Source: Candidatus Staskawiczbacteria bacterium (GTDB lineage Bacteria > Patescibacteriota > Minisyncoccia > Minisyncoccales > Staskawiczbacteraceae). From it: a DNA stretch of 64,000 nt. Position 1 is the first letter of the stretch. The number at the start of each line of letters is the position of its first letter. The stretch spans positions 80,532 to 144,531 of the forward strand of contig CAILLM010000004.1 of NCBI GenBank assembly GCA_903835075.1, in the 5' to 3' direction. Made by a program: the position numbers and the translations under genes. The notes below the pieces were generated by a model. That model ran no database searches and was not told the DNA's origin. It worked only from the letters and a program-made list of their open reading frames with translations. Below, in pieces: positions 1 through 64,000 of the stretch.

Positions 1-87
1 GGTGGAAAAGACGCCACGCCTTATCCTGTTGACACAGAAACTTACGACCAAACTATAGAAGGTCTTAAAAAGTTTATAAAACCTTGA
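1..87 (+). CDS. 3' end of an unidentified CDS (partial, enters from window start)
   Basis: Frame 1 is open from base 1 to TGA at 85-87 (GGKDATPYPVDTETYDQTIEGLKKFIKP*). No recognisable motif. Confidence 0.3.
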   Translation, partial: GGKDATPYPVDTETYDQTIEGLKKFIKP

Positions 88-111
88 CACATATAAAATT
101 AGAGATAATGT
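84..111 (+). promoter_or_regulatory. Candidate sigma70-type promoter for the 141..1034 gene
   Basis: TTGACA at 84-89, a 16-nt spacer, then TAATGT at 106-111, about 30 nt upstream of the ATG at 141. Confidence 0.4.
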
Positions 112-140
112 TAAGCTAAATAGTAAATAATTATAAAAAT

Positions 141-1034
141 ATGATAAACGTTAAAAAGTTAAGTTTTGTATTAATATTAACAGCAATATTGTTTGTAACT
201 TCGGGCGTGGCGGTTTTTGCTCAATGGGTTGGCGGGGTTACTGTGCAAACAAATTTGCCAACAAATGTTTCTAATTATCAGACAACGCTTAATGGTAATT
301 TATCTATCCCGTACATAAGCAATTCGAATTATGTATATTTTCAATGGGGTACAACTAATGGATATGGTAATCAAACAAATCAACAATATTTAAACAATGG
401 TTCTTTTAGCCAAGTTATTTCTGGATTAAATTATAATACATCCTATCATTATAGGGCCGTGGCGCAGGGTAGTTTCGGAACTGTTTATGGCCAAGATGTG
501 GTTTTCTATATGGGGCAACAAGAGGTTAGCGGATCAAATTATGTGCAAACAAATTTACCAACAAACATCTTTGATACGGGTGCTACTTTTAATGGTTATT
601 TGTATGGAAGTTCTCAGTCAACAAATTATGCATATTTTCAGTGGGGCACAACTCAAGGTTATGGATATGAAACGCCCAAAACCACAATTGGTTATTCTGG
701 ATCATTCTCGCAAACTATGGGGAATTTGACGCCCAATACAATATATCACTACAGAGCTGTATCACAAAGTGGATATTATGGGACTACAATCTATGGCCCA
801 GATGTTGTGTTTACAACTTATGGCGGTACGGTCTATGTACCACCAATTGTTTATAATTACACTGGCGGTGGGCAGGTGCTTGGAGTTAGTACTGTTGATA
901 CGGGATTAACTAATAATTTTTTTACAGATTCATTTTTTATGCCGTTGCTGATTATTATTTTAAGTCTATGGTTATATTTTTCGGGTAGAGTGGACAAGTT
1001 AGCTAATAGATTAAAATTAAAATTTAGAAAATAA
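141..1034 (+). CDS. Secreted/cell-surface protein with two tandem FN3-like repeats and a conserved C-terminal anchor motif
   Basis: N-terminal hydrophobic signal (LSFVLILTAILFVTSGVAVFA). Two ~91-aa repeats share VQTNLPTN..YFQWGTT.GYG..YHYRAV..G.DVVF. The C-terminus reads TGLTNNFFTDSFFMPLL, then a TM helix, then a basic tail. Confidence 0.75.
   Translation: MINVKKLSFVLILTAILFVTSGVAVFAQWVGGVTVQTNLPTNVSNYQTTLNGNLSIPYISNSNYVYFQWGTTNGYGNQTNQQYLNNGSFSQVISGLNYNTSYHYRAVAQGSFGTVYGQDVVFYMGQQEVSGSNYVQTNLPTNIFDTGATFNGYLYGSSQSTNYAYFQWGTTQGYGYETPKTTIGYSGSFSQTMGNLTPNTIYHYRAVSQSGYYGTTIYGPDVVFTTYGGTVYVPPIVYNYTGGGQVLGVSTVDTGLTNNFFTDSFFMPLLIIILSLWLYFSGRVDKLANRLKLKFRK
243..815 (+). repeat. Internal tandem duplication (two ~273-nt units, 300-nt period) inside the 141..1034 CDS
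   Basis: gtgcaaacaaatttgccaacaaat at 243 recurs as gtgcaaacaaatttaccaacaaac at 543. The encoded repeats align along their full length. Confidence 0.85.
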
Positions 1035-1059
1035 AAAAGGGGGTTTTGCCCCTTTTTTG
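1034..1059 (+). terminator. Rho-independent terminator
   Basis: aaaaaaggggg-tttt-gcccctttttt hairpin plus T-run directly after the stop codon. Confidence 0.8.
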
Positions 1060-1089
1060 TTACTCATAAATTTGTTAATATAGTTAAAT

Positions 1090-1689
1090 ATGGAAATAGA
1101 ATACGAAGCAACATTTACTAACATAAATAAGGACGAGTACAGGAAGAAATTAGAAGGAATTGGCGCAAAATTATTGAAATCAGAATTTTTACAAAAAAGG
1201 GTAGTCTTTGAATTACCAAAAGGTCATGAAATTAAAGGAGGCTGGCTTAGAGTAAGAGACGAAGGTGACAAAATAACAATGAGTTTAAAGATAGTTGATG
1301 GCAATAAAATAGAAAATCAAAAGGAGCTATGTTTGAGAGTAGATAATTTTGAACATGCAACGGAATTTTTAATTAGTATTGGATGTACTAAAAAGGGTTA
1401 CCAGGAAAGTAAACGAGAGTTATGGGTTTTAAATGGAGTGGAAATAACAATTGATGAATGGCCGTTTTTGGAGCCATATTTAGAAATAGAAGGGAAGTCC
1501 GAAAAAGAAGTTAAAAATGTTTCTGAAAAACTTGGGCTAGATTATTCTACTGCGATGTTTTGCGCGGTAGATACTATTTATAGTAAAAAATATAATTTGC
1601 CAGAGAATGTAATTGATAATAATATTTCAAAAATTATTTTTGGTGGAGAAAATCCGTTTATAAATTATAAAGATAAAAATGGCAATTGA
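1090..1689 (+). CDS. CYTH-domain protein (CyaB/thiamine-triphosphatase-like)
   Basis: N-terminal EIEYEATF (ExExK-like strand), WLRVRDEGDKITMSLK, and ITIDEWPFLEPYLEIEG resembling the CYTH C-terminal LD.v.glG.f.EiE strand. Confidence 0.6.
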   Translation: MEIEYEATFTNINKDEYRKKLEGIGAKLLKSEFLQKRVVFELPKGHEIKGGWLRVRDEGDKITMSLKIVDGNKIENQKELCLRVDNFEHATEFLISIGCTKKGYQESKRELWVLNGVEITIDEWPFLEPYLEIEGKSEKEVKNVSEKLGLDYSTAMFCAVDTIYSKKYNLPENVIDNNISKIIFGGENPFINYKDKNGN

Positions 1690-4552
1690 TTTGAATAAAT
1701 TAAATAAAGAGCAAAAAGAAGCTGTGTTGCACGACAAGGGTCCGCTTTTAATTGTAGCAGGAGCTGGCACAGGGAAGACAACAGTTATAACCCAGCGCAT
1801 AGTTAATTTAATTGAGCAAAAGCTAGCTAGGCCAGAAGAAATTTTAGCGGTTACTTTCACTGAAAAAGCCGCACTTGAAATGGAAGAAAGGGTTGATAGG
1901 CTTTTAGATTATGGTTATACGGATCTGTGGATTTCAACCTTTCATGCTTTTTGCGAAAAAGTTTTAAGAGAAAATGCGCTAGATATTGGTTTGGCTCCTA
2001 ACTTTAAAATGTTAGATGGAACAGCCTCTTGGCTTTTAGCTAGGCAAAATTTAGATAAGTTTGATTTAAAATATTATAAATCTTTGGGAAATCCTACGAA
2101 GTTTATTCAAGCTTTAATTTCTCATTTTTCTCATTGCAAAGACCAAGAAGTATATCCAGAAAATTATTTAGAATATGCCAACACCCTAAAAACTACTAAT
2201 GACGACATAGAGGGTCAAGAAACAGAAAGAGTCAAAGAGGTCGCAAACGCTTACCGTGTTTACCAGCAAATTTTGTTAGATAACGGCTCTTTAGACTTTG
2301 GAGACTTAATAAACTATTGTTTAAAACTATTCAAAAAACGACCTTTAATTTTAAAAAAATACAGAGAAAAATTTAAATATATTTTAGTTGATGAATTCCA
2401 AGATACTAATTGGGCTCAATATGAATTAATCAAGATATTAGCGGAGCCAGAAAATAATTTAACTGTTTGCGCTGATGATGACCAGGCAATATACAGATGG
2501 CGCGGAGCTTCTTTTTCCAACATCATAAAATTCAAAGAAGATTTTCCCGAGGCTAAACAAATTTCCCTTATAAATAATTATAGGTCTAGCCAAAACATTT
2601 TAGACCAGTCATATAATTTTATAAAACAAAATGATCCAGATAGACTAGAATTTAGAATTAAAATAAATAAAAAATTAGTTGCTAATATTCCAGAAAAAGG
2701 AACTATAAAACATATTCACTGTAAAACTTTGGAGCAGGAAGTTGGACAAGTTGTAAAGAAAATTTTGGAAATTAAAAAAAGCGATAAAAAGATTTCATAC
2801 AGCGAATTTGCAATTTTAGTTAGGGCAAATGATTCAGCAATTCCATTTATTAGAGCCTTAGAGCGTGCACAATTGCCGTATCAATTTTTAGCTTCAAGGG
2901 GTCTTTATTCTAAGCCAGTAGTTTTAGATATAATTTCTTATTTTAAAATATTAGATAATTATCATGAAGGAATTGCAACATACAGAATTTTAAGTTTGCC
3001 ATTTTTAGAAATTGATAATGCAGACATAGCTACAATAACTCAATATAGCCACAAAAAAACAAAGTCTTTATTTGAGTCGCTACAGGAATTAACTCTTATT
3101 GCCGGTATATCTAAAAATACACACGAGAAAGTGGCTTTTCTATTAAGTTTGATACAAAAACATAGCGAAATGGCGAGAGACAAGGGGGTCTCAGAGGTTT
3201 TAGTCAATTTTTTAGTTGACTCAGGATACTTAGAATATATTAAAGATGACCAAGATAAAATAGATTTAGTAAACCAATTTTTAAAGAAAACAAAACAATT
3301 TGAAGATAATAACTTAGAGCCAACCTTGAAGAGCTTTATGGAGCAAATGACCCTTGAAATTGAATCTGGTGAGGAGGGCAAATTGGAATTTGACCCAGAA
3401 CAGGGCCCTGACATGATTAAAGTAATGACAATCCACGGAGCTAAAGGATTAGAGTTTAAATATGTATTTTTAGTAGGCATGGTAGACAGAAGATTTCCAA
3501 CAGACCAAAGAAAAGACCCAATAGAATTACCAGATGCTCTTATTAAAGACATAAAACCAACTGGAGATGTCCACTTGCAGGAAGAAAGAAGGCTTTGTTA
3601 TGTTGCCATGACTAGGGCTAAAAATGGTCTTTACTTTACTTCAGCAGATGATTACGGTGGACAAAGAAAAAAGAAATTATCTAGATTTTTAACAGAAATG
3701 GGATATAAACAAGAAGATTTATCTTCGGTTGCGGAAAGTGAATTATTAAAAGAAAGAAATAAGGTCATAGCAATAAAGCCAAAATATTCTTATGCTATTC
3801 CAGATCATTTTTCTTTTTCTCAATTAGCTATTTATGAAAAATGTCCGTTACAATATAAATTTCAATATATATTAAAAATTCCTCAAAAAGGAAAAGCAGT
3901 TTTTTCTTTTGGAAGTACAGTGCACAACACTTTCCACCAATTTTTAAAACTAGTTAATGAAAATCCCTCCTCCGCCGAGGCTACGGAAGGGTCGCTCAAA
4001 AATTTAAGAGAAATTTATGAGCGAAATTGGATTGATGAATGGTATGAATCTAAAAAACAAAAACAAGATTATAGAAAAAATGGTGAAAGAATAATAAAAA
4101 ATTTTTATGATAATTTTTTAAAAAATCCGCCCAAACTTTTGGAGATTAATGGTTCACTAGCGCTTGAAACTCCTTTTAATTTAAAAATTGGGGAAGACAC
4201 AATTTATGGAAGAATAGATAGAATTGATAATAATGATGGCGAGATTGAAATTATAGATTACAAAACCGGCAAACCCAAAGAAAAGCTAACCCCAGAAGAA
4301 AAGGAGCAACTTTTAATATACCAAATGGCTGCCCAAGAAGTTTTGGATATAAAACCCCACAAGCTTACTTATCATTATTTAGAAGAAGATAAGAAAATTT
4401 CATTTTTGGGGACAGAGCACGAAATAGAAAATTTGAGAGAAAAAATAAAAGGAATAATTAAAAAAATTAAAAATAACGAGTTTGATGCAAAGCCAGGTTT
4501 TAATTGTGAGTATTGCGACTTTAAAGACTTGTGTGATTTTGCCCAAAGATAG
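1679..4552 (+). CDS. UvrD/PcrA/AddA-type superfamily-1 helicase fused to a C-terminal PD-(D/E)xK nuclease with an Fe-S Cys cluster
   Basis: Walker A AGAGTGKT, DEFQDT, YRWRGA, TIHGAKGLEF and VAMTRAK helicase motifs. The C-terminal RecB/AddB-like nuclease has C...CEYCDFKDLC. Confidence 0.9.
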   Translation: MAIDLNKLNKEQKEAVLHDKGPLLIVAGAGTGKTTVITQRIVNLIEQKLARPEEILAVTFTEKAALEMEERVDRLLDYGYTDLWISTFHAFCEKVLRENALDIGLAPNFKMLDGTASWLLARQNLDKFDLKYYKSLGNPTKFIQALISHFSHCKDQEVYPENYLEYANTLKTTNDDIEGQETERVKEVANAYRVYQQILLDNGSLDFGDLINYCLKLFKKRPLILKKYREKFKYILVDEFQDTNWAQYELIKILAEPENNLTVCADDDQAIYRWRGASFSNIIKFKEDFPEAKQISLINNYRSSQNILDQSYNFIKQNDPDRLEFRIKINKKLVANIPEKGTIKHIHCKTLEQEVGQVVKKILEIKKSDKKISYSEFAILVRANDSAIPFIRALERAQLPYQFLASRGLYSKPVVLDIISYFKILDNYHEGIATYRILSLPFLEIDNADIATITQYSHKKTKSLFESLQELTLIAGISKNTHEKVAFLLSLIQKHSEMARDKGVSEVLVNFLVDSGYLEYIKDDQDKIDLVNQFLKKTKQFEDNNLEPTLKSFMEQMTLEIESGEEGKLEFDPEQGPDMIKVMTIHGAKGLEFKYVFLVGMVDRRFPTDQRKDPIELPDALIKDIKPTGDVHLQEERRLCYVAMTRAKNGLYFTSADDYGGQRKKKLSRFLTEMGYKQEDLSSVAESELLKERNKVIAIKPKYSYAIPDHFSFSQLAIYEKCPLQYKFQYILKIPQKGKAVFSFGSTVHNTFHQFLKLVNENPSSAEATEGSLKNLREIYERNWIDEWYESKKQKQDYRKNGERIIKNFYDNFLKNPPKLLEINGSLALETPFNLKIGEDTIYGRIDRIDNNDGEIEIIDYKTGKPKEKLTPEEKEQLLIYQMAAQEVLDIKPHKLTYHYLEEDKKISFLGTEHEIENLREKIKGIIKKIKNNEFDAKPGFNCEYCDFKDLCDFAQR
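3965..3996 (+). repeat. GC-rich hairpin mini-insert, in frame in the helicase gene (encodes PSSAEATEGSL)
   Basis: ccctcctccgccgaggctacggaagggtcgct sits in AT-rich coding DNA. Stems ccct/aggg and tccg/cgga. Shares CCGCC-gAGGCTacGG with the copies at 29101 and 49103. Confidence 0.5.
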
Positions 4553-4604
4553 GAACTATTTTTGTTATTCCTACGTATTAATATAATAAAAAATAAATAT
4601 TAAA

Positions 4605-5738
4605 ATGAAAGAAATCATAAAAGATGAGTTTGGTCCAGAATATGTAATAAATATTTATGACCCTAAATTAAAAATGGAGGGTTTTTTAGTTATTGACAAC
4701 ACTGTGTTGGGGCCGGGAAAGGGTGGAATAAGAATGACTGAAAATGTAACACCAGAAGAAGTTTTTAGGCTAGCAAGAACAATGACTTTTAAAAATGCTT
4801 TAGCAGACCTGCCTTTTGGTGGAGCTAAAGCGGGGATAGTTTGGAAGGGTGGAAGTGATGAATTAAAAAAGCAGTTTATACAAAGCTTTGCAAAATCAAT
4901 TAAGCTTTTAACGCCTAAAAAATATATTGCCGCTCCAGACGTTTATACAGGAGAGAAGGAAATGCAGTGGTTTGTAGAGGCCACAGGAGATTGGAGGTCT
5001 GCTACGGGAAAGCCAGCCACTTACTGCATGAGAGCATTTGGTAAAAAGGGCGAAAGATGTGGCATCCCTCACGAGTATGGAAGCACGGGATTTGGAGTTG
5101 CAAAAACAGCAGAAGCTGCTGCTGAAATTTTAGGAATAAATATTGAGGGTGCTAAAGTTGCCATACATGGTTTTGGAAATGTTGGAACTTTTGCTTATAA
5201 ATTTTTAACAGAAATGGGAGCAAAGGTTATTGTTTTAGCAGATCATGAAGCTGCTATTTATGAGGAGAATGGTTTTGATCATAAATTAATTTCAGAAATT
5301 ATCAAAGACAGAAAAACTTTAAAACATTATCCCCATGGTCAAAAAATTCCTGCAGAAAAATTTTGGGAAATTGAAACAGACATTTTAATCCCTGCATCAA
5401 TTACAAACGTAATTAATGAAAGTAATAAAAATAAAATTAAAACAAGATTAATTGTTGAGGCGGGCAATATTCCTATGTCTGAAGAAACAGAGAAAGAGTT
5501 TTTTAAAAAAGGAATTCCCGTGGTGCCAGATTTTATTGCTAATGCTGGTGGAGTTATTTCTTCATATGCAGAATACAGGGGTTATAATCCTAAAAGAATG
5601 ATGGAAACAATAGAGAAAAAAATAACGAAAAATGTTAAGATTATAATGAAGAAGAGCATTAAGGAAAAAAAGGATCCGCGCGACGTGGGTTTAGAAATAG
5701 CTATTAATAGAATTACAAAAAAGCATGGAAACAATTAA
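4605..5738 (+). CDS. Glu/Leu/Phe/Val-family amino-acid dehydrogenase
   Basis: GPGKGGIRM and catalytic-Lys context FGGAKAGI. Rossmann GFGNVG dinucleotide-binding motif. Confidence 0.85.
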   Translation: MKEIIKDEFGPEYVINIYDPKLKMEGFLVIDNTVLGPGKGGIRMTENVTPEEVFRLARTMTFKNALADLPFGGAKAGIVWKGGSDELKKQFIQSFAKSIKLLTPKKYIAAPDVYTGEKEMQWFVEATGDWRSATGKPATYCMRAFGKKGERCGIPHEYGSTGFGVAKTAEAAAEILGINIEGAKVAIHGFGNVGTFAYKFLTEMGAKVIVLADHEAAIYEENGFDHKLISEIIKDRKTLKHYPHGQKIPAEKFWEIETDILIPASITNVINESNKNKIKTRLIVEAGNIPMSEETEKEFFKKGIPVVPDFIANAGGVISSYAEYRGYNPKRMMETIEKKITKNVKIIMKKSIKEKKDPRDVGLEIAINRITKKHGNN

Positions 5739-6054
5739 TTTTGATGATTTTAAAAAATTAGACATAAGAATGGGCAAGATTCTCTCGGCTGAAAGAATTG
5801 AAGGGTCTGATAAATTACTAAAATTAGAGGTTGATTTTGGGGAAGACAGGCGTCAAATATTGGCTGGAATAGCCCAATTTTATGCCCCAGAGTCACTTGT
5901 GGGGAAAGAGTGTCCTTTTGCCTATAACCTAGCCCCGCGCGTCATGAAGGGGCTAGAGAGCCAAGGGATGCTTATGTGCCCCTCAGATGAGGCTGGCAGA
6001 CCAGTATTATTACACCCCGATAAAGAGGTGCTTGCGGGTAGTATAATTAAATAG
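5725..6054 (+). CDS. tRNA-binding domain protein (CsaA/Trbp111-like OB fold)
   Basis: FKKLDIRMGKILSAERIEGSDKLLKLEVDFG...RQILAGI...LVGKEC..NLAPRVMKGLESQGMLM matches the EMAP/Trbp111 tRNA-binding domain pattern. Confidence 0.8.
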   Translation: METINFDDFKKLDIRMGKILSAERIEGSDKLLKLEVDFGEDRRQILAGIAQFYAPESLVGKECPFAYNLAPRVMKGLESQGMLMCPSDEAGRPVLLHPDKEVLAGSIIK

Positions 6055-6059
6055 TTAAT

Positions 6060-6899
6060 ATGGTACAAGATAAATACAATGCAGTTTGGGTTTCTCATTC
6101 TTCAATTGGTGACTTTTTAAAGTGTCCAAGGCTTTATTTTTTACATAATGTTTATAAAAATGAACTTGGAAGAAAAATAAATCTAACTAGCCCAGCTCTT
6201 TCTTTGGGAATTGCTGTTCACGAAACAATTGAGGGGTTGTCAAAATATAAAGTTGAGGAAAGATTTTTTAAATCCCTAGAAGAAACATTTGAGGAGGAAT
6301 GGGTAAAAGTTTCTGGTAGAAAAGGTGGTTTTAAAACAGAACAAGAAGAAGCCGAGGCCAAAGAACGTGGCAGAAAAATGGTTTTAAGAGTTGAAAAAAA
6401 CCCAGGGCCACTTGCAAATAAAACAATAAAACTTGCACCTGCTCATAACAATATGCCACCAAATTTCTTTTTGTCTGAAGAAGAAAATATTATTTTAAAT
6501 GGTAAAATTGATTGGATAGAATATGTTCCAGAAGATGATAGTATTAGAGTTATTGATTTTAAAACTGGGAAAAATGAAGAAAAAGCAGATTCTTTACAAC
6601 TTCCAATTTATTTGTTGCTTTTAAATAATCTACAAAAAAGAAAAGTGTCTGGAGCTGCATATTGGTATTTAGATATGGCTGATAAACCAGTTGCAGTTAA
6701 TTTACCAAATGCTGACAAGGCTCACGCACAAGTTTTAGAAATTGCCAGAAGAATTAAAACAGCCAGAGAAAACCAAGAATTTAGTTGTCCAAGGGGGCCA
6801 CAAGGATGTTTCGCCTGTAAGCCATTTGAAAAGATTTTAAAAGGTGAAGCAGAATATATTGGTGTTGGAGGTTATGGCCAAGATATGTATATAATTTAA
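6060..6899 (+). CDS. PD-(D/E)xK nuclease, Cas4/RecB-like, with a four-Cys cluster
   Basis: N-terminal Cys (DFLKCPRLYF), IDWIEY...VIDFKTGK core (D...D/ExK), and C-terminal CPRGPQGCFAC. Confidence 0.65.
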   Translation: MVQDKYNAVWVSHSSIGDFLKCPRLYFLHNVYKNELGRKINLTSPALSLGIAVHETIEGLSKYKVEERFFKSLEETFEEEWVKVSGRKGGFKTEQEEAEAKERGRKMVLRVEKNPGPLANKTIKLAPAHNNMPPNFFLSEEENIILNGKIDWIEYVPEDDSIRVIDFKTGKNEEKADSLQLPIYLLLLNNLQKRKVSGAAYWYLDMADKPVAVNLPNADKAHAQVLEIARRIKTARENQEFSCPRGPQGCFACKPFEKILKGEAEYIGVGGYGQDMYII

Positions 6900-6921
6900 A
6901 AATATTAATTGTCCCAAAAAT

Positions 6922-7401
6922 ATGAGTAAAAAAATTTTATTAGTTTCTGGTTTGGCGGTTTTATTAGGTGGATTTTTTGTATATGAAAAATTTGTTGTAA
7001 CTCCATCAAACCAAACTCCAATTATAAATAATGATCAGACTCAGGTGTCAGGGAATAATCCGCCACCACAAAATACAACACCAGTTGTCCCCACAACCCC
7101 TGTTGCGCCAGTTGCTTCTGGGTTTAAAAATGGGACTTACACTGGAGGCGTAGCCCAATCAATGTATGGGCCGGTCCAAGCACAAATTGTTGTTAGCTCT
7201 GGCAAAATTGTGAATGTTAATTTTTTACAATATCCTAATGATAGGCCTGCTAGCTTAAGAAAAAGCCAAATGGCTATGCCAGTAATTAAACAAGAGGTGA
7301 TTCAAAGCCAAAGTGCAAACGTAAACACAGTGTCAGGGGCAACAGAAACAAGTTATTATTTTATTCAATCAATATCATCAGCGCTGAGCCAAGCGTCATA
7401 A
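6922..7401 (+). CDS. Membrane-anchored extracytosolic FMN-binding domain protein (flavinylation substrate)
   Basis: N-terminal TM helix, Pro-rich linker, then an FMN_bind-like domain with NTVSGATETS (the [S/T]GA[S/T] flavinylation motif; Thr codon at 7342-7344). Confidence 0.7.
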   Translation: MSKKILLVSGLAVLLGGFFVYEKFVVTPSNQTPIINNDQTQVSGNNPPPQNTTPVVPTTPVAPVASGFKNGTYTGGVAQSMYGPVQAQIVVSSGKIVNVNFLQYPNDRPASLRKSQMAMPVIKQEVIQSQSANVNTVSGATETSYYFIQSISSALSQAS

Positions 7402-8156
7402 TGAAAGAAACAAGATTATTAATGGGCATGCCCATAACAATAGAAATTGTTGATGAAGCAGTAAACAAAGAAATATTTGAAAAGGCTTTTGAATATTTTG
7501 GATATATAGATAAAACTTTTAGTCCATTTAAGCCAGATAGCGAAATTTCAAAAATAAATCGCAAAGAAATTATAGAAAGTGATTGGAACAAAGATATAAA
7601 AGAAGTTTTTTTGCTTGCTGAAAAAACCAAACAAGAAACAAAAGGATATTTTGATATTGTAGATAATAATGGGAAGTACAATCCTTCTGGCATTGTAAAG
7701 GGTTGGGCGATATTAAAAGCATCACAACTAATAAAAGACCTGGGGTTCAACAATTTTTATGTTAATGCTGGCGGAGATGTACAATTTTTTGGAAAAAATA
7801 ATGATGGCAAAACCTGGAGTATTGGGATAAAAAATCCGTTTAATCAAAAAGAAATAGTTAAGGTAGTTTATTTAAAAGACGGCAATGGGATTGCCACGTC
7901 TGGAAATTATATTAGGGGAGATCATATTTATAATCCTAATGATAGAAAAGAAAAAATTGAAGATATTGTTAGTTTTACTGTAATAGGCCCAGACGTTTGT
8001 GAAGCTGATAGGTTTGCAACAGCAGTTTTTGCAATGGGGAGAGATGGAATAAATTTTTTAAATGAAATGCCAGAATATGCTGGATACATGATAAACAAAA
8101 ATGGCATAGCTTATATGACTAATAATTTTGATAAATACACAAATGAAAATTTTTAA
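7401..8156 (+). CDS. apbE: FAD:protein FMN transferase (ApbE family)
   Basis: MGMPITIEI, FSPFKPDSEISKIN, PSGIVKGWA, NAGGD, ATSGNYIRG and EADRFATAVF are typical ApbE motifs. The start overlaps the upstream stop codon. Confidence 0.85.
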   Translation: MKETRLLMGMPITIEIVDEAVNKEIFEKAFEYFGYIDKTFSPFKPDSEISKINRKEIIESDWNKDIKEVFLLAEKTKQETKGYFDIVDNNGKYNPSGIVKGWAILKASQLIKDLGFNNFYVNAGGDVQFFGKNNDGKTWSIGIKNPFNQKEIVKVVYLKDGNGIATSGNYIRGDHIYNPNDRKEKIEDIVSFTVIGPDVCEADRFATAVFAMGRDGINFLNEMPEYAGYMINKNGIAYMTNNFDKYTNENF

Positions 8157-9669
8157 AATAATTGATGATTTTCTAAATAAAACAACAATGTACAGGCTTA
8201 CCCTGTATGGCGTTGTTTCTTTGTGGTTTTTAGCATTATTTTTTAGCGTGGTTGGAATTTTACACTACAACCCCATTGATTTGGTGGTTACCCTAGCACT
8301 GGCATTTGGGATTTGCGTGTTGGTTAATGAAGTTTTTGCTAGAACTTTTGGCGCACCATCAAATAATGAATCTGTATATATAACAGCCTTTATTCTAGCT
8401 TCTATAATTTCTCCAATAAGTTCTTTGCCAGATTTCTATTTTTTACTTTGGGCTTGCATTCTAGCAATGGCTACAAAATATATTTTAGCTATTGGTAAAA
8501 AACATATTTTTAACCCCGCTGCTGCGGGAGTTGTTTTGGCGTCTCTAGTTTCTGGGGGCGCCGCAACGTGGTGGATGGGAACCATTTATATGGCTCCGTT
8601 TGTTTTAATTGTAGGAATACTTATATGTAAAAAAATTAAAAGGTTTGATTTATTTTTAAGTTTTATAGTATCTTCGTTTGTTTTCATTATTGGTTATGAT
8701 ATTTTTGTAGGTCAAAATTTTATCTCGGCAATTGGTAGTACCTTATTTAATTCACCAATTATTTATTTAGGATCTGTTATGTTAACAGAACCCATGACAA
8801 CTCCGCCAATCAAAAAATCAAGAATAATTTATGGGGCATTGATTGGATTTTTAGGGGATCCATTTATAAATATAGCAGGATTTTATTCTACACCAGAGAT
8901 TGCATTGGTTTTAGGAAACATTTATTCCTATGCTGTAAGTTCAAAACGAAAACTTATATTAAAATTAAAAAAAAAGAATAAAATTGCAAACGAAACATAT
9001 GACTTTGTATTCTTGTCAAATCAAAAATTCAATTATAAGCCAGGGCAATATTTGGAATGGACTTTACCGCACGAGAAAATAGATAATAGGGGAATGAGGA
9101 GGTATTTTACTGTTGCCTCTTCGCCAACAGAAAAAGAAATTATAATGGGTGTTAAGTTTTACGATAACCCTAGTTCTTACAAGCAATCGCTAATTTCTTT
9201 GGGCGAACAGGGTACAATTGTTGCTTCGCAATTGGCAGGAGATTTCACTTTACCAGAAGATAAAAATAAAAAATTAGTTTTTATTGCTGGAGGCATAGGG
9301 GTTACTCCTTTTAGAAGTATGATAAAATATCTTATTGATAAGAATGAGAAAAGAGATATCACAATTTTTTATTCTAATAAAGGCATATCAGATATCACTT
9401 ATAAAGATATTTTTGATGAAGCTTTTTTAAATCTTGGGATTAAAACAATTTATTGTTTGAGTGACTCGGAAAGCACGCCGAAAGATTGGAGTGGAGAAAA
9501 AGGCTTTATAACGCCAGAAATGATCAGAAAATATGTTCCTGATTTTGCACAAAGAACTTTTTATATGTCTGGACCAAGGTCTATGATACTTGCTTTCCAG
9601 GATTCTCTTGGTAAGATGGGCATTCCTAAGAATCGCATAAAAACAGACTTCTTTCCGGGGTTTGTATAA
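8128..9669 (+). CDS. Polytopic membrane domain (tentatively RnfD/NqrB-like) fused to an FNR-type FAD/NAD(P)H oxidoreductase
   Basis: About 270 aa with multiple TM helices, including KHIFNPAAAGVVL. The C-terminal half has RRYFTVASSP (RxYS FAD motif) and FIAGGIGVTPFRSM (NAD(P)H motif). Confidence 0.7.
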   Translation: MINTQMKIFKIIDDFLNKTTMYRLTLYGVVSLWFLALFFSVVGILHYNPIDLVVTLALAFGICVLVNEVFARTFGAPSNNESVYITAFILASIISPISSLPDFYFLLWACILAMATKYILAIGKKHIFNPAAAGVVLASLVSGGAATWWMGTIYMAPFVLIVGILICKKIKRFDLFLSFIVSSFVFIIGYDIFVGQNFISAIGSTLFNSPIIYLGSVMLTEPMTTPPIKKSRIIYGALIGFLGDPFINIAGFYSTPEIALVLGNIYSYAVSSKRKLILKLKKKNKIANETYDFVFLSNQKFNYKPGQYLEWTLPHEKIDNRGMRRYFTVASSPTEKEIIMGVKFYDNPSSYKQSLISLGEQGTIVASQLAGDFTLPEDKNKKLVFIAGGIGVTPFRSMIKYLIDKNEKRDITIFYSNKGISDITYKDIFDEAFLNLGIKTIYCLSDSESTPKDWSGEKGFITPEMIRKYVPDFAQRTFYMSGPRSMILAFQDSLGKMGIPKNRIKTDFFPGFV

Positions 9670-10228
9670 TCCTATGTTAGAAACTCTTGAAGACAAAGAA
9701 TTAATAAAAAAATATTTGAAAGGCGAAGCACGAGCCTTTGATTTTTTGGTTGAAAAGAATTTAAAATTAATTTATAATTTTGTATATAAAAATGTTGGCA
9801 ATGAAGCTAGCGCAGAAGATATAACTCAAGAAGTTTTTATTAAAGTTTGGAAGAATATCAAAAAATTTGACCAAACTAAAAGCTTTAAGCCGTGGATTTT
9901 CCAAATAGCCAAAAATACTTCGATTGATTTTTTAAGAAAAAAGAAGAGCATACCATTTTCTAAATTTGAAAATGAAAAAGGGCAAAATGTGTTGGTTGAG
10001 AACACACCAGCTAAGCCTACCAATTTATTAGAAAATTTAAGTGATAAAAAAACATTGGCAACCGCAATGCACAATTTGTCTGAGAAGGAGCAAAAACTTA
10101 TTAATCTCCGGCATGCAGAGGGGCTTAGTTTTAAAGAAATTGCAGGACGGCTTAAGGAATCAGTGAACACAATAAAGAGCAGGTATCGTAGAAGTCTTTC
10201 TAATTTAAGGAAAAATATACACAAATAA
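9662..10228 (+). CDS. ECF-type RNA polymerase sigma-70 family factor
   Basis: Region 2 (DITQEVFIKVWKNIKKFD...FKPWIFQIAKN) and region 4 HTH (LSFKEIAGRLKESVNTIKSRYRRSL). Confidence 0.85.
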   Translation: MYNPMLETLEDKELIKKYLKGEARAFDFLVEKNLKLIYNFVYKNVGNEASAEDITQEVFIKVWKNIKKFDQTKSFKPWIFQIAKNTSIDFLRKKKSIPFSKFENEKGQNVLVENTPAKPTNLLENLSDKKTLATAMHNLSEKEQKLINLRHAEGLSFKEIAGRLKESVNTIKSRYRRSLSNLRKNIHK

Positions 10229-10269
10229 GCACCAAAATACCATATTCAAGCGTAATAATAATATAAAAC

Positions 10270-10662
10270 ATGGAAAACTCCTACATAGAGCCTCCCCAAG
10301 AATTATTAGGAAGAATATTAAAACGCATTCATAACGAAGAGCGTCTTTTAGTTTTAAGAAGAATTTTTATATTTTCAGCCATGTTGCTGACTTCTTTAGC
10401 GGCATTTATTCCAACACTTAAAATACTTTTTTCTGATTTTAACAAATCAGGATTTATCAGCTTCTCTTCTTTGGCTTTCTCGGATTTTTCTTCAGTTGTA
10501 GCCAATTGGCAAAGCTTTACAATGATTTTGTTGGAATCTTTGCCAGCGGTAAGTTTGGCATTATTTTTGGCAGTTTTATTAACATTTTTGCAATCAGCAA
10601 AGTCTTTAACAAAAAATATTAAAACAATATCTGGCATAAGCCATTTAAAAATTGCTGGATAA
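10270..10662 (+). CDS. Putative anti-sigma factor-like membrane protein
   Basis: Lies immediately downstream of the ECF sigma gene. Short cytoplasmic N-terminus followed by 3 TM helices. Assigned by position only. Confidence 0.4.
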   Translation: MENSYIEPPQELLGRILKRIHNEERLLVLRRIFIFSAMLLTSLAAFIPTLKILFSDFNKSGFISFSSLAFSDFSSVVANWQSFTMILLESLPAVSLALFLAVLLTFLQSAKSLTKNIKTISGISHLKIAG

Positions 10663-10668
10663 AAATAA

Positions 10669-11136
10669 ATGGACACAGACAAATTTTTTCAATCTAAATT
10701 ATTCAAGGGAATAATAATAGGAATGTTGGGGGTAATAATATTAACCTTTGTTTTTGGCTTAGGAGTTTTTGTTGGCGAAAAGCGCGCAGAGTTTTCTTTT
10801 AAGTGGGCTGATGAATATCATAATAATTTTGGTGGTCCAAAGGGTGGTTTTTTGGGTGGAATGATGAGTCAAGAGTTTACTGAAGCAAACGGAGTGTTTG
10901 GGCAAATTATAAAAGTTAATTCACAATCTCTAACTATAAAAGGAAAAGATAATGTTGAAAAAATAATTTTAGTAACTGATAAAACAATAATTGTTTATCA
11001 AAGGAAAAATATAAAATTACTCGAACTCAAAGTTGGGGATAGTGCAGTTGTTGTAGGAGAACCCAACAACTCTGGACAAATAGAAGCAGAGCTTATTAGG
11101 GTTATGCCTGCGCCCGTTATAACGCCCAAATTATAA
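10669..11136 (+). CDS. Membrane-anchored small beta-rich protein, paralogous to 14850..15275
   Basis: N-terminal TM helix. The C-terminal pattern G.I..V...SLTIKGKD...I..T..T.I......L..GD...V.G..N..G.I.A..IRV.P is shared with the 14850 gene. Confidence 0.55.
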   Translation: MDTDKFFQSKLFKGIIIGMLGVIILTFVFGLGVFVGEKRAEFSFKWADEYHNNFGGPKGGFLGGMMSQEFTEANGVFGQIIKVNSQSLTIKGKDNVEKIILVTDKTIIVYQRKNIKLLELKVGDSAVVVGEPNNSGQIEAELIRVMPAPVITPKL

Positions 11137-11172
11137 GCATTCTTATTCTTAATAAAATTAAATTTTTTTAAA

Positions 11173-12894
11173 ATGAATTTTTTAGTAAAAATAAAAGAAA
11201 TTGTTTTTAAATATAAAAAAACAAGTATAATTATAATTTTATTTTTATTAGGTGGTGGATATTTCTGGTACCAACCAATAGCCAGTAATAGTGGAACAAA
11301 TAAATATGTTTTAGCTGAGGTCGCAAAAGCAACTATAGTTTCTTCAATATCAGGCACTGGACAAGTTTCGGCCTCTAGTCAACTTGATATTAAGCCCCAA
11401 GTCTCAGGAAACCTTGTTTACGTTAATATTACGAAAAATATGTCTGTTAAAGCAGGTACGCTTTTGGCGCAAGTAGAATCAAGGGATGCTCAGATGGTTA
11501 TGCAAAGTGCACAAAATGATTTAGCAAGCGCTCAATTATCTTCTCAAGACATAAGCGGAACAGCTAGGGATGCGCTTGACGCCTCATACAGTAGTGGCCT
11601 TGATAGCTTAACAAACACCTTTAATGATTTAACATCTATGAAAGCTAGTTTGGACGCAATTTTTTTGCAGAGCAGTTATAAGGGAAGCGACAGTGATATG
11701 AGTTATTATTTGAATTTTGTAAAATATTATGATAGCAGTAGTTCGAGCGAGTTGAGTTATTGGACAACCGATGCAAAACAGAAATATAATGACTTGCAGA
11801 GTAAGCTAGATTCGATTGAGGAGGTAGCATGGACTTTAAATAAAAATTCTCCGTCCTCTCAAATAGAAAATGCTATTAATCAAAGCTATACAGCCAATAA
11901 TAATTTTTTAGATTTGATAAGGCAAGCTTCAAATCTCATACAAAGATATCAAAAGATTCTTTTAACACAAAGTCTAACAACGCCAATTTCAGTTAGTACA
12001 ACTACTTCGCAGGCAACTCAGTTGAGTAGTGCCTTGGCATTGCTTGTTAAAGACGTCACCGCACTTTCAACTGCTAAAACAAATATAACTACTCAAAAAC
12101 AAACATACTCTAAGGTAGGAGTTAATACGCAGGCGCAAAATCTTAATATATTGCAATATCAAAATGCGTTGGCTGATGCTAAAGATGCTTTGGCTAAATA
12201 TTATGTGTATGCACCCATGGACGGAATTATATCTTCAACTGATTCAACAACAAAAGTTGGAGATGCGGTTTCTTCTGGTACTGTTTTAGGTTCTATGATT
12301 GCTAATCAAAATATTATCCAGCTTTCTTTGAATGAAGTTGATGTTGTAAAAGTAAAAACAGGAGAAAAGGTAGCAATAACTTTTGATGCTTTGCCAGATA
12401 TTACTGCAACGGGGTATGTTGCAGATGTAGACACAGTGGGAACTGTGAGTCAAGGGGTGGTAAGTTATGGCGTAAAAATTGCTCTAGATATTACAGATAG
12501 TAAAATAAAGCCTGGCATGAGTGCGAGTGTAAATATTATAACAGATACTAGACAAAATGTTTTAACTGTCCCAAATAGCGCCGTAAAATCAAAAAATGGA
12601 AATTATTATGTTTTTGTTCTAAACCAAAAGCAAGATTTAACTAGTCCAACTGCTAGTCAGGGTTTTGCTTCGCCCATAGCACCAACTCAAAAAACAGTAG
12701 AAATAGGGCTAGCAGACGAATCTAATACAGAAATAATTAGTGGTTTGGCTGAAGGAGACCAGGTTGTACTGAGAACTATTTCTAGCACAACCACGGCAAC
12801 TTCTACGGGTAGAGCAGGTACAACATCGGCAACAAGATTAATCACGGGGGGAGGTGCAGGTGGCGGATTTACCGGTGGGAGGCCTGGAAACTAA
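11173..12894 (+). CDS. Efflux periplasmic adaptor (HlyD/MacA family) with a long coiled-coil and a Gly-rich tail
   Basis: N-terminal TM helix, SGTGQV.A....DIKPQVSG barrel-sandwich start, a long alpha-helical insert, then APMDGIIS and LTVPNSAV membrane-proximal motifs. Confidence 0.75.
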   Translation: MNFLVKIKEIVFKYKKTSIIIILFLLGGGYFWYQPIASNSGTNKYVLAEVAKATIVSSISGTGQVSASSQLDIKPQVSGNLVYVNITKNMSVKAGTLLAQVESRDAQMVMQSAQNDLASAQLSSQDISGTARDALDASYSSGLDSLTNTFNDLTSMKASLDAIFLQSSYKGSDSDMSYYLNFVKYYDSSSSSELSYWTTDAKQKYNDLQSKLDSIEEVAWTLNKNSPSSQIENAINQSYTANNNFLDLIRQASNLIQRYQKILLTQSLTTPISVSTTTSQATQLSSALALLVKDVTALSTAKTNITTQKQTYSKVGVNTQAQNLNILQYQNALADAKDALAKYYVYAPMDGIISSTDSTTKVGDAVSSGTVLGSMIANQNIIQLSLNEVDVVKVKTGEKVAITFDALPDITATGYVADVDTVGTVSQGVVSYGVKIALDITDSKIKPGMSASVNIITDTRQNVLTVPNSAVKSKNGNYYVFVLNQKQDLTSPTASQGFASPIAPTQKTVEIGLADESNTEIISGLAEGDQVVLRTISSTTTATSTGRAGTTSATRLITGGGAGGGFTGGRPGN

Positions 12895-12903
12895 ATTAAT
12901 AGA

Positions 12904-13584
12904 ATGATTGAAATAAAAAACATAGAAAAAATTTATCAAACAGGAACAGTTGGATTTCAAGCACTGTCAGGAGTTAGTTTTTCAATAAAAGAAGGAGAGT
13001 TTGTGGCAATAATGGGGCCATCGGGTTCGGGAAAATCAACGCTAATGCATATTTTGGGATGCCTAGATACTCCAACAACCGGAAAGTATTTTTTAGATGG
13101 TAAAGATGTTTCTAAATTAAATGAAGATGAGCTAGCTGAAATAAGAAAAAATAAAATTGGTTTTGTTTTTCAGGCATTTAATCTTTTGCCAAGAACAACG
13201 GCCTTGCGGAATGTTTTATTGCCTTTAGTTTATGCAGAAGTAGAACCAATGGAAAGAGAAAAACGTGCAAAAGAATCTTTAAAATCTGCTGGCTTAGACG
13301 AAGAATTTTTTGATCATTTGTCTAATCAATTATCAGGCGGGCAAATTCAAAGAGTGGCAATTGCCAGGGCACTGGTTAATGATCCTGCTTTAATTTTGGC
13401 TGACGAACCAACCGGTAACTTAGATTCTAAAACAGGAGAAATAGTTTTAGAAACATTTAGAAAGTTAAATAAAGAACATGGAAGAACAATTATTTTAATT
13501 ACTCATGAACACGATGTTGCCGAACATGCAGACAGAATTATTTCGTTGAAAGATGGACTCATTATAAATGATACAAAAAAATGA
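12904..13584 (+). CDS. ABC transporter ATP-binding protein (MacB/LolD type)
   Basis: Walker A GPSGSGKST, signature LSGGQIQRVAIARAL, Walker B ILADEPTGNLD. ATGA overlap with the permease gene. Confidence 0.92.
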   Translation: MIEIKNIEKIYQTGTVGFQALSGVSFSIKEGEFVAIMGPSGSGKSTLMHILGCLDTPTTGKYFLDGKDVSKLNEDELAEIRKNKIGFVFQAFNLLPRTTALRNVLLPLVYAEVEPMEREKRAKESLKSAGLDEEFFDHLSNQLSGGQIQRVAIARALVNDPALILADEPTGNLDSKTGEIVLETFRKLNKEHGRTIILITHEHDVAEHADRIISLKDGLIINDTKK

Positions 13585-14813
13585 AACTTTCAGATACATT
13601 AGAAGAAACATTTTTAGCACTTTCATCAAATAAAGCCCGAACTGGCTTAACTATTTTAGGTATTGTTATTGGAATTAGTTCAGTAATTGTTATGGTGTCT
13701 GTGGGACAGGGAGCAACAAGTTCAATTCAATCTAGCATTGAAGCAACGGGGTCTAACCTTTTGATGGTAATGCCTGGGGCAGCAAGAACCGTGGGCTCTC
13801 CTGTCCGTTCGGCTGGTGGAACAGCACAATCTTTAACCATTGAAGATGCAAATTCTATTGTAAGCCAGGTCCCATCTGTGCAATATATGACCCCTGAAGT
13901 TACGGGGAGATATCAGGTTGTTTATAAAGGGAACAATACAAACACATCAGTTGTAGGAACTAGTGATACTTACTCCATGGTTAGAAATTTGAATATAGAC
14001 CAGGGAGTTTTTATTACAGCTCAAGATGTTGTTAGCACTTCTCGCGTGGCAGTATTGGGGCCTACGGTGGTTACAGATTTATTTGGAGCAGACGCTGTTG
14101 CAAGTGACGCAATTGGTCAAACAATAAAAATTAATAAAATGCAATTTCAGGTTGTAGGAGTAACAGTTGCAAAGGGTGGTAGTGGATTTCAAAATCAGGA
14201 TGACAGAATTTATATTCCATATACTGTTTCACAAAAATATCTTTCGGGGAACAAATATTTATCAGAAATTGATTTACAAATTAGTAGTTCTAATTTAATG
14301 ACCTCAGCTCAAAGTGATGTAACAAGTTTGTTGTTAGCTAATCATAATATTTCGGATTCTACATTAGCTGATTTTAATGTTCAAAATCAAGCAGACATAT
14401 TGTCATCAATTTCAAGTGTAAGTCAAACTCTCACAATTTTGTTAGGAGCAATTGCAGGAATTTCTTTATTAGTAGGAGGAATTGGAATTATGAATATGAT
14501 GCTTACAACAGTAACCGAAAGAACAAGAGAAATTGGGCTCCGCAAGGCAATTGGAGCAAAAGCAAAAGACATTACTTTTCAGTTTTTAACAGAAGCAGTT
14601 ATGTTAACTTTTACTGGTGGCATATTAGGAGTTTTTTTGGGATGGGGAATATCTTGGGGAATCAAATATTTTAATTTTTATCAAACCCAAGTTTCATTAT
14701 TATCAATAATTTTAGCAGTAGTTGTTTCTGGTGCCATAGGAATTATTTTTGGATATTATCCAGCAAAGCGTGCTGCAAAATTAAATCCAATAGAAGCATT
14801 AAGATACGAATAA
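13581..14813 (+). CDS. ABC transporter permease (MacB/FtsX-like)
   Basis: TM1, a large periplasmic domain, then three C-terminal TM helices with the FtsX-type EIGLRKAIGA motif. Confidence 0.9.
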   Translation: MKLSDTLEETFLALSSNKARTGLTILGIVIGISSVIVMVSVGQGATSSIQSSIEATGSNLLMVMPGAARTVGSPVRSAGGTAQSLTIEDANSIVSQVPSVQYMTPEVTGRYQVVYKGNNTNTSVVGTSDTYSMVRNLNIDQGVFITAQDVVSTSRVAVLGPTVVTDLFGADAVASDAIGQTIKINKMQFQVVGVTVAKGGSGFQNQDDRIYIPYTVSQKYLSGNKYLSEIDLQISSSNLMTSAQSDVTSLLLANHNISDSTLADFNVQNQADILSSISSVSQTLTILLGAIAGISLLVGGIGIMNMMLTTVTERTREIGLRKAIGAKAKDITFQFLTEAVMLTFTGGILGVFLGWGISWGIKYFNFYQTQVSLLSIILAVVVSGAIGIIFGYYPAKRAAKLNPIEALRYE

Positions 14814-14849
14814 AATTAAAAATAATTATTAAAAAATAATATAAATCAT

Positions 14850-15275
14850 ATGAACAAAACAAATAAAATAATTTATGGGGTAGTTGTATTATTGATTATT
14901 GCGGGAGGTTCATTTTATGGAGGTATGCTTTATGGTAAAACTCAAAGTCCAAAATTAGGCGCTGGTAACGGAAATTTTCAAACAAGAATTAATAGGGGAG
15001 GGGGCGGAGGTTTTATTTCCGGGGATATTATTTCTAAAGATGCCAGTAGCATAACATTGAAACTCCAAAATAGCAGTAGCTCAAAAATAATATTTTATTC
15101 AGACACAACACAAATTAATAAATATGCTGCAGGAACTTCTAATGATTTGTCAGCAGGGACATCAATTAGTGTAGCGGGCACGGCAAATTCTGATGGAAGC
15201 GTAACAGCACAAAGTATACAAATTAGACCAGCAAAACCTGCAACAGCACCTTCGGGGAACTCTCCTGTACAATAA
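14850..15275 (+). CDS. Membrane-anchored small beta-rich protein, paralog of 10669..11136
   Basis: N-terminal TM helix, Gly-rich linker, then the same C-terminal pattern (GDIISKDASSITLKL...GTSISVAGTANSDGSVTAQSIQIRP). Confidence 0.55.
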   Translation: MNKTNKIIYGVVVLLIIAGGSFYGGMLYGKTQSPKLGAGNGNFQTRINRGGGGGFISGDIISKDASSITLKLQNSSSSKIIFYSDTTQINKYAAGTSNDLSAGTSISVAGTANSDGSVTAQSIQIRPAKPATAPSGNSPVQ

Positions 15276-15314
15276 AGTCTTTGTTGAAATTATAAAAAGT
15301 GGTAAAATAGAAAT

Positions 15315-15785
15315 ATGAAAACATCAACAATAATAATTTCAATAATAGTTTCTGTAATAATATTAATTGTGTTGGTTGTGGGTGCTTATAATTTAATGCA
15401 ACCAAGTAAAAATACCAATCAAAAAAATACGCAACAGCAAACTCCTGCAAATTTTGACATTAGGGGAATGAAAGTTGAAGTTTTGAAGCAGGGAACTGGA
15501 GAAGGAGCAAAAGTTGGAGATAGAATAGTTGTAAATTATGTTGGAACACTAACCAACGGCACAAAGTTTGATTCTTCAATAGATAGAAAGCATCCGTTTC
15601 CATATACTTTAGGAAAAAATCAGGTGATACGGGGTTGGGAGTTGGGAATTTTGGGAATGAAAATTGGCGAAAAAAGAAAACTAACAATTCCGCCATCGCT
15701 GGCTTATGGCGATGCAGGAAGGCCACCAATTATTCCAAAAAGTGCTACTTTAATTTTTGAAATTGATATGTTGAGCATAAATTAA
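15315..15785 (+). CDS. FKBP-type peptidyl-prolyl cis-trans isomerase, membrane-anchored
   Basis: VNYVGTLTNGTKFDSS...PF.YTLG.NQVIRGWELGILGMKIGEKRKLTIPPSLAYG is the classic FKBP_C signature. Confidence 0.9.
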   Translation: MKTSTIIISIIVSVIILIVLVVGAYNLMQPSKNTNQKNTQQQTPANFDIRGMKVEVLKQGTGEGAKVGDRIVVNYVGTLTNGTKFDSSIDRKHPFPYTLGKNQVIRGWELGILGMKIGEKRKLTIPPSLAYGDAGRPPIIPKSATLIFEIDMLSIN

Positions 15786-15793
15786 AATTACTT

Positions 15794-15822
15794 AAAAGCC
15801 CTAGATATTGTTGGGGCTTTTT
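15794..15822 (+). terminator. Rho-independent terminator after the FKBP gene
   Basis: aaaagccc...ggggcttttt hairpin plus T-run. Confidence 0.65.
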
Positions 15823-15918
15823 GCTTGCATTTTAAAAATTTTGTTGTAATGTATTAGTATGCAGTCGGGACAGCAATTTGAAAATCCGACAATCAAACCA
15901 ACCAACCATATTATCGCA

Positions 15919-17493
15919 ATGAGCACACAAAGTACACAGACTACAAGAGCACTGTTTAGTGTTTCAGACAAAACCGGCTTAGCGAAATTCGCCGAGGAAC
16001 TAGGTCTTTTCGGCATTCAAATTCTGTCGACCGGCGGAACTGCCAAGGAATTGAGAAAAGCCGGAATTCCTGTTACTGATGTCTCCGAATATACCGGCGC
16101 ACCGGAGTTGTTTGACGGCAGGCTTAAGACGTTGCACCCGAAAGTGCATGGTGGTTTGCTCCAGCGTCGTCGTAACAAAAAAGATATCGAGGAGGCTGCG
16201 GCAAACAATATACCACAAATCGATTTCGTTGTGGTGAACCTTTATCCCTTCGAACAAACCGTCGCTAAACCCGATACGACATTTGACGACGCCATTGAAA
16301 ACATCGACATTGGTGGCCCCTCGATGCTTCGTAGCGCCGCAAAGAACTTTGCCGATGTCACCGTTGTGATTGACCCGGCCGATTATCCCCGCGTTATTGG
16401 ATGCATGCGCGAGAACGACGGCAAAACGACACTCGCATTGCGGCGGGAATTGGCTCTGAAGGTTTTTGAGCGGACCAGCCGTTACGACGCCGCCATTCTT
16501 ACGTATCTTGAGAGCCAAGATACTGACAATGCCTCGGTTATGCCCTCAACGCTTCGTCTTTGTTTGCCAAAAGCACAGGACCTCCGTTACGGCGAAAATC
16601 CACACCAAAAGAGTGCGCTTTATGGCGACTTTTGGAAGTATTACAGTCAGCATGGTGGCAAAGAACTTTCCTACACCAATATTCTGGACATTGCCTCGGC
16701 CTCGACGTTGATAGACGACCTTGGTGATGATTCAATCGCGATACTGAAACATACGACACCATGCGGCGTTGCCATTGACGGCACATCGCCAGTTGAAGCG
16801 TGGAATCTTGCTTTTGCCACAGACAAAGATTCTCCCTTTGGTGGCGTGATTGTTTTGCCTTGGAAAACGGAAGTAGACACTGACCTTGTGGATGTTCTCA
16901 AGGACATTTTTGTGGAAATAGTCATTGCTTCAAGTTTCACGCCTGGAGCGCTGGCGGCTCTTCAAAGAAGGAAGAATCTGAGAATCATCCAACGCACCGG
17001 TATCCCGCCTTTCGATTTGGATTTGAAATCAATTCCGGGTGGAATGTTGGTGCAAGAGCGGGATGTTCTTCGGGAAGCGTGGAGCGACTTCAAGGTCGTG
17101 ACTAAACGGCTACCTACCGAAGAAGAAAAGTTTGCCATGATGTTTGCTTGGAAGGTTGTCAAAAACGCCAAGTCAAATGCCATGGTTTACGCCAAATACC
17201 AAGGTGGAACTTATCGTACCTTGTGCATTGGCGCCGGTCAGACCAGCAGAGTGGATGCATCCAAAATTGCGATTTGGAAGTCTGAACAAGCCGACCTATC
17301 GCTGGTTGGCAGTGTCCTTGCTAGTGAAGCATTCATCCCATTTGCAGACGGTGCGGAAGCAGCATTCAAGGCGGGCGCAACTGCCATAATACAGACCGGA
17401 GGTAGTATCCGAGACAAAGAGGTGATTGCTGCCGCAGATGCAGCTGGGGCAGCAATGGTGATGACCGGTTATCGCCATTTCAGACATGGTTAG
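15919..17493 (+). CDS. purH: Bifunctional AICAR formyltransferase / IMP cyclohydrolase
   Basis: RALFSVSDKTGL...LSTGGTAK...GRLKTLHPKVHGGLL (MGS-like IMPCH domain), followed by an AICARFT domain through to the YRHFRHG C-terminus. I prefer the ATG at 15919 (MSTQSTQ); the ORF track start at 15859 adds 20 non-conserved residues. Confidence 0.9.
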   Translation: MSTQSTQTTRALFSVSDKTGLAKFAEELGLFGIQILSTGGTAKELRKAGIPVTDVSEYTGAPELFDGRLKTLHPKVHGGLLQRRRNKKDIEEAAANNIPQIDFVVVNLYPFEQTVAKPDTTFDDAIENIDIGGPSMLRSAAKNFADVTVVIDPADYPRVIGCMRENDGKTTLALRRELALKVFERTSRYDAAILTYLESQDTDNASVMPSTLRLCLPKAQDLRYGENPHQKSALYGDFWKYYSQHGGKELSYTNILDIASASTLIDDLGDDSIAILKHTTPCGVAIDGTSPVEAWNLAFATDKDSPFGGVIVLPWKTEVDTDLVDVLKDIFVEIVIASSFTPGALAALQRRKNLRIIQRTGIPPFDLDLKSIPGGMLVQERDVLREAWSDFKVVTKRLPTEEEKFAMMFAWKVVKNAKSNAMVYAKYQGGTYRTLCIGAGQTSRVDASKIAIWKSEQADLSLVGSVLASEAFIPFADGAEAAFKAGATAIIQTGGSIRDKEVIAAADAAGAAMVMTGYRHFRHG

Positions 17494-17516
17494 CAGAGGC
17501 TAACAAATTTTACAGA

Positions 17517-17547
17517 CCCGCAACAGAAATGTTGCGGGATTTTTTTT
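17517..17547. terminator. Bidirectional rho-independent terminator between the convergent purH and OCD genes
   Basis: cccgcaaca-gaaa-tgttgcggg (9-bp stem) followed by a T8 run. Confidence 0.85.
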
Positions 17548-18523
17548 AGAAAATTTTTATTTCTTGGCCAATTCCTTTTTCTACAGCTTCCCTGTAAACC
17601 ATTGAGGCAGTAAATAAATCTTGCAGAGCAAGTCCAGTTGAATCAAAAACAGTAATTTCATTATCATTTTCTCTGCCTACTTTTAGTCCAGCAACAATTT
17701 CGCCTAAAGAGCCATAAATATCTTCTTTTTTTATAATTCCTTTAGTCACAGGAACATTTATTTCTCCAGAGTGTGAGGCTTGTGTCCAATCATCAACAAC
17801 TATTTTTGCACGTTTTAAAATTTCTGGCTCTAGCTCTTCTTTGCTTTCAGCGTCAGCGCCAACTGCATTTATGTGAGCCCCAGGGACAACCCATTCATTT
17901 TTAACAATTGGTTGTCGTGAGGGTGTGGTTGTAGTTACAATGTCTTGTTTACAAACTTCTTCCAGCTCAGCACTTTTTATTTCAATGCCAATTTTTTTTA
18001 ACTCAGCAGAAAGTTTTTCAATATTTTTTTCATTAACATCATAAACAAGGATTTCTTGCAGTTTAATTGTGTGGGCAGTAGCAGCTATTTGAAATAAGGC
18101 TTGTTGGCCAGCGCCCACAACTCCCATTGTGCGGGCATATTTTTTAGCAAGATACTTTGCTGCCACAGCTCCCGCAGCTCCTGTTCTCATGCCCGTAATA
18201 TATGTGCCATCCATCAAAGCAATAGGCGAGCCTGTTTCTGCATCATTTAAAACTATAACTGCTCCCACAGTAGGTAAGTTATTTTGGGGGTTGTCGGGGT
18301 GTACGTTAACAATTTTTGTACCTGCCATTTTTAGTTCTTCTGAAAAACTTGGCATAACTCGTAGGTCCCCATTATTTTTTTTAAAATATAAATAAGTTTT
18401 TGGTGGCATATCAACTTCACCTTTTCCATATTTTAAAAACGCTAGCTCAATTTGTCTAACCACCTTATCAATTTGTGATAAGGGAATTAATTGTTTTACT
18501 TCTTCTTGAGTTAAAATAAGCAT
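17546..18523 (-). CDS. Ornithine cyclodeaminase / mu-crystallin family protein (archaeal-type alanine dehydrogenase-like)
   Basis: Length and motifs match the family: GTKIVNVHP.N, ITGMRTGAAGAVAAKYLA, Rossmann GVVGAGQQA, VGADAESKEEL. Confidence 0.8.
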   Translation of the reverse strand: MLILTQEEVKQLIPLSQIDKVVRQIELAFLKYGKGEVDMPPKTYLYFKKNNGDLRVMPSFSEELKMAGTKIVNVHPDNPQNNLPTVGAVIVLNDAETGSPIALMDGTYITGMRTGAAGAVAAKYLAKKYARTMGVVGAGQQALFQIAATAHTIKLQEILVYDVNEKNIEKLSAELKKIGIEIKSAELEEVCKQDIVTTTTPSRQPIVKNEWVVPGAHINAVGADAESKEELEPEILKRAKIVVDDWTQASHSGEINVPVTKGIIKKEDIYGSLGEIVAGLKVGRENDNEITVFDSTGLALQDLFTASMVYREAVEKGIGQEIKIF

Positions 18524-18593
18524 GTTTTTTAATTTAATTATAATATGCTTTTATTATACTCTTTCGGGTTGGGGCAAGGAATAGGCAAAAGTC

Positions 18594-18622
18594 TTGACAT
18601 TGATACGTTAGTAAGATATAAT
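18594..18622 (+). promoter_or_regulatory. Consensus sigma70 promoter of the marR-efflux operon, with a downstream palindrome (candidate MarR operator)
   Basis: TTGACA 18594-18599, exactly 17 nt, then TATAAT 18617-18622. Immediately downstream is actat-cta-atagt (5-3-5 palindrome). Confidence 0.65.
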
Positions 18623-18683
18623 AGACTATCTAATAGTTAGGTAATCAAACTATATTATAAATATCGCTACGCTACGTAAACTT

Positions 18684-19103
18684 ATGGAAAAAAATGAAAA
18701 ATTGTTATCTGCCATATTTAATGTTGGCAGGCTTATAAGAGAAGAAATCCATGCTAGCAATTGCTTGGCTGATTTTACGCATACAGAAGTGGAAGTGTTA
18801 AAATTCTTGCATAATAAAAAAAATGTAACCATGAAGGCTATAGCAGATTATTTATATATAAAACCATCTTCTGCTACTCCCGTAATAGATAAATTAGCTG
18901 AAAATGGAAATATAAAAAGAGTTGAAAACAAAGATGATAGAAGGGTTGTATATATTGAATTAACCGTAAAAGGAAAAAAAACCTTGGAAAAAAAATATAA
19001 AACCATACACAAAACAATTGATAAAATTTTTGGGAAGTTAAATGAAAAAGATAAAAAAATATTAATAAATATATTTGAAAAAATAAACAATGAAAATATC
19101 TAA
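18684..19103 (+). CDS. MarR-family transcriptional regulator
   Basis: Winged-HTH: EVEVLKFL....VTMKAIADYLYIKPSSATPVIDKLAENGNIKRVENKDDRRVVYIELTVKGKK. Confidence 0.85.
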   Translation: MEKNEKLLSAIFNVGRLIREEIHASNCLADFTHTEVEVLKFLHNKKNVTMKAIADYLYIKPSSATPVIDKLAENGNIKRVENKDDRRVVYIELTVKGKKTLEKKYKTIHKTIDKIFGKLNEKDKKILINIFEKINNENI

Positions 19104-20535
19104 AAATAATATAATTATATTAGCTTCTGCAGTAGTTTTAATTGGAATTATTGTTTTGTTGTACTTTATTTTTGGTAATAATACGCCAGCTCACTTAACT
19201 TCTGTTGAAGTCAAAACCAGCAATATTACTGAAACTGTTAATTTAAATGGAGGGGTTAAGGCTTCTCAGGGAGTTGATTTGTCTTTTGAGTCGCAAGGAA
19301 AAATTGTAGCAAATTATGTTAAGGTTGGTGATAAAATTTACGCAGGCCAACCCCTTGTAGCAATTGATAGCTCTATTTTAAGGTCTCAGTTAAAACAAGC
19401 TCAGGCTCAGCTTGATATTTTGAATGTTGATACGGTTGAGAGTAAAACAAACTCCAACTTGCAAGTTGCTTACCAAAATGGTCTAAGCGCGGCACAAAAA
19501 TCAGTTGGAATAGCAAAAAATATATTGCTTACTATAACGGATATCCAAAATACGCATTTTCAAACACAAAGCATGCAAAATGTGCCTCTTTTTAATGCTA
19601 AACAAGAGGCAATATTATCTTTATTGGGTCAATCTAGTACCAGCTTGGCCAATTCGGAAGTTTTAGGAGCACTAAATGGTGGTACTTTTGGTTTGGTACA
19701 AAACGCCATCCAAAATCCAACTCAGGGTAACATTGATTCGGTGCTTCTAGCATTAAAGGCTTCCTTACAAGATGTAAATAATATGATTGATGCCATGCCT
19801 ATTACAGATACTGTCACTCCTGCAGAAAGGGCTGTTATAAGCTCAGCAAAAACAAGCATTGATGCGGAAATTATGACAACAACAGCTAATATGCAGGCAA
19901 TAGCAAATTTAAAGGTGAATAATACAGCAACTATATCAACTGCCAATGCGCAGGTTGAAGCAGCAAAGGCAAATGTGGACGCAATTAAAGCACAACTTGC
20001 CAAAACAGTTATAACTGCTTTGTTTGACGGGCAAGTTGATAAAGACAATGTGGTTGTAGGTCAGCTAGTTTCATCTAACGTGCCAGTTGTGACAATTTCA
20101 AATGATAATTTAGAAATAGATACAACTGTATCTGAAATTGATTTACCAAATGCAAAAATTGGAGCAAAAGCAAATGTATCATTAGATGCTTATGGTAATA
20201 ATGTTAATTTTCCAGCAACAATTTTTTCTGTAGATTCTGCTCCAACAATTATAAATGGCATTTCAGCTTATGGAGCTAGGTTAAAATTTGATAATTTAGA
20301 CGCAAGAATAAAATCTGGTATGACAGCGAATATAAGCATGATCTCTGACACTCATGCAAATGTTTTAGCAATTCCAAAATCTGCTGTTATACAAAATAAT
20401 GGTAATTATTTTGTGTTGATAGATAATGGAAATTCTAAAAAAGAAACAAGGCAAGTGACAGTTGGTTTGCATGACAATAAAAATATAGAAATAATTTCTG
20501 GTTTGCAATTAGGGGAAAAAGTATTTACGTATTAA
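19090..20535 (+). CDS. HlyD-family efflux periplasmic adaptor (long coiled-coil)
   Basis: TM anchor, biotinyl-lipoyl-like V.VGDKIYAGQPLVAID, a long Ala/Gln-rich helical hairpin, a beta-barrel, and the LAIPKSAV membrane-proximal motif. Confidence 0.75.
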   Translation: MKISKNNIIILASAVVLIGIIVLLYFIFGNNTPAHLTSVEVKTSNITETVNLNGGVKASQGVDLSFESQGKIVANYVKVGDKIYAGQPLVAIDSSILRSQLKQAQAQLDILNVDTVESKTNSNLQVAYQNGLSAAQKSVGIAKNILLTITDIQNTHFQTQSMQNVPLFNAKQEAILSLLGQSSTSLANSEVLGALNGGTFGLVQNAIQNPTQGNIDSVLLALKASLQDVNNMIDAMPITDTVTPAERAVISSAKTSIDAEIMTTTANMQAIANLKVNNTATISTANAQVEAAKANVDAIKAQLAKTVITALFDGQVDKDNVVVGQLVSSNVPVVTISNDNLEIDTTVSEIDLPNAKIGAKANVSLDAYGNNVNFPATIFSVDSAPTIINGISAYGARLKFDNLDARIKSGMTANISMISDTHANVLAIPKSAVIQNNGNYFVLIDNGNSKKETRQVTVGLHDNKNIEIISGLQLGEKVFTY

Positions 20536-20545
20536 TTTAAAAAAC

Positions 20546-21163
20546 ATGGAAAATAACAAAAGAAATAAAATAATTTTATTAATTGCTATTGCGGTAATAG
20601 TTTTAGGAAGTATCGCAGGATATATTTATTGGGCTGTTTCTTCTAGTAATGTTTATGTAGAAAATTCTACTGTATCAGCACCTGTAATCAATGAAGTCCC
20701 TGCTGTTGGTGGAATTCTTCAAGAAGTTTTTGTAAATACAGGAGATATTGTACAAATGTCTGCTCCAATTGCAAGAGTAGGAAATGAATTATTAAAAGCT
20801 CAATCAGCTGGGCAAATTATGTCTATAAGCACAGACGTGGGCGCTTCCTATGGCCCAGGAAAAACTGTAGCCACAATGATTAATCCAGAAGACTTAAGGG
20901 TAGTTGGGCAAGTTCAAGAAGATAAAGGTTTGAAATTTATAAAAGTTGGGCAAACTGCTGTTTTTACTGTTGATGCATTTGGTTCGAAAAAATATTCAGG
21001 AATTGTTGATGAAATTTCTCCAACATCTAATGCGGGTGATATTGTTTTTAATATTTCTAACGCAAGGCAAGAAAATGATTTTGATGTTAAGGTGAGGTTT
21101 GATGCAACGCAATATCCAGAATTAAAAAATGGAATGTCAGCTAAACTTTGGATATACAAATAA
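20546..21163 (+). CDS. Short HlyD/EmrA-like membrane fusion protein
   Basis: TM anchor, V.TGDIVQMSAPIARV lipoyl-like hairpin, and a beta-barrel ending MSAKLWIY. Lies directly upstream of the MFS pump. Confidence 0.7.
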   Translation: MENNKRNKIILLIAIAVIVLGSIAGYIYWAVSSSNVYVENSTVSAPVINEVPAVGGILQEVFVNTGDIVQMSAPIARVGNELLKAQSAGQIMSISTDVGASYGPGKTVATMINPEDLRVVGQVQEDKGLKFIKVGQTAVFTVDAFGSKKYSGIVDEISPTSNAGDIVFNISNARQENDFDVKVRFDATQYPELKNGMSAKLWIYK

Positions 21164-21172
21164 TTATATTTA

Positions 21173-22669
21173 ATGGACGAAGACCACAAAAATTTTAAAT
21201 GGCTGGTATTGCTGACGGTAGTTATTGGAACTTTTTTAGGTAGGCTAGATCAAACAATTGTTAATTTAGCTTTACCAAAAATAATAACTGATTTTAGAAT
21301 TACTGTTACTTCTGCTAGTTGGATTGCAACCGCGTACATTTTAGCTAACGCGGTTTTTGTTCCTATTTGGGGAAAGCTTGGCGACACCATTGGTAGGAAA
21401 AAAGTTTATATTTGGGGTTTTGGAATTTTTATTTTTGGTTCAGCTTTAGCTGGGTTTGCATGGGATTTAAATTCCATGATTGTTTTTAGAATTATTCAGG
21501 CAATTGCCAGTTCAGCCGACTACCCAACAGCAATGGCAATTTTGGCGGTAACTTTTAGTCACGGGAAAGAAAGGGCGCAGGCACTTGGTTTGTGGTCTGT
21601 ATCGTTTGCAGCAGCTTCTGTTTTTGGGCCATTAATTGGAGGGCCCATGATTGATATTTTTGGCTGGAGGTCTATCTTTTTATTAAACATTCCAATTGGT
21701 ATTGTAGGAATTGTTATGGCTTTAATTTTCATAAGAGAATCTGTCTCAGAGCACAAAACAGTTCATTTTGATTGGTGGGGTGCTATCACCTTGGGATCGG
21801 CACTTTCTTCTTTGGTTTTGGTTTTAGATCAGGGAAGTATTTGGGGTTGGGTTTCGCTTTCTAGCGTAATTTGTTATATTGCCACAATTATTTTTACTAC
21901 AATATTTATACTTATTGAAGCAGGTGCTGACGAACCAATTGTTGATTTAAAGTTTTTCAAAAATAGTGTTTTTGTAAATACTATTGTAAATAATTTTGTT
22001 GTTTTTATGGCTTTAATGGGCGCGGTATTTTTAATCCCTATTTTTTGCCAAACTTATTTGGGTTATGACGCCACAAAAACCGGTTACATATTTATTCCAA
22101 TGGCATTTTTTATGGTAATTTCTTCGGCAATAGGTGGAAGTTTAACCGGGAAGTTAAAACCAAAATATATTATTTTTGCCAGCACACTTATTGCATCCAT
22201 AGGAGTTTTTATGTTTTCATTTTTAGATCCAAGGTCAACAATGTGGAGTGTTATTATCCCGCTTTCTGTTATGGCATTTGGTTTGGGCTTTGGAATGTCG
22301 CAACGTACAAATGTAATTACAGTTGTTGTTCCTGTTGAAGAAATGGGAATGGCTTCTTCGGTTTTAGCACTTGGAAGAAATATTGCCGGTTCATTTGGAA
22401 TTGCTATTTTTGGAACAATTTTAACAGACGCCACAAAAACAAATGTTTTAAATACTGCTTATCATAGTATTATTAATGTCACCAATTCAACGGTTTACCA
22501 AGAGGCAGTACAGTTGATTATTTTAAAATCTCAAATAGATGCTTATAAACCTGTTTTTTGGACAGCTTCAGCAGTTTTATTGGTTGGTGCATTTTTATCT
22601 TTGTTGATAAATGTTTCTAAAGATCAAATGACGCATGGCCATAAGGCAGAGGATTTTGTTGAAATTTAA
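21173..22669 (+). CDS. MFS drug:H+ antiporter, DHA2 (EmrB/QacA) family, about 14 TM helices
   Basis: Motif A GKLGDTIGRKKVY, motif C-like GPLIGGPMID, and about 14 hydrophobic segments. Confidence 0.9.
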   Translation: MDEDHKNFKWLVLLTVVIGTFLGRLDQTIVNLALPKIITDFRITVTSASWIATAYILANAVFVPIWGKLGDTIGRKKVYIWGFGIFIFGSALAGFAWDLNSMIVFRIIQAIASSADYPTAMAILAVTFSHGKERAQALGLWSVSFAAASVFGPLIGGPMIDIFGWRSIFLLNIPIGIVGIVMALIFIRESVSEHKTVHFDWWGAITLGSALSSLVLVLDQGSIWGWVSLSSVICYIATIIFTTIFILIEAGADEPIVDLKFFKNSVFVNTIVNNFVVFMALMGAVFLIPIFCQTYLGYDATKTGYIFIPMAFFMVISSAIGGSLTGKLKPKYIIFASTLIASIGVFMFSFLDPRSTMWSVIIPLSVMAFGLGFGMSQRTNVITVVVPVEEMGMASSVLALGRNIAGSFGIAIFGTILTDATKTNVLNTAYHSIINVTNSTVYQEAVQLIILKSQIDAYKPVFWTASAVLLVGAFLSLLINVSKDQMTHGHKAEDFVEI

Positions 22670-22734
22670 AAAAGGAGTATAATTAAGTTAATATAATTAG
22701 ACGAGTTAGGTGTTCAGCGAAATTTATAGCAGTA

Positions 22735-23052
22735 ATGTATAAATATATCTTGCTAAAATTTCGAAGCAATCGTGTTCGCCTCGCTCACACGACCGTGTTT
22801 TTTGCAATAATATTTATAGCAATAGGTTTAGCATTATTACTTAATTCTTTGGGGTGGTTTGTTGGAATGTGGCAAATTTTTTGGGGAATAATCTTTTTAG
22901 CAGTTGGAATTAGAATGTGCATGAAGCAAGGAGGTTGCCCTATGTGCGAAGGTCATATATGGAAAAATAAAATGGTAGGAAAGATGCATGATCACGGATG
23001 TGATTGTGAGCACGAATGTGAAGAAAAACCACGTGCTAATAAAAAGAAATAA
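22735..23052 (+). CDS. Small two-TM protein with a Cys/His-rich cytoplasmic tail
   Basis: TM helices FFAIIFIAIGLALLL and IFWGIIFLAVGI, then CPMCEGH...HDHGCDCEHECEE. Start codon uncertain. Confidence 0.45.
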   Translation: MYKYILLKFRSNRVRLAHTTVFFAIIFIAIGLALLLNSLGWFVGMWQIFWGIIFLAVGIRMCMKQGGCPMCEGHIWKNKMVGKMHDHGCDCEHECEEKPRANKKK

Positions 23053-23053
23053 A

Positions 23054-23479
23054 ATGGCACTTTGGATTATATATTCAATTTTGTCAGCGGTATTTGCCGC
23101 AATGGTTGCAATATTTGGGAAGATAGGTTTGCAAAATATTGATTCTACGCTAGCAACTACAGTTAGAGCCATTGTTATGGCTCTATTTCTGTTTATAATT
23201 TCTTTGTCTTTGGGTAAATTTAGTATGCTGCATACAATAAAAAATAAAACATTATTTTTTATTGTTTTATCTGGGGTGGCTGGAGCAATGTCGTGGCTGT
23301 TTTATTTTTTGGCTCTGAAAACAGGAATTGTTACTGGCGTGGCGGCAATAGATAGATTATCTGTTGTATTCGTAGTTATTTTTGCAGCATTATTCCTAAG
23401 CGAAAGCTTAACTTGGTACACAGCTATTGGTGCACTATTCATGGTAATAGGCGCTATTCTAATGGTAATCAAAAAGTAA
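23054..23479 (+). CDS. Single-EamA-domain (DMT superfamily) small membrane transporter
   Basis: 141 aa with 5 TM helices and an EamA-like pattern (ILSAVFAAMVAIFGKIGL..ID...AT.VRA). I chose the ATG at 23054; the track start at 22988 overlaps the upstream gene. Confidence 0.65.
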   Translation: MALWIIYSILSAVFAAMVAIFGKIGLQNIDSTLATTVRAIVMALFLFIISLSLGKFSMLHTIKNKTLFFIVLSGVAGAMSWLFYFLALKTGIVTGVAAIDRLSVVFVVIFAALFLSESLTWYTAIGALFMVIGAILMVIKK

Positions 23480-23480
23480 A

Positions 23481-23507
23481 TTAGCACTCTTGACACGAGA
23501 TTGCTAA
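23481..23507. promoter_or_regulatory. CIRCE operator (HrcA binding site)
   Basis: TTAGCACTC-N9-GATTGCTAA versus the consensus TTAGCACTC-N9-GAGTGCTAA (one mismatch). Confidence 0.85.
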
Positions 23508-23518
23508 TTTTGTAATAT
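23490..23518 (+). promoter_or_regulatory. Sigma70-type promoter of the hrcA-grpE operon, embedded in CIRCE
   Basis: TTGACA 23490-23495, a 17-nt spacer, then TAATAT 23513-23518. The ATG is at 23527. Confidence 0.7.
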
Positions 23519-23526
23519 AGGTATAT

Positions 23527-23931
23527 ATGATTACCGAGAGACAAGAAAAACTTCTAGACTTTCTTATTAGAGAGTATATAAGCACAGCAGAACCTGTGGG
23601 TTCTTTGGCTTTAAAAAAAGTTTGTGATTTAGAGGTTTGTGGAGCAACCATAAGAAACGATTTGCAGGCACTAACAAAAGAAGGTTATATTGAACAGCCA
23701 CATACTTCGGCAGGTAGAATCCCAACAAGAAAAGCCTATAAGCATTTTTCTGAGCAACTTGAGCAGAAAAGACAAAAGGAGTTTGATGATTTCATAGTGC
23801 GACAAGTTCGTTTTGCTCATGAAGAAATGGCCCGTGAGATGCGAAGAATGGAAGAATTAATGCAATCACTTGAACAAGATAATTTTTTTGAAATATTAAT
23901 TACAATAGAACAATGGCACAAGAAGATATAA
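23527..23931 (+). CDS. hrcA: Truncated-format HrcA (N-terminal winged-helix only, 134 aa)
   Basis: ERQEKLLDFLIREYISTAEPVGSLAL......GATIRNDLQALTKEGYIEQPHTSAGRIPT is the HrcA N-terminal DNA-binding domain. The rest is a short charged helix. Confidence 0.7.
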   Translation: MITERQEKLLDFLIREYISTAEPVGSLALKKVCDLEVCGATIRNDLQALTKEGYIEQPHTSAGRIPTRKAYKHFSEQLEQKRQKEFDDFIVRQVRFAHEEMAREMRRMEELMQSLEQDNFFEILITIEQWHKKI

Positions 23932-24398
23932 AAATTGACGAAGTCGAGGAAATAAAAAAACAACTCGAAGAAGCGAAAGTTAAGTGCGAAGAATATTTAA
24001 ACGGTTGGAAGCGTGAGCGTGCAGATTTTTTGAACTACAAAAAAGATGAAATGGAGCGCATTGGCCAGTTAGTAAAATATTCTAATGAGGAGTTAATTTT
24101 AAAAATTATTCCAATTTTAGATAATATCTATTTAGCTGAAGCTCATGTGCCCGAAAAACTGAAAGGTAATGCTTGGATTAACGGCTTTAATTTAATAAAG
24201 AATCAATTGTCTGAATTTTTAACAAAAGAGGGAATTGAACCCATAGAAGTTTTAGGCAAAACTTTTGACGCAAATTTAATGGAAATTATTGGCGAGACCG
24301 AGGGTGACCAACCCAACGTAGTAACAGAAGAAGCCCAACGCGGCTATACAATGAATGAAAAATTAATTAGAGTAGCTAAAGTTAAAATATCTAAATAA
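23913..24398 (+). CDS. grpE: Nucleotide exchange factor GrpE
   Basis: The RERADFLNYKKD helix, ILPILDN, and a C-terminal beta domain (V..E.Q.GY..NEKLIRVAKV). Confidence 0.9.
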   Translation: MAQEDIKIDEVEEIKKQLEEAKVKCEEYLNGWKRERADFLNYKKDEMERIGQLVKYSNEELILKIIPILDNIYLAEAHVPEKLKGNAWINGFNLIKNQLSEFLTKEGIEPIEVLGKTFDANLMEIIGETEGDQPNVVTEEAQRGYTMNEKLIRVAKVKISK

Positions 24399-24402
24399 AA
24401 AT

Positions 24403-24876
24403 ATGGCAGAAATTTATCAAACAAAAAACTTTATAGTTGAATCAGCAGAAGCTCCCCACGTAACAAGAGCAGATGGCGGGCATATTAGAATTCTTCCAAA
24501 AGAAAAAGTTTCCGATAGAACTAAGCTTTCACCGCAACTTGCAATTGAATTGATGCGTTTAACGATGGTGGCGGGAGAGGCAATGACAACTGTCATGAAC
24601 AAAAGAGGCGTTGATATTGGAAGAATAAATTACCAAGACAATGGAAACTGGACGGTGTTTTTTCCTGAAGGACCAGTTTTGCACATACACCTTTATGGAA
24701 GAGCTAAAAGTGCAAAAATTAATAAATATGGAGATGCTTGTCATTTTCCTAATAGAGATACAGGTTTTTACGATAATTTTGAACCGCTTAATAAAGATGA
24801 TGTTTTGGGAATAAAAGAAGAAATGGAAAAAATATTTACAGAAGATAAATATTCTGACAAAACCTGGGGAATATAA
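24403..24876 (+). CDS. HIT-like fold protein (tentative)
   Basis: VLHIHLYGR resembles the HxHxH HIT histidine triad; the size fits. No further motif confirmed. Confidence 0.4.
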   Translation: MAEIYQTKNFIVESAEAPHVTRADGGHIRILPKEKVSDRTKLSPQLAIELMRLTMVAGEAMTTVMNKRGVDIGRINYQDNGNWTVFFPEGPVLHIHLYGRAKSAKINKYGDACHFPNRDTGFYDNFEPLNKDDVLGIKEEMEKIFTEDKYSDKTWGI

Positions 24877-24893
24877 TATTTAAGTCAGATAAT

Positions 24894-25352
24894 ATGAATG
24901 AAAATGGAGAAATAAAATTAAGGCGGGCTACTTTGGAAGATGTTGATAACGTATTAGAAATTGAGAAGACGGCTGATGGGGTTAAAACTTATTCTGCGCT
25001 GACAGATAGAAGTGATGTTATAAAATATATTGCAAATGATATTTTTTATATAATTGAAAAAAATAATGAAATTGCTGGCAATGTGTCGTACGAATTGAAG
25101 GACAATAACCATGCATACTTGAGCGGACTAGTAATATTGCCAAAATATCAGGGGCAGGGAATAGCAAGGCGGGCGATTGGCATGATTTTGGAAGAGTTAA
25201 AAGATGTTAAGCAAATTGAGCTTTTTACACATCCCGAAAATAAAAAATCGATTGGATTATATATATCTTTTGGTTTTAAAAAAACAGGAGAGCAAATAGA
25301 AAATTATTTTGGTGACGGCGAACCAAGAATTAAAATGATTTTAGAAAAATAA
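24894..25352 (+). CDS. GNAT-family N-acetyltransferase
   Basis: Motif A: VILPKYQGQGIARRAIGMIL (Q/RxxGxG/A), followed by N..SIGLYISFGFK. Confidence 0.8.
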   Translation: MNENGEIKLRRATLEDVDNVLEIEKTADGVKTYSALTDRSDVIKYIANDIFYIIEKNNEIAGNVSYELKDNNHAYLSGLVILPKYQGQGIARRAIGMILEELKDVKQIELFTHPENKKSIGLYISFGFKKTGEQIENYFGDGEPRIKMILEK

Positions 25353-25362
25353 AAATTAGTAA

Positions 25363-25785
25363 ATGAAACAAGAAAGAAGTACGATAATAAAATCGATTAC
25401 GACGCCATTGGGATTTTTTGCTTTAGCCTTATTGATCGCAGAAGGCTTCCTAGGGATAGTCCTAATTTTTTCGAAAGGAAATTTAAGTGAAAGTTTTTAT
25501 TTTTGGGGGATGATTATTGGTGCCGTCTTGTTTGTTATAGTTATCGTTTTAGTTTTTATTTTAGTTTGGTATCGTACAGATAAGATTGTCTCTAGCGGGA
25601 AAGATTGGTTAGACCGAGAGAAATTAAATGCAAAAATAAATAAAAATGCGCCATTAAAGGAGGACCTAAAGAGTACCAATGAAACTACAGAGGAAAAACC
25701 GAGTTATTATTATCCCGAGCTAACTGAGGAAGAAAAAGAAGAAATAATTAGAGAAATGGAATTAGAAAAGAAAATAGGTGAATAA
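25363..25785 (+). CDS. Two-TM membrane protein with an acidic C-terminal tail
   Basis: Two long hydrophobic helices, then an EEEKEE-rich tail. No known motif. Confidence 0.5.
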   Translation: MKQERSTIIKSITTPLGFFALALLIAEGFLGIVLIFSKGNLSESFYFWGMIIGAVLFVIVIVLVFILVWYRTDKIVSSGKDWLDREKLNAKINKNAPLKEDLKSTNETTEEKPSYYYPELTEEEKEEIIREMELEKKIGE

Positions 25786-25809
25786 TAAAAAATAAATAAA
25801 AATATTATT

Positions 25810-26520
25810 ATGGCAGAAAAATTGCAGGAAAAAATAAAAGATATAAAAAAATCTATAGTTGCGATAGGATTTAGCCCTAATCCGGAACAAATCACGATAA
25901 TAGGAAGTGGCTTTATCGTCTCCGAAGAAGGGGTGGTGGTCACTGTTGCACATTTGTTTAATAGTCTTAACGACGAGCAAATAAAAAATTTAAAAGCCAA
26001 TGTGATGCTAAGCGAGCAGAGTAAAGATTCAGAAGTTTATAAATGGATACCGTTGACCATGGATAAGAACAAAATGAGTGTCAAGGACGATATAGCTGTT
26101 TTAAAATTGGATTTAAATCAAGAAAAAGATATTAAATTAACAAAACTAGAATTGGAGGATTCTGATAGCGTGGAAATAGGACAAGAAGCATATTTCATAG
26201 GTTTCCCATACGCTGCACAATTAATGAATAGTGGATTCGGTGTAACGTTGATAGTCAACAGAGGAATTGTTAGCAATATAAAGAGGGATGGAGTTGACCC
26301 AAAACATCCTAGAAATTGGTTTATTATTGATGCAATTAGTAACCCTGGCAATAGCGGTTGTCCAATAATTGATGTAGAAAGCAATAAAGTGATTGGAGTG
26401 ATGAGTATTTCTTTCAGAACTCCTTCTGTAAATCCAAAATATAGCGATTTAGAAATTCGGGAGCCGATGCATATTGCCGGAGCAAAGCCAATAAATTTAG
26501 TGAAAGAATTATTAAAATGA
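25810..26520 (+). CDS. Cytoplasmic trypsin-like (S1/Trypsin_2) serine protease
   Basis: Triad contexts: GSGFIVSEEGVVVTVAHL (His), DDIAVLKL (Asp), NPGNSGCPIID (Ser). No signal peptide. Confidence 0.7.
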   Translation: MAEKLQEKIKDIKKSIVAIGFSPNPEQITIIGSGFIVSEEGVVVTVAHLFNSLNDEQIKNLKANVMLSEQSKDSEVYKWIPLTMDKNKMSVKDDIAVLKLDLNQEKDIKLTKLELEDSDSVEIGQEAYFIGFPYAAQLMNSGFGVTLIVNRGIVSNIKRDGVDPKHPRNWFIIDAISNPGNSGCPIIDVESNKVIGVMSISFRTPSVNPKYSDLEIREPMHIAGAKPINLVKELLK

Positions 26521-26538
26521 TAATTAAAAGATAAAATC

Positions 26539-27003
26539 ATGCCATTATTTAATTTATATAAAAAGTTGACGGAAGATCCTAAAAAAGTGTTAGAGGACAA
26601 AATCAAGAAACAGGAAGATAGGATTGATTTATTTTCAAATAGTCTGAAAGAAACAATTGAACGTGAGAGAGAATCGAGCAGGCACATGATGGAAAAAAAT
26701 CCTAAATATTGGGAAAATAGTTTTGCACATATAATAGAAGCACGGACAGAAAAAATCAAAATAAAATATTTCATTTTAGCGGAAAAATTTAGATATGAAA
26801 CGGAGAAAAAATTAAATATTACAGAAGACTGGGCTAATTATCTGAAAAAAGCAGATATGTCGATTGATAATGTGGAACATCCCGAAGCACAAGGGCAGGA
26901 GGCGACTAAGGAAGATATAGAAGAGTGGAAAGAAAATAACGAACGGCTTTATGTCGAAATAAATGAGATAGAAGATAGATTCGATAAATTATTAAAAGAT
27001 TAA
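26539..27003 (+). CDS. Hypothetical charged/helical protein
   Basis: A long ORF in operon orientation with Lys/Glu-rich helical composition. No motif. Confidence 0.5.
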   Translation: MPLFNLYKKLTEDPKKVLEDKIKKQEDRIDLFSNSLKETIERERESSRHMMEKNPKYWENSFAHIIEARTEKIKIKYFILAEKFRYETEKKLNITEDWANYLKKADMSIDNVEHPEAQGQEATKEDIEEWKENNERLYVEINEIEDRFDKLLKD

Positions 27004-27013
27004 AATTATATCT

Positions 27014-27187
27014 ATGATAGATTTTAAAAAATTGCACGAATTACAGCAAGAATATCTTATGCTTTTGGAGGCGGATCCTTTGAATAGTATTGCGGCCGTA
27101 ACTTATAGAAGCAAGGGTATCTCCATTGATGAAAGTGAAAATGAAATTAAAAGATTGGAAGCATTAATCAGGGAATTAAAAAAATAA
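27014..27187 (+). CDS. Possible small protein (57 aa), not in the ORF track
   Basis: ATG at 27014, TAA at 27185-27187. Reads MIDFKKLHELQQEYLMLLEADPLNSIAAVTYRSKGISIDESENEIKRLEALIRELKK and fills the gap before dnaK. Confidence 0.3.
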   Translation: MIDFKKLHELQQEYLMLLEADPLNSIAAVTYRSKGISIDESENEIKRLEALIRELKK

Positions 27188-27225
27188 TAAAAAAAACAAA
27201 TTAATTAATAAATAAAAAAAACATT

Positions 27226-29178
27226 ATGTCAAAAATATTAGGAATTGATTTAGGTACAACTAATTCGGCTATGGCCATTGTAGAAGGTGGTGATGCAAAA
27301 ATAATTGAAAATAAAGAAGGCGCAAGAACTACGCCTTCGATTGTGGCTGTTACAAAATTTGGGGAAAGAACAGTTGGTGTTTTGGCAAAAAGACAAGCTG
27401 TCACAAACCCGCAAAATACAATTTTTTCAGTTAAGAGATTAATTGGAAGAAAATTTTCTGACCCAGAAGTTCAGAAAGATAAAAAAACATTACCTTACGA
27501 GATTAAAGAATCAGCTGACGGTGGAGTCGATGTTAAAATGGGTGACAAATGGTTAAATCCAGCAGAAATTTCAGCAATGATTTTGCAAAAGTTAAAAGCT
27601 GATGCGGAAGCAAAAATTGGTGAAACAATTACAGATGCAATTATAACTTGCCCAGCATATTTTGATGACTCACAAAGAAAAGCTACAAAAATTGCCGGAG
27701 AAATTGCAGGCTTTAATGTAAGAAGAGTTATAAACGAACCAACTGCAGCAGCTTTGGCCTATGGATTAAATAAAAAGAAAGATGAGAAAATTGTAGTTTA
27801 TGACTTTGGTGGTGGAACTTTTGATGTAACAGCAATGGAAATTGTAGCCTCAGAAGGTGAAGATAAAGAGCAACAGGGAAGTATTGAAGTAAAATCAACT
27901 GGTGGTGACACTCACTTGGGTGGAGATGATTTTGACCAAAAAATTATGCATTGGATTGTTGCCGAATTCAAAAAAAATAGTGGAGTTGATCTTTCAAAAG
28001 ACAATTCAGCTTTGCAAAGAATCAAAGAAGCGGCTGAAAAAGCAAAAATTGAATTGTCTAGCAGTATAGAAGCTCAAATTAATTTGCCATTTATCACTTC
28101 AGATCAAGAAGGTCCAAAACACTTGGATTTAAAATTGAAACGCGCTGAGTTTGAAAATATGGTACAGGAAGACATTGATAGATCTATTAGCTTGTTAAAA
28201 CAAACATTGAAGGAATCTGGCTGGGAAGTAAAAGACATTAATGAAATTGTGTTGGTGGGCGGGCAAACAAGAATGCCAAAAATTCAAGAAGAAATTAAAA
28301 AACTTTTTGGCAAAGAACCAAACAAAGAAGTTAACCCCGATGAAGTTGTTGCAATTGGAGCTGCTATTCAGGGTGGAATTATGCAAGGAACAGCTGGAAA
28401 AGATGTTTTATTGCTTGATGTAACTCCATTATCTTTAGGAATTGAAACATTTGGTGGAGTAGATACAATTTTAATTGCAAAAAATACAACTGTGCCAACT
28501 TCAAAAAACCAAACTTTCTCAACAGCTGCTGACAGCCAGCCAAGTGTTGAAATCCATGTTTTGCAGGGTGAGCGTCCAATGGCTGCAGACAATAAAACAT
28601 TAGGTAGGTTTATGCTTGATGGAATTCCGCCAGCACCACGAGGCGTGCCACAAATTGAAGTTTCTTTTGACATTGATGCAAATGGAATTTTAAATGTTTC
28701 AGCAAAAGATAAGGCAACAGGAAAATCACAATCAATTAAAATTGAAGGTTCTTCAGGAATTTCGAAGGACGAAGTTGAAAGAATGAAAAAAGATGCAGAA
28801 ATGCACGCAACTGATGACAAAAAGAAACAAGAAGAAATTGAAGTTAAAAATACTGCAGATGCTTTGGTTTATACTTGTGAAAAAACTCTAAAAGATGCTG
28901 GTGACAAAGTAAAACCAGAAGATAAAAAAGACGTTGAGGACAAAATAACTGCCTTGAAAGAAGCACAAAAGGGTGATAATATGGAAGAAATTAAAGTAAA
29001 AACTAAAGAACTTTCCGAATTAATGCAAAAAGTTGGGGGAGAACTATATAAACAAGAGCAAACCCAAACTAACCCAGATGAAAAAGATATCCCACCCGCC
29101 TCCGCCGAAGGCTCTGGCGAGGCAAAGAAAGAAAATCAGCCAGAAGCTGAAGAAGGGAAGTTTAAAGAAGAGAAATAA
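27226..29178 (+). CDS. dnaK: Chaperone DnaK (Hsp70)
   Basis: [27 protein letters not shown], and the full substrate-binding and lid domains. Confidence 0.98.
29101..29134 (+). repeat. GC-rich hairpin mini-insert, in frame in the dnaK C-terminal tail (encodes [11 protein letters not shown])
   Basis: cccacccgcctccgccgaaggctctggcgaggca. The stem is cctc(c)gcc/ggcgagg with a 9-nt loop. Confidence 0.5.
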
Positions 29179-29315
29179 TAGCGCTCGGGAAATGGTTTTA
29201 CGCTAGCGTTCGTTGCGCCAGCGCGCAACTCACTCAGGCTTCGGCAATTTTTCGCCTTCGGCGAACCATGCAAAATTGCCTGCAGGGTACGCTACAAATC
29301 ATTTCCCTCGCTACA
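29179..29315 (+). other. GC-rich, highly structured intergenic element between dnaK and dnaJ
   Basis: The outer helix pairs tagcg..gggaaatg.ttt (29179-29198) with aaa.catttccc.cgcta (29296-29314). Inner hairpins are gttgcgc-cagc-gcgcaac (29212-29229), and ggcaatttt/aaaattgcc (29243-51/29272-80) enclosing tcgcc-ttc-ggcga. Confidence 0.6.
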
Positions 29316-29322
29316 ATCATTT

Positions 29323-30438
29323 ATGGATTATTACGAACTTCTTGGGGTGCAGAAGACTGCATCTGAGGATGAGATAAAAAAAGCATTTCATAAACTAGCC
29401 CACAAATATCACCCAGATAAAGGTGGTGATGAAAAAAAGTTTAAAGAAATAAACGAGGCCTATCAAGTGCTTTCAGATAAACAAAAAAGAGCTCAGTACG
29501 ATCAGTACGGAAGAGTTTTTGATCAAGGCGCTGGTGATGCAGGGCAAGGTTTTAATTGGGCTTGGGGAAACGGAGCACAAGGCGAAGGCGTTGAATTTGA
29601 TATGGGTGATATTGGCGATGTATTTGAAGAATTTTTTGGAGCAGGTGCTTTTGGTGGAGGAAGACGAGCAACAAAAAAAGATGCTAGAAAAGGAAAAGAT
29701 ATACAAGTTGATATTGAAATTAATTTAGAAAGAACTTTGAAAGAATCTGTTGAAAAAATAAACTTAGCAAAACAAGTTGTTTGTAACAGGTGTGCAGGTG
29801 TAGGGGCTGAGCCAGGCACAAAAGTAAAAGAATGTTTTTCTTGCAGGGGTTCAGGGCAAGTTCAACAAGTTAAGAAAACAATTTTTGGAAGTTTTACTTC
29901 TTTGGGTGTTTGCCCTGAATGTAAGGGTGAGGGAACAATTCCCGAAAAGCCATGTAATGTTTGTAAAGGTGAAGGCCGAACAAAGGGTCAAGAAACAATA
30001 GATGTTACAATTCCCGCAGGCATTGATACTAATCAAGTTATAAGAATTGATGGAAAAGGTGAGGCAGGAAGAAAAGGCGCTAAAGCAGGGAATTTGTTTG
30101 TGCGAATTTTTGTTAAAAAACATAATGTATTTGATAGAAGGGGGGATGACTTGTTTAGTTTTGTAGATATTAATTTTTCACAGGCTGCAATGGGAGATAA
30201 TGTTGAAATGAAAATATTGGATGGGGACCTGCCAACCGGCAGGCAGGCAAACATTTTACTGGAAGTTCCCGCAGGCACGGAAACAGGTAAAGTTTTAAGG
30301 ATTTCTGGGAAGGGAATTCCGCATTTTGGAGGATATGGCAGGGGAAACTTGTATGTTGAATTTAAGGTAAAAACACCTAAAAAATTGTCTAAAAAACAGA
30401 AAGAATTGTTTGAGAGATTGAAAGAAGAAGGATTTTAG
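29323..30438 (+). CDS. dnaJ: Co-chaperone DnaJ (type I)
   Basis: J domain with YHPDK, a Gly-rich linker, and four CxxCxGxG repeats ([32 protein letters not shown]). Confidence 0.96.
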
Positions 30439-30467
30439 TGTAATATGGGTAACATATGCTCCCGTAG

Positions 30468-30539
30468 CTCAATGGTAGAGCAGTAGCCTTTTAAGCTATT
30501 GGTTCCGCGTTCGAGTCGCGGCGGGAGCACATGCGAAAA
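30468..30539 (+). tRNA. tRNA-Lys (anticodon UUU)
   Basis: Hand-folded cloverleaf. Acceptor GCTCCCG/CGGGAGC, D arm GCTC-AATGGTA-GAGC, anticodon loop CT-TTT-AA, T arm CCGCG-TTCGAGT-CGCGG. No encoded CCA. Confidence 0.9.
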
Positions 30540-30545
30540 GCCGTC

Positions 30546-30572
30546 TTAATAGGGCGGTTTTTGTTTGTGTTG
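30546..30572 (+). terminator. Rho-independent terminator after tRNA-Lys
   Basis: aaaagccgtc-ttaatag-ggcggttttt hairpin (one G-U pair) plus T-run. Confidence 0.7.
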
Positions 30573-30590
30573 GTTTATGTCCGCCAACTA

Positions 30591-30619
30591 TTGACATCTT
30601 TATTATATTATGGTAAGAT
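30591..30619 (+). promoter_or_regulatory. Promoter of the surface-protein cluster (extended -10)
   Basis: TTGACA 30591-30596, a 17-nt spacer ending in TGG, then TAAGAT 30614-30619. Confidence 0.55.
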
Positions 30620-30655
30620 TATTAATTAATCAAATATTAATTATTTATCTATATT

Positions 30656-31858
30656 ATGAACACAATGAATAAATTAATTGTTTCAGCTATATTATTATCA
30701 TTAACAGTGGTTGTTTTATATGCAACAGCTCCCGTGGTTTTAGCATGTAATTCTAGTGGCAACCAAAACGCCATAGACTACACTGATTGTTCTGGCAATG
30801 ATATTTATTGGTTTAACCAATGCAATGAAAGACTAGAACTTTACAAGCATTGTGGTGTGAATCAAATTTGTCAAAATGCATTGTGCGTAGACCAAAACAT
30901 AGGTTGTCGTACAAATTTAGATTGTGGCACAGATGCAGTTTATGGAAGTGCTTTTTGCCAAGGAAATAATGTTTATCAAAATTATAAAACATATACCTGC
31001 AATAACCCGGGGACTTCTTCAAGTACTTGTTCAAGCTCTATAACCGCAAGATTGCAAACAACTTGTTATGGAAGCCAAGCTTGTACAAACGGAAGTTGCA
31101 CCAGTTCTTGCACGCAAAATTATCAACAAAGATGTATTGGTACTAGTATGTACTGGTATGATTCATGTGGAACTCAAGGAAATTATGTAGGAACTTGTGG
31201 TCAAACAAATTCTACATTAACTGTAACAAAAACAGTTAAAGACATTACAACCAATACAGCATTTTCAACTTCAACATATGCCAGCCCATCAGATATGTTG
31301 TTGTATATGATAACATTGCAAGCAAATGGAACAGATGCTCAAAATGTTTATGTTAGAGACATATTGCCTGTCAATTTAATTTATAATAACCAACTTGTTG
31401 TTGCTAGATCTAATAATTCTTACAACAGTTATTCTGGAGATGTAATGTCTGGGTTAAATTTAAATACAATTTCTTCTGGTCAAACAGTTACAATAACTTA
31501 CCAAGTTCAAGTGGCTAGTTCAACAAATTTTATTTATGGTACTACAACATTAAATAATACAGTTACAACTACCAGCTCAAATGTTAGTTATGTGCCAAAT
31601 GCCACGGCCTCAGTTATTGTTACAAAGTCAGGAGTGTTGGGAGCTTCGTATGTTTCAACTGGTTTAACAAATAATTTTTGGGTGGACTCATTTTTCTTGC
31701 CGTTACTAATAACAGTAATTGGGCTTTGGATGTGGAAATTGGGAATGTTTTTTGGAATTGAGAAATGGTTAGATAGTAAAAGAAAAGTAAGAAGAGGTTA
31801 CCACGCGCAAAAAGAGCTTTTAAACAGAATTGAGAAAATACAAAAAGTAGGAAAATAA
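30656..31858 (+). CDS. Secreted surface protein: Cys-rich N-terminal region, a DUF11-like repeat domain, and a conserved C-terminal anchor motif
   Basis: Signal peptide and about 24 Cys in the first 180 aa. TVTKTVKD...NVYVRDILPVNLIY is DUF11-like. The C-terminus reads STGLTNNFWVDSFFLPLL, then a TM helix, then a basic tail. Confidence 0.75.
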   Translation: MNTMNKLIVSAILLSLTVVVLYATAPVVLACNSSGNQNAIDYTDCSGNDIYWFNQCNERLELYKHCGVNQICQNALCVDQNIGCRTNLDCGTDAVYGSAFCQGNNVYQNYKTYTCNNPGTSSSTCSSSITARLQTTCYGSQACTNGSCTSSCTQNYQQRCIGTSMYWYDSCGTQGNYVGTCGQTNSTLTVTKTVKDITTNTAFSTSTYASPSDMLLYMITLQANGTDAQNVYVRDILPVNLIYNNQLVVARSNNSYNSYSGDVMSGLNLNTISSGQTVTITYQVQVASSTNFIYGTTTLNNTVTTTSSNVSYVPNATASVIVTKSGVLGASYVSTGLTNNFWVDSFFLPLLITVIGLWMWKLGMFFGIEKWLDSKRKVRRGYHAQKELLNRIEKIQKVGK

Positions 31859-31867
31859 CATAAAAAT

Positions 31868-31906
31868 AAAAAAGCCGTCCGCGACGAAAGTCGGGACGGC
31901 TTTTTT
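31868..31906 (+). terminator. Strong rho-independent terminator
   Basis: gccgtcc-g-cgac-gaaa-gtcg-ggacggc followed by T6. Confidence 0.9.
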
Positions 31907-31909
31907 ATG

Positions 31910-31928
31910 TCCTGAGTTCGTCGAAGGA
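31910..31928 (+). repeat. Intergenic copy of the CCTGAG-N5-CGAAGG hairpin motif
   Basis: tcctgagttcgtcgaagga has the same core as 40406-40426 and 41017-41037. Confidence 0.45.
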
Positions 31929-31993
31929 TTGTGTATATTGACTACTTGTTTTATTATTTTAATAAGTTTAAAATAATATAATATATTCTTTTT

Positions 31994-33376
31994 ATGAAAA
32001 TAAATAAGTTTTTAATTTTTGGCAGTATTATTTTAACATCAGCTTGTTTTATTTTACAGGCACAGGCAGCTACAACAGTATCGCAGGCAGATTTGGCTCC
32101 TTTAATACAATTACCAGAAGCTCATATTACTAAAATAAGTGGCAATACAATAGAAGGAGAGTTTTCTGTTATAAATGGTGAAAAATATTATTTGAGTGAT
32201 TTAAATTATGAAATAAAATTACTGCAAGGGACTTCTTTTGATAATTACAAATTAATTGATGTTGTGGTTCCAAGTGGAACATTTTTTGTAGCTCCTGATG
32301 ATACTATTTCAAAAAATTTTACATATACTTACCCTAAAAATATTACCAATGGAAATTATGCTGTAAGAATTGAGGCCATGACTTCACGTGGCACAGAATT
32401 GGGTTGGTATGATTTAGTAACTCCATTAACTGGTGAAAACAAATTTTTAAATATTATTGTAGATAGTTCTAAAGTTGCGGTTGATAACAATGCAAATGTT
32501 TTTAATAAAACTGGTAGCACGTCAACAAATGCCACTAGCACATCTGTTGATGGAAAAATAAAACCACCAGTCAACCCGCCAGTAATTTCTTCTGTTGTTC
32601 ATAAAATTGCTACTCCACTGGAAGGGATAAATGTTAGCTCAACAGATGACGTGTCAGCATATTTGCAAATTAAAAATACAGGTAAGGCAATTACTGTTGT
32701 TCCACAAATAAAAATTTACAAAAGGCAAATTAATATGCCTGTGGTAAAAGAATATAATGATACGGCAATAACTTTTGCCAAAGGTGAAACAAAAACAATA
32801 ACTTTAAAAATGCCAAAATTAGATATACCAGAATCATATTTGGCTGAAGTTAAATTTTTTGAAAACAACCAGCAAGTTTCAGGTTTACAATATTTCAGGT
32901 GGGTAGTAGAAGGTGACAGCGGGAAAATAATTTACATAAAAGCAGATAAAGATTTTTATAAAGCAGGGGATACCATTAATTTAACAGTTCAACCTATCGG
33001 CCCAGCTGATGGTAGTAATGGTGGTCAAGGACAATTAGAAATTACTGTTTCTGATAAAAATGGAAAATTAATTTCTAAAACTTCAGAAGCAGTTTCATTG
33101 GGTGACGGATTGGTAACTTCATTAATTTCAATTCCTGTTAAAGCTGATTTAGTTTCTCCAATAATTGATGTTAAGTTGACCAAGGCAAGCAAAATTTTAG
33201 ATGAGCAAAAAATTACTTTGCCAGTGTTTTCTGCACAAGCCAAGCAAATAGAAAAACAAGCAAATCAAAAAACTTTTCAATTTTACTTAATTGTTGGTTT
33301 GTTGGCTTTGGCAATAATTGTTGTAGCGTGGTTTGTGTTTTACAAATTAAAAAAATTAGCAAATAAAAATAAATGA
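31994..33376 (+). CDS. Secreted protein with a C-terminal TM anchor (beta-sandwich-like repeats)
   Basis: Signal peptide (ILTSACFILQAQA) and a C-terminal helix LIVGLLALAIIVVAWFVF followed by KLKKLANKNK. ATGA overlap with the next gene. Confidence 0.6.
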   Translation: MKINKFLIFGSIILTSACFILQAQAATTVSQADLAPLIQLPEAHITKISGNTIEGEFSVINGEKYYLSDLNYEIKLLQGTSFDNYKLIDVVVPSGTFFVAPDDTISKNFTYTYPKNITNGNYAVRIEAMTSRGTELGWYDLVTPLTGENKFLNIIVDSSKVAVDNNANVFNKTGSTSTNATSTSVDGKIKPPVNPPVISSVVHKIATPLEGINVSSTDDVSAYLQIKNTGKAITVVPQIKIYKRQINMPVVKEYNDTAITFAKGETKTITLKMPKLDIPESYLAEVKFFENNQQVSGLQYFRWVVEGDSGKIIYIKADKDFYKAGDTINLTVQPIGPADGSNGGQGQLEITVSDKNGKLISKTSEAVSLGDGLVTSLISIPVKADLVSPIIDVKLTKASKILDEQKITLPVFSAQAKQIEKQANQKTFQFYLIVGLLALAIIVVAWFVFYKLKKLANKNK

Positions 33377-34245
33377 AAAAAATAATTGGCATTCAACTAA
33401 TTTTTCTATTTTTATTTTTTGGTTTATTTTTAGCACCACAGGCAGTTAATGCTTCTGTTGGTGTAACTTTTTCTGTGTCATCTCCAACTGCCAATACGGT
33501 ATATTATCCGGGAGAAACTATGTGTATGAATGGGACTATCACAACCACGACCTGCGGGAATACAGTAATAAGTGATGTATCATATACACTTAATTTGGCA
33601 GGACAGCAGTTTTCTGGACATCTTAATTATCTTAAAAATGCAACTACTACTTGGAACAAATGTGTGATTGTCCCCCCTACAACGCCTTGCGGTCCTACAA
33701 ACATGAATTTGGTTTTAAGCGTTGTGTCTTATCATGGAGGTTCAGCCGATACTATTAATAATGCTAATAATAGTACAGACACTTCTACCTATAATGTACC
33801 TGTTATAATTGGACAAAAGGGAGTTTGTGGCTCAGCAGTAAACACGCCTACGGCAACAAGGCCAAGCAGTGGGCTTTGTAACACGGGCAATCCTTCAAAC
33901 GTTTCAAGAAAGGAAAGTGATGGCACTTGGGATTGGTCATGTGATACAAATTATAATTACCCCAGCAATGCTGACGCAAGTTGTGTCCCAAGTAATACAC
34001 CATGCAAAGTTGCCAACACTGGAATTGTTGGAGCTTGTGGCACAAATGGTGCATCTTACCCACCTGGAAAAACATACCCCGCAGGAGCTACTTCTTTTAC
34101 TGGTACTTTTTGCATTAACAACCTAACTCCAACTCCTTCGCGACCAGTTTTCCCAACAACATCTACACCAACAACTTGGACATGCCCCAATGGTGCCTCA
34201 TATGTAACCTGTGGTGCTATTTTTACGCCAGGTGTTTGTAATTAA
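33373..34245 (+). CDS. Secreted protein carrying two copies of the four-Cys CG...LC..G...W.C...C module
   Basis: Signal peptide ending AVNA. The two modules are GVCGSAVNTP...GLCNTGNPS...WDWSC...SC and GACGTNGASY...FC...WTCPNGASYVTC. Confidence 0.65.
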   Translation: MKKIIGIQLIFLFLFFGLFLAPQAVNASVGVTFSVSSPTANTVYYPGETMCMNGTITTTTCGNTVISDVSYTLNLAGQQFSGHLNYLKNATTTWNKCVIVPPTTPCGPTNMNLVLSVVSYHGGSADTINNANNSTDTSTYNVPVIIGQKGVCGSAVNTPTATRPSSGLCNTGNPSNVSRKESDGTWDWSCDTNYNYPSNADASCVPSNTPCKVANTGIVGACGTNGASYPPGKTYPAGATSFTGTFCINNLTPTPSRPVFPTTSTPTTWTCPNGASYVTCGAIFTPGVCN

Positions 34246-34273
34246 TTGGCACGCATAATTTAAAAAATAAAAA

Positions 34274-35893
34274 GTGAAAAATATTAAATTATCATTATTA
34301 TTTATTTTTATATTGTCCTTTGGGCTGTTTTTGGTGGCTGGCACAGTTTATGCAGATTCTTATGCCAGTAATATAAACATGACTTTGCATGGCCAAACAA
34401 GCACTTACGGAAGTAATTCTTCTCATTATTACCCACCTGTTTGGGGAACTCCTGTTTTGAATTCTACATATTCTTGGGGTGGGAACAATTATACTGTTCT
34501 TGCCCCATACGGTAAAGATACGAGTTTGGACTCAAGATTTCCTTATCAATGGGATTTGTATAATATAGATAACACGGGCGGTTATTATGACCCTGGTTAT
34601 TATGAGTTTTGTGCAGTGTATCCAACATCAACAAGAACGTGGTGGGCTAATGCTAGTACAAGTTCTTCTTATGGCGACATTGCTTACAATTGCATCCCTA
34701 TTTTATTAACAGATGACCCTGTTCAACGAACTTTTTATCTTTGGTCTGGCTCAACGGGTAGTTATAGCTATGATTATGGTTTTTATACAGGCGGTGACCC
34801 AGCCCCATCAACGTGGTATTTGCCCTATCTTTACCCAGTAGCATATGATGGTTTGTGTGGAACAAATGCCAAAGCATGGGATCCAGGATCTACTCGTTTT
34901 GATACTTCTGCGGGTGCTTTCTGTGCTAGCTATCCATATGCTTCACCTAGCGTAGCTTTTCCTGCTAATGGTGGAACAACAGCACAATGGACTTGTGCAG
35001 GGTCAAACGGGGGTGCAACTGCAACATGTTACGCTGGTTTGAAGGTTAACGGAGTACCCAATACATCTCCAGCAGTTACTTCTTCTTATCACAAGCCTAA
35101 CGTGGATGATCTTTGTATTTCTGGTATTCCAACAGAAGTTTCTGGTACTGGACCTTGGTCATGGAAGTGCTTGGGAGAAAACGGTGGGACTGATAGCGTA
35201 ACTGTTACTTCGCAATTGAAAATTGATGGTGCTGTTAGTGTAAGTGTTGATAATCAACAATTATCAACACAACCAAATGTAAATAGTAGTAGTGACCCAA
35301 ATACAAATGGCAGTTATGACCTTTGCGACTTTGGTACGGTGGCATCATTTAGTGGTTCGGGTACTACGGCAAATCCTTGGAGGTGGACATGTCTTTCCCC
35401 TAACACAGGAAATTCTGACACAGGCATAGCATATCTTAAAACATTTGGAGTTTGCGGTGACTCAGCAACAACATTTACAGATTCAGATAGCTTTTATAAT
35501 TATTCAAGTGAACTTTGCAACGCAGGAACTGCTGTTGCACTTAGCCCTTCAACAGATTTAAGTTATCCAACAATATCTAATCCAACAAAAACATGGAAAT
35601 GCTTGGGCTCAAGCAGTGAGTATGACAGCCCAACTTGTACGGCAGTTCTTTCTACAACTATTACTAGCTCTGACTTGCAATGCGGAAATGCTGAAGGTGA
35701 TTATTCTGCTGGAGAAGATTTTCCACGAGAACCATGGGATTACCCTTATAACTATTGTGCGACAGGAACCTATACATCCTCAGCCTCAACTTACACCTAT
35801 AGGGTGCGTGCAATAAATAAAAATAACCAAACAGGCGCTGACCAAACTGGGAATTGGTCAAATGTTGTTAATGCTACACCGCCTTCACAATAA
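34274..35893 (+). CDS. Secreted protein with about five copies of the four-Cys module (GTG start)
   Basis: Signal peptide ending VYA. Example modules: GLCGTNAKAW...FCAS...WTCAGSNGGATATCYA, LCISGIP...WSWKCLGENGG, and FGVCGDSATT...LCNAGTA...WKCLGSS...TCTA. Confidence 0.65.
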   Translation: MKNIKLSLLFIFILSFGLFLVAGTVYADSYASNINMTLHGQTSTYGSNSSHYYPPVWGTPVLNSTYSWGGNNYTVLAPYGKDTSLDSRFPYQWDLYNIDNTGGYYDPGYYEFCAVYPTSTRTWWANASTSSSYGDIAYNCIPILLTDDPVQRTFYLWSGSTGSYSYDYGFYTGGDPAPSTWYLPYLYPVAYDGLCGTNAKAWDPGSTRFDTSAGAFCASYPYASPSVAFPANGGTTAQWTCAGSNGGATATCYAGLKVNGVPNTSPAVTSSYHKPNVDDLCISGIPTEVSGTGPWSWKCLGENGGTDSVTVTSQLKIDGAVSVSVDNQQLSTQPNVNSSSDPNTNGSYDLCDFGTVASFSGSGTTANPWRWTCLSPNTGNSDTGIAYLKTFGVCGDSATTFTDSDSFYNYSSELCNAGTAVALSPSTDLSYPTISNPTKTWKCLGSSSEYDSPTCTAVLSTTITSSDLQCGNAEGDYSAGEDFPREPWDYPYNYCATGTYTSSASTYTYRVRAINKNNQTGADQTGNWSNVVNATPPSQ

Positions 35894-35911
35894 AAATATT
35901 ATTTTAAGATA

Positions 35912-38900
35912 ATGGAAAAAATAATAACAAAACATCAAAAAATAATTTTTCTAATTTTACCAATTTTTATTGCTTTGTCTTTTTTTATTGTCCCGCAAAA
36001 AGCTTACGCTGCTAATGTGTCCTCAGTTTATGTGTCATCTGCAACAAAAACTGACGGCACAACTTACAATGCTACTATATCTAATACTGGTGTGCCTGCG
36101 AATGATAGAGCCACATATTCTGGTTTAGATGTTAATATACATCCGTACGGAGTTGGCACAATAATATATATTAATGTTTTACTTTCTTCTTCGGTGGTAA
36201 CCTCTGTTTCCGGTACGCCAACGCTTACACTTGAAACCGGAACTGTGGATAGGGCTGCTAGCTATTATTCTCTTAGTTCGGATGGAAGAACTCTAACATT
36301 TAAATACATTGTTCAAGCAGGAGACAATTCTTCTGATTTAAATTATGTTTCTAGTACTTCTTTGAGTGGTGGTACCATAAAAGTTGGCACAACAACCCTC
36401 ACAATAACATTAGTGAATCCCACAAGTAATTATTCCTTGGGTTATAATAATTCAGTTGTAATTGATACAACACCACCAACCAACTTTAGTATTACAAATC
36501 CAACGCCACCAACCACACAAGCATCAAGTAAAACAGTATCGGCAATTTCTCTCAATACGGACACGGTATCAATGTATATGGCTAAAACTCAAAATACTAC
36601 TTGTAATGGAAGTGGAAGTTTATCTTTTTTGGCTTATGTTCCCAGTACATCAATAATATTTAACAATGAATCAGACAATGGTACATATGTTTGTTTTGCG
36701 GCAGAGGATGCAGCTGGAAACTGGGCTTACGCTTTGTCTAATATTGTTTCTGGGATTGATGCAACTCCGCCATCTGTTACTTCAATAACTAGTGTTGCGG
36801 GGAGTACGGCCCCACCATATTTTGATATTACAAATGATAACAACACAGCGGTAGTATATGTAGCTTCTTCAGATGCAGTTACATGTAAGTGGGGTACTGC
36901 AGATACTAGCTATGATACCATGACGGCATGCACGTCCCTTTCAAGTTGCAATTTAACTTTTGCTGGCCTAGGAGTACATACAGCTTATATGCGATGTCTA
37001 GACGCTGCTGGAAATAAATCAACATCATCTAAAGTAGTAACTTACACAATTGACACAACGTTGCCAGCTGTTAGCTCTATAACTAGCGTTGCAGGAGATA
37101 ATAGTTCTCCATACTATGACGCCACAGATGACGGCAGTACAATAGTCAATTATGTTGCTACTTCACATGTTGCAGATTGCCATTGGAACACTTCAAACGT
37201 GCTTTATAATGCCATGGCTCATGATTGCGGGTCCTCCACAAGTTGTACGTTAAATCTTACTGGCCAAGGCTCAAAAACGGTTTTTATGCGATGTATTGAT
37301 AGCGCAGGTAATAAGGGGGACGGAGTAGCATCAGTTTATTCTTTTTTATATACGATTGATTCAATTGCCCCAGTAGCTCCAGGCACACCAGTTTTAACAA
37401 CTGGGGGTAGCACTACAACTAGCACAACGCCAAGTTTTACGGTTTCTTGCGAAACAGGAGATACTGTTTATCTTTATGATAATGGTATTGTTGCTAGTTC
37501 ATATTATACTTGTTCTAGTGGATCTGTCACGGCTGCTGTTTCCCCCGCTATTAGTAATGGCACGCACCCTATTACAGCAAAACAGCAAGATACAGCTGGT
37601 AATTGGTCTTCTGCCTCTGGGGTTGCTTCAATAGTTGTAAGCGTATTAGATACAACAGGCCCCTTTAACGTATCAGTTAGCTATGACACAACAACTACTG
37701 CAACGTCATCAGTTGTAATTACATATAATTATGGCTATGACTCTGGTTCTGGGCTAAATCTTGCTACTGGCGAGATTAGGCGCATGGTGGCTACTTATTC
37801 GGGAGGTGTTTGCGGAAGTTATTCTTATTTTACAGATTTACATTTTGGATATAATGATTCACCTTACACAGACAGCACCGTACAAACTGGGCATTGTTAT
37901 AGGTACCAATATTTAATTTATGATAATGCTGGTAATCCAGCTACAACAACGGGAGGCGTTGTTATTATCACCAATACGCCCAGCGTTCCAGGAGCACCAG
38001 GGGCACCAACTTTGTTTGTTGATAGTGTTACAGATTCAGAAATTGATTTGTCTGCAACGGCAAGCAACAATGGTAGTGCAATTACAAAGTATGAGGTTCA
38101 AAGAAGTTTAGATGGCGGAAATACTTGGGAAAATTCAACAACAGTAAGTGGTTCAACATTTATTTATCAAGATACAGACATCTCTCCATTGTTACTTGGA
38201 TTAAATAATACAGATGAAATTTCGTGGCTTTGTACTGGTACTTGTGGAGGAAGTAAAACTTGCACAGCGACAAGAACCGGCGGTACTCCTGCATATTGCG
38301 GAACTGCTGATGGTCAAATATATGACGCTGATGTAACTGGATATGGTGATGACACGCAGTGTGAGCCAGGCTCACCATCTTCAACCGCATTTCCAACTGC
38401 TGGCAACTCAGTAACATGGCATTGTAATAGCACAGATGGAGGAGAAGCTAGTGGAGATTGTACTGCCTCAAGATCAGAATCAAGCCCTGGCACTTGTAAC
38501 GCCACATATGATGGTAAGAATTTTTATGAACTTTCTTGGTCATCAAATTTATGTTCGGCAGGTGATGTGCAAAATTTCTCGGAAAATGACACTGGCTGGA
38601 CTTGGGATTGTGAAGGCACAAATAATGGAAGCACTGATAGTTGCTCGGCAAATCTTAAAGTTGACGGTGATTGTGGTTTGGCAGCGCAATCAATGTATGT
38701 GTACGAATATACTGGCACGCACCCTGGAAATTATATAACAGATTATGATTTGTGTTATGCAGGTACAGTGCCTACTGGTGACGTTTTATTGCCTTGGCAA
38801 GGAGGCTCAACTGTTTCTTGGCATTGTGGAGGGTTGAATGGAGGGTCGGCTTCTATAGAATGTAGCGCTTACAGGGAAATGCCATTACCTGAAGCTTCCT

Positions 38901-40135
38901 GTAAAGCAGTTTCTGGAGGAGAGGACGTTCCCCCAATATCACCACCATTATCTGGCAGTTGGCTAGCAAAGGGCACAGGAGGGACAGGGGTTTATTCTTA
39001 CACATGGGGTGGAGATGCCTCAGGTAATTCAATAACCTCTTCATTTAATTACACAACAGGCGTTGGTTTAAAAACAGCAACTATTGTTGTCCACTCGGGC
39101 GGATTTGATAGTTTACCAGCTACTTGCTCAATAACTGTTACAGACGGCCCTATTGATGGTATTTGTGGCAGTGCCGCAACTACATACAGAACAGGGGATT
39201 CCTTTCCTGGTGATAACCAATATTGCACGTCGGGGACTGTTTGTAAGGCAGGGTCTACCTGCCCGCCAGAAAAAGACCCAGCGTCGCTTGGGACAACAAC
39301 CACATCTTGGATATGCAAGGGTATAAATGATGGTGCAAAAGACAGTGGTACTTGCACGGCAACAAGGTTAAAAGCTCCAACAATTGGCACATTATCTTTT
39401 AACATTAACAATTGTCCTAGTGCTAGCACATCTATTTCTGGGGCTAGTATAATGGGATTTGATTGGGGCGATTATCAAGATACAAATAATGCTGGACTTT
39501 TGCAAACAGGTTTCAAATTGCAAGTTTCTGAAGACCCAAATTTCAACACAATAATATTTGAATCTACCAGTTATCACCAATTATATATTTTGCCTTCAGG
39601 CGTTCAATCAGATAATCCAAAAATTTCTTTTGCAAACCCAGCAGTGCCACGTTATTGGAGAGTCAAAATAACCAATGTTGCAGGTGATTCAGCGTGGTAT
39701 TATGGAAATAAAAATACAGAGTTAATAGATGGTAGCGGAAACCATATTTATAACGTTACAACCAACCAAGATTTAGCAGCTTCATTTACAACTCCAATTC
39801 ATCCTTATCCAAATCCTAAAATTACATTTTCAGCTTCTCCTGTAATAGTTAAAAATGCAGTGTATTTTTCAGGAAGAGATTCAGCTTGTTATGCTGATAA
39901 TGGGGCTGCTATTGATTGTTTAGATAATTGGGCTAGCTGGGCGCTAGATGGTAGTAATACTTATACTGTTTCCAAGTTAAACCCGCCAGCTCCTTATACT
40001 TACAACACAATAGGAACATATAACCAAAAACTAAAAATTACAGATGCTCAGGGATATAGTTGTACGGCACAAGAACCTTTAACTGTGAAGGCTTCGTCTA
40101 ATATTCCATTGTGGAAAGAAATATCACCATTCTAG
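35912..40135 (+). CDS. Giant (1407 aa) secreted multi-domain surface protein: Ig-like tandem repeats, FN3, four four-Cys modules, and a C-terminal PKD-like domain
   Basis: Signal peptide ending AYA. Repeated IDTTPP/IDATPP/IDTTLP/IDSIAP domain boundaries. FN3-like PGAPTLFVDSVTDSEIDLS...YEVQRSLDGGNTW. Cys modules such as YCGTADGQ...WHCNSTDGGEASGDCTA. PKD-like YTYNTIGTYNQKLKITDAQG. Confidence 0.8.
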   Translation: MEKIITKHQKIIFLILPIFIALSFFIVPQKAYAANVSSVYVSSATKTDGTTYNATISNTGVPANDRATYSGLDVNIHPYGVGTIIYINVLLSSSVVTSVSGTPTLTLETGTVDRAASYYSLSSDGRTLTFKYIVQAGDNSSDLNYVSSTSLSGGTIKVGTTTLTITLVNPTSNYSLGYNNSVVIDTTPPTNFSITNPTPPTTQASSKTVSAISLNTDTVSMYMAKTQNTTCNGSGSLSFLAYVPSTSIIFNNESDNGTYVCFAAEDAAGNWAYALSNIVSGIDATPPSVTSITSVAGSTAPPYFDITNDNNTAVVYVASSDAVTCKWGTADTSYDTMTACTSLSSCNLTFAGLGVHTAYMRCLDAAGNKSTSSKVVTYTIDTTLPAVSSITSVAGDNSSPYYDATDDGSTIVNYVATSHVADCHWNTSNVLYNAMAHDCGSSTSCTLNLTGQGSKTVFMRCIDSAGNKGDGVASVYSFLYTIDSIAPVAPGTPVLTTGGSTTTSTTPSFTVSCETGDTVYLYDNGIVASSYYTCSSGSVTAAVSPAISNGTHPITAKQQDTAGNWSSASGVASIVVSVLDTTGPFNVSVSYDTTTTATSSVVITYNYGYDSGSGLNLATGEIRRMVATYSGGVCGSYSYFTDLHFGYNDSPYTDSTVQTGHCYRYQYLIYDNAGNPATTTGGVVIITNTPSVPGAPGAPTLFVDSVTDSEIDLSATASNNGSAITKYEVQRSLDGGNTWENSTTVSGSTFIYQDTDISPLLLGLNNTDEISWLCTGTCGGSKTCTATRTGGTPAYCGTADGQIYDADVTGYGDDTQCEPGSPSSTAFPTAGNSVTWHCNSTDGGEASGDCTASRSESSPGTCNATYDGKNFYELSWSSNLCSAGDVQNFSENDTGWTWDCEGTNNGSTDSCSANLKVDGDCGLAAQSMYVYEYTGTHPGNYITDYDLCYAGTVPTGDVLLPWQGGSTVSWHCGGLNGGSASIECSAYREMPLPEASCKAVSGGEDVPPISPPLSGSWLAKGTGGTGVYSYTWGGDASGNSITSSFNYTTGVGLKTATIVVHSGGFDSLPATCSITVTDGPIDGICGSAATTYRTGDSFPGDNQYCTSGTVCKAGSTCPPEKDPASLGTTTTSWICKGINDGAKDSGTCTATRLKAPTIGTLSFNINNCPSASTSISGASIMGFDWGDYQDTNNAGLLQTGFKLQVSEDPNFNTIIFESTSYHQLYILPSGVQSDNPKISFANPAVPRYWRVKITNVAGDSAWYYGNKNTELIDGSGNHIYNVTTNQDLAASFTTPIHPYPNPKITFSASPVIVKNAVYFSGRDSACYADNGAAIDCLDNWASWALDGSNTYTVSKLNPPAPYTYNTIGTYNQKLKITDAQGYSCTAQEPLTVKASSNIPLWKEISPF
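36764..37372 (+). repeat. Tandem duplication of a ~100-aa Ig-like domain inside the giant surface gene
   Basis: PPSVTSITSVAGSTAPPYFDITNDNNTAVVYVA...AYMRCLDAAGNKS...YTIDTT aligns with LPAVSSITSVAGDNSSPYYDATDDGSTIVNYVA...VFMRCIDSAGNKG...YTIDSI. Confidence 0.8.
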
Positions 40136-40152
40136 AATTGTAAATAAAATAT

Positions 40153-40548
40153 ATGATACAGGAAGAATTCGAAAAATTAGTTGAGCAGGGAATTGATGCA
40201 ATTGACGAAAAGTTTTTATCTGCGTTGAAAAATGTTGAAATTGTTATTGAAGACGACCCCACGCCAGCTCAAATAGAAAAATTAAAACTTCACGGGGCAA
40301 TGCTTTTTGGTTTGTATGAAGGTGTGCCGTTAACAAAAAGACAATCTTACGGACAAGTTTTACCCGATAAAATTACAATTTTTAAAAATCAAATTGAGAG
40401 GGCCTGCCCTGAGCCTGCCGAAGGGTCTATGTCTCATAGAGAGTGTATTAAAAAAATAGTTACCAATACTGTTTGGCACGAAATAGCTCATCATTTTGGA
40501 ATGGATGAAGAGCAAGTACGTTCGGCAGAACGTAAACGAAGCAGCTAA
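40153..40548 (+). CDS. DUF1025-type putative zinc metallopeptidase (zincin-like)
   Basis: N-terminal EFEKLVEQGIDAIDEKFL..L.NVEIVIEDDP, then LFGLYEGVPLTKR and the HEIAHHFG zinc motif. Confidence 0.75.
   Translation: MIQEEFEKLVEQGIDAIDEKFLSALKNVEIVIEDDPTPAQIEKLKLHGAMLFGLYEGVPLTKRQSYGQVLPDKITIFKNQIERACPEPAEGSMSHRECIKKIVTNTVWHEIAHHFGMDEEQVRSAERKRSS
40400..40427 (+). repeat. GC-rich hairpin mini-insert, in frame (encodes ACPEPAEGS)
   Basis: gggcctgccctgagcctgccgaagggtc. Stem ccct/aggg around an 11-nt loop, with the core CCTGAG-N5-CGAAGG. Confidence 0.5.
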
Positions 40549-40550
40549 GC

Positions 40551-40576
40551 AAAAAAATCTCCTTTCGGAGATTTTT
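40551..40576. terminator. Bidirectional rho-independent terminator between convergent genes
   Basis: aaaaaatctcc-tttc-ggagatttttt: a perfect hairpin flanked by an A-run and a T-run. Confidence 0.85.
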
Positions 40577-40583
40577 TATTGTT

Positions 40584-41222
40584 TTATTTTCTGCCCTCTA
40601 GCGCGGATTTTAATGTTTCGTCGTCGGCGTATTCAAGTTCTCCGCCAACAGGAATTCCTCTGGCCAAGTGAGTGATCTTCCAGCCCGAGGCTGGTCCGCC
40701 TTGGGCGGATGAGATTTCTTTAATTACTTGCTCTATCAATACAGAAGTTGTTCGGCCCTCGGGCGTTGGATTTAAGGCAACAATAATTTCCGAAAAGTTA
40801 TTTTGTAAAATACGTTTTTTTAATTCTTCAACGCGCAAGTGACCAGTATCTTCTTTTCTCATTGTGGCAACTGTTCCGCCTAAAATAAAATATAGACCGT
40901 TAAATTTTTTTGTGTTTTCAATTGAAATTAAATCAGTTTCTTTTTCTATAATGCAAAGCAAATTTTTATTTCGTGCTGGATTTCTGCAGATAAAACAGAT
41001 GCCATCATCTATTTTACCCTGAGCGGAGTCGAAGGGTTCGTAGGGGTTAAAACAAAATTCGCAAAGTTTTATTTTATTTTTTAATTCTAAAATTGCATTA
41101 ATTAATTCATCAGTTTTTTCTTTTGGTAATTTCATCAAGTAGTAAGCAAAACGGCCAGCTGTTCGTGAGCCAACCGTTGGAAATTTTCTAAAAATATTTA
41201 TAAGTTTGTTTACAGTATCCAT
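40584..41222 (-). CDS. recR: Recombination protein RecR (carries two short insertions)
   Basis: HhH N-terminus (FPTVGSRTAGRFAYYL), a Cys4 zinc finger (CEFC...CFIC), Toprim (LCIIEKETDLISIE), and a C-terminal HLARGIPVGGELEYADDETL. Confidence 0.9.
   Translation of the reverse strand: MDTVNKLINIFRKFPTVGSRTAGRFAYYLMKLPKEKTDELINAILELKNKIKLCEFCFNPYEPFDSAQGKIDDGICFICRNPARNKNLLCIIEKETDLISIENTKKFNGLYFILGGTVATMRKEDTGHLRVEELKKRILQNNFSEIIVALNPTPEGRTTSVLIEQVIKEISSAQGGPASGWKITHLARGIPVGGELEYADDETLKSALEGRK
40679..40708. repeat. Twin perfect 6-bp GC hairpins, in frame in recR (encode SAQGGPASGW on the minus strand)
   Basis: ccagcc-cga-ggctgg (40679-40693) is immediately followed by tccgcc-ttg-ggcgga (40694-40708). 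Confidence 0.55.
41016..41047. repeat. GC-rich hairpin mini-insert inside the recR zinc-finger loop (encodes PFDSAQGK on the minus strand)
   Basis: accctgagcggagtcgaagggt has the core CCTGAG-N6-CGAAGG with stem accct/agggt. It widens the finger to C-x2-C-x18-C-x2-C. Confidence 0.55.
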
Positions 41223-41230
41223 AACTGAAA

Positions 41231-41251
41231 ATTTCTAATTTCTAATTTCTA
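41231..41251. repeat. 7-nt microsatellite (atttcta)x3 at the dnaB stop / recR upstream junction
   Basis: Three perfect tandem copies plus a partial fourth. The third copy contains the dnaB TAG stop (complement of 41249-41251). Confidence 0.8.
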
Positions 41252-42607
41252 ATTTTCTCCAGTTTCGGGAGTGTAGGCATTTTTATCTAGGTTTCTAAAG
41301 CTTACTCTGTGGTCATCAAAGTATAAATCAACCGAACCAACCGGTCCATTTCTATGTTTTTCAATCATAACTTTTGCAATATTGGGGTTCAAGCTATTTT
41401 CTGAATATTTATCTTCTCTGTAAATCATTAATACAACATCTGCATCTTGCTCAATAGCTCCAGATTCTCTTAAATCTGAAAGTTTAGGTATTGAAGGTGT
41501 TCTCTGTTCAACAGCACGAGATAACTGTGAAAGCACTAGTACCGGAATATTCAGCTCTTTTGCTAACATTTTTAAAGCACGCGAGTTTTCTGTTACTTGT
41601 TGAACCGGTGAGGCAAAGCGGTTCATAGGTTCCATTAACTGCAAATAATCAATAACAATCAAAGACAATCCTTTTGTTGCCTGCAATCTTCTAGCCATGG
41701 CTCTAATTTGTAGAATGTTAACAGAACCAGCGTCATCTATATATAAAGGTGCATCAGATAAACTTCCCATAGCATGCTGTAACCGTGAGTAATCATCTTG
41801 TGCAAGCCTTCCATTTCGTAGGTTCCACAAATTTATGTTTGCTAAGCTGGCCAAAAGTCTGTCAGCCAATTGATCTTTAGACATTTCAAGACTGAAAAGA
41901 CCAACTGGTTGATTCCCTAAAACAGCCGCGTTTCTGGCAATATCTAAAGCCAAGGAGGTTTTTCCCATAGAAGGTCTGGCTGCTAAAATAACTAAATCAG
42001 ATTTTTGTAAACCACCTAAAATTTTATCTAAATCAACAAATCCGGTTGAAACTCCACGTAATTGTCCTGTGTTTTTAGAAAGTTCATCAATTCTTTCAAA
42101 AGTGTTTGCAAGAATATCTTTTATTGGCACAAAAGATTGGCTTAACGATCTTTGTCCAATGCCAAAAACAATTTTTTCAGCCTTATCAAGTAAAATATCA
42201 ACTTCTTCTGTTTCATCAAAAGCAGAAAGTCCAATTTCTTCAGAAGCTGAAATTAAGTCGCGTAGAATCTTTTTTTGTCTTACAATTTTGGCATAATTAT
42301 AAACGTGAGTGGCCGTTGGTACAGTATTTATTAAAGAAGTTAAATAGGCTGAACCTCCAATGTCTTCTAATCTATTTCTTTCTTTCAATTTTGCTGAAAC
42401 AGACAGTATGTCAATTGGTTCTGATTTCTCATACAAATTAACCATTACTTGATAAATGTCTTGGTGGATGCTTCTGTAAAAATCTTCAGATCTAATAAAA
42501 TCAACAACTTTTACAATTGCCTCTTTATCCAACATCAAACAGCCAAGCAAAGATTGCTCAGCATCATTATTTTGTGGTGGTAATTTGTCTACGCCTTCTT
42601 TAGCCAT
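41249..42607 (-). CDS. dnaB: Replicative DNA helicase DnaB
   Basis: N-terminal PPQNNDAEQSLLGC, Walker A AARPSMGKTS, Walker B LIVIDYLQLM, and a RecA-like C-terminal domain. No intein. Confidence 0.96.
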   Translation of the reverse strand: MAKEGVDKLPPQNNDAEQSLLGCLMLDKEAIVKVVDFIRSEDFYRSIHQDIYQVMVNLYEKSEPIDILSVSAKLKERNRLEDIGGSAYLTSLINTVPTATHVYNYAKIVRQKKILRDLISASEEIGLSAFDETEEVDILLDKAEKIVFGIGQRSLSQSFVPIKDILANTFERIDELSKNTGQLRGVSTGFVDLDKILGGLQKSDLVILAARPSMGKTSLALDIARNAAVLGNQPVGLFSLEMSKDQLADRLLASLANINLWNLRNGRLAQDDYSRLQHAMGSLSDAPLYIDDAGSVNILQIRAMARRLQATKGLSLIVIDYLQLMEPMNRFASPVQQVTENSRALKMLAKELNIPVLVLSQLSRAVEQRTPSIPKLSDLRESGAIEQDADVVLMIYREDKYSENSLNPNIAKVMIEKHRNGPVGSVDLYFDDHRVSFRNLDKNAYTPETGEN

Positions 42608-42657
42608 AATAATATATCTTATACACCGGCGATTTTAAAAGCAAGAGGATAAAGTGT

Positions 42658-44055
42658 TTATAAACTTTTTATGTCAGAACCGTTTTTTGTGTCTTCTACG
42701 GCGAAGCCTTGCTTTTCAATTTGAGCTCTAACTTCATCAGCTTTTTGCCACTCTTTATTTTCGCGATGAACTTCACGCAACTTTGCTAATTTTTTTATTT
42801 CAGCAGGAATTGTTTTATTCACTTTTTCAAAATTTATAATTCCAAAAACTTTATTAATTTGTTGGAAAAATTTATAAATTTCGCCAGCATCTTTTTTGGA
42901 AATTAAATCTTTTTCCATTAAAATATTTATTTTGCCAATAAATCCAAACATTACGGCAAAAGCTTTCGGAGTGTTAAAATCATCATCAAGCTCTTTGTAA
43001 AAACTATTCGAAAAATCTTTTATAATTTTTGAAGATGAGGTTTTTATTTTTGAGTTATTATTTTTTAATTTTCTTAGGAATTCTTCTATTTTTTCAACAG
43101 CTGATTTTACCTCTATCATTGCAGATTCAGAATAATCAAAAGGTGAGCTCCATAAGTTTTTAACAATAAAGAATCTTAAATAGTTTGCCGGGCATCTTTT
43201 CAAAAAGTCTCCTATTGTTATAAAGTTCCCAATGGATTTACCCATTTTTTGCTCGTTTACCGTTAAAAACCCTGTATGCATCCAATATTTTGCCATAGGT
43301 CTTTTACCGGAAATTGCTTCCATTAAGCTTATTTCGGCCTCGTGGTGAGGAAATATCAAATCGCGCGAGCCTCCATGAATGTCATATTGTGCGCCAAATA
43401 ATTTTTCGGTAATGGCCGTGTCTTCAATGTGCCAGCCTGGCCTTCCAGCTCCAAATGGGGCTGGCCAGGAAGGTTCTGACTCGTCAGATGTCTCAGTAAA
43501 TTTCCAAATGCAGAAGTCGCCTCTATTTTTTTTATCTTTGCTATAATCTATTCGCGTTACGGCATCTTCTGCGCCAAGGGCGGTTCTGCCCGCTAATTTA
43601 CCATAATTTTTAAACTTTGCAATATTATAATAAATTCCGTCACCTTCAATTTTATAGGCGTATCCTTTTTCTTCTAACCTTTGTATTTGGCTGATTATCT
43701 GTTTTATGTAATCAGTGGCTCTGGCATATTTTGAAATACCGTCAACCCCTAAGGTTTTCATGTCTTTCAAGTGCTCTTTTTCAAAGGCAATTGCCAAGTC
43801 TTTTGGGGTGACGCCTTTTTCTCGGGCGCGCGCAATAATTTTATCATCTAAATCGGTTATGTTTTGCAAATAAAAAACAGTAAACCCTTGCAACCTTAAA
43901 TATTTTACAAATGCGTCAAAAATAACATAAGTTCTGGCGTGCCCAATATGAGAATAATCATAAACAGTTGGGCCACAAACAAATAAATTTATTTTTTTAC
44001 CACTTGCTGGTTTCAAAGTATCTTTTTTCCCAGATAATGTATTATATATTTTCAT
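42658..44055 (-). CDS. cysS: Cysteine--tRNA ligase
   Basis: CGPTVYDYSHIGHAR (HIGH), KMGKSIGN (KMSKS), and the WHIEDTA zinc-site context. Confidence 0.96.
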   Translation of the reverse strand: MKIYNTLSGKKDTLKPASGKKINLFVCGPTVYDYSHIGHARTYVIFDAFVKYLRLQGFTVFYLQNITDLDDKIIARAREKGVTPKDLAIAFEKEHLKDMKTLGVDGISKYARATDYIKQIISQIQRLEEKGYAYKIEGDGIYYNIAKFKNYGKLAGRTALGAEDAVTRIDYSKDKKNRGDFCIWKFTETSDESEPSWPAPFGAGRPGWHIEDTAITEKLFGAQYDIHGGSRDLIFPHHEAEISLMEAISGKRPMAKYWMHTGFLTVNEQKMGKSIGNFITIGDFLKRCPANYLRFFIVKNLWSSPFDYSESAMIEVKSAVEKIEEFLRKLKNNNSKIKTSSSKIIKDFSNSFYKELDDDFNTPKAFAVMFGFIGKINILMEKDLISKKDAGEIYKFFQQINKVFGIINFEKVNKTIPAEIKKLAKLREVHRENKEWQKADEVRAQIEKQGFAVEDTKNGSDIKSL

Positions 44056-44056
44056 T

Positions 44057-44716
44057 TTATTTTATTTTTTTGAATTCTTTTGTGACAATTTTATTTTTTA
44101 TATACCCCTTGCTGTTTAGTTCTAGTATTCTTGCAAGAATACTCAGGAAAGAAAAGATTAAAGAAAGCCAAATTATATCAATGAAAAATATTGATGGCTC
44201 ATGTGGCCAAGCTATTAATATGGCAATAAATACAAGCAATAACAAGGCCATTTTAACTTTTCCAAAAATATTTGCTTTAACGTCAGATTCTTTTGATTTA
44301 TGAAATAACGAGACTAAAGCCCCTATAATTTCTACTGAAAGCAACAACAAAAGCAACCATCTGTGATGTGCATCTAAGCTGTAAATTGCAATTGGAAGTA
44401 TCAATATTCTATCAGCTAGTGGGTCTAACATTGTACCAAATTCAGTTATCTTGTCTAGGCCCCTTGCTACAGAACCATCAAATAAGTCAGTTAAAACCCC
44501 CACACAAAATAAAGAAACAATTAGAGCTTTGTTTTCTATCCCAAAATAAAAAAGCAAAACAAATAATAATAATCCTATGGCAAGCCTTATGTATGTTAGT
44601 TGGTTTGGGGTTATTTTTCTAGGCCAGTAGGGCTTTATAAAAACAAAGAGAATTTCATCTCTATAATAGTCTAATTTTTCCAAGAAATCTTTAAATTTTT
44701 CTATAAGATTGTTCAT
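44057..44716 (-). CDS. CDP-alcohol phosphatidyltransferase family protein
   Basis: DLFDGSVARGLDKITEFGTMLDPLADR matches D-G-x2-A-R-x8-G-x3-D-x3-D. Multi-TM protein. Confidence 0.85.
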   Translation of the reverse strand: MNNLIEKFKDFLEKLDYYRDEILFVFIKPYWPRKITPNQLTYIRLAIGLLLFVLLFYFGIENKALIVSLFCVGVLTDLFDGSVARGLDKITEFGTMLDPLADRILILPIAIYSLDAHHRWLLLLLLSVEIIGALVSLFHKSKESDVKANIFGKVKMALLLLVFIAILIAWPHEPSIFFIDIIWLSLIFSFLSILARILELNSKGYIKNKIVTKEFKKIK

Positions 44717-44803
44717 AAGTAAGATTATGTCATATTAACAGATTTTTTGCTACTTGTTAATAGCAATTTGTTTGTGGTAATATGACCTAATAAAAATAAA
44801 CAT

Positions 44804-45355
44804 ATGAATAAAAAAGATATATTGTTTGCATTTTTGTGTGGGTTGGCAGTGGCTTGGATAGCCTCAGACTTCATAACTAAATATGGCTGGTTATTTTATA
44901 TTGTTTTACCCCTACTTTCTATACTTGGTTTGTGGGTAGTTGAATTAATTGGGCGAAAATTTTTGTTTGCTCACCAAGCAGGTAAGTTTGCTTTGGCGGG
45001 CGCATTTGCTGATGTTGTTGATATAAAGGTTTATCAGCTAGTAATTTTGGCTTTGCCATTTTCTATTGTTATAAAAGCATTTTCATTTTTAGTGGCAACT
45101 GCTATAAAATATTGGGCAAACAAAACGTGGTCATTTTCTGCTCAAAATAATCCAGCCAAGGGCTGGGAAATACTAAAATTTTTTAGCGTAACAATTGTTG
45201 GGTTAATAATAGATATTGCTGCTTTTTATTATTTAGAAAAAGTTCACATTGGAATTTCAGCAACTCTTTGGTTGGAATTATGCATAATAATTGCAGCTCT
45301 AATTACTGCAATTTGGAACTTTCTTGGTTACAAGTTTTTAGTATTTAAAAAATAA
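44804..45355 (+). CDS. GtrA-like membrane protein
   Basis: Four to five TM helices and the C-terminal WNFLGYKFLVFKK typical of the GtrA family. Confidence 0.6.
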   Translation: MNKKDILFAFLCGLAVAWIASDFITKYGWLFYIVLPLLSILGLWVVELIGRKFLFAHQAGKFALAGAFADVVDIKVYQLVILALPFSIVIKAFSFLVATAIKYWANKTWSFSAQNNPAKGWEILKFFSVTIVGLIIDIAAFYYLEKVHIGISATLWLELCIIIAALITAIWNFLGYKFLVFKK

Positions 45356-45372
45356 AATTATTTTTTAATATT

Positions 45373-47091
45373 ATGGAACAAGAAACCAAAATTTGTCAGA
45401 ACTGTAAGTCTCCTTTTGTCATAGAGCCTGATGATTTTGATTTCTACGAAAAAATGAAGGTGCCCGCTCCAACATTTTGTCCGCAATGCAGATTACAACG
45501 CAGATTTATGTGGAGGAATGAATGGAAATTGCTTAGAAAAAAAGATATTCATGGAAAAGAAATTTTCTCTATTTTCCATGAAGATTCACCAATCAAAATA
45601 ATGGATGTAGCTGAATGGTACTCTGATTCTTGGGATCCTCTAAGTTATGGCAAAGATTATGATTTTTCTAAACCATTTTTTGAACAATTTAGAGACCTAC
45701 TTCACCAGGTGCCAGCTATGTCTAGGTCCCTTAACAGGCCAGTAAATAGTGATTATTGCGCTAATGCAACTCAGCCAAAAGATTGTTATTTAACATTTGG
45801 TTTGTCATACGTAGAAAACTCAGCATATTCTATTTGGGGAAGTAGGGCTAAAGACATTTTTGATTGTCACATTTACAATGGGTCTGAGCTTTGCTATGAC
45901 AGTGTTAACATTACTAAATGTTACAGAACGTTGTATTCCATAGATTGTGAAGACTGCAATGATATAATGTTTTGCAAAAACTGTGTGGGTTGTAATAATT
46001 GTTTTGGTTGCATTAATTTAAAAAATAAATCTTACTATGTATTTAATCAGGCATATACTAAAGAAGAATATATAAAAAAAATAGAAGAATTGGGAACCAC
46101 TTCAAGAAATAATGTAGAAGAGCTCCGAGAAAAATGTGCAGAAAGTTGGATGAAATATCCAAATAAATTTATTCATGGCAGGCACAATGCAGAAGTTTCA
46201 GGAGATTATATTACTAATTCAAAAAATGCTAAAAATTGTTGGAGAATTGTTGAGGGTGAGAACCTTAAATACTGTCAAAATTTTACATTGGGGCCAGCTA
46301 AAGATTCTTATGACCATAGTAATTTTGGAGACAAAACAGAATTAGTTTATGATTCTCTTGTTGTGGGTGACGGGGCTTATAATATTGCATTTTCTTCGCA
46401 ATGTTACCCATCTAACTCTAATTTGCAGTATTGCTTTTTTTGTCAAAATTCTTCATATTTATTTGGATGTATTAGCTTACGTAATAAACAATACTGTATT
46501 TTCAATAAACAATACACCAAAGAAGAATATGAAGCATTGGTTCCTAAAATTATTGTACACATGAATGAAATGCCTTATGTTGATAAAAAAGGGTTGGTTT
46601 ATAAGTACGGCGAATTTTTCCCAATGGAAATAAGCCCATTAGCTTATAATGAAACTTCTGCTCATGAACATTTTCCATTAACAAAAGAAGAAGTAGAAAA
46701 AATGGGATTAGTTTGGAGAGATGTTTCAGAAAAGAATTTTAACGCAACTATTTTTGGTAATGATTTGCCCGATGACATAAAAAATGTTGACGAAAGTATT
46801 ACAAAAGAAGTTGTAGGTTGTGCCCATGAAGGAAAGTGTAACCATGAATGTGCGGGTGTTTTTAAAATTACTAAACAAGAATTGCAATTTTATAAATTGT
46901 TGAATATCCCATTGCCAAGAATATGTCAAAATTGCAGACATTATGCAAGATTTGCATGGCGTAACCCTGCCAAGCTTTGGCACAGAAGCTGTATGAAGGA
47001 AGGGTGCACCAATGAATTTGAAACTAGTTATTCTCCAGATCGCAAGGAAATAGTATATTGCGAGCAATGTTATCAGGAAGAAGTCGCATAA
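45373..47091 (+). CDS. Cys-rich protein of unknown function with terminal zinc ribbons (paralog A)
   Basis: N-terminal CQNC..F.I...DFDFYEKM.VPAP.FCPQCR and C-terminal F.ITKQELQFYKLLNIPLPRICQNCRH. The core holds about eight ~22-aa Cys-containing units arranged as two half-repeats. Confidence 0.7.
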   Translation: MEQETKICQNCKSPFVIEPDDFDFYEKMKVPAPTFCPQCRLQRRFMWRNEWKLLRKKDIHGKEIFSIFHEDSPIKIMDVAEWYSDSWDPLSYGKDYDFSKPFFEQFRDLLHQVPAMSRSLNRPVNSDYCANATQPKDCYLTFGLSYVENSAYSIWGSRAKDIFDCHIYNGSELCYDSVNITKCYRTLYSIDCEDCNDIMFCKNCVGCNNCFGCINLKNKSYYVFNQAYTKEEYIKKIEELGTTSRNNVEELREKCAESWMKYPNKFIHGRHNAEVSGDYITNSKNAKNCWRIVEGENLKYCQNFTLGPAKDSYDHSNFGDKTELVYDSLVVGDGAYNIAFSSQCYPSNSNLQYCFFCQNSSYLFGCISLRNKQYCIFNKQYTKEEYEALVPKIIVHMNEMPYVDKKGLVYKYGEFFPMEISPLAYNETSAHEHFPLTKEEVEKMGLVWRDVSEKNFNATIFGNDLPDDIKNVDESITKEVVGCAHEGKCNHECAGVFKITKQELQFYKLLNIPLPRICQNCRHYARFAWRNPAKLWHRSCMKEGCTNEFETSYSPDRKEIVYCEQCYQEEVA

Positions 47092-47101
47092 CGTAAGCCA
47101 C

Positions 47102-47154
47102 AACTTTTTTGCCACGTGGCAAAAAAGTTATCAGGTTGCCATATGGTAACCTGA
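47102..47154. repeat. Two adjacent long palindromes between the tandem paralogs
   Basis: aacttttttgccac|gtggcaaaaaagtt (47102-47129) is a perfect 14+14 palindrome with a CACGTG centre. tcaggttgccat|atggtaacctga (47131-47154) is 12+12 with one mismatch. Confidence 0.85.
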
Positions 47155-47170
47155 AGAAAATGAAATTTTT

Positions 47171-48892
47171 ATGAATCAAGAAACAAAACAATGTCAGAAT
47201 TGTAAACAAGGCTTTGTAATTGAGCTAGAAGATTTTGATTTTTATGAAAAAATGACGGTACCTGCTCCAACATGGTGTCCGTCTTGTAGAGCTAAACGGA
47301 GGTTGGCGGCGAGAGATTTTCGTGTGCTATATAAAAGAAAGAGCGACTGGTCGGGTAATGAGATTTTTTCTATTTTTTCTGAGGAATCACCTTACAAGGT
47401 CTATGAGGTGGAGGTGTGGCAATCAGACAAGTGGGATCCTATGGAATATGGACAAGAATATGATTTTAAAAAAACATTTTTTGAACAATATAGGGAATTG
47501 ACGCTTAAAGTCCCTCAGCCAAGCACAACAAATTGGGATTCAGTGAATAGCGATTATTGCACCGGTGCGGCTGGGCTTAAAAATTGTTATCTTACTTTTG
47601 TAGCCACGCACAATGAGGATTGTATGTATTGTGCGCTAATTAATGATACTAAAAATTCAATTGACACTACGCGAACAGAGTCTTCAGAATTTTGTTATGA
47701 ATCGTTTGGCGTTATTAAGTCATCTAAGGTTTTTTTCTCTTCTGATTGTGAGGAATGTGTTGATGTTTGGTTTTCAAAAAATCTTCAAGGATGCATGAAT
47801 TGCATTGGTTGTGTAAACTTACGAAATAAGCAATATTATATTTTTAATCAATCTTATTCTAAAGAGGAATATAAAAAGAAATTTCTGGAGTTTGATTTCG
47901 GTTCAGTCAAAAATTTAGAAAATTTTAAAACAAAAACTGAAGAATTATTTGCTAAAAATATTGTTCGATATGCGCACGGAAAGCATAATTTTAATGTCTC
48001 GGGAGAATATATTAATAATTCTAAAAATGTTCGTAATTCTTTTTATGTTAATAACGGCGAAGATTGCAAATATGTTCAATATTTATTTACTCCTTCGAGT
48101 AAAGATTGTATGGATTTCTCTCTTTGGGGCGATAACGCCGAACTTATTTATGAGGTATCAAGTTGCGGAGAAAATTCTTCACAAATTAAGTTAAGTTATA
48201 GAACATATCGTGGTTCTCATAATTGTACGTATTGTATGCAGTGCGCATCGTCGTCATATCTTTTCGGTTGCGTTGGTTTGCAAAAAAAGCAATATTGTAT
48301 TTTTAACAAACAATATACCAAAGAAGAATATGAAGCCTTGGTGCCTAAAATCATTGAGCATATGGATGAAATGCCTTATGTTGATAAAAAAGGAAGAGTC
48401 TATAAATATGGCGAATTTTTTCCACCCGAGCATTCTCTTTTTTCTTATAATGAAACACTGGTTTTCAGCGATTTTCCAATGACAAAAGAAGAAGCGTTGT
48501 CAGAGGGATATACATGGAAAGAGCCAGATCAAAAAAAATATAAAATTACAATTGAATCTAAATTAATTCCAGATCATATCAAAGATGTAGGGGACGAAAT
48601 CATTAGTGAAACAGTTGAATGTGCACATAAAGGGCAGTGCCATTGTAAATGCACAAGTGCTTTTAAAATAACAAAACAAGAACTTGATTTTTATAGAGCA
48701 AATAATATTCCTATACCAAGATTGTGCCATAATTGTAGGCACGTGTTGCGTGTAAAAAATCAAAGCCCAATGAAATTGTGGCACAGGCATTGTATGAAAG
48801 ATGGGTGTAATAATGAATTTGAGACTAGTTATTCCCCAGACCGTAAAGAAATAGTTTATTGCGAAAGTTGTTACAATAACGAAGTTGCATAA
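47171..48892 (+). CDS. Cys-rich protein of unknown function with terminal zinc ribbons (paralog B)
   Basis: Collinear with 45373..47091 over its full length. The block KQYCIFNKQYTKEEYEALVPKII.HM.EMPYVDKKG.VYKYGEFFP and the tail FETSYSPDRKEIVYCE.CY are near-identical. Confidence 0.7.
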   Translation: MNQETKQCQNCKQGFVIELEDFDFYEKMTVPAPTWCPSCRAKRRLAARDFRVLYKRKSDWSGNEIFSIFSEESPYKVYEVEVWQSDKWDPMEYGQEYDFKKTFFEQYRELTLKVPQPSTTNWDSVNSDYCTGAAGLKNCYLTFVATHNEDCMYCALINDTKNSIDTTRTESSEFCYESFGVIKSSKVFFSSDCEECVDVWFSKNLQGCMNCIGCVNLRNKQYYIFNQSYSKEEYKKKFLEFDFGSVKNLENFKTKTEELFAKNIVRYAHGKHNFNVSGEYINNSKNVRNSFYVNNGEDCKYVQYLFTPSSKDCMDFSLWGDNAELIYEVSSCGENSSQIKLSYRTYRGSHNCTYCMQCASSSYLFGCVGLQKKQYCIFNKQYTKEEYEALVPKIIEHMDEMPYVDKKGRVYKYGEFFPPEHSLFSYNETLVFSDFPMTKEEALSEGYTWKEPDQKKYKITIESKLIPDHIKDVGDEIISETVECAHKGQCHCKCTSAFKITKQELDFYRANNIPIPRLCHNCRHVLRVKNQSPMKLWHRHCMKDGCNNEFETSYSPDRKEIVYCESCYNNEVA

Positions 48893-48909
48893 AATAATTT
48901 AAAAATAAT

Positions 48910-50040
48910 ATGGCAAACAATTTAGTATTATACAGAAAATATAGACCGCAGACATTTGAAGAAGTGGTTGGGCAAGAGCATGTTGTCCAAACTTTAACCA
49001 ATTCAATAAAAGCAAATAATATTTCACATGCATATTTGCTTTGTGGGCCAAGGGGAAGCGGAAAAACAACTATTGCTAGGTTATTTGCCAAAGCAATTAA
49101 TTGCCTCGCCCGCAAGGCTACGGCCGAGGGTGAAAAACCGCAAAGCTTTGAACCATGTAATAAGTGTGACTCATGCTTAGAAATTATGGCTTCAAGGTCT
49201 ATGGATTTAGTTGAAATTGATGCTGCATCTCACACAGGAGTGGATGACGTAAGGCAATTAATTGAAGGCATAAAATTTGCTCCAGTAAAATCAAAATATA
49301 AAATATTTATTATTGACGAATGTCACCAGCTTTCTAAATCAGCATCTAATGCTTTGCTAAAAACGTTAGAAGAGCCACCAGCTCACGCAATTTTTATTTT
49401 GGCCACAACAGAAGTTCACAAAATGTTGCCTACAATTTTATCTAGGTGTCAAAAGTTTGATTTTAAAAGATTGCAAGTTCCTGAAATTATAAAAAAGTTG
49501 CAGTTTATTTCAAAAAAAGAAAACGTGAAGTTTGATGAATCTGCTTTGTCTTTGATTGCTTTGAATTCGCGAGGCTCGTTTCGTGACGCAGAATCTTTAA
49601 TGGATGAATGCTTAAGTTTTTCTGGCAATAACGGCACAATAAAAACAGAAGACATAAAAGAATTATTGGGAATTGTTGAGGTTGCTGAAATTTCAAAATT
49701 TGTAGATTTCTTGGTTTCTAAAAATACAAAAAATGCAATTGAGTTTTTGAATTCTATTATAGATGCAGGGGTTGATTTACAGGAATTTACAAAAACTTTA
49801 GTTTTTTATTTAAGGCAGGAATTACTTTTAAAAATTGATTCAAACTTTTTAAACTTACAAAATTCTGGTCTTTCTAATCAGGAATTGGAAAAAATGAAAG
49901 AGCAAATAGCCAGCTTATCTCAAAAAGATTTGCAAAATATGTTGGAATTATTTATTGAAGCGGAGAATAAAATAAAATATTCAGCTATTGCTCAACTGCC
50001 ATTAGAGTTGGCGGTTGTCACCCTAACTCAAAAAGATTAG
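48910..50040 (+). CDS. dnaX: DNA polymerase III subunit gamma/tau (short form, domains I-III)
   Basis: YRPQTFEEVVGQEHV, Walker A GPRGSGKTT, zinc module C...C..C..C, DECHQLS, and SRCQKFDF. Confidence 0.92.
   Translation: MANNLVLYRKYRPQTFEEVVGQEHVVQTLTNSIKANNISHAYLLCGPRGSGKTTIARLFAKAINCLARKATAEGEKPQSFEPCNKCDSCLEIMASRSMDLVEIDAASHTGVDDVRQLIEGIKFAPVKSKYKIFIIDECHQLSKSASNALLKTLEEPPAHAIFILATTEVHKMLPTILSRCQKFDFKRLQVPEIIKKLQFISKKENVKFDESALSLIALNSRGSFRDAESLMDECLSFSGNNGTIKTEDIKELLGIVEVAEISKFVDFLVSKNTKNAIEFLNSIIDAGVDLQEFTKTLVFYLRQELLLKIDSNFLNLQNSGLSNQELEKMKEQIASLSQKDLQNMLELFIEAENKIKYSAIAQLPLELAVVTLTQKD
49103..49130 (+). repeat. GC-rich hairpin mini-insert inside the dnaX zinc-module loop (encodes LARKATAEGE)
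   Basis: gcctcgcccgcaaggctacggccgaggg. Stem cctcg.ccg/cgg.cgagg (one mismatch) with loop caaggcta. Confidence 0.5.
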
Positions 50041-50106
50041 TTATCCACATACTTGCGTGCTGTAAAAAGGTTATAATAATAGAATAGTATTTATCTATTC
50101 AAAACT

Positions 50107-51810
50107 ATGCCCGAACAACAATTATTAGATTACATAAAAAAAGCAAAAGATGCTGGTCAATCAGATGAGCAAACGCGTAGTTTGTTGTATAAAAATGGCT
50201 GGACAGAGGTCGAAGTTAGAGAGGCATTTTTGGCGTTAACTCCAGCTCAACCTCAACCTGAGCCACAACCACAAATTCAATCTCAAAATCAAACAGAAAT
50301 TCAGCCCCAGCCCGCTCAGCAGAAAAAGGATGATTTAAGCGTGATTTCAGATACTATCAAAGAAATAGATAAATTAGATAGTAAGCCACAACCAGAATCT
50401 CAGCCCGAGCCTGTATCTCAAATACAATCACAAAAATTTCAGGCACAACCTATTGCAACTGTTTCTATGCCCAATGCTATGCCTGAAATGAGAAAAAAGT
50501 CTCATGCAATTTTAAAAACATTAATAGTTTTGATTATTTTGGTTGTGCTTGGTGGTGCGGGGTATTTTGTAGCAGGTCAATATGTTAATCTTCCATGGAA
50601 CCCTTTTACGCCAAATCCTCAGACAGTTGTTGCTAAAATGTTAACAAATATGGGAAAAGTTAAGACTTCTCATGTAGTGACTCAGCTAGAGGTTAGTTCT
50701 ACAGATAACTCTAACAAAACTCCTCAAGGAAAAATGAATTTAAGTGCAGATAGCTCAATAGATATGTCTGATGCTAGAAATCAAAAATCTAACATAAGTA
50801 TTAAATTTGATTTAACATCACAAGCGTCAGCTTCTTCTATCGCTTCAATAGACGCGAATGCAACATCAGTTGGGGAAACAACTTATTTAAAAATGAATAG
50901 TGTGTCTCTCCCAAATAATGTTTCTTATTCTGGGTTTGATATTTCACAAATTAATGGAAGGTGGTTCAAGGCCGATCAAGATTCCTATAATGCAATTTAT
51001 CAAGCTGAAAACGGTCAGTCTGCGTTGGCAATAACAGATATTTCGTCTAAAAATAATTCAGATTTAGTAAAAAAATTTAGTGATTTATTTTTAGCAGATA
51101 AATTATTTTCTAATATAAAACAATTAAATATAGAAACCATAGGTGGCCAAGACACATATCATTATTCTGCAACAATTGCAAAAGATAAATTAAAAGATTT
51201 GTTATTAAAAATAACAACGTTAAGTACATCACAAGATATTCTACAGTCTATGGTTGGCTCTATTGCAGATTCTATTGGAGACGTGAATGTGGAAATGTGG
51301 ATTGGAAAAAAAGATTATTTGCTTTATCAATATAAAGTTAATAAGACAATTAATCTAAATGATTCATTGTTAAGCAACACATCCTTAGGCTTGGCTATAA
51401 AATTAAATGTCACTAACTCTAATTTTAACCAACCAATAACAGTGCATGCACCAGAAGGAGCACAAAAAATAGAAGAAGTTATTTTGCCAATGATAAAGAC
51501 CCAAAAAGTAGCTTCCAATTTAAGCCGAGTATCAATTGAAGCAGAATCGCTGTTTGATGTTAATAAAAATTATTATCTATTGTGTAAAAACGGATTTTTA
51601 AATGGTTCTAAAATAACGCCCTATGGTCAAACATTTATAAGTGTTGCAAATGGTGTTTTGAAATTAGGTGCAAAAAATCCAAAATGTTTTGCTAATAACA
51701 CTGGTTATTGTGTATCAACCCAATTATCTGACGGAACATATTTGTGCGTGGGCAGTGGGGCAACTGTTGGAACAGTGAATTGCATTTCTGCGCAAACTAT
51801 TTGTAAGTAA
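50107..51810 (+). CDS. Single-pass membrane protein with a large extracytosolic domain, unknown function
   Basis: Cytoplasmic helical N-terminus (QQLLDYIKKAKDAGQSDEQTRSLLYKNGW), a PQPE low-complexity linker, one TM helix, then about 410 aa outside with C-terminal Cys pairs. Confidence 0.6.
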   Translation: MPEQQLLDYIKKAKDAGQSDEQTRSLLYKNGWTEVEVREAFLALTPAQPQPEPQPQIQSQNQTEIQPQPAQQKKDDLSVISDTIKEIDKLDSKPQPESQPEPVSQIQSQKFQAQPIATVSMPNAMPEMRKKSHAILKTLIVLIILVVLGGAGYFVAGQYVNLPWNPFTPNPQTVVAKMLTNMGKVKTSHVVTQLEVSSTDNSNKTPQGKMNLSADSSIDMSDARNQKSNISIKFDLTSQASASSIASIDANATSVGETTYLKMNSVSLPNNVSYSGFDISQINGRWFKADQDSYNAIYQAENGQSALAITDISSKNNSDLVKKFSDLFLADKLFSNIKQLNIETIGGQDTYHYSATIAKDKLKDLLLKITTLSTSQDILQSMVGSIADSIGDVNVEMWIGKKDYLLYQYKVNKTINLNDSLLSNTSLGLAIKLNVTNSNFNQPITVHAPEGAQKIEEVILPMIKTQKVASNLSRVSIEAESLFDVNKNYYLLCKNGFLNGSKITPYGQTFISVANGVLKLGAKNPKCFANNTGYCVSTQLSDGTYLCVGSGATVGTVNCISAQTICK

Positions 51811-51820
51811 AATTTATATT

Positions 51821-51848
51821 AAAAGCCCTTCGCGTAAAGAGGGCTTTT
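51821..51848 (+). terminator. Rho-independent terminator
   Basis: aaaagccct-tcgcgtaaag-agggctttt. Confidence 0.7.
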
Positions 51849-51916
51849 ATTGTGCGACAGTTTTGATATTGAAAAAAATTGCAAAAAGTGTTATTATTTT
51901 AAAATATTGTAGTCAT

Positions 51917-51987
51917 TGCGGGATCGTCTAATGGTAGGACACGGCCCTTTGAAGGCTGGTATCTAGGTTCGAGTCCTAGTCCCGCAG
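51917..51987 (+). tRNA. tRNA-Gln (anticodon UUG)
   Basis: Hand-folded. Acceptor TGCGGGA/TCCCGCA (the U1-A72 pair is typical of bacterial tRNA-Gln), D arm GTCT-AATGGTA-GGAC, anticodon loop CT-TTG-AA, T arm CTAGG-TTCGAGT-CCTAG. Confidence 0.9.
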
Positions 51988-52092
51988 CAGTGATATTACA
52001 CGCCGAGTAACTGAGTCGTCCCGACTATTTTAGTAAAAAGTTCGAAATATAATTCCCGTATGGGAATGAGTCTCGAACAATACCAAGCAGAT

Positions 52093-52119
52093 AAAAAATC
52101 GCCAAACAGGCGATTTTTT
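52093..52119. terminator. Bidirectional terminator-like hairpin between tRNA-Gln and the SIR2 gene
   Basis: aaaaaatcgcc-aaaca-ggcgatttttt. Confidence 0.7.
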
Positions 52120-52155
52120 GGTAAAATGCATTATTGTAAAATAATTTATTAATAT

Positions 52156-53172
52156 ATGCCATTAATTACCAAAAAGAATATTTTATTAACTGGCGCTGGT
52201 TTCAGTGCTAACTTCGGCGGTTTATTATCTAGGGAAATGTGGTCAAAAATACTAAGCAATCCAAAAATGGATCAGTTGCCACAAATAAGAGAAATACTAA
52301 GAAAGGATTTCGATTTTGAGTCAGTGTACTCAAATGTCAAAAAAAATGTATCAATCAGTAAGGACGATAAGAATTTATTTCAAAAGATTGTTTTTGAAAG
52401 CTATTCTAGCATGGACGATGCTTTAAAAAATTATCGCATTGGTGGTTTCCCAAAATCAGGTTTTTATATAGGTAATGTTACCAAATTGTTGGGTGAATTT
52501 TCTGGATTGGGAGGAGAGGTTGGTGCTCATTTTACACTTAATCAAGATTTATTAGTTGAAAGAGAAACACAAATAATACCCCTTGGTCTCTCTACGCCAC
52601 AAAATTCAACTTATCGGAATGACATAAATTCAAAGCAGATTGATTTTACTAAGCAGGTGGTATTGCCCGATGATCAGTCGCTAGAAGAATTTAAATCTAA
52701 ATACCTACCTTCTAACGGTAGCTATTGTTATATAAAATTGCACGGCTCGCTTGGATGGTTATCACACTATGGGCACCAGCAATTAATCTTAGGCACAAAT
52801 AAAATAGAAGACATTAAAAAAGAGCCTTTGCTTAATTGGTATTTCGATATTTTCAAAGACGCCCTTTCGCAGAATGGAGTCAAACTATTTGTGCTCGGTT
52901 ATAGTTTCCGTGATGAGCATGTAAACGAGATAATTATAGATGCAATAGAAAAAAATCATATACAAATTTATATAATTTCACCAGAAGATCCCGAGGGATT
53001 TAAAGACAGAATGGAGGGCAAAATTTTATATGGATCTTACGAGATAAAAAATACAATAAAAATATGGAATGCCGTAGATGGTTATTTCCCATATCGGTTA
53101 AGTGAGATTTTTCCTTCTAATCAAATGGATACAGCCGTAGCTCAAGATATAAAAAAAGCTATGAATAAATAA
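52156..53172 (+). CDS. SIR2-like (SIR2_2 type) NAD-binding domain protein
   Basis: N-terminal NILLTGAGFSANFGG (GAGxS NAD loop) and YIKLHGSLGW (catalytic-His context). 338 aa with no other domain. Confidence 0.7.
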   Translation: MPLITKKNILLTGAGFSANFGGLLSREMWSKILSNPKMDQLPQIREILRKDFDFESVYSNVKKNVSISKDDKNLFQKIVFESYSSMDDALKNYRIGGFPKSGFYIGNVTKLLGEFSGLGGEVGAHFTLNQDLLVERETQIIPLGLSTPQNSTYRNDINSKQIDFTKQVVLPDDQSLEEFKSKYLPSNGSYCYIKLHGSLGWLSHYGHQQLILGTNKIEDIKKEPLLNWYFDIFKDALSQNGVKLFVLGYSFRDEHVNEIIIDAIEKNHIQIYIISPEDPEGFKDRMEGKILYGSYEIKNTIKIWNAVDGYFPYRLSEIFPSNQMDTAVAQDIKKAMNK

Positions 53173-54789
53173 ATGAAACTTTTGGATAATGGCACATATG
53201 CAATAGAAATTGATAATAGACTTTTAGAGCTAACAACCAAAGATAAAGAGCTAAAAGTATCAGAAGAGGAATTTAAGGCGGCATTAAAGGGCTATAAGCT
53301 CGACGAATTTTTGATTGTTTTAGCAGAAATATCAGAAAAATTGTTTGATCCTAATTTTAAAGAAAATCCTATTTGGAAAAAAGAAAAAGTTGGTTTTATT
53401 ATACATAAACCAAGCGAGCAGTTTGTGACTGATTTTGCGGTTGAATACATTGCAAATATATTATTAATTTCTGGTTCAAATGATTTTAAAAATGAAAGTA
53501 TCAAAAATAAAGATAATGTTGTGGCAATATTCAGTATTTATCATAACTCTATAATTCATCCAAGAATTCAATCGGGCAACATAGCATCGTTGTTAGTGCC
53601 AATGTTTTATCAACAGATGACAAGCCAGCAAGATATAAAAGATACTTTTATTCGGCAATGGTTGATATTTCAAGGTGCGCAAGAGCTAGTCGACCCAAAA
53701 AATAAACTTGATTTGGATAAAATATTGCTAGAAGAAAATGGAATGACCGTTATTGAGTACATAAAATTGTGTTTTTTAATTTTAGCAACAATATTAACCA
53801 AACCAAGGTTTAATTTTGGGACCTTTGATAAGCCTACAATTCCCGGATTGGACGATGTTCTAAATAGCGAGAAAATTTCTGCGATATTAAAACAATTGTC
53901 TGTGTCTAAGAATGAATTTGTTAAACTAGATAAAGAATTGAATGCCGGCTTAAGTCCAGAACATACAAAAAGTAGATATAACCCTTTATGGGAAAAGCCT
54001 ATCGTAATATTAGGAGATAATGACTATGTAGTGCCGAGTATAAGTGCTTATGCCAAGGGGGCTTTGAGAGGGCTCTATTGGATATTTGAAAATGTAAAGG
54101 CTAAAATATTTAGAGACTATTTCGGATTATTATTTGAAAAATATTGTGGCACAGTGATTCAAGACATTTTTGGTAGGGAAAACGTAAGGCCAGGGATAAG
54201 ATTTGGCAAAGATAACCAAGAATTTTTTGATTGGATAGCCAACAGGGAAAAGGAAATAATTTTATTCGAAACTAAGGGGTATCAGTTTCCTTTGAAAACT
54301 CTACAAACGGGTAGTCCCGATCTTGTTAGAAAGGAGGTGTTTAATAAATTAGTAGAAACAATCAGGCAAACTTATCGGCGCTTTCAAGATATTCAAAGTC
54401 ACGATGAATTGAAAGAATTTAGGAATAAAAAAATAACTGTTGTTGCTGTATTTTACGACATACCGTTTGTATCTACAAACGTGTATGACCCCGATATAAA
54501 ATCAGCATTAAACGGGCTAAATGCTAGATACCCAGGAATTAAAGATTTTGAATATGTTTTTTTATCAATTGAGGAGCTGGAAAATTATTACTATGTGAAA
54601 GATTATATTTCTATAGAGGATCTGGTAAATAAAGTAAAAGGTACACCTGGCGCCGGCGTTATTGATCAAATAAGTAAGGTCTTCAAAGAAAATAATTTAA
54701 CGGCCGAGGATCATAAAAATTTGTTAGATAGAAAGTTTAGAGATTTTTACGAAAACGAATTAGGCGTCCCATATTCGGAAGAAGAGTAA
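53173..54789 (+). CDS. Uncharacterised 538-aa partner of the SIR2 gene, with a C-terminal PD-(D/E)xK-like motif
   Basis: Its ATG directly follows the SIR2 TAA. FFDWIANREKEIILFETKGYQF (about 54222-54290) has D-x12-E-x-K spacing. No Walker motif and no TM helix. Confidence 0.6.
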   Translation: MKLLDNGTYAIEIDNRLLELTTKDKELKVSEEEFKAALKGYKLDEFLIVLAEISEKLFDPNFKENPIWKKEKVGFIIHKPSEQFVTDFAVEYIANILLISGSNDFKNESIKNKDNVVAIFSIYHNSIIHPRIQSGNIASLLVPMFYQQMTSQQDIKDTFIRQWLIFQGAQELVDPKNKLDLDKILLEENGMTVIEYIKLCFLILATILTKPRFNFGTFDKPTIPGLDDVLNSEKISAILKQLSVSKNEFVKLDKELNAGLSPEHTKSRYNPLWEKPIVILGDNDYVVPSISAYAKGALRGLYWIFENVKAKIFRDYFGLLFEKYCGTVIQDIFGRENVRPGIRFGKDNQEFFDWIANREKEIILFETKGYQFPLKTLQTGSPDLVRKEVFNKLVETIRQTYRRFQDIQSHDELKEFRNKKITVVAVFYDIPFVSTNVYDPDIKSALNGLNARYPGIKDFEYVFLSIEELENYYYVKDYISIEDLVNKVKGTPGAGVIDQISKVFKENNLTAEDHKNLLDRKFRDFYENELGVPYSEEE

Positions 54790-54820
54790 GCCTAAATATA
54801 TATACAGACATCAAATTTAG

Positions 54821-56164
54821 TTATTCTAATATAATTTTTTTATCTTTTAGAATTAGTTTACTTTTTAGGAAAAATAATAGTTCTCGTTTTTCAATTAGGG
54901 TTCCTTCGTTGAGTAAATATTTCGCATAATTCCTAACATCGATATCTGAATTATGGGTTTCTTTATTATGGCCCAGCACTCCAATTCTAAATTTATTGAA
55001 TCTCGCTAATTCTTTTTCAACTGTAGCCTTTACCCCGAGTTCGTCTAAGTTGATTTTATCCATCAACTCAATAAGTTCAGCTATCAAGCTCTGCTCATTC
55101 AGGGCTGGATTTTTACAGGCTATATCTCTGGCCTTGTTGCAGAAATAATAGACGTGCCTATTTACTCCGCCATTTAGTAGTTTTTTAAATTTCTCATCGG
55201 CTGATATTCCTGATCCGCAATACCCGCATTTAATCAATTTGGTGAAGGCGAATTCTTTTGATTCTGATTTTGGTATATACCTGTCATTTAATGTGGTTTG
55301 AACTTTATCAAACAACTCTTTAGATATTATCGGTGTATGTTTTCCATTGTACCAATTGCCACTGCCAACAGGGTATTCAAACTCACCATAGTAAAAAGTA
55401 TTTCTCAGTATTAGGTAAATGTTACCAAGCACCAAAGCTTTGCCTGTTCTCGTTTTGAATCCTGTATCACGTAGCCACATATATACTTTTCTGCCAGACC
55501 AATTTTCATTAGCCAATTTCTCAAATATCTGTTTAATTACCGGAGCACGTTTTGGGTCTAGTCTACATTGGCATTTTTTATCAACATGTTTTTCGTTTAG
55601 ATATCCTGTCGGCGCTACGCCGGGGCGATATCCCATTTCACATCGCGTTCTTAATCCACGCTTTACATTTACCGCCTTGTTATCATTTTCCAGTTTTGCT
55701 TGACTGCCGAGAATCATCAGTAAGAATTTTTCGTTTGGATTATTAGTGAACCTTTGTCCATGAGTTCTTATCTCAATTAGCAGTTTTTGATCCATTAAAT
55801 CTACTACAGATCCCAAATCTCCGGCATTTCTTGATAACCTGTCTGGAGCCCATGTTAAAATGGCATTGTATTTGCCTTCACGAATTTCAGTAATCATTTG
55901 GTTAAATACAGCTCTTTGTCCAACCTCTTTGGAAGAGTGCGCCTCGCGTTTAATATCGATGATATTCAAATTATCACGTTGTGCCAGACTCAGCATTTCT
56001 TTTACCTGCGATTCTATGGATAGAGCTTGTTTGTCCTCAGCTTCTGTGGATTTCCTCGCATAGAGGCAGTATTTGAGTATTGGAGCGACTATGACCGGGG
56101 ATTGCCGACTGTTTTGCGTTGTTGCTATTTGTTGCATAATTTTTGTTTTAGTTATTAATAGCAC
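54821..56164 (-). CDS. Large serine recombinase (resolvase domain, recombinase domain, zinc ribbon, coiled-coil)
   Basis: YARKSTEAEDKQALSIESQ (catalytic Ser), LTWAPDRLSRN, recombinase-domain GY.PG.AP.GY, and zinc ribbon CGYCGSG...YYFC. An alternative start is the ATG at 56137 (MQQIATT). Confidence 0.9.
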   Translation of the reverse strand: MLLITKTKIMQQIATTQNSRQSPVIVAPILKYCLYARKSTEAEDKQALSIESQVKEMLSLAQRDNLNIIDIKREAHSSKEVGQRAVFNQMITEIREGKYNAILTWAPDRLSRNAGDLGSVVDLMDQKLLIEIRTHGQRFTNNPNEKFLLMILGSQAKLENDNKAVNVKRGLRTRCEMGYRPGVAPTGYLNEKHVDKKCQCRLDPKRAPVIKQIFEKLANENWSGRKVYMWLRDTGFKTRTGKALVLGNIYLILRNTFYYGEFEYPVGSGNWYNGKHTPIISKELFDKVQTTLNDRYIPKSESKEFAFTKLIKCGYCGSGISADEKFKKLLNGGVNRHVYYFCNKARDIACKNPALNEQSLIAELIELMDKINLDELGVKATVEKELARFNKFRIGVLGHNKETHNSDIDVRNYAKYLLNEGTLIEKRELLFFLKSKLILKDKKIILE

Positions 56165-56293
56165 ATATTCGACCTTTGCAAGGACAAGGATGACGCAACG
56201 GTGCTAAGGAGTCCAGACCCCATCAGTTGAAAACTCCCAGCTTTACGAAGAGCTGTTTTAGGTATAAACTTAAATAAATTATAAGATATATTT

Positions 56294-57106
56294 ATGATTA
56301 AACCGTATTATAAAAAAGGTGATTTCACCTTATACAATGCTGATAGTCTGAATTTTTTAGAGTCATTGCCTGAAAATTCTGTTGATATGATTTTCGCAGA
56401 TCCACCATATTTTCTTTCAAATGGTGGTTTTAGTGTCCATTCTGGAAAAATGGTAAGTGTTGATAAGGGACAATGGGATGTTAGCAATGGATTAAAAAAA
56501 GATTTTGAGTTTCATCTTGCATGGACAAAAGCTTGTCATAGAGTTTTAAAACCAGGGGGAACTATTTGGATAAGTGGTACATACCATTCTATATATTCAT
56601 GCGGTTTTGCTTTACAGGTTAACAAATTTCACATGTTAAATGATATTACGTGGTTTAAGCCCAATGCTTCACCTAATTTAAGTTGTCGCTTTTTTACTGC
56701 TAGCCATGAAACCTTGCTTTGGGCACGTAAAGAAAAAAAAGCAAAACATACATTTAATTATGATTTAATGAAAAATGGTGATTGGCCGGAAGATCAATTG
56801 AAGAAACCTGGCCTACAAATGCGGTCAGTTTGGGCCATAGGAACACCAAAACCCATTGAAAAGAAGTTTGGCAAGCATCCAACCCAAAAGCCCGAAGATT
56901 TGCTAAGAAGAGTCGTACTTGCGAGTACCAATAAGGGAGATCTTGTGTTAGATCCATTTACTGGTAGCTCTACGACGGGAATTGCTAGCCATTTATTAGG
57001 AAGAAAGTTTGTAGGCATTGATACCGAAAAAATTTTTTTAGATGTATCGATAAAAAGGTTTGAAGAGCTAGATAAAAATTTAATAAATAAGCATTTAAAA
57101 TCATGA
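56294..57106 (+). CDS. Beta-class N6-adenine DNA methyltransferase, M.DpnIIB (DpnA)-like (GATC)
   Basis: Motif IV DMIFADPPYFLSNGG lies before motif I LDPFTGSSTTG. Long collinear matches to my recollection of DpnA (VSVDKG.WD, NDITW.K.N..PNLSCR.FT.S.ETLLWARK, GKHPTQKPE.LL). Confidence 0.88.
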   Translation: MIKPYYKKGDFTLYNADSLNFLESLPENSVDMIFADPPYFLSNGGFSVHSGKMVSVDKGQWDVSNGLKKDFEFHLAWTKACHRVLKPGGTIWISGTYHSIYSCGFALQVNKFHMLNDITWFKPNASPNLSCRFFTASHETLLWARKEKKAKHTFNYDLMKNGDWPEDQLKKPGLQMRSVWAIGTPKPIEKKFGKHPTQKPEDLLRRVVLASTNKGDLVLDPFTGSSTTGIASHLLGRKFVGIDTEKIFLDVSIKRFEELDKNLINKHLKS

Positions 57107-58023
57107 AGTTGTTACCATTTTATAAAGAAAAATTAGGATGTGAAAGTGAGAATGATGTTTTCGAATATTTCATAAAAAATTTGAAGCCGAGTATTTTGCT
57201 TTGGTCATATTTTGTAAATTGGGATAAGGTTTTTGAGAATACTAGAAAGATTGAAATTGCTTTAAATAATCTCAATTATTTAATTGGCAAAGATGATTTC
57301 GATAAAGAATTTAAATTTTTAATCAAGCAATATCCTGAAGTTGTTAAGGTCGTCCCAGCTTTAGTCGTTAGAGACGGGGGCAACACGGACAAATTTAATA
57401 TTTTAGTCGATTATAAAAATAAAAAATTTGTTTACGAAAATTATGACTTTACTAAGGTTAATCTAAGCGATGAAGATGTTGAGAAGTATTTAATGTTTGT
57501 TAAAAAAACCGGGTTAAAGGATCTAATAACTTCGCAAAAAATAAAAAATTTAGTTGATTATATGATAGGGGTGGAGGCTGGTTTAGATAGTAACGGACGC
57601 AAGAATAGAAGCGGTCACTCTATGGAAGATATCGTAGAATTTTTCATTGATGATTTTTGTAAGAGCAAAGGATTTAAATACTTAAAAGAAGCTACTGCTG
57701 AAAAAATTAAGCAAGAATGGGACTTTGACGTTCCGTTTGATAAGTCCTCTCGCCGTTATGATTATGTAGTTAGCAATGGCAGTGAATTATTTATTTTTGA
57801 AACTAATTTCTATGGAGGGGGCGGTTCTAAGCTGAAATCTACAGCTGGAGAATATCGAAATTTATTCGATGTTTTTGGCGGGAAATATAAATTTATTTGG
57901 ATTACAGATGGTTTTGGTTGGAAGAACCTACAAAGACCCTTAAGAGAAACTTTTGATCATAATGATTATTTGATTAGTCTAGATATGATTGAAAATGGTA
58001 TTTTAGGTGATATTCTAAGGTAG
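57103..58023 (+). CDS. Type II restriction endonuclease, DpnII/MboI family (GATC)
   Basis: LVDYMIGVEAGLDSNGRKNRSG, FIFETNFYGGGGSKLKSTAGEY and FIWITDGFGW match conserved DpnII blocks as I recall them. ATGA overlap with the methylase gene. Confidence 0.85.
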   Translation: MKLLPFYKEKLGCESENDVFEYFIKNLKPSILLWSYFVNWDKVFENTRKIEIALNNLNYLIGKDDFDKEFKFLIKQYPEVVKVVPALVVRDGGNTDKFNILVDYKNKKFVYENYDFTKVNLSDEDVEKYLMFVKKTGLKDLITSQKIKNLVDYMIGVEAGLDSNGRKNRSGHSMEDIVEFFIDDFCKSKGFKYLKEATAEKIKQEWDFDVPFDKSSRRYDYVVSNGSELFIFETNFYGGGGSKLKSTAGEYRNLFDVFGGKYKFIWITDGFGWKNLQRPLRETFDHNDYLISLDMIENGILGDILR

Positions 58024-58045
58024 GAAGTCATCAATATGGTAATTT

Positions 58046-59773
58046 ATGTTTATTAAACAATTCTCAATTAGATACTTTAGAAATATTAAGACACTAGATT
58101 TGCTATTGGAGAAAGGTCTAAATATTTTTATTGGAGAAAATAATTCTGGTAAAAGCACAACCATGGATGCACTAAGGGTATGCTTAGGTTGGGGCGATCA
58201 AGATAAAGGTGTTTTTATTAAACCAGATGATTTATATATAGAAAGATCGAATTACCAGATTGGTCCTAAGCCGATTGAATTTGATTTAATATTTAGAATT
58301 GAGGACGAGATAGAGCAGTCAATTTTTTATGATTTGCTATCTAAAAAGGGCGAAGAATTAGAATTACAAATTCATTATAGATTTTTCTTTGAAGAAAAAA
58401 ATGATAGAAAATTATTTCGTTGTTCTATATGGGGAGGAGATAACGAAGGTCAGAACATTCCAGCAGAAATTCTTGATTTAATCCGGCATATATATCTCGG
58501 AGCACTGAGAGATGCGTCAAGAGATTTGCAACTTAGTAAGGGCAACAAATTAGGAAGTTTGTTGGAAAAGATTGAACCAAATAAAATACGCCAACTGGAG
58601 CTATCGCAAAAGTTAGATGACTTATTACATAAAGATGTAGACTGGAAAATCATCAGGGAAGCTGCAAAGAATAAAATTAATGAGCACCTTAATAATTCTT
58701 CTATAAAAGGCAAGGAAATTGAGATCGACTTAAGATTTATAGATTCTGAATTTAAAAAAATAGTAGGTGATTTGAGGGCTAGATTGCCAGTTTACCCTTC
58801 TTTAGCAGAAAACGATAAAAATCAAAAGTGGTTTCAAATAAATCAAAATGGCCTTGGAGATAACAACCGGATATATATCGCTTCTGTTTTAGGAGATTTG
58901 TTGGGCATACGAGAACTAGAAAGTGAAACTTATGTCGCACTGTTGATTGAGGAACCGGAAGCTCATTTACATCCACAGCTACAGAATATTCTATTTTCAT
59001 ATTTTGAACAATTATCTAACAAAATTCAGGTATTTATTACTTCGCATTCTCCAACAATTACCGCTAAAACGCTACTCAATACCGTCACGGTGTTCCAAAA
59101 TGTTAACGATGAAATTCATGTTTTGGCTATGAAAAATTCTGACTTAGATATAGAAGACAAGGCATACTTGCATAGGTTCCTCGATGTGACAAAGGCGCAG
59201 TTATTCTTTGCAAATGGGGTGATTCTTGTAGAAGGCATATCGGAGGCGTTGCTTTTCCCGGTTTTTGCCGAGATCATGGGCAAAAATGAAGGCGATGAAA
59301 ATAAATATAATCTTACGAAATGGGGAGTAGAGATAGTTAACGTCGGCGGAGTATCTTTTAGTTATTTCGCAAAAATATTTAATTCAATCGATAGTAAAAA
59401 AAGATTAAACAGTAGGTGTGTTTTGGTAACAGACTCTGATCCAAAGGAGAATGAAGTTATGTTATCTGGAAGAGCGCAAAGAGCGGCAGAAATGAAATCT
59501 GGTCTTCTTGATGTACAACTTTCTAAAAAGACTTTCGAGCATGATTTATTCAATGACTCAGATAAGAACTCAGTGACAATAAAAGAAGTTTATAAAGAAA
59601 TGCATCCTCAGACATCAATAAAAAATGTCAACGATTTCATGGAAAGATTAAAATCAAATAAGGATAAAGGAGAGTTTGCTCAAAAATTAGCTGAAAAGAT
59701 CAATAATGATAATTTTACGATTCCAGAGTATATTAGTAATACTATAAAGTGGGTAACCAAAAGTGTTGAATAA
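58046..59773 (+). CDS. gajA: Gabija GajA: OLD-family ATPase plus Toprim nuclease
   Basis: IRYFRNI..L, Walker A GENNSGKST, LLIEEPEAHLHPQLQ and ITSHSP (ABC-type ATPase), then Toprim VILVEGISEALLFP...VNVGG...VLVTDSDP. 575 aa. Confidence 0.8.
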   Translation: MFIKQFSIRYFRNIKTLDLLLEKGLNIFIGENNSGKSTTMDALRVCLGWGDQDKGVFIKPDDLYIERSNYQIGPKPIEFDLIFRIEDEIEQSIFYDLLSKKGEELELQIHYRFFFEEKNDRKLFRCSIWGGDNEGQNIPAEILDLIRHIYLGALRDASRDLQLSKGNKLGSLLEKIEPNKIRQLELSQKLDDLLHKDVDWKIIREAAKNKINEHLNNSSIKGKEIEIDLRFIDSEFKKIVGDLRARLPVYPSLAENDKNQKWFQINQNGLGDNNRIYIASVLGDLLGIRELESETYVALLIEEPEAHLHPQLQNILFSYFEQLSNKIQVFITSHSPTITAKTLLNTVTVFQNVNDEIHVLAMKNSDLDIEDKAYLHRFLDVTKAQLFFANGVILVEGISEALLFPVFAEIMGKNEGDENKYNLTKWGVEIVNVGGVSFSYFAKIFNSIDSKKRLNSRCVLVTDSDPKENEVMLSGRAQRAAEMKSGLLDVQLSKKTFEHDLFNDSDKNSVTIKEVYKEMHPQTSIKNVNDFMERLKSNKDKGEFAQKLAEKINNDNFTIPEYISNTIKWVTKSVE

Positions 59774-59775
59774 AA

Positions 59776-61494
59776 ATGTTTAATTCTTTATCAGATGAGC
59801 AAAAAAAGATTGTTTTTGCTGACTTAGAAAAAATAGTTGTTAGGGCTTGTCCGGGAAGCGGCAAGACTTTTACAGTAACAGCTAGACTGGCAAATAAAAT
59901 TTCAAAGTGGGAAGATAGATATATCGGCATAGCTGCTTTGTCTTTTACAAATACTGCTTGGCAAGAAATAGAAAAAAATTTACCAAAATTTGAATGTGGA
60001 CCAATAAAGAGGCCGCATTTTTTAGGTACGATTGATAGTTTTATAAATAATTATATATTTCTTCCGTTTGGTCATTTGGTTATGGGCTGTGAAAAAAGAC
60101 CGAAGCTAGTTGGTGAACCGCACAGTAAATGGTCTGGGCGTTTTTATAGCGAGCAATGGTTCGATAAATCTTCGTTCAATATAAACGATGAGTTTATCTT
60201 TACTCAGAAATATCCTATACCTCCAACCGCTAAAGCGGCCGTGGTTAAGGCTATCAAGAATAAAAAGATGGAATTGATAAGTCTTGGCTATGCGAACCAA
60301 CATGATGCAAATTACTTTGCTTTAAAAATTTTAAAAAAATATCCTGAAATTGCAGAATCATTAGTCGCAAGGTTTCCAATATTGTTAATTGACGAAGCAC
60401 AAGATACAACAGAAATACAAATGGCGATTATAGATGAATTAGTAGGAGCTGGATTAAAAGAAATTCTTATTGTTGGAGATCCAGATCAGGCTATATTTGA
60501 ATGGAATGATGCTAATCCAGATCTCTTTGTAAAAAAATGTAGTGAGTGGGAACTAAAACAGTTAGAAGAATGCAGGAGGAGCTCTCAAGATATTTGCAAT
60601 TTCGTTCATAAATTATCGACATTAAGTGCACCAGCGCGCTCTGTATCTACTGAAGTTGCAACCCTAGGCATAAAGCCAGATATTATAGAATATGACAACC
60701 TGTTATCTATAAAAAATACATTTATAAAAAGATGTGAATCTGAAGATATTCCTATAAAAAAAGAGGATGTCTCTATCTTATGTAGAACAAAAGGCGCTGT
60801 TAATGAAGTTGTAAATGTGTTTGAAGGAGCACCCATCGTAACAGGCCCTACATTTTTTAATGACTCTGATATTTGGGAAGAGAGATTTATATGGTGCAGA
60901 GACATCTGTGAAGGTCTCTATCTAATAAGTAAGGGAGAATTTAAAAATGGCTATAGGATATTAGAAAGGGGGTGCTTTAAGATTTTAAATGAAAATCATT
61001 ATTCAAAGGAAAACTTGAGGTTGCATATTAAAAATATTGGACTAGTAAACTGGCGAAAATTTATTAATGATATAATAGTCTCTGCGCCCGATATATCCGG
61101 CGATTTATCTGCTTATCTATCTTCTTTCTCCCCGATGGCAGAAAGCTTTTTCAATGAAATGAATATATTAACTGCCGTTAAGAATAATAAAAAAAGTCTA
61201 TTAATTAAAGATATTTTTGGAATTTCTGACGCTGATTCTAAATTTTCACATTTACCTATTCGACTCGGAACAATTCATTCGGTGAAGGGGGAAACGTTTG
61301 ATGCGACTCTTCTAATTTTGAAAAATAGAATAATGAATACAAAATATCAGACAATATTAAGCAGGTGTAAAAAAGACAAGTTATTAGAGGAGGAGTTGAG
61401 GACATTATACGTAGCGATGACAAGGCCTAGAAAAATATTAATAATAGGTGTGCCTCAGGGAGATGGTAATATGTGGAACGCTTTTTTAAATTAA
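59776..61494 (+). CDS. gajB: Gabija GajB: UvrD-like superfamily-1 helicase
   Basis: Walker A CPGSGKTF, LLIDEAQDT, IVGDPDQAIFEW, IHSVKGETFDA and LYVAMTRPRK. It starts 2 nt after the gajA stop. Confidence 0.8.
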   Translation: MFNSLSDEQKKIVFADLEKIVVRACPGSGKTFTVTARLANKISKWEDRYIGIAALSFTNTAWQEIEKNLPKFECGPIKRPHFLGTIDSFINNYIFLPFGHLVMGCEKRPKLVGEPHSKWSGRFYSEQWFDKSSFNINDEFIFTQKYPIPPTAKAAVVKAIKNKKMELISLGYANQHDANYFALKILKKYPEIAESLVARFPILLIDEAQDTTEIQMAIIDELVGAGLKEILIVGDPDQAIFEWNDANPDLFVKKCSEWELKQLEECRRSSQDICNFVHKLSTLSAPARSVSTEVATLGIKPDIIEYDNLLSIKNTFIKRCESEDIPIKKEDVSILCRTKGAVNEVVNVFEGAPIVTGPTFFNDSDIWEERFIWCRDICEGLYLISKGEFKNGYRILERGCFKILNENHYSKENLRLHIKNIGLVNWRKFINDIIVSAPDISGDLSAYLSSFSPMAESFFNEMNILTAVKNNKKSLLIKDIFGISDADSKFSHLPIRLGTIHSVKGETFDATLLILKNRIMNTKYQTILSRCKKDKLLEEELRTLYVAMTRPRKILIIGVPQGDGNMWNAFLN

Positions 61495-61596
61495 CGATCG
61501 TACAGATTTAGGATTTTTTCATATTTGTGATATAATAATTTAACAATTTAATAATTCGCCTAAACTCATATATTTCTATGGGCATGGCACTAAAGT

Positions 61597-61693
61597 CTAA
61601 ACAAGCATAAAGATCCCATCATGGGGTTGCTTGTTTAGCCATATCGGGAAACTGGTATGAGAGGTTTCGGCCTCTACCCGTGGTGGGTTTTTT
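61597..61693 (+). ncRNA. Candidate structured leader / small RNA upstream of the zinc-ribbon gene
   Basis: Perfect 11-bp stem ctaaacaagca/tgcttgtttag (61597-61638) with a nested ccca-tca-tggg. Then agagg-tttcgg-cctct (61660-61675), then accc-gtggt-gggt plus T6 (61676-61693). An extended -10 TGaTATAAT lies at 61528-61536. Confidence 0.3.
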
Positions 61694-61733
61694 GTTAAAG
61701 CGAAATCCTTCCCTGGGTGAAAAAATAATAAAT

Positions 61734-62447
61734 ATGGAAAATAACGGCGAAACAAAAAAGTGTTTGCATTGCCAAACGGATATTCCGTTAAAAGCCAAGA
61801 AATGTCCACATTGTCAAAGCGATTTAAGAAGTTTCTGGGCTCGACATATAATATTTACGGGCTTTTTACTTATGATATTGCTTGTAATATTTATGGGTAT
61901 GATCAGTGATCTTATCTCTGGGTTTAGCACCAGTACAACAAATAATCAGCCACAAACAAAGGTAAAAACGCAGTTAAGTCCGGAACTTACCCAAAAAAGC
62001 AAGGAGGCCTTGGCAAGCATGAAAAAGGATCGTGATGATATAGGACAAGTTACTTTTTATCTAGACCCTTCGTCACCATTATCACACAACACAAATAATG
62101 TTGAGGTCTATATCTCTAAACCAGATGATGAAAGTGCTATTCTCCGTTTCGCTGTTTCGTATGCTGGTGAAGAGTGGTTGTTTATAAACAAATATATATT
62201 TAACATTGATGGAAAAAATGTTGAGGTGAATCCTTACAAAGTAGAAAGAGACAATTCAAACACTATCTGGGAATGGTCTGATGACCCTATAACAACAGAC
62301 TGGTCTGCATTAGCGTTTGCCATCGCACACTCTAAGGTAGCCAAAATAAGATATGTTGGAACAAAATATTATGATGACAGAGTAATAACTGAAACTGAAA
62401 AAAAAGCTATTAATAATGTCTTGAATGCCTATTTAGTAGTTAAATAA
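61734..62447 (+). CDS. Zinc-ribbon, single-TM protein with an extracytosolic domain, unknown function
   Basis: CLHCQTDIPLKAKKCPHCQSDL zinc ribbon, a TM helix (IIFTGFLLMILLVIFMGMI), then about 170 aa. I prefer the ATG at 61734 over the track start at 61680. Confidence 0.5.
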   Translation: MENNGETKKCLHCQTDIPLKAKKCPHCQSDLRSFWARHIIFTGFLLMILLVIFMGMISDLISGFSTSTTNNQPQTKVKTQLSPELTQKSKEALASMKKDRDDIGQVTFYLDPSSPLSHNTNNVEVYISKPDDESAILRFAVSYAGEEWLFINKYIFNIDGKNVEVNPYKVERDNSNTIWEWSDDPITTDWSALAFAIAHSKVAKIRYVGTKYYDDRVITETEKKAINNVLNAYLVVK

Positions 62448-62514
62448 TAATCACACAGGATGTTCTCCCTACATAGATTGATTTTCCTAAGAAAAAGAGT
62501 ATAAATGGTATAGC

Positions 62515-63228
62515 ATGAAGAAACCAATTTTATTACTTACAATCCTATTGTCGGCTAGCATTGCTGGGCCCGTTTTTGCTACTTATGGCATTCAAACTAA
62601 AACAAAAAATTGTACCGCAAATCAAATTCTCCAAGACTCCGCCTGCACGCCGGGTGCAGTTTTAACAACCAATACGGCTGTTATTTGTAAAACCGGCTAT
62701 ACAAAAACTGTAAGGAGCGTTTCTGATTCAACAAAGAAGAAAGTGTTTGCAGAATATGGAATACCATATAGCCAACATAGCAACTATGAAGTAGATCATT
62801 TGATTAGTCTTGAACTCGGAGGTGGTAACGATATTTCAAACCTCTGGCCAGAGAATTCCAAAATCAAAAACGGTTCACTTTCAAAAGATAATTTTGAGAA
62901 TTATTTACATAACCAAGTTTGTAAAGGAAAAATGACGTTGGTAGAAGCTCAAAAAGAAATCTCATCGAATTGGGTCACATACTACCAAGCAGTTTCAGCG
63001 GGCAAGCCAATAACTCCTACAACGGTAACACCAACTCAAACTCCGAATCCAGTTCCAACTCCAGTTGTAACGCCGACACCTGTCCAGACCATTATTCCCG
63101 TTGTAACGCCGAGCACAACAGGCCATCCAGCAGGAGTAACCGGAAAATGCAATGACGGAACTTATACTTCTGCGATTAATCATAGCGGAGCTTGCTCTCA
63201 TCACGGTGGAGTCTCCGTATGGTATTAA
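62515..63228 (+). CDS. Secreted HNH-motif nuclease with a Pro/Thr linker and a DUF3761-like Cys tail
   Basis: Signal peptide, YEVDHLISLELGGGNDISNLWPE (HNH core), a PTPV-repeat linker, and a C-terminal GKCNDGTYTSAINHSGACSHHGGV. Confidence 0.65.
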   Translation: MKKPILLLTILLSASIAGPVFATYGIQTKTKNCTANQILQDSACTPGAVLTTNTAVICKTGYTKTVRSVSDSTKKKVFAEYGIPYSQHSNYEVDHLISLELGGGNDISNLWPENSKIKNGSLSKDNFENYLHNQVCKGKMTLVEAQKEISSNWVTYYQAVSAGKPITPTTVTPTQTPNPVPTPVVTPTPVQTIIPVVTPSTTGHPAGVTGKCNDGTYTSAINHSGACSHHGGVSVWY

Positions 63229-63241
63229 TTGCAGTTGATAT

Positions 63242-64000
63242 TTAGAATTTCTTTTTTAACAATCCGTAAGTAATTGGCCTGCTATTATCATCGTCTCCTG
63301 ATTCTGGATCATCCGGTCCATGAATATCGGGGAATGGGCAATATGTCGAACCCTCGGCCATAACCTCTGATACTAGCATGGATAAAGCATCTGCAAGATC
63401 CATGTAATTTTCGCTGCCGAAATTAACTATTTGCATTACCACTTCTTCATTGCCTCGTGGTGCAAATTGCACAGTACCATTTTTGATGTGATGGCTGATT
63501 AAGGCTAAACGTGCACGTTTATCTCCTTGTGGCCTTACGCCTAACGCTGGATATCTTTTTTCTTGCAGAACTTGTACTAATCCTTTTTGGAAACCAACAT
63601 CTTCAACGTAAATTGTTTTTACGTTATAGTTACTATAAAGATATTTTGCCCGTTCAATGATTGTTGGCAAGCCAATGCGTTCGTTGATTGGATAAGGTTG
63701 AATATATATCTTTGTATCTTTGCCCCAACCGAATACTTTAGCAACAATCATAGCCGTGCAAGCAGACTTTTTTTCTTCAGAAATTGCAGGGTCAACTCCA
63801 ATAAATGCTCCTCTGTATCGATTAGCAGTTGTTGGCATCGGGCATTCTCCGTATTGTATCCATTCAGGATGAATAACGCGTTCGTGGTCTGAAACAATGC
63901 GAAGCAAGAATTCTTGGGTGAATGCTTTTTCGTTTCCCACTCTCATCCGTTCGGCTTCTACCGCTGCGAGGTTAGGATATTTTGCTTTCCAGAGAATTTT
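63242..64000 (-). CDS. Phage terminase large subunit, C-terminal nuclease half (partial, continues beyond the window)
   Basis: The frame stays open upstream of the listed Met to base 64000 (KILWKAKYPNLAAVEAER-MRVG...). AFIGVDPAIS...ACTAMIV...IYVEDVGFQ...DLADAL is RNase-H-like TerL nuclease architecture. Confidence 0.6.
   Translation of the reverse strand, partial: KILWKAKYPNLAAVEAERMRVGNEKAFTQEFLLRIVSDHERVIHPEWIQYGECPMPTTANRYRGAFIGVDPAISEEKKSACTAMIVAKVFGWGKDTKIYIQPYPINERIGLPTIIERAKYLYSNYNVKTIYVEDVGFQKGLVQVLQEKRYPALGVRPQGDKRARLALISHHIKNGTVQFAPRGNEEVVMQIVNFGSENYMDLADALSMLVSEVMAEGSTYCPFPDIHGPDDPESGDDDNSRPITYGLLKKKF

What the first reader, a model, noticed from the sequence alone, without database searches (positions are those of the whole stretch)
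51917..64000. Housekeeping synteny ends at tRNA-Gln, followed by a 12 kb mosaic of defence and phage genes
Upstream of tRNA-Gln(UUG) the genes are core functions (dnaX, cysS, dnaB, recR). Downstream, every gene is accessory:
- the SIR2 pair
- a large serine recombinase on the opposite strand
- a DpnII-type R-M system
- Gabija
- a zinc-ribbon membrane protein
- a secreted HNH nuclease
- a TerL terminase fragment running off the window

The last ~1.5 kb is visibly more GC-rich: my hand count is 31/60 at 63301-63360, against 18/60 on typical core lines such as 15361-15420. Together, a tRNA-adjacent position, a recombinase, defence cargo and phage packaging genes suggest a prophage or phage-derived island whose defence genes sit at the integration-proximal end.

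I could not find a second copy of the tRNA 3' end by eye. Large serine integrases do not need long repeats, so the ends are unresolved, and there may be two nested elements.
Basis: partly seen in the sequence, partly recalled or inferred. Interest (0 to 1): 0.6.

Follow-up and report, generated by a model that had tools for sequence, protein, structure and literature searches.

The report
Phage-derived defence island with LOOT RNA
Next to a tRNA gene in a tiny 'candidate phyla radiation' bacterium sits a 16-kb capsid-less piece of an integrating phage that carries several anti-phage systems and a structured RNA of unknown function (LOOT), which turns out to travel with this kind of element.

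Summary
Core synteny (recR-dnaB-cysS-dnaX) ends at tRNA-Gln(UUG), 51917-51988. Every gene named downstream is there, and the hand GC counts are exact.

The source contig could be read 19 kb further. It shows a complete TerL, a TerS-like gene and a ParB-methyltransferase, then a sugar-modification cluster that is chromosomal in a related genome. There is no portal, capsid or tail, so this is not an intact prophage. It is a 15.8-kb island, 51,989 to about 67,791.

Its backbone recurs in dozens of CPR metagenome and IMG/VR contigs, beside various tRNA genes: large serine recombinase, LOOT RNA, TerL, TerS, ParB-methyltransferase. One 56-kb IMG/VR phage carries the same backbone (without LOOT) together with head, tail and lysis genes.

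Defence genes fill variable slots:
- SIR2 and a PD-(D/E)xK-like nuclease lie between the tRNA and the recombinase.
- DpnII R-M and Gabija are inserted between the recombinase and LOOT.
- LOOT leads a membrane zinc-ribbon protein and a secreted HNH-like protein.

It lies near a serine recombinase in 25 of 30 non-redundant loci. A co-oriented gene follows it in 76 of 79, which suggests a cis leader.

The parts
51917..51988 (+). tRNA-Gln(UUG). It marks the left boundary. It is the last feature shared with all Staskawiczbacteria relatives.
   Evidence: ARAGORN and Rfam tRNA, 60.8 bits. It is conserved downstream of dnaX in more than 30 related genomes. GATC and TCGA depletion ends here.
52094..52123 (.). 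Terminator-like hairpin, aaaaaatcgcc-aaac-aggcgatttttt, at the start of the SIR2 cassette.
   Evidence: Read from the sequence. L043 has a 30-nt match at 97% just after its own tRNA-Gln. The 85%-identical SIR2 cassette shared with L024 starts at 52092.
52156..53172 (+). SIR2-domain protein (338 aa). Cargo in slot 0, between the tRNA and the 3' end of the recombinase.
   Evidence: Pfam SIR2_2, 2.5e-10, and PADLOC SIR2 models down to 3.5e-12. L024 has an 89% aa homologue in the same slot without the 538-aa neighbour. PDB SIR2-family hits are weak.
53173..54789 (+). 538-aa protein with no family hit. Predicted to be a restriction-endonuclease-like, PD-(D/E)xK nuclease. Cargo in slot 0.
   Evidence: No Pfam, PADLOC or PHROG hit. 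About 50 homologues exist, all unnamed. D353, E366 and K368 are invariant (A5). The AF2 model has pLDDT 91.7. Foldseek hits are Upx (9wuf), the Nt.BspD6I nickase and restriction enzymes, all at low TM-scores. Homologues sit in other serine-recombinase/LOOT elements without a SIR2 gene.
54821..56137 (-). Large serine recombinase (438 aa from the ATG; 447 aa from the upstream GTG at 56164). The integrase of the backbone.
   Evidence: Pfam Resolvase, Recombinase and Zn_ribbon_recom. PHROG 95 'integrase', 6e-65. The YARKST catalytic motif is present. Homologues at 35-83% aa lie on the same strand just downstream of tRNA-Gln in L022, L024, L028, L031, L037 and L043.
56165..56255 (.). Conserved non-coding control region upstream of the recombinase. 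It has an invariant AGTCCAG and GTWGRYAA-type boxes. In relatives it directly abuts the LOOT promoter.
   Evidence: Alignment A3 of 11 loci. A terminator-like hairpin is predicted at 56238-56255.
56294..58023 (+). Type II restriction-modification pair: an N6_N4 methyltransferase (56294-57106) and a DpnII-family endonuclease (57103-58023). Cargo in slot 1.
   Evidence: Pfam 4e-58 and 1.5e-90. PADLOC MTase_II 2.4e-98 and REase_II 1.3e-90.
58046..61494 (+). Gabija: GajA (58046-59773) and GajB (59776-61494). Cargo in slot 1.
   Evidence: PADLOC GajA 1.5e-150 and GajB 6.7e-171, both full length. Pfam AAA_15 and OLD-like TOPRIM for GajA, and UvrD helicase for GajB.
61531..61695 (+). LOOT RNA gene (Rfam RF03000; model match 61557-61675), with a conserved upstream box (TTAACAATTTAATA) and an invariant 3' tail ACCCGUGGUGGG followed by a U-run.
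   Evidence: Rfam, 85.3 bits against a gathering score of 46.4, E 1e-14. A 165-bp DNA match at 79-81% occurs in L022, L024 and L043. Hairpin 2 shows compensatory changes. The tail and U-run are near-universal in 116 loci. Terminator-like sites are predicted. The fold z-score is -4.45.
61734..62447 (+). Zinc-ribbon plus single-transmembrane-helix protein (237 aa). The first gene downstream of LOOT. Cargo in slot 2.
   Evidence: Pfam DZR is weak, 0.0015. The translation shows CxxC...CxxC and a transmembrane helix. The gene call comes from the source contig.
62515..63228 (+). Secreted protein (237 aa) with an HNH-like motif and a C-terminal DUF3761 domain. Cargo in slot 2.
   Evidence: Pfam DUF3761, 3e-9, and a weak Endonuclea_NS_2 hit. 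A signal peptide and the EVDHLISLELGG motif are visible. L096 has a 56% homologue on the other side of its recombinase.
63242..64000 (-). 3' part of the large terminase gene. The complete gene is 507 aa and runs to 64,765 in the source contig. A TerS-like gene (138 aa) and a ParB-N6_N4 methyltransferase (445 aa) follow on the same strand, ending at 66,483.
   Evidence: Pfam Terminase_6C. The full-length protein hits PHROG 38, 2e-66. The extensions L001, L302 and L301 overlap with no mismatch. Walker A, Walker B and nuclease residues are invariant in alignment A2.

Best explanation
**What it is.** The 12 kb after tRNA-Gln are the first three quarters of a 15.8-kb phage-derived integrative island. 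It runs from window position 51,989 to about 67,791 of the source contig. The host is a Candidatus Staskawiczbacteria (CPR) chromosome.

**Backbone.** The island is built on a backbone that recurs in many CPR contigs:
- a large serine recombinase lying tail-to-tail next to a tRNA gene;
- a conserved control region;
- the LOOT RNA;
- on the recombinase strand, TerL, a TerS-like gene and a ParB-methyltransferase.

**Relation to phages.** Complete temperate phages with this backbone exist. This copy has no head, tail, lysis or replication genes. It is therefore a capsid-less derivative: a cryptic prophage arm, or possibly a helper-dependent satellite.

**Cargo slots.** Cargo occupies three variable slots.
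- Slot 0, tRNA to recombinase: SIR2 and a PD-(D/E)xK-like nuclease.
- Slot 1, inserted between the recombinase control region and the LOOT promoter: a DpnII-type R-M system and Gabija.
- Slot 2, downstream of LOOT: a membrane zinc-ribbon protein and a secreted HNH-like protein.

**How it works: shown and inferred.**
- Shown: the gene content, the order, the recurrence, the left boundary, and the right boundary by synteny.
- Inferred: the recombinase placed the element beside the tRNA without long repeats. Cargo is exchanged between related elements by recombination in the conserved backbone. The island protects the cell through restriction, Gabija and NAD+/nuclease effectors. LOOT acts in cis as a 5' leader with a terminator that gates the genes just downstream.
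For: **Host and left boundary.**
- The organism and its synteny: dnaX is 86% identical to Ca. Staskawiczbacteria. The order recR-dnaB-cysS-pgsA-gtrA-dnaX-tRNA-Gln is conserved in more than 30 genomes.
- Site polymorphism: L014 and L064 have pcrA 0.5-0.7 kb after tRNA-Gln. L013, L034, L058 and L020 have 2-6 kb of other DNA. L022, L024, L028, L031, L037 and L043 have a homologous recombinase on the same strand with different cargo: a CfrBI R-M system, a reverse transcriptase plus SNase, and a Dnd/Ssp-like system.
- Composition: GATC obs/exp is 0.28 before 51.9 kb and 0.84 after; TCGA is 0.21 and 0.74. For GATC, p = 3e-12.

**Extension and right boundary.**
- TerL is complete (PHROG 38, 2e-66), followed by a TerS-like gene and a ParB-methyltransferase.
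- There are no structural genes up to 82.9 kb.
- From 67,792, exactly the APH start codon, the DNA is 85% identical over 8.9 kb to L304. There the block continues to tRNA-Ile and ftsZ.
- L304 carries LOOT, an SNase, a TerS-like gene and a ParB-methyltransferase (58% aa) at the same junction.

**Backbone recurrence.**
- 120 LOOT loci came from one metagenome scan.
- The serine recombinase is by far the commonest neighbour: 51 loci, 25 of 30 non-redundant loci with at least 2.5 kb on both sides, and 39 clusters at 90% identity.
- Of the 17 IMG/VR loci with TerL at 36% identity or more, 15 (all but L224 and L225) show ParB-methyltransferase, TerS, then TerL. In 11 of them a recombinase follows within 0-9 kb.
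- In many loci the recombinase 3' end abuts or overlaps a tRNA 3' end. At least nine tRNA identities are involved.

**Link to real phages.** IMG/VR contig 3300025154_002045 (56 kb) has the same backbone without LOOT (none found in L213), plus a major head protein (1e-31), a weak portal hit, tail fibre and spike proteins, and an amidase.

**Cargo is defence.** It includes type I and IIG R-M, MADS-like genes, a reverse transcriptase and CBASS (Cap15).

**Slot 1 is an insertion.** In 11 loci the recombinase and LOOT are 105-195 nt apart, separated only by a conserved region. The window retains that region at 56165-56255 and the LOOT promoter box at 61531-61556.

**LOOT as a leader.** 76 of 79 non-redundant loci have a co-oriented next gene (p = 3e-19). 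The median distance from the U-run to the start codon is 42 nt.
Against: - No att sites were identified.
- No strain-level empty site and no excised circle was found. Every contig carrying the identical flanking proteins also carries the island.
- The right boundary rests on one related genome, L304, whose left flank was not seen.
- The island has no recognisable repressor, excisionase or replication gene, so present-day mobility is unproven.
- GATC and TCGA non-depletion continues through the syntenic sugar cluster to 82.9 kb. Composition therefore marks the left edge only.
- The LOOT loci were retrieved with a pattern that fixes the hairpin-2 apex.
- Five of 30 well-flanked LOOT loci show no recombinase, and the complete phage lacks LOOT.
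- ORFs in related loci are mechanical calls, and only part of the cargo was annotated.
Confidence: 0.62

Rival explanations
1. It is an active phage satellite. The capsid-less 15.8-kb element keeps its own integrase and a working TerS/TerL motor. A helper phage of the same family induces it, and it is packaged into the helper's capsids. In this way it spreads its defence cargo.
For: - TerL is full length, with Walker A, Walker B and nuclease residues invariant across seven homologues at 36-42% identity.
- The recombinase catalytic motif is intact.
- The size and layout resemble PICI and P4-type satellites. Integrase sits at one end, there are no virion genes, and defence cargo lies in a hotspot.
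- Two tandem backbone copies lie 13 kb apart on one IMG/VR contig (L294, L296).
- A complete phage with the same backbone exists and could act as helper.
Against: - No replication, repressor, antirepressor or excisionase gene was found in the island.
- Several relatives have lost TerL yet keep TerS and the ParB-methyltransferase (L149, L179, L199, L304). That argues against selection for packaging.
- No excised form was seen.
- No known satellite family carries TerL and TerS without capsid genes (own knowledge).
Confidence: 0.22
2. It is an intact prophage whose portal, capsid and tail modules lie further along the contig.
For: - TerL, a TerS-like gene and a ParB-methyltransferase lie just beyond the window.
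- In the related complete phage the structural operon is far from the terminase arm and converges on the recombinase. In the integrated form it would therefore be expected at the far end.
Against: - The contig was read for 16.5 kb beyond the ParB-methyltransferase. It holds h243, a sugar-modification cluster, and then a different recombinase element inserted in a pyrophosphatase-like gene. No structural gene appears.
- The sugar cluster is syntenic with chromosomal genes leading to ftsZ in L304.
Confidence: 0.04
3. It is a passive chromosomal hotspot. Unrelated fragments (a stray recombinase, a terminase remnant, defence cassettes) accumulated independently next to tRNA-Gln. No element ever existed as a unit.
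For: - tRNA-Gln is followed by variable DNA in most relatives, with or without a recombinase.
- The SIR2 cassette is 85% identical in DNA to L024, whereas the adjacent recombinase is only 66% identical. This shows piecemeal exchange.
- Non-native GATC and TCGA frequencies extend 31 kb.
Against: - The same order of recombinase, LOOT, TerL, TerS and ParB-methyltransferase recurs next to different tRNAs. It occurs in a complete phage (without LOOT there), in more than 15 IMG/VR loci and in at least 10 metagenome loci, with proteins only 40-80% identical.
- The recombinase-LOOT intergenic region is itself conserved.
Confidence: 0.1

Closest known systems
Temperate phages with large serine integrases (phiC31, Bxb1, TP901-1, SPbeta type). 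Own knowledge of the family.
   Same: The integrase has the three-domain architecture Resolvase + Recombinase + zinc ribbon. It lies at the edge of the integrated DNA. There are no long direct repeats at the ends. A related complete phage genome exists.
   Different: This copy lacks virion, lysis and replication genes. Elements of this family sit beside tRNA genes, and in the long-recombinase subfamily the gene overlaps the tRNA 3' end. That habit is typical of tyrosine integrases. The terminase operon reads towards the integrase, with cargo in between.
Defence hotspots of P2-like prophages and P4-like satellites, and PICI/cfPICI satellites. Own knowledge: Rousset et al. 2022; Fillol-Salom et al. 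2022.
   Same: A conserved mobile backbone with an integrase at one end. Between fixed backbone genes lie slots that hold a different anti-phage system in each copy. The size is 10-18 kb and there are no tail genes.
   Different: The integrase is a serine, not a tyrosine, recombinase. The hosts are CPR bacteria. Both TerL and TerS are carried without capsid genes; PICIs carry TerS only, and cfPICIs carry a whole capsid module. No primase/rep or repressor genes were found. A structured RNA (LOOT) is part of the backbone.
LOOT RNA, Rfam RF03000 (Weinberg et al. 2017 motif set; Rfam 14, PMC7779021).
   Same: The window copy matches the full 121-position model at 85 bits against a gathering score of 46.4. 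The helices are the same and are kept through compensatory changes.
   Different: In the texts that could be read, the family is described only as a metagenome-based RNA (PMC7779021), and Rfam types it as an sRNA gene. No organism, neighbour or function was found for it. Here it is placed in Staskawiczbacteria/Patescibacteria, inside serine-recombinase phage-derived elements, and it behaves like a 5' leader.
Gabija (GajA/GajB) and DpnII-family type II restriction-modification.
   Same: The GajA and GajB profile matches are full length and the genes are adjacent. The DpnII-family endonuclease overlaps an N6_N4 (DpnA-like) methyltransferase by 4 nt.
   Different: Only one methyltransferase is present. 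The canonical DpnII cassette also has a Dam-like DpnM (own knowledge). Specificity was not tested. The host chromosome is GATC-depleted but the island is not.
SCCmec-type chromosomal cassettes moved by large serine recombinases (CcrAB). Own knowledge.
   Same: A cargo-carrying chromosomal island without virion genes, moved by a large serine recombinase to one specific site at the 3' end of a conserved gene.
   Different: Here there is one recombinase, not a pair. Phage packaging genes are present. The cargo is defence, not resistance. The target lies beside a tRNA.

Membership tests
Large serine recombinase (phage-type integrase) | N-terminal resolvase catalytic domain with the catalytic serine, a recombinase domain and a zinc-ribbon domain, in a protein of 400-700 aa. 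| tested here: met
   Pfam PF00239, PF07508 and PF13408, all above their cut-offs. The YARKST motif is present. PHROG 95 'integrase', 6e-65.
Large serine recombinase (phage-type integrase) | Identifiable attL and attR half-sites flanking the integrated DNA. | tested here: inconclusive
   No repeats were found. None is required for this family. No empty site close enough for DNA alignment was available.
Intact prophage | Portal, major capsid, tail and lysis genes contiguous with the terminase and integrase. | tested here: not met
   The source contig was read to 82.9 kb. Nothing was annotated as a virion gene (Pfam only; several ORFs have no hit), and the block from 67,792 to 76,655 is host-syntenic. 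A related 56-kb phage has these genes.
Phage satellite (PICI / cfPICI / P4-like) | Integrase at one end, a size of about 7-18 kb, and no tail genes. | tested here: met
   The island is 15.8 kb, the recombinase sits at the tRNA-proximal end, and no virion genes are present.
Phage satellite (PICI / cfPICI / P4-like) | Its own replication module (primase/rep) and a regulatory module (repressor, AlpA or Stl-type). | tested here: not met
   Pfam, PHROG and PADLOC scans of all island ORFs of 60 aa or more found none. Some relatives carry an HUH Rep or a RepO-like gene.
Phage satellite (PICI / cfPICI / P4-like) | Helper-dependent induction and packaging. | not testable with these tools
   This needs virome reads or an experiment.
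Gabija | GajA (ABC-type ATPase plus OLD-like TOPRIM nuclease) next to GajB (UvrD-like helicase). | tested here: met
   PADLOC GajA 1.5e-150 (residues 1-572) and GajB 6.7e-171 (residues 1-569). Pfam AAA_15, OLD-like_TOPRIM and UvrD-helicase. The two genes are 2 nt apart.
Type II R-M, DpnII family | A DpnII-fold endonuclease with a cognate adenine methyltransferase. | tested here: met
   PF04556, 1.5e-90, and PF01555, 4e-58. The ORFs overlap. GATC specificity was not tested.
Known SIR2 defence systems (Thoeris, SIR2-HerA, DSR1/2, SIR2-pAgo) | A SIR2 protein with the system's partner or architecture: a TIR ThsB, a HerA ATPase, a single protein of more than 1000 aa, or a short pAgo. | tested here: not met
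   The SIR2 protein is 338 aa. Its neighbour has no P-loop, TIR or PIWI domain and is predicted to be a PD-(D/E)xK nuclease. The two genes occur apart in L024, L172, L306 and L307.
LOOT RNA (RF03000) | A covariance-model score above the gathering threshold over the full model. | tested here: met
   85.3 bits against 46.4, model positions 1-121. Further copies score 64-92 bits in L022, L024, L043, L223 and L239.
LOOT RNA (RF03000) | Helices supported by compensatory changes. | tested here: met
   Hairpin 2 reads CTAAACAAGC/GCTTGTTTAG, CCAGTTAGAC/GTCTAACTGG and CGTATGAAGC/GCTTCATACG in different copies. Published R-scape support is cited in PMC7657543 and PMC11701678.
Cis-regulatory leader (riboswitch or attenuator type) | Fixed orientation and a short distance to a downstream gene, with a terminator between them. 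| tested here: met
   76 of 79 loci are co-oriented, the median gap is 42 nt, and the U-run sits at a fixed position.
Cis-regulatory leader (riboswitch or attenuator type) | Conditional read-through or alternative pairing shown by covariation or transcript data. | tested here: inconclusive
   A perfect complement of the tail lies 5-15 nt after the U-run in 18 of 98 loci, against 0.9% of shuffles. It also appears in the window's minimum-energy fold. There are no transcript data.

The most novel reading that the evidence does not exclude
LOOT would not be a free-standing sRNA. It would be a cis-acting leader that forms an integral part of an undescribed family of serine-recombinase temperate phages, and of their capsid-less derivatives, in CPR bacteria. 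It would gate expression of membrane-anchored or secreted nucleases and superinfection-exclusion-type proteins. The 16-kb forms that keep an intact TerS/TerL but no capsid genes would be helper-dependent satellites that ferry defence systems between these ultra-small bacteria.
Probability: 0.3. Interest if true: 0.75.

Novelty: new variant of a known kind. Interest (0 to 1): 0.6.

Why it matters
**Defence in CPR bacteria.** These bacteria have tiny genomes and few recognised mobile elements. They are nonetheless reported to have a high density of defence systems (PMC12259885). This locus shows one concrete vehicle: a recurrent element that combines a serine recombinase with a terminase module. 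Its fixed slots hold a different defence system in each copy, much like the P2/P4 and PICI hotspots of enterobacteria.

**An orphan RNA gains a context.** LOOT receives a host clade, a genomic setting and a testable role as a leader of cargo genes.

**A source of recombinases.** The recombinases lie beside many different tRNA genes. That offers a set of natural large serine recombinases with predictable, distinct target sites, which is of practical interest for genome engineering.

Tried and rejected
- **tRNA repeats.** I searched for a repeat of the tRNA 3' end or its flank across 52-73 kb, and in 22 related loci. Only chance-level 9-14-mers turned up. The best local alignment, at 66.5 kb, scored 26 and is not credible.
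- **Other repeats.** A general direct and inverted repeat search of 51.9-64 kb gave AT-rich chance matches only.
- **Strain-level empty site.** Look-ups of the exact 567-aa flank protein and of dnaX returned only contigs that carry the island. All are 99.85-100% identical to the window.
- **Viral-contig scans.** TerL as a single query against IMG/VR found nothing. An alignment was needed. The LOOT apex pattern also found nothing in IMG/VR, although Rfam later found diverged LOOT copies in L223 and L239.
- **Right boundary in other genomes.** In L022, L024 and L043 nothing downstream of the recombinase matches any other fetched genome locus.
- **Structural genes next to the backbone.** None appeared among 77 non-backbone ORFs of IMG/VR loci. 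They appeared only after walking 20 kb along one 56-kb contig.
- **SIR2 plus the 538-aa protein as one two-gene system.** Rejected as an obligate pair, because each occurs without the other.
- **LOOT as an attachment site or a recombinase guide.** Not supported. In the long-recombinase subfamily, replication genes lie between the recombinase and LOOT. The LOOT apex is invariant, not programmable.
- **Literature.** In the texts that could be read I found no function, organism or neighbourhood for LOOT.

Full report
**1. The observation**

ARAGORN and Rfam place tRNA-Gln(UUG) at 51917-51988. Upstream are recR, dnaB, cysS, a CDP-alcohol phosphatidyltransferase and dnaX. Equivalog-level NCBIfam hits support them.

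- a SIR2_2 protein;
- a three-domain large serine recombinase on the minus strand, with an intact YARKST catalytic motif;
- an N6_N4 methyltransferase overlapping a DpnII-family endonuclease;
- full-length GajA and GajB;
- a zinc-ribbon plus transmembrane protein;
- a signal-peptide protein with an HNH-like motif and a DUF3761 domain;
- the nuclease domain of a large terminase, running off the window.

The two hand GC counts are exact. The GC rise covers about the last 1.1 kb (0.40-0.44 against a window mean of 0.35). It is not unique in the window. No copy of the tRNA 3' end and no repeat above chance exists in the region.

**2. An independent boundary signal**

The chromosome left of the tRNA is strongly depleted in GATC (46 observed, 165 expected) and in TCGA (35, 165). 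From 52.0 kb onward both are much nearer expectation: GATC 56 against 66, TCGA 49 against 66. For GATC, Poisson p = 3e-12. The change is sharp at the tRNA. It persists to the end of all sequence I could add, at 82.9 kb. It therefore marks the left edge of non-native DNA, not the right edge of this element.

**3. Beyond the window**

Exact-protein look-ups recovered contigs identical to the window over their overlaps. In source-contig coordinates, the genes beyond the window are:
- TerL, complete at 507 aa (63,242-64,765; PHROG 38, 2e-66);
- a 138-aa TerS-like HTH protein;
- a 445-aa ParB-N6_N4 methyltransferase, ending at 66,483;
- a 237-aa protein of a widespread CPR family with no annotation;
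- from 67,792: APH, DegT, an epimerase, an aminotransferase, a FemAB-like gene, AP endonuclease, PIG-L and others.

No portal, capsid or tail gene occurs up to 82.9 kb.

A related genome, L304, is 85% identical in DNA from exactly the APH start codon for 8.9 kb. It then continues into tRNA-Ile and ftsZ. That block is therefore chromosomal, and the island ends at about 67,791, a length of 15.8 kb.

L304 has its own LOOT, an SNase, a TerS-like gene and a ParB-methyltransferase (58% identical) at the same junction.

At about 76,655 the window's genome has a second element, with a 580-aa serine recombinase and a primase/helicase-like gene. It is inserted in a pyrophosphatase-like gene that is intact in L304.

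**4. Who and where**

dnaX is 86% identical to Candidatus Staskawiczbacteria. The order recR-dnaB-cysS-pgsA-gtrA-dnaX-tRNA-Gln is conserved across more than 30 genomes. What follows the tRNA differs:
- pcrA within 0.7 kb in L014 and L064;
- 2-6 kb of unrelated DNA before pcrA in L013, L034, L058 and L020;
- a homologue of the window's recombinase (35-83% aa), on the same strand, in L022, L024, L028, L031, L037 and L043.

The cargo beside those recombinases is different each time:
- a CfrBI-type R-M system;
- a reverse transcriptase with an SNase-type protein;
- a DndA/SspA-like protein with methyltransferases.

L024 carries the same SIR2 cassette. It is 85% identical in DNA, whereas the adjacent recombinase is only 66% identical.

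**5. The overlooked RNA**

A 165-bp stretch just after gajB is 79-81% identical in L022, L024 and L043. It is a full-length LOOT RNA: RF03000, 85 bits, at 61557-61675. It carries a conserved upstream box, compensatory changes in hairpin 2 and an invariant 3' tail followed by a U-run. Eight recombinase-free relatives have no LOOT in the fetched DNA.

**6. LOOT travels with serine recombinases**

One metagenome scan with a LOOT pattern returned 120 loci.
- The serine recombinase family is by far the commonest neighbour. It occurs in 51 loci, and in 25 of 30 non-redundant loci with at least 2.5 kb on both sides. The recombinases fall into 39 clusters at 90% identity.
- In 11 loci the recombinase and LOOT are divergent neighbours, 105-195 nt apart, separated by a conserved control region.
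- The window keeps that region at 56165-56255 and the LOOT promoter box at 61531-61556. The DpnII and Gabija block between them is therefore an insertion.
- In many loci the recombinase 3' end abuts or overlaps the 3' end of a tRNA gene. Ser, Ala, Arg, Asp, Gly, Gln, Met, Asn and Lys tRNAs are all represented.

**7. The packaging arm belongs to the same unit**

At least 10 LOOT loci carry TerL, TerS and the ParB-methyltransferase on the recombinase strand.

Among the 17 IMG/VR loci whose TerL is at least 36% identical, 15 (all but L224 and L225) show ParB-methyltransferase, TerS, then TerL. In 11 of them a recombinase follows within 0-9 kb. Rfam finds LOOT in two of these loci.

The genes in between are type I and IIG R-M systems, MADS-like genes, helicases, a kinase and a reverse transcriptase. 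No structural genes appear.

Walking one 56-kb IMG/VR contig past the recombinase revealed a CBASS effector. After it comes a convergent operon with a weak portal hit, a major head protein (1e-31), tail fibre and spike proteins, a LysM protein and an amidase. That contig has no LOOT in the part scanned. The backbone therefore comes from real temperate phages, and the window's copy is a capsid-less derivative.

**8. What LOOT probably does**

In 76 of 79 non-redundant loci the next gene is co-oriented with LOOT (binomial p = 3e-19). The median distance from the U-run to the start codon is 42 nt.

The downstream genes are diverse, but most encode membrane-anchored or secreted proteins:
- a transmembrane SNase;
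- an Ltp-like lipoprotein;
- a DUF2726 protein;
- an OB-fold membrane protein;
- in the window, the zinc-ribbon protein and the HNH-like protein.

An exact complement of the 3' tail lies 5-15 nt after the U-run in 18 of 98 loci, against 0.9% of shuffles. It also forms in the window's minimum-energy fold. This fits a cis-acting leader with a terminator better than a free sRNA. No transcript data were available.

**9. The unknown 538-aa protein**

It has about 50 unnamed homologues. A D...ExK triad is invariant. The AlphaFold model is confident, at pLDDT 91.7. Its nearest solved folds are Upx, the Nt.BspD6I nickase and restriction endonucleases, all at low TM-scores. Its homologues again sit in serine-recombinase/LOOT elements, without a SIR2 gene.

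**10. Verdict**

- The finding is real.
- Its 'phage-derived island at a tRNA' reading is right.
- Its 'prophage continuing beyond the window' reading is wrong.
- Present-day mobility, the att sites and the satellite idea remain untested.
- The link between LOOT and serine-recombinase elements in CPR bacteria is the part a specialist would not have expected.

Noticed in passing
window 31900-40150: Relatives have the homologue of gene 30656-31858 directly followed by the Zincin_1 gene (40153). The window has 8.3 kb in between, encoding proteins of 460, 290, 539 and 1407 aa (Big_13/Ig-like). Its GC is 0.39-0.43, yet it shows native-like GATC depletion. This looks like a second, older variable region of surface proteins.
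   Followed up: partly
window 1-30530 versus 30656-51988: In L013, L014, L020, L034, L035, L058 and L064, tRNA-Gln is followed by homologues of window genes 141-1034, pcrA (1679-4552), 6060, 15315 and 23.5-30.4 kb, ending at tRNA-Lys. In the window that whole block lies upstream of the recR-dnaX segment. The two blocks have swapped order in this lineage, and the island sits at the broken junction.
   Followed up: partly
window 1-51900: The native chromosome avoids GATC (obs/exp 0.28) and TCGA (0.21). Related genomes also avoid GATC (0.28-0.67). The DpnII-type system that presumably cuts GATC is carried on DNA that is not GATC-depleted.
   Followed up: partly
window 15859-17493: A purH gene (E 2e-115 to solved PurH structures) has a GC of about 0.50 in a genome of 0.35, and no GATC sites occur in 16-20 kb. 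This may be a horizontally acquired purine-salvage gene in a CPR genome.
   Followed up: no
source contig about 76,655-80,600 (L301 9650-14575), beyond the window: A second large serine recombinase (580 aa) lies here with a 92-aa gene and a primase/helicase-like protein (NrS1-1_pol HBD + AAA_25). The element is inserted in a pyrophosphatase-like gene that is 306 aa in L304 but truncated to 197 aa here.
   Followed up: partly
source contig 67,003-67,178 (inside the 237-aa gene to the right of the ParB-methyltransferase): At least five independent assemblies break here: scaffold_570 and scaffold_247 at about 67,003, and L002, L004, L303 and a 20-kb ENA contig at about 67,175. Many homologues of this gene family are recorded only on 1-2 kb contigs (longest contig). 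This may mark a repeat or a population-level junction.
   Followed up: partly
L011 9230-9301 and 11872-11943: Two tRNA-Gln(UUG) genes flank the homologue of the 567-aa lipoprotein-like gene. In many relatives dnaX is followed directly by tRNA-Gln. The 567-aa gene (window 50107-51810) may therefore be an older insertion at the same tRNA.
   Followed up: no
L294 / L296 (IMG/VR contig 3300014205_009253): Two copies of the ParB-methyltransferase, TerS, TerL and recombinase module lie about 13 kb apart on one 25.6-kb contig. This is a tandem arrangement of related elements.
   Followed up: no
L043, L091, L180, L306 and other loci: In about 10 of 54 cases LOOT and its downstream gene point towards the recombinase instead of away from it. 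In L306, LOOT heads the operon that ends in the recombinase.
   Followed up: no
L309 1-500: A reverse transcriptase with a bAvd gene, the signature of a diversity-generating retroelement, lies next to a TerL/TerS/ParB-methyltransferase-like arm in another CPR contig.
   Followed up: no
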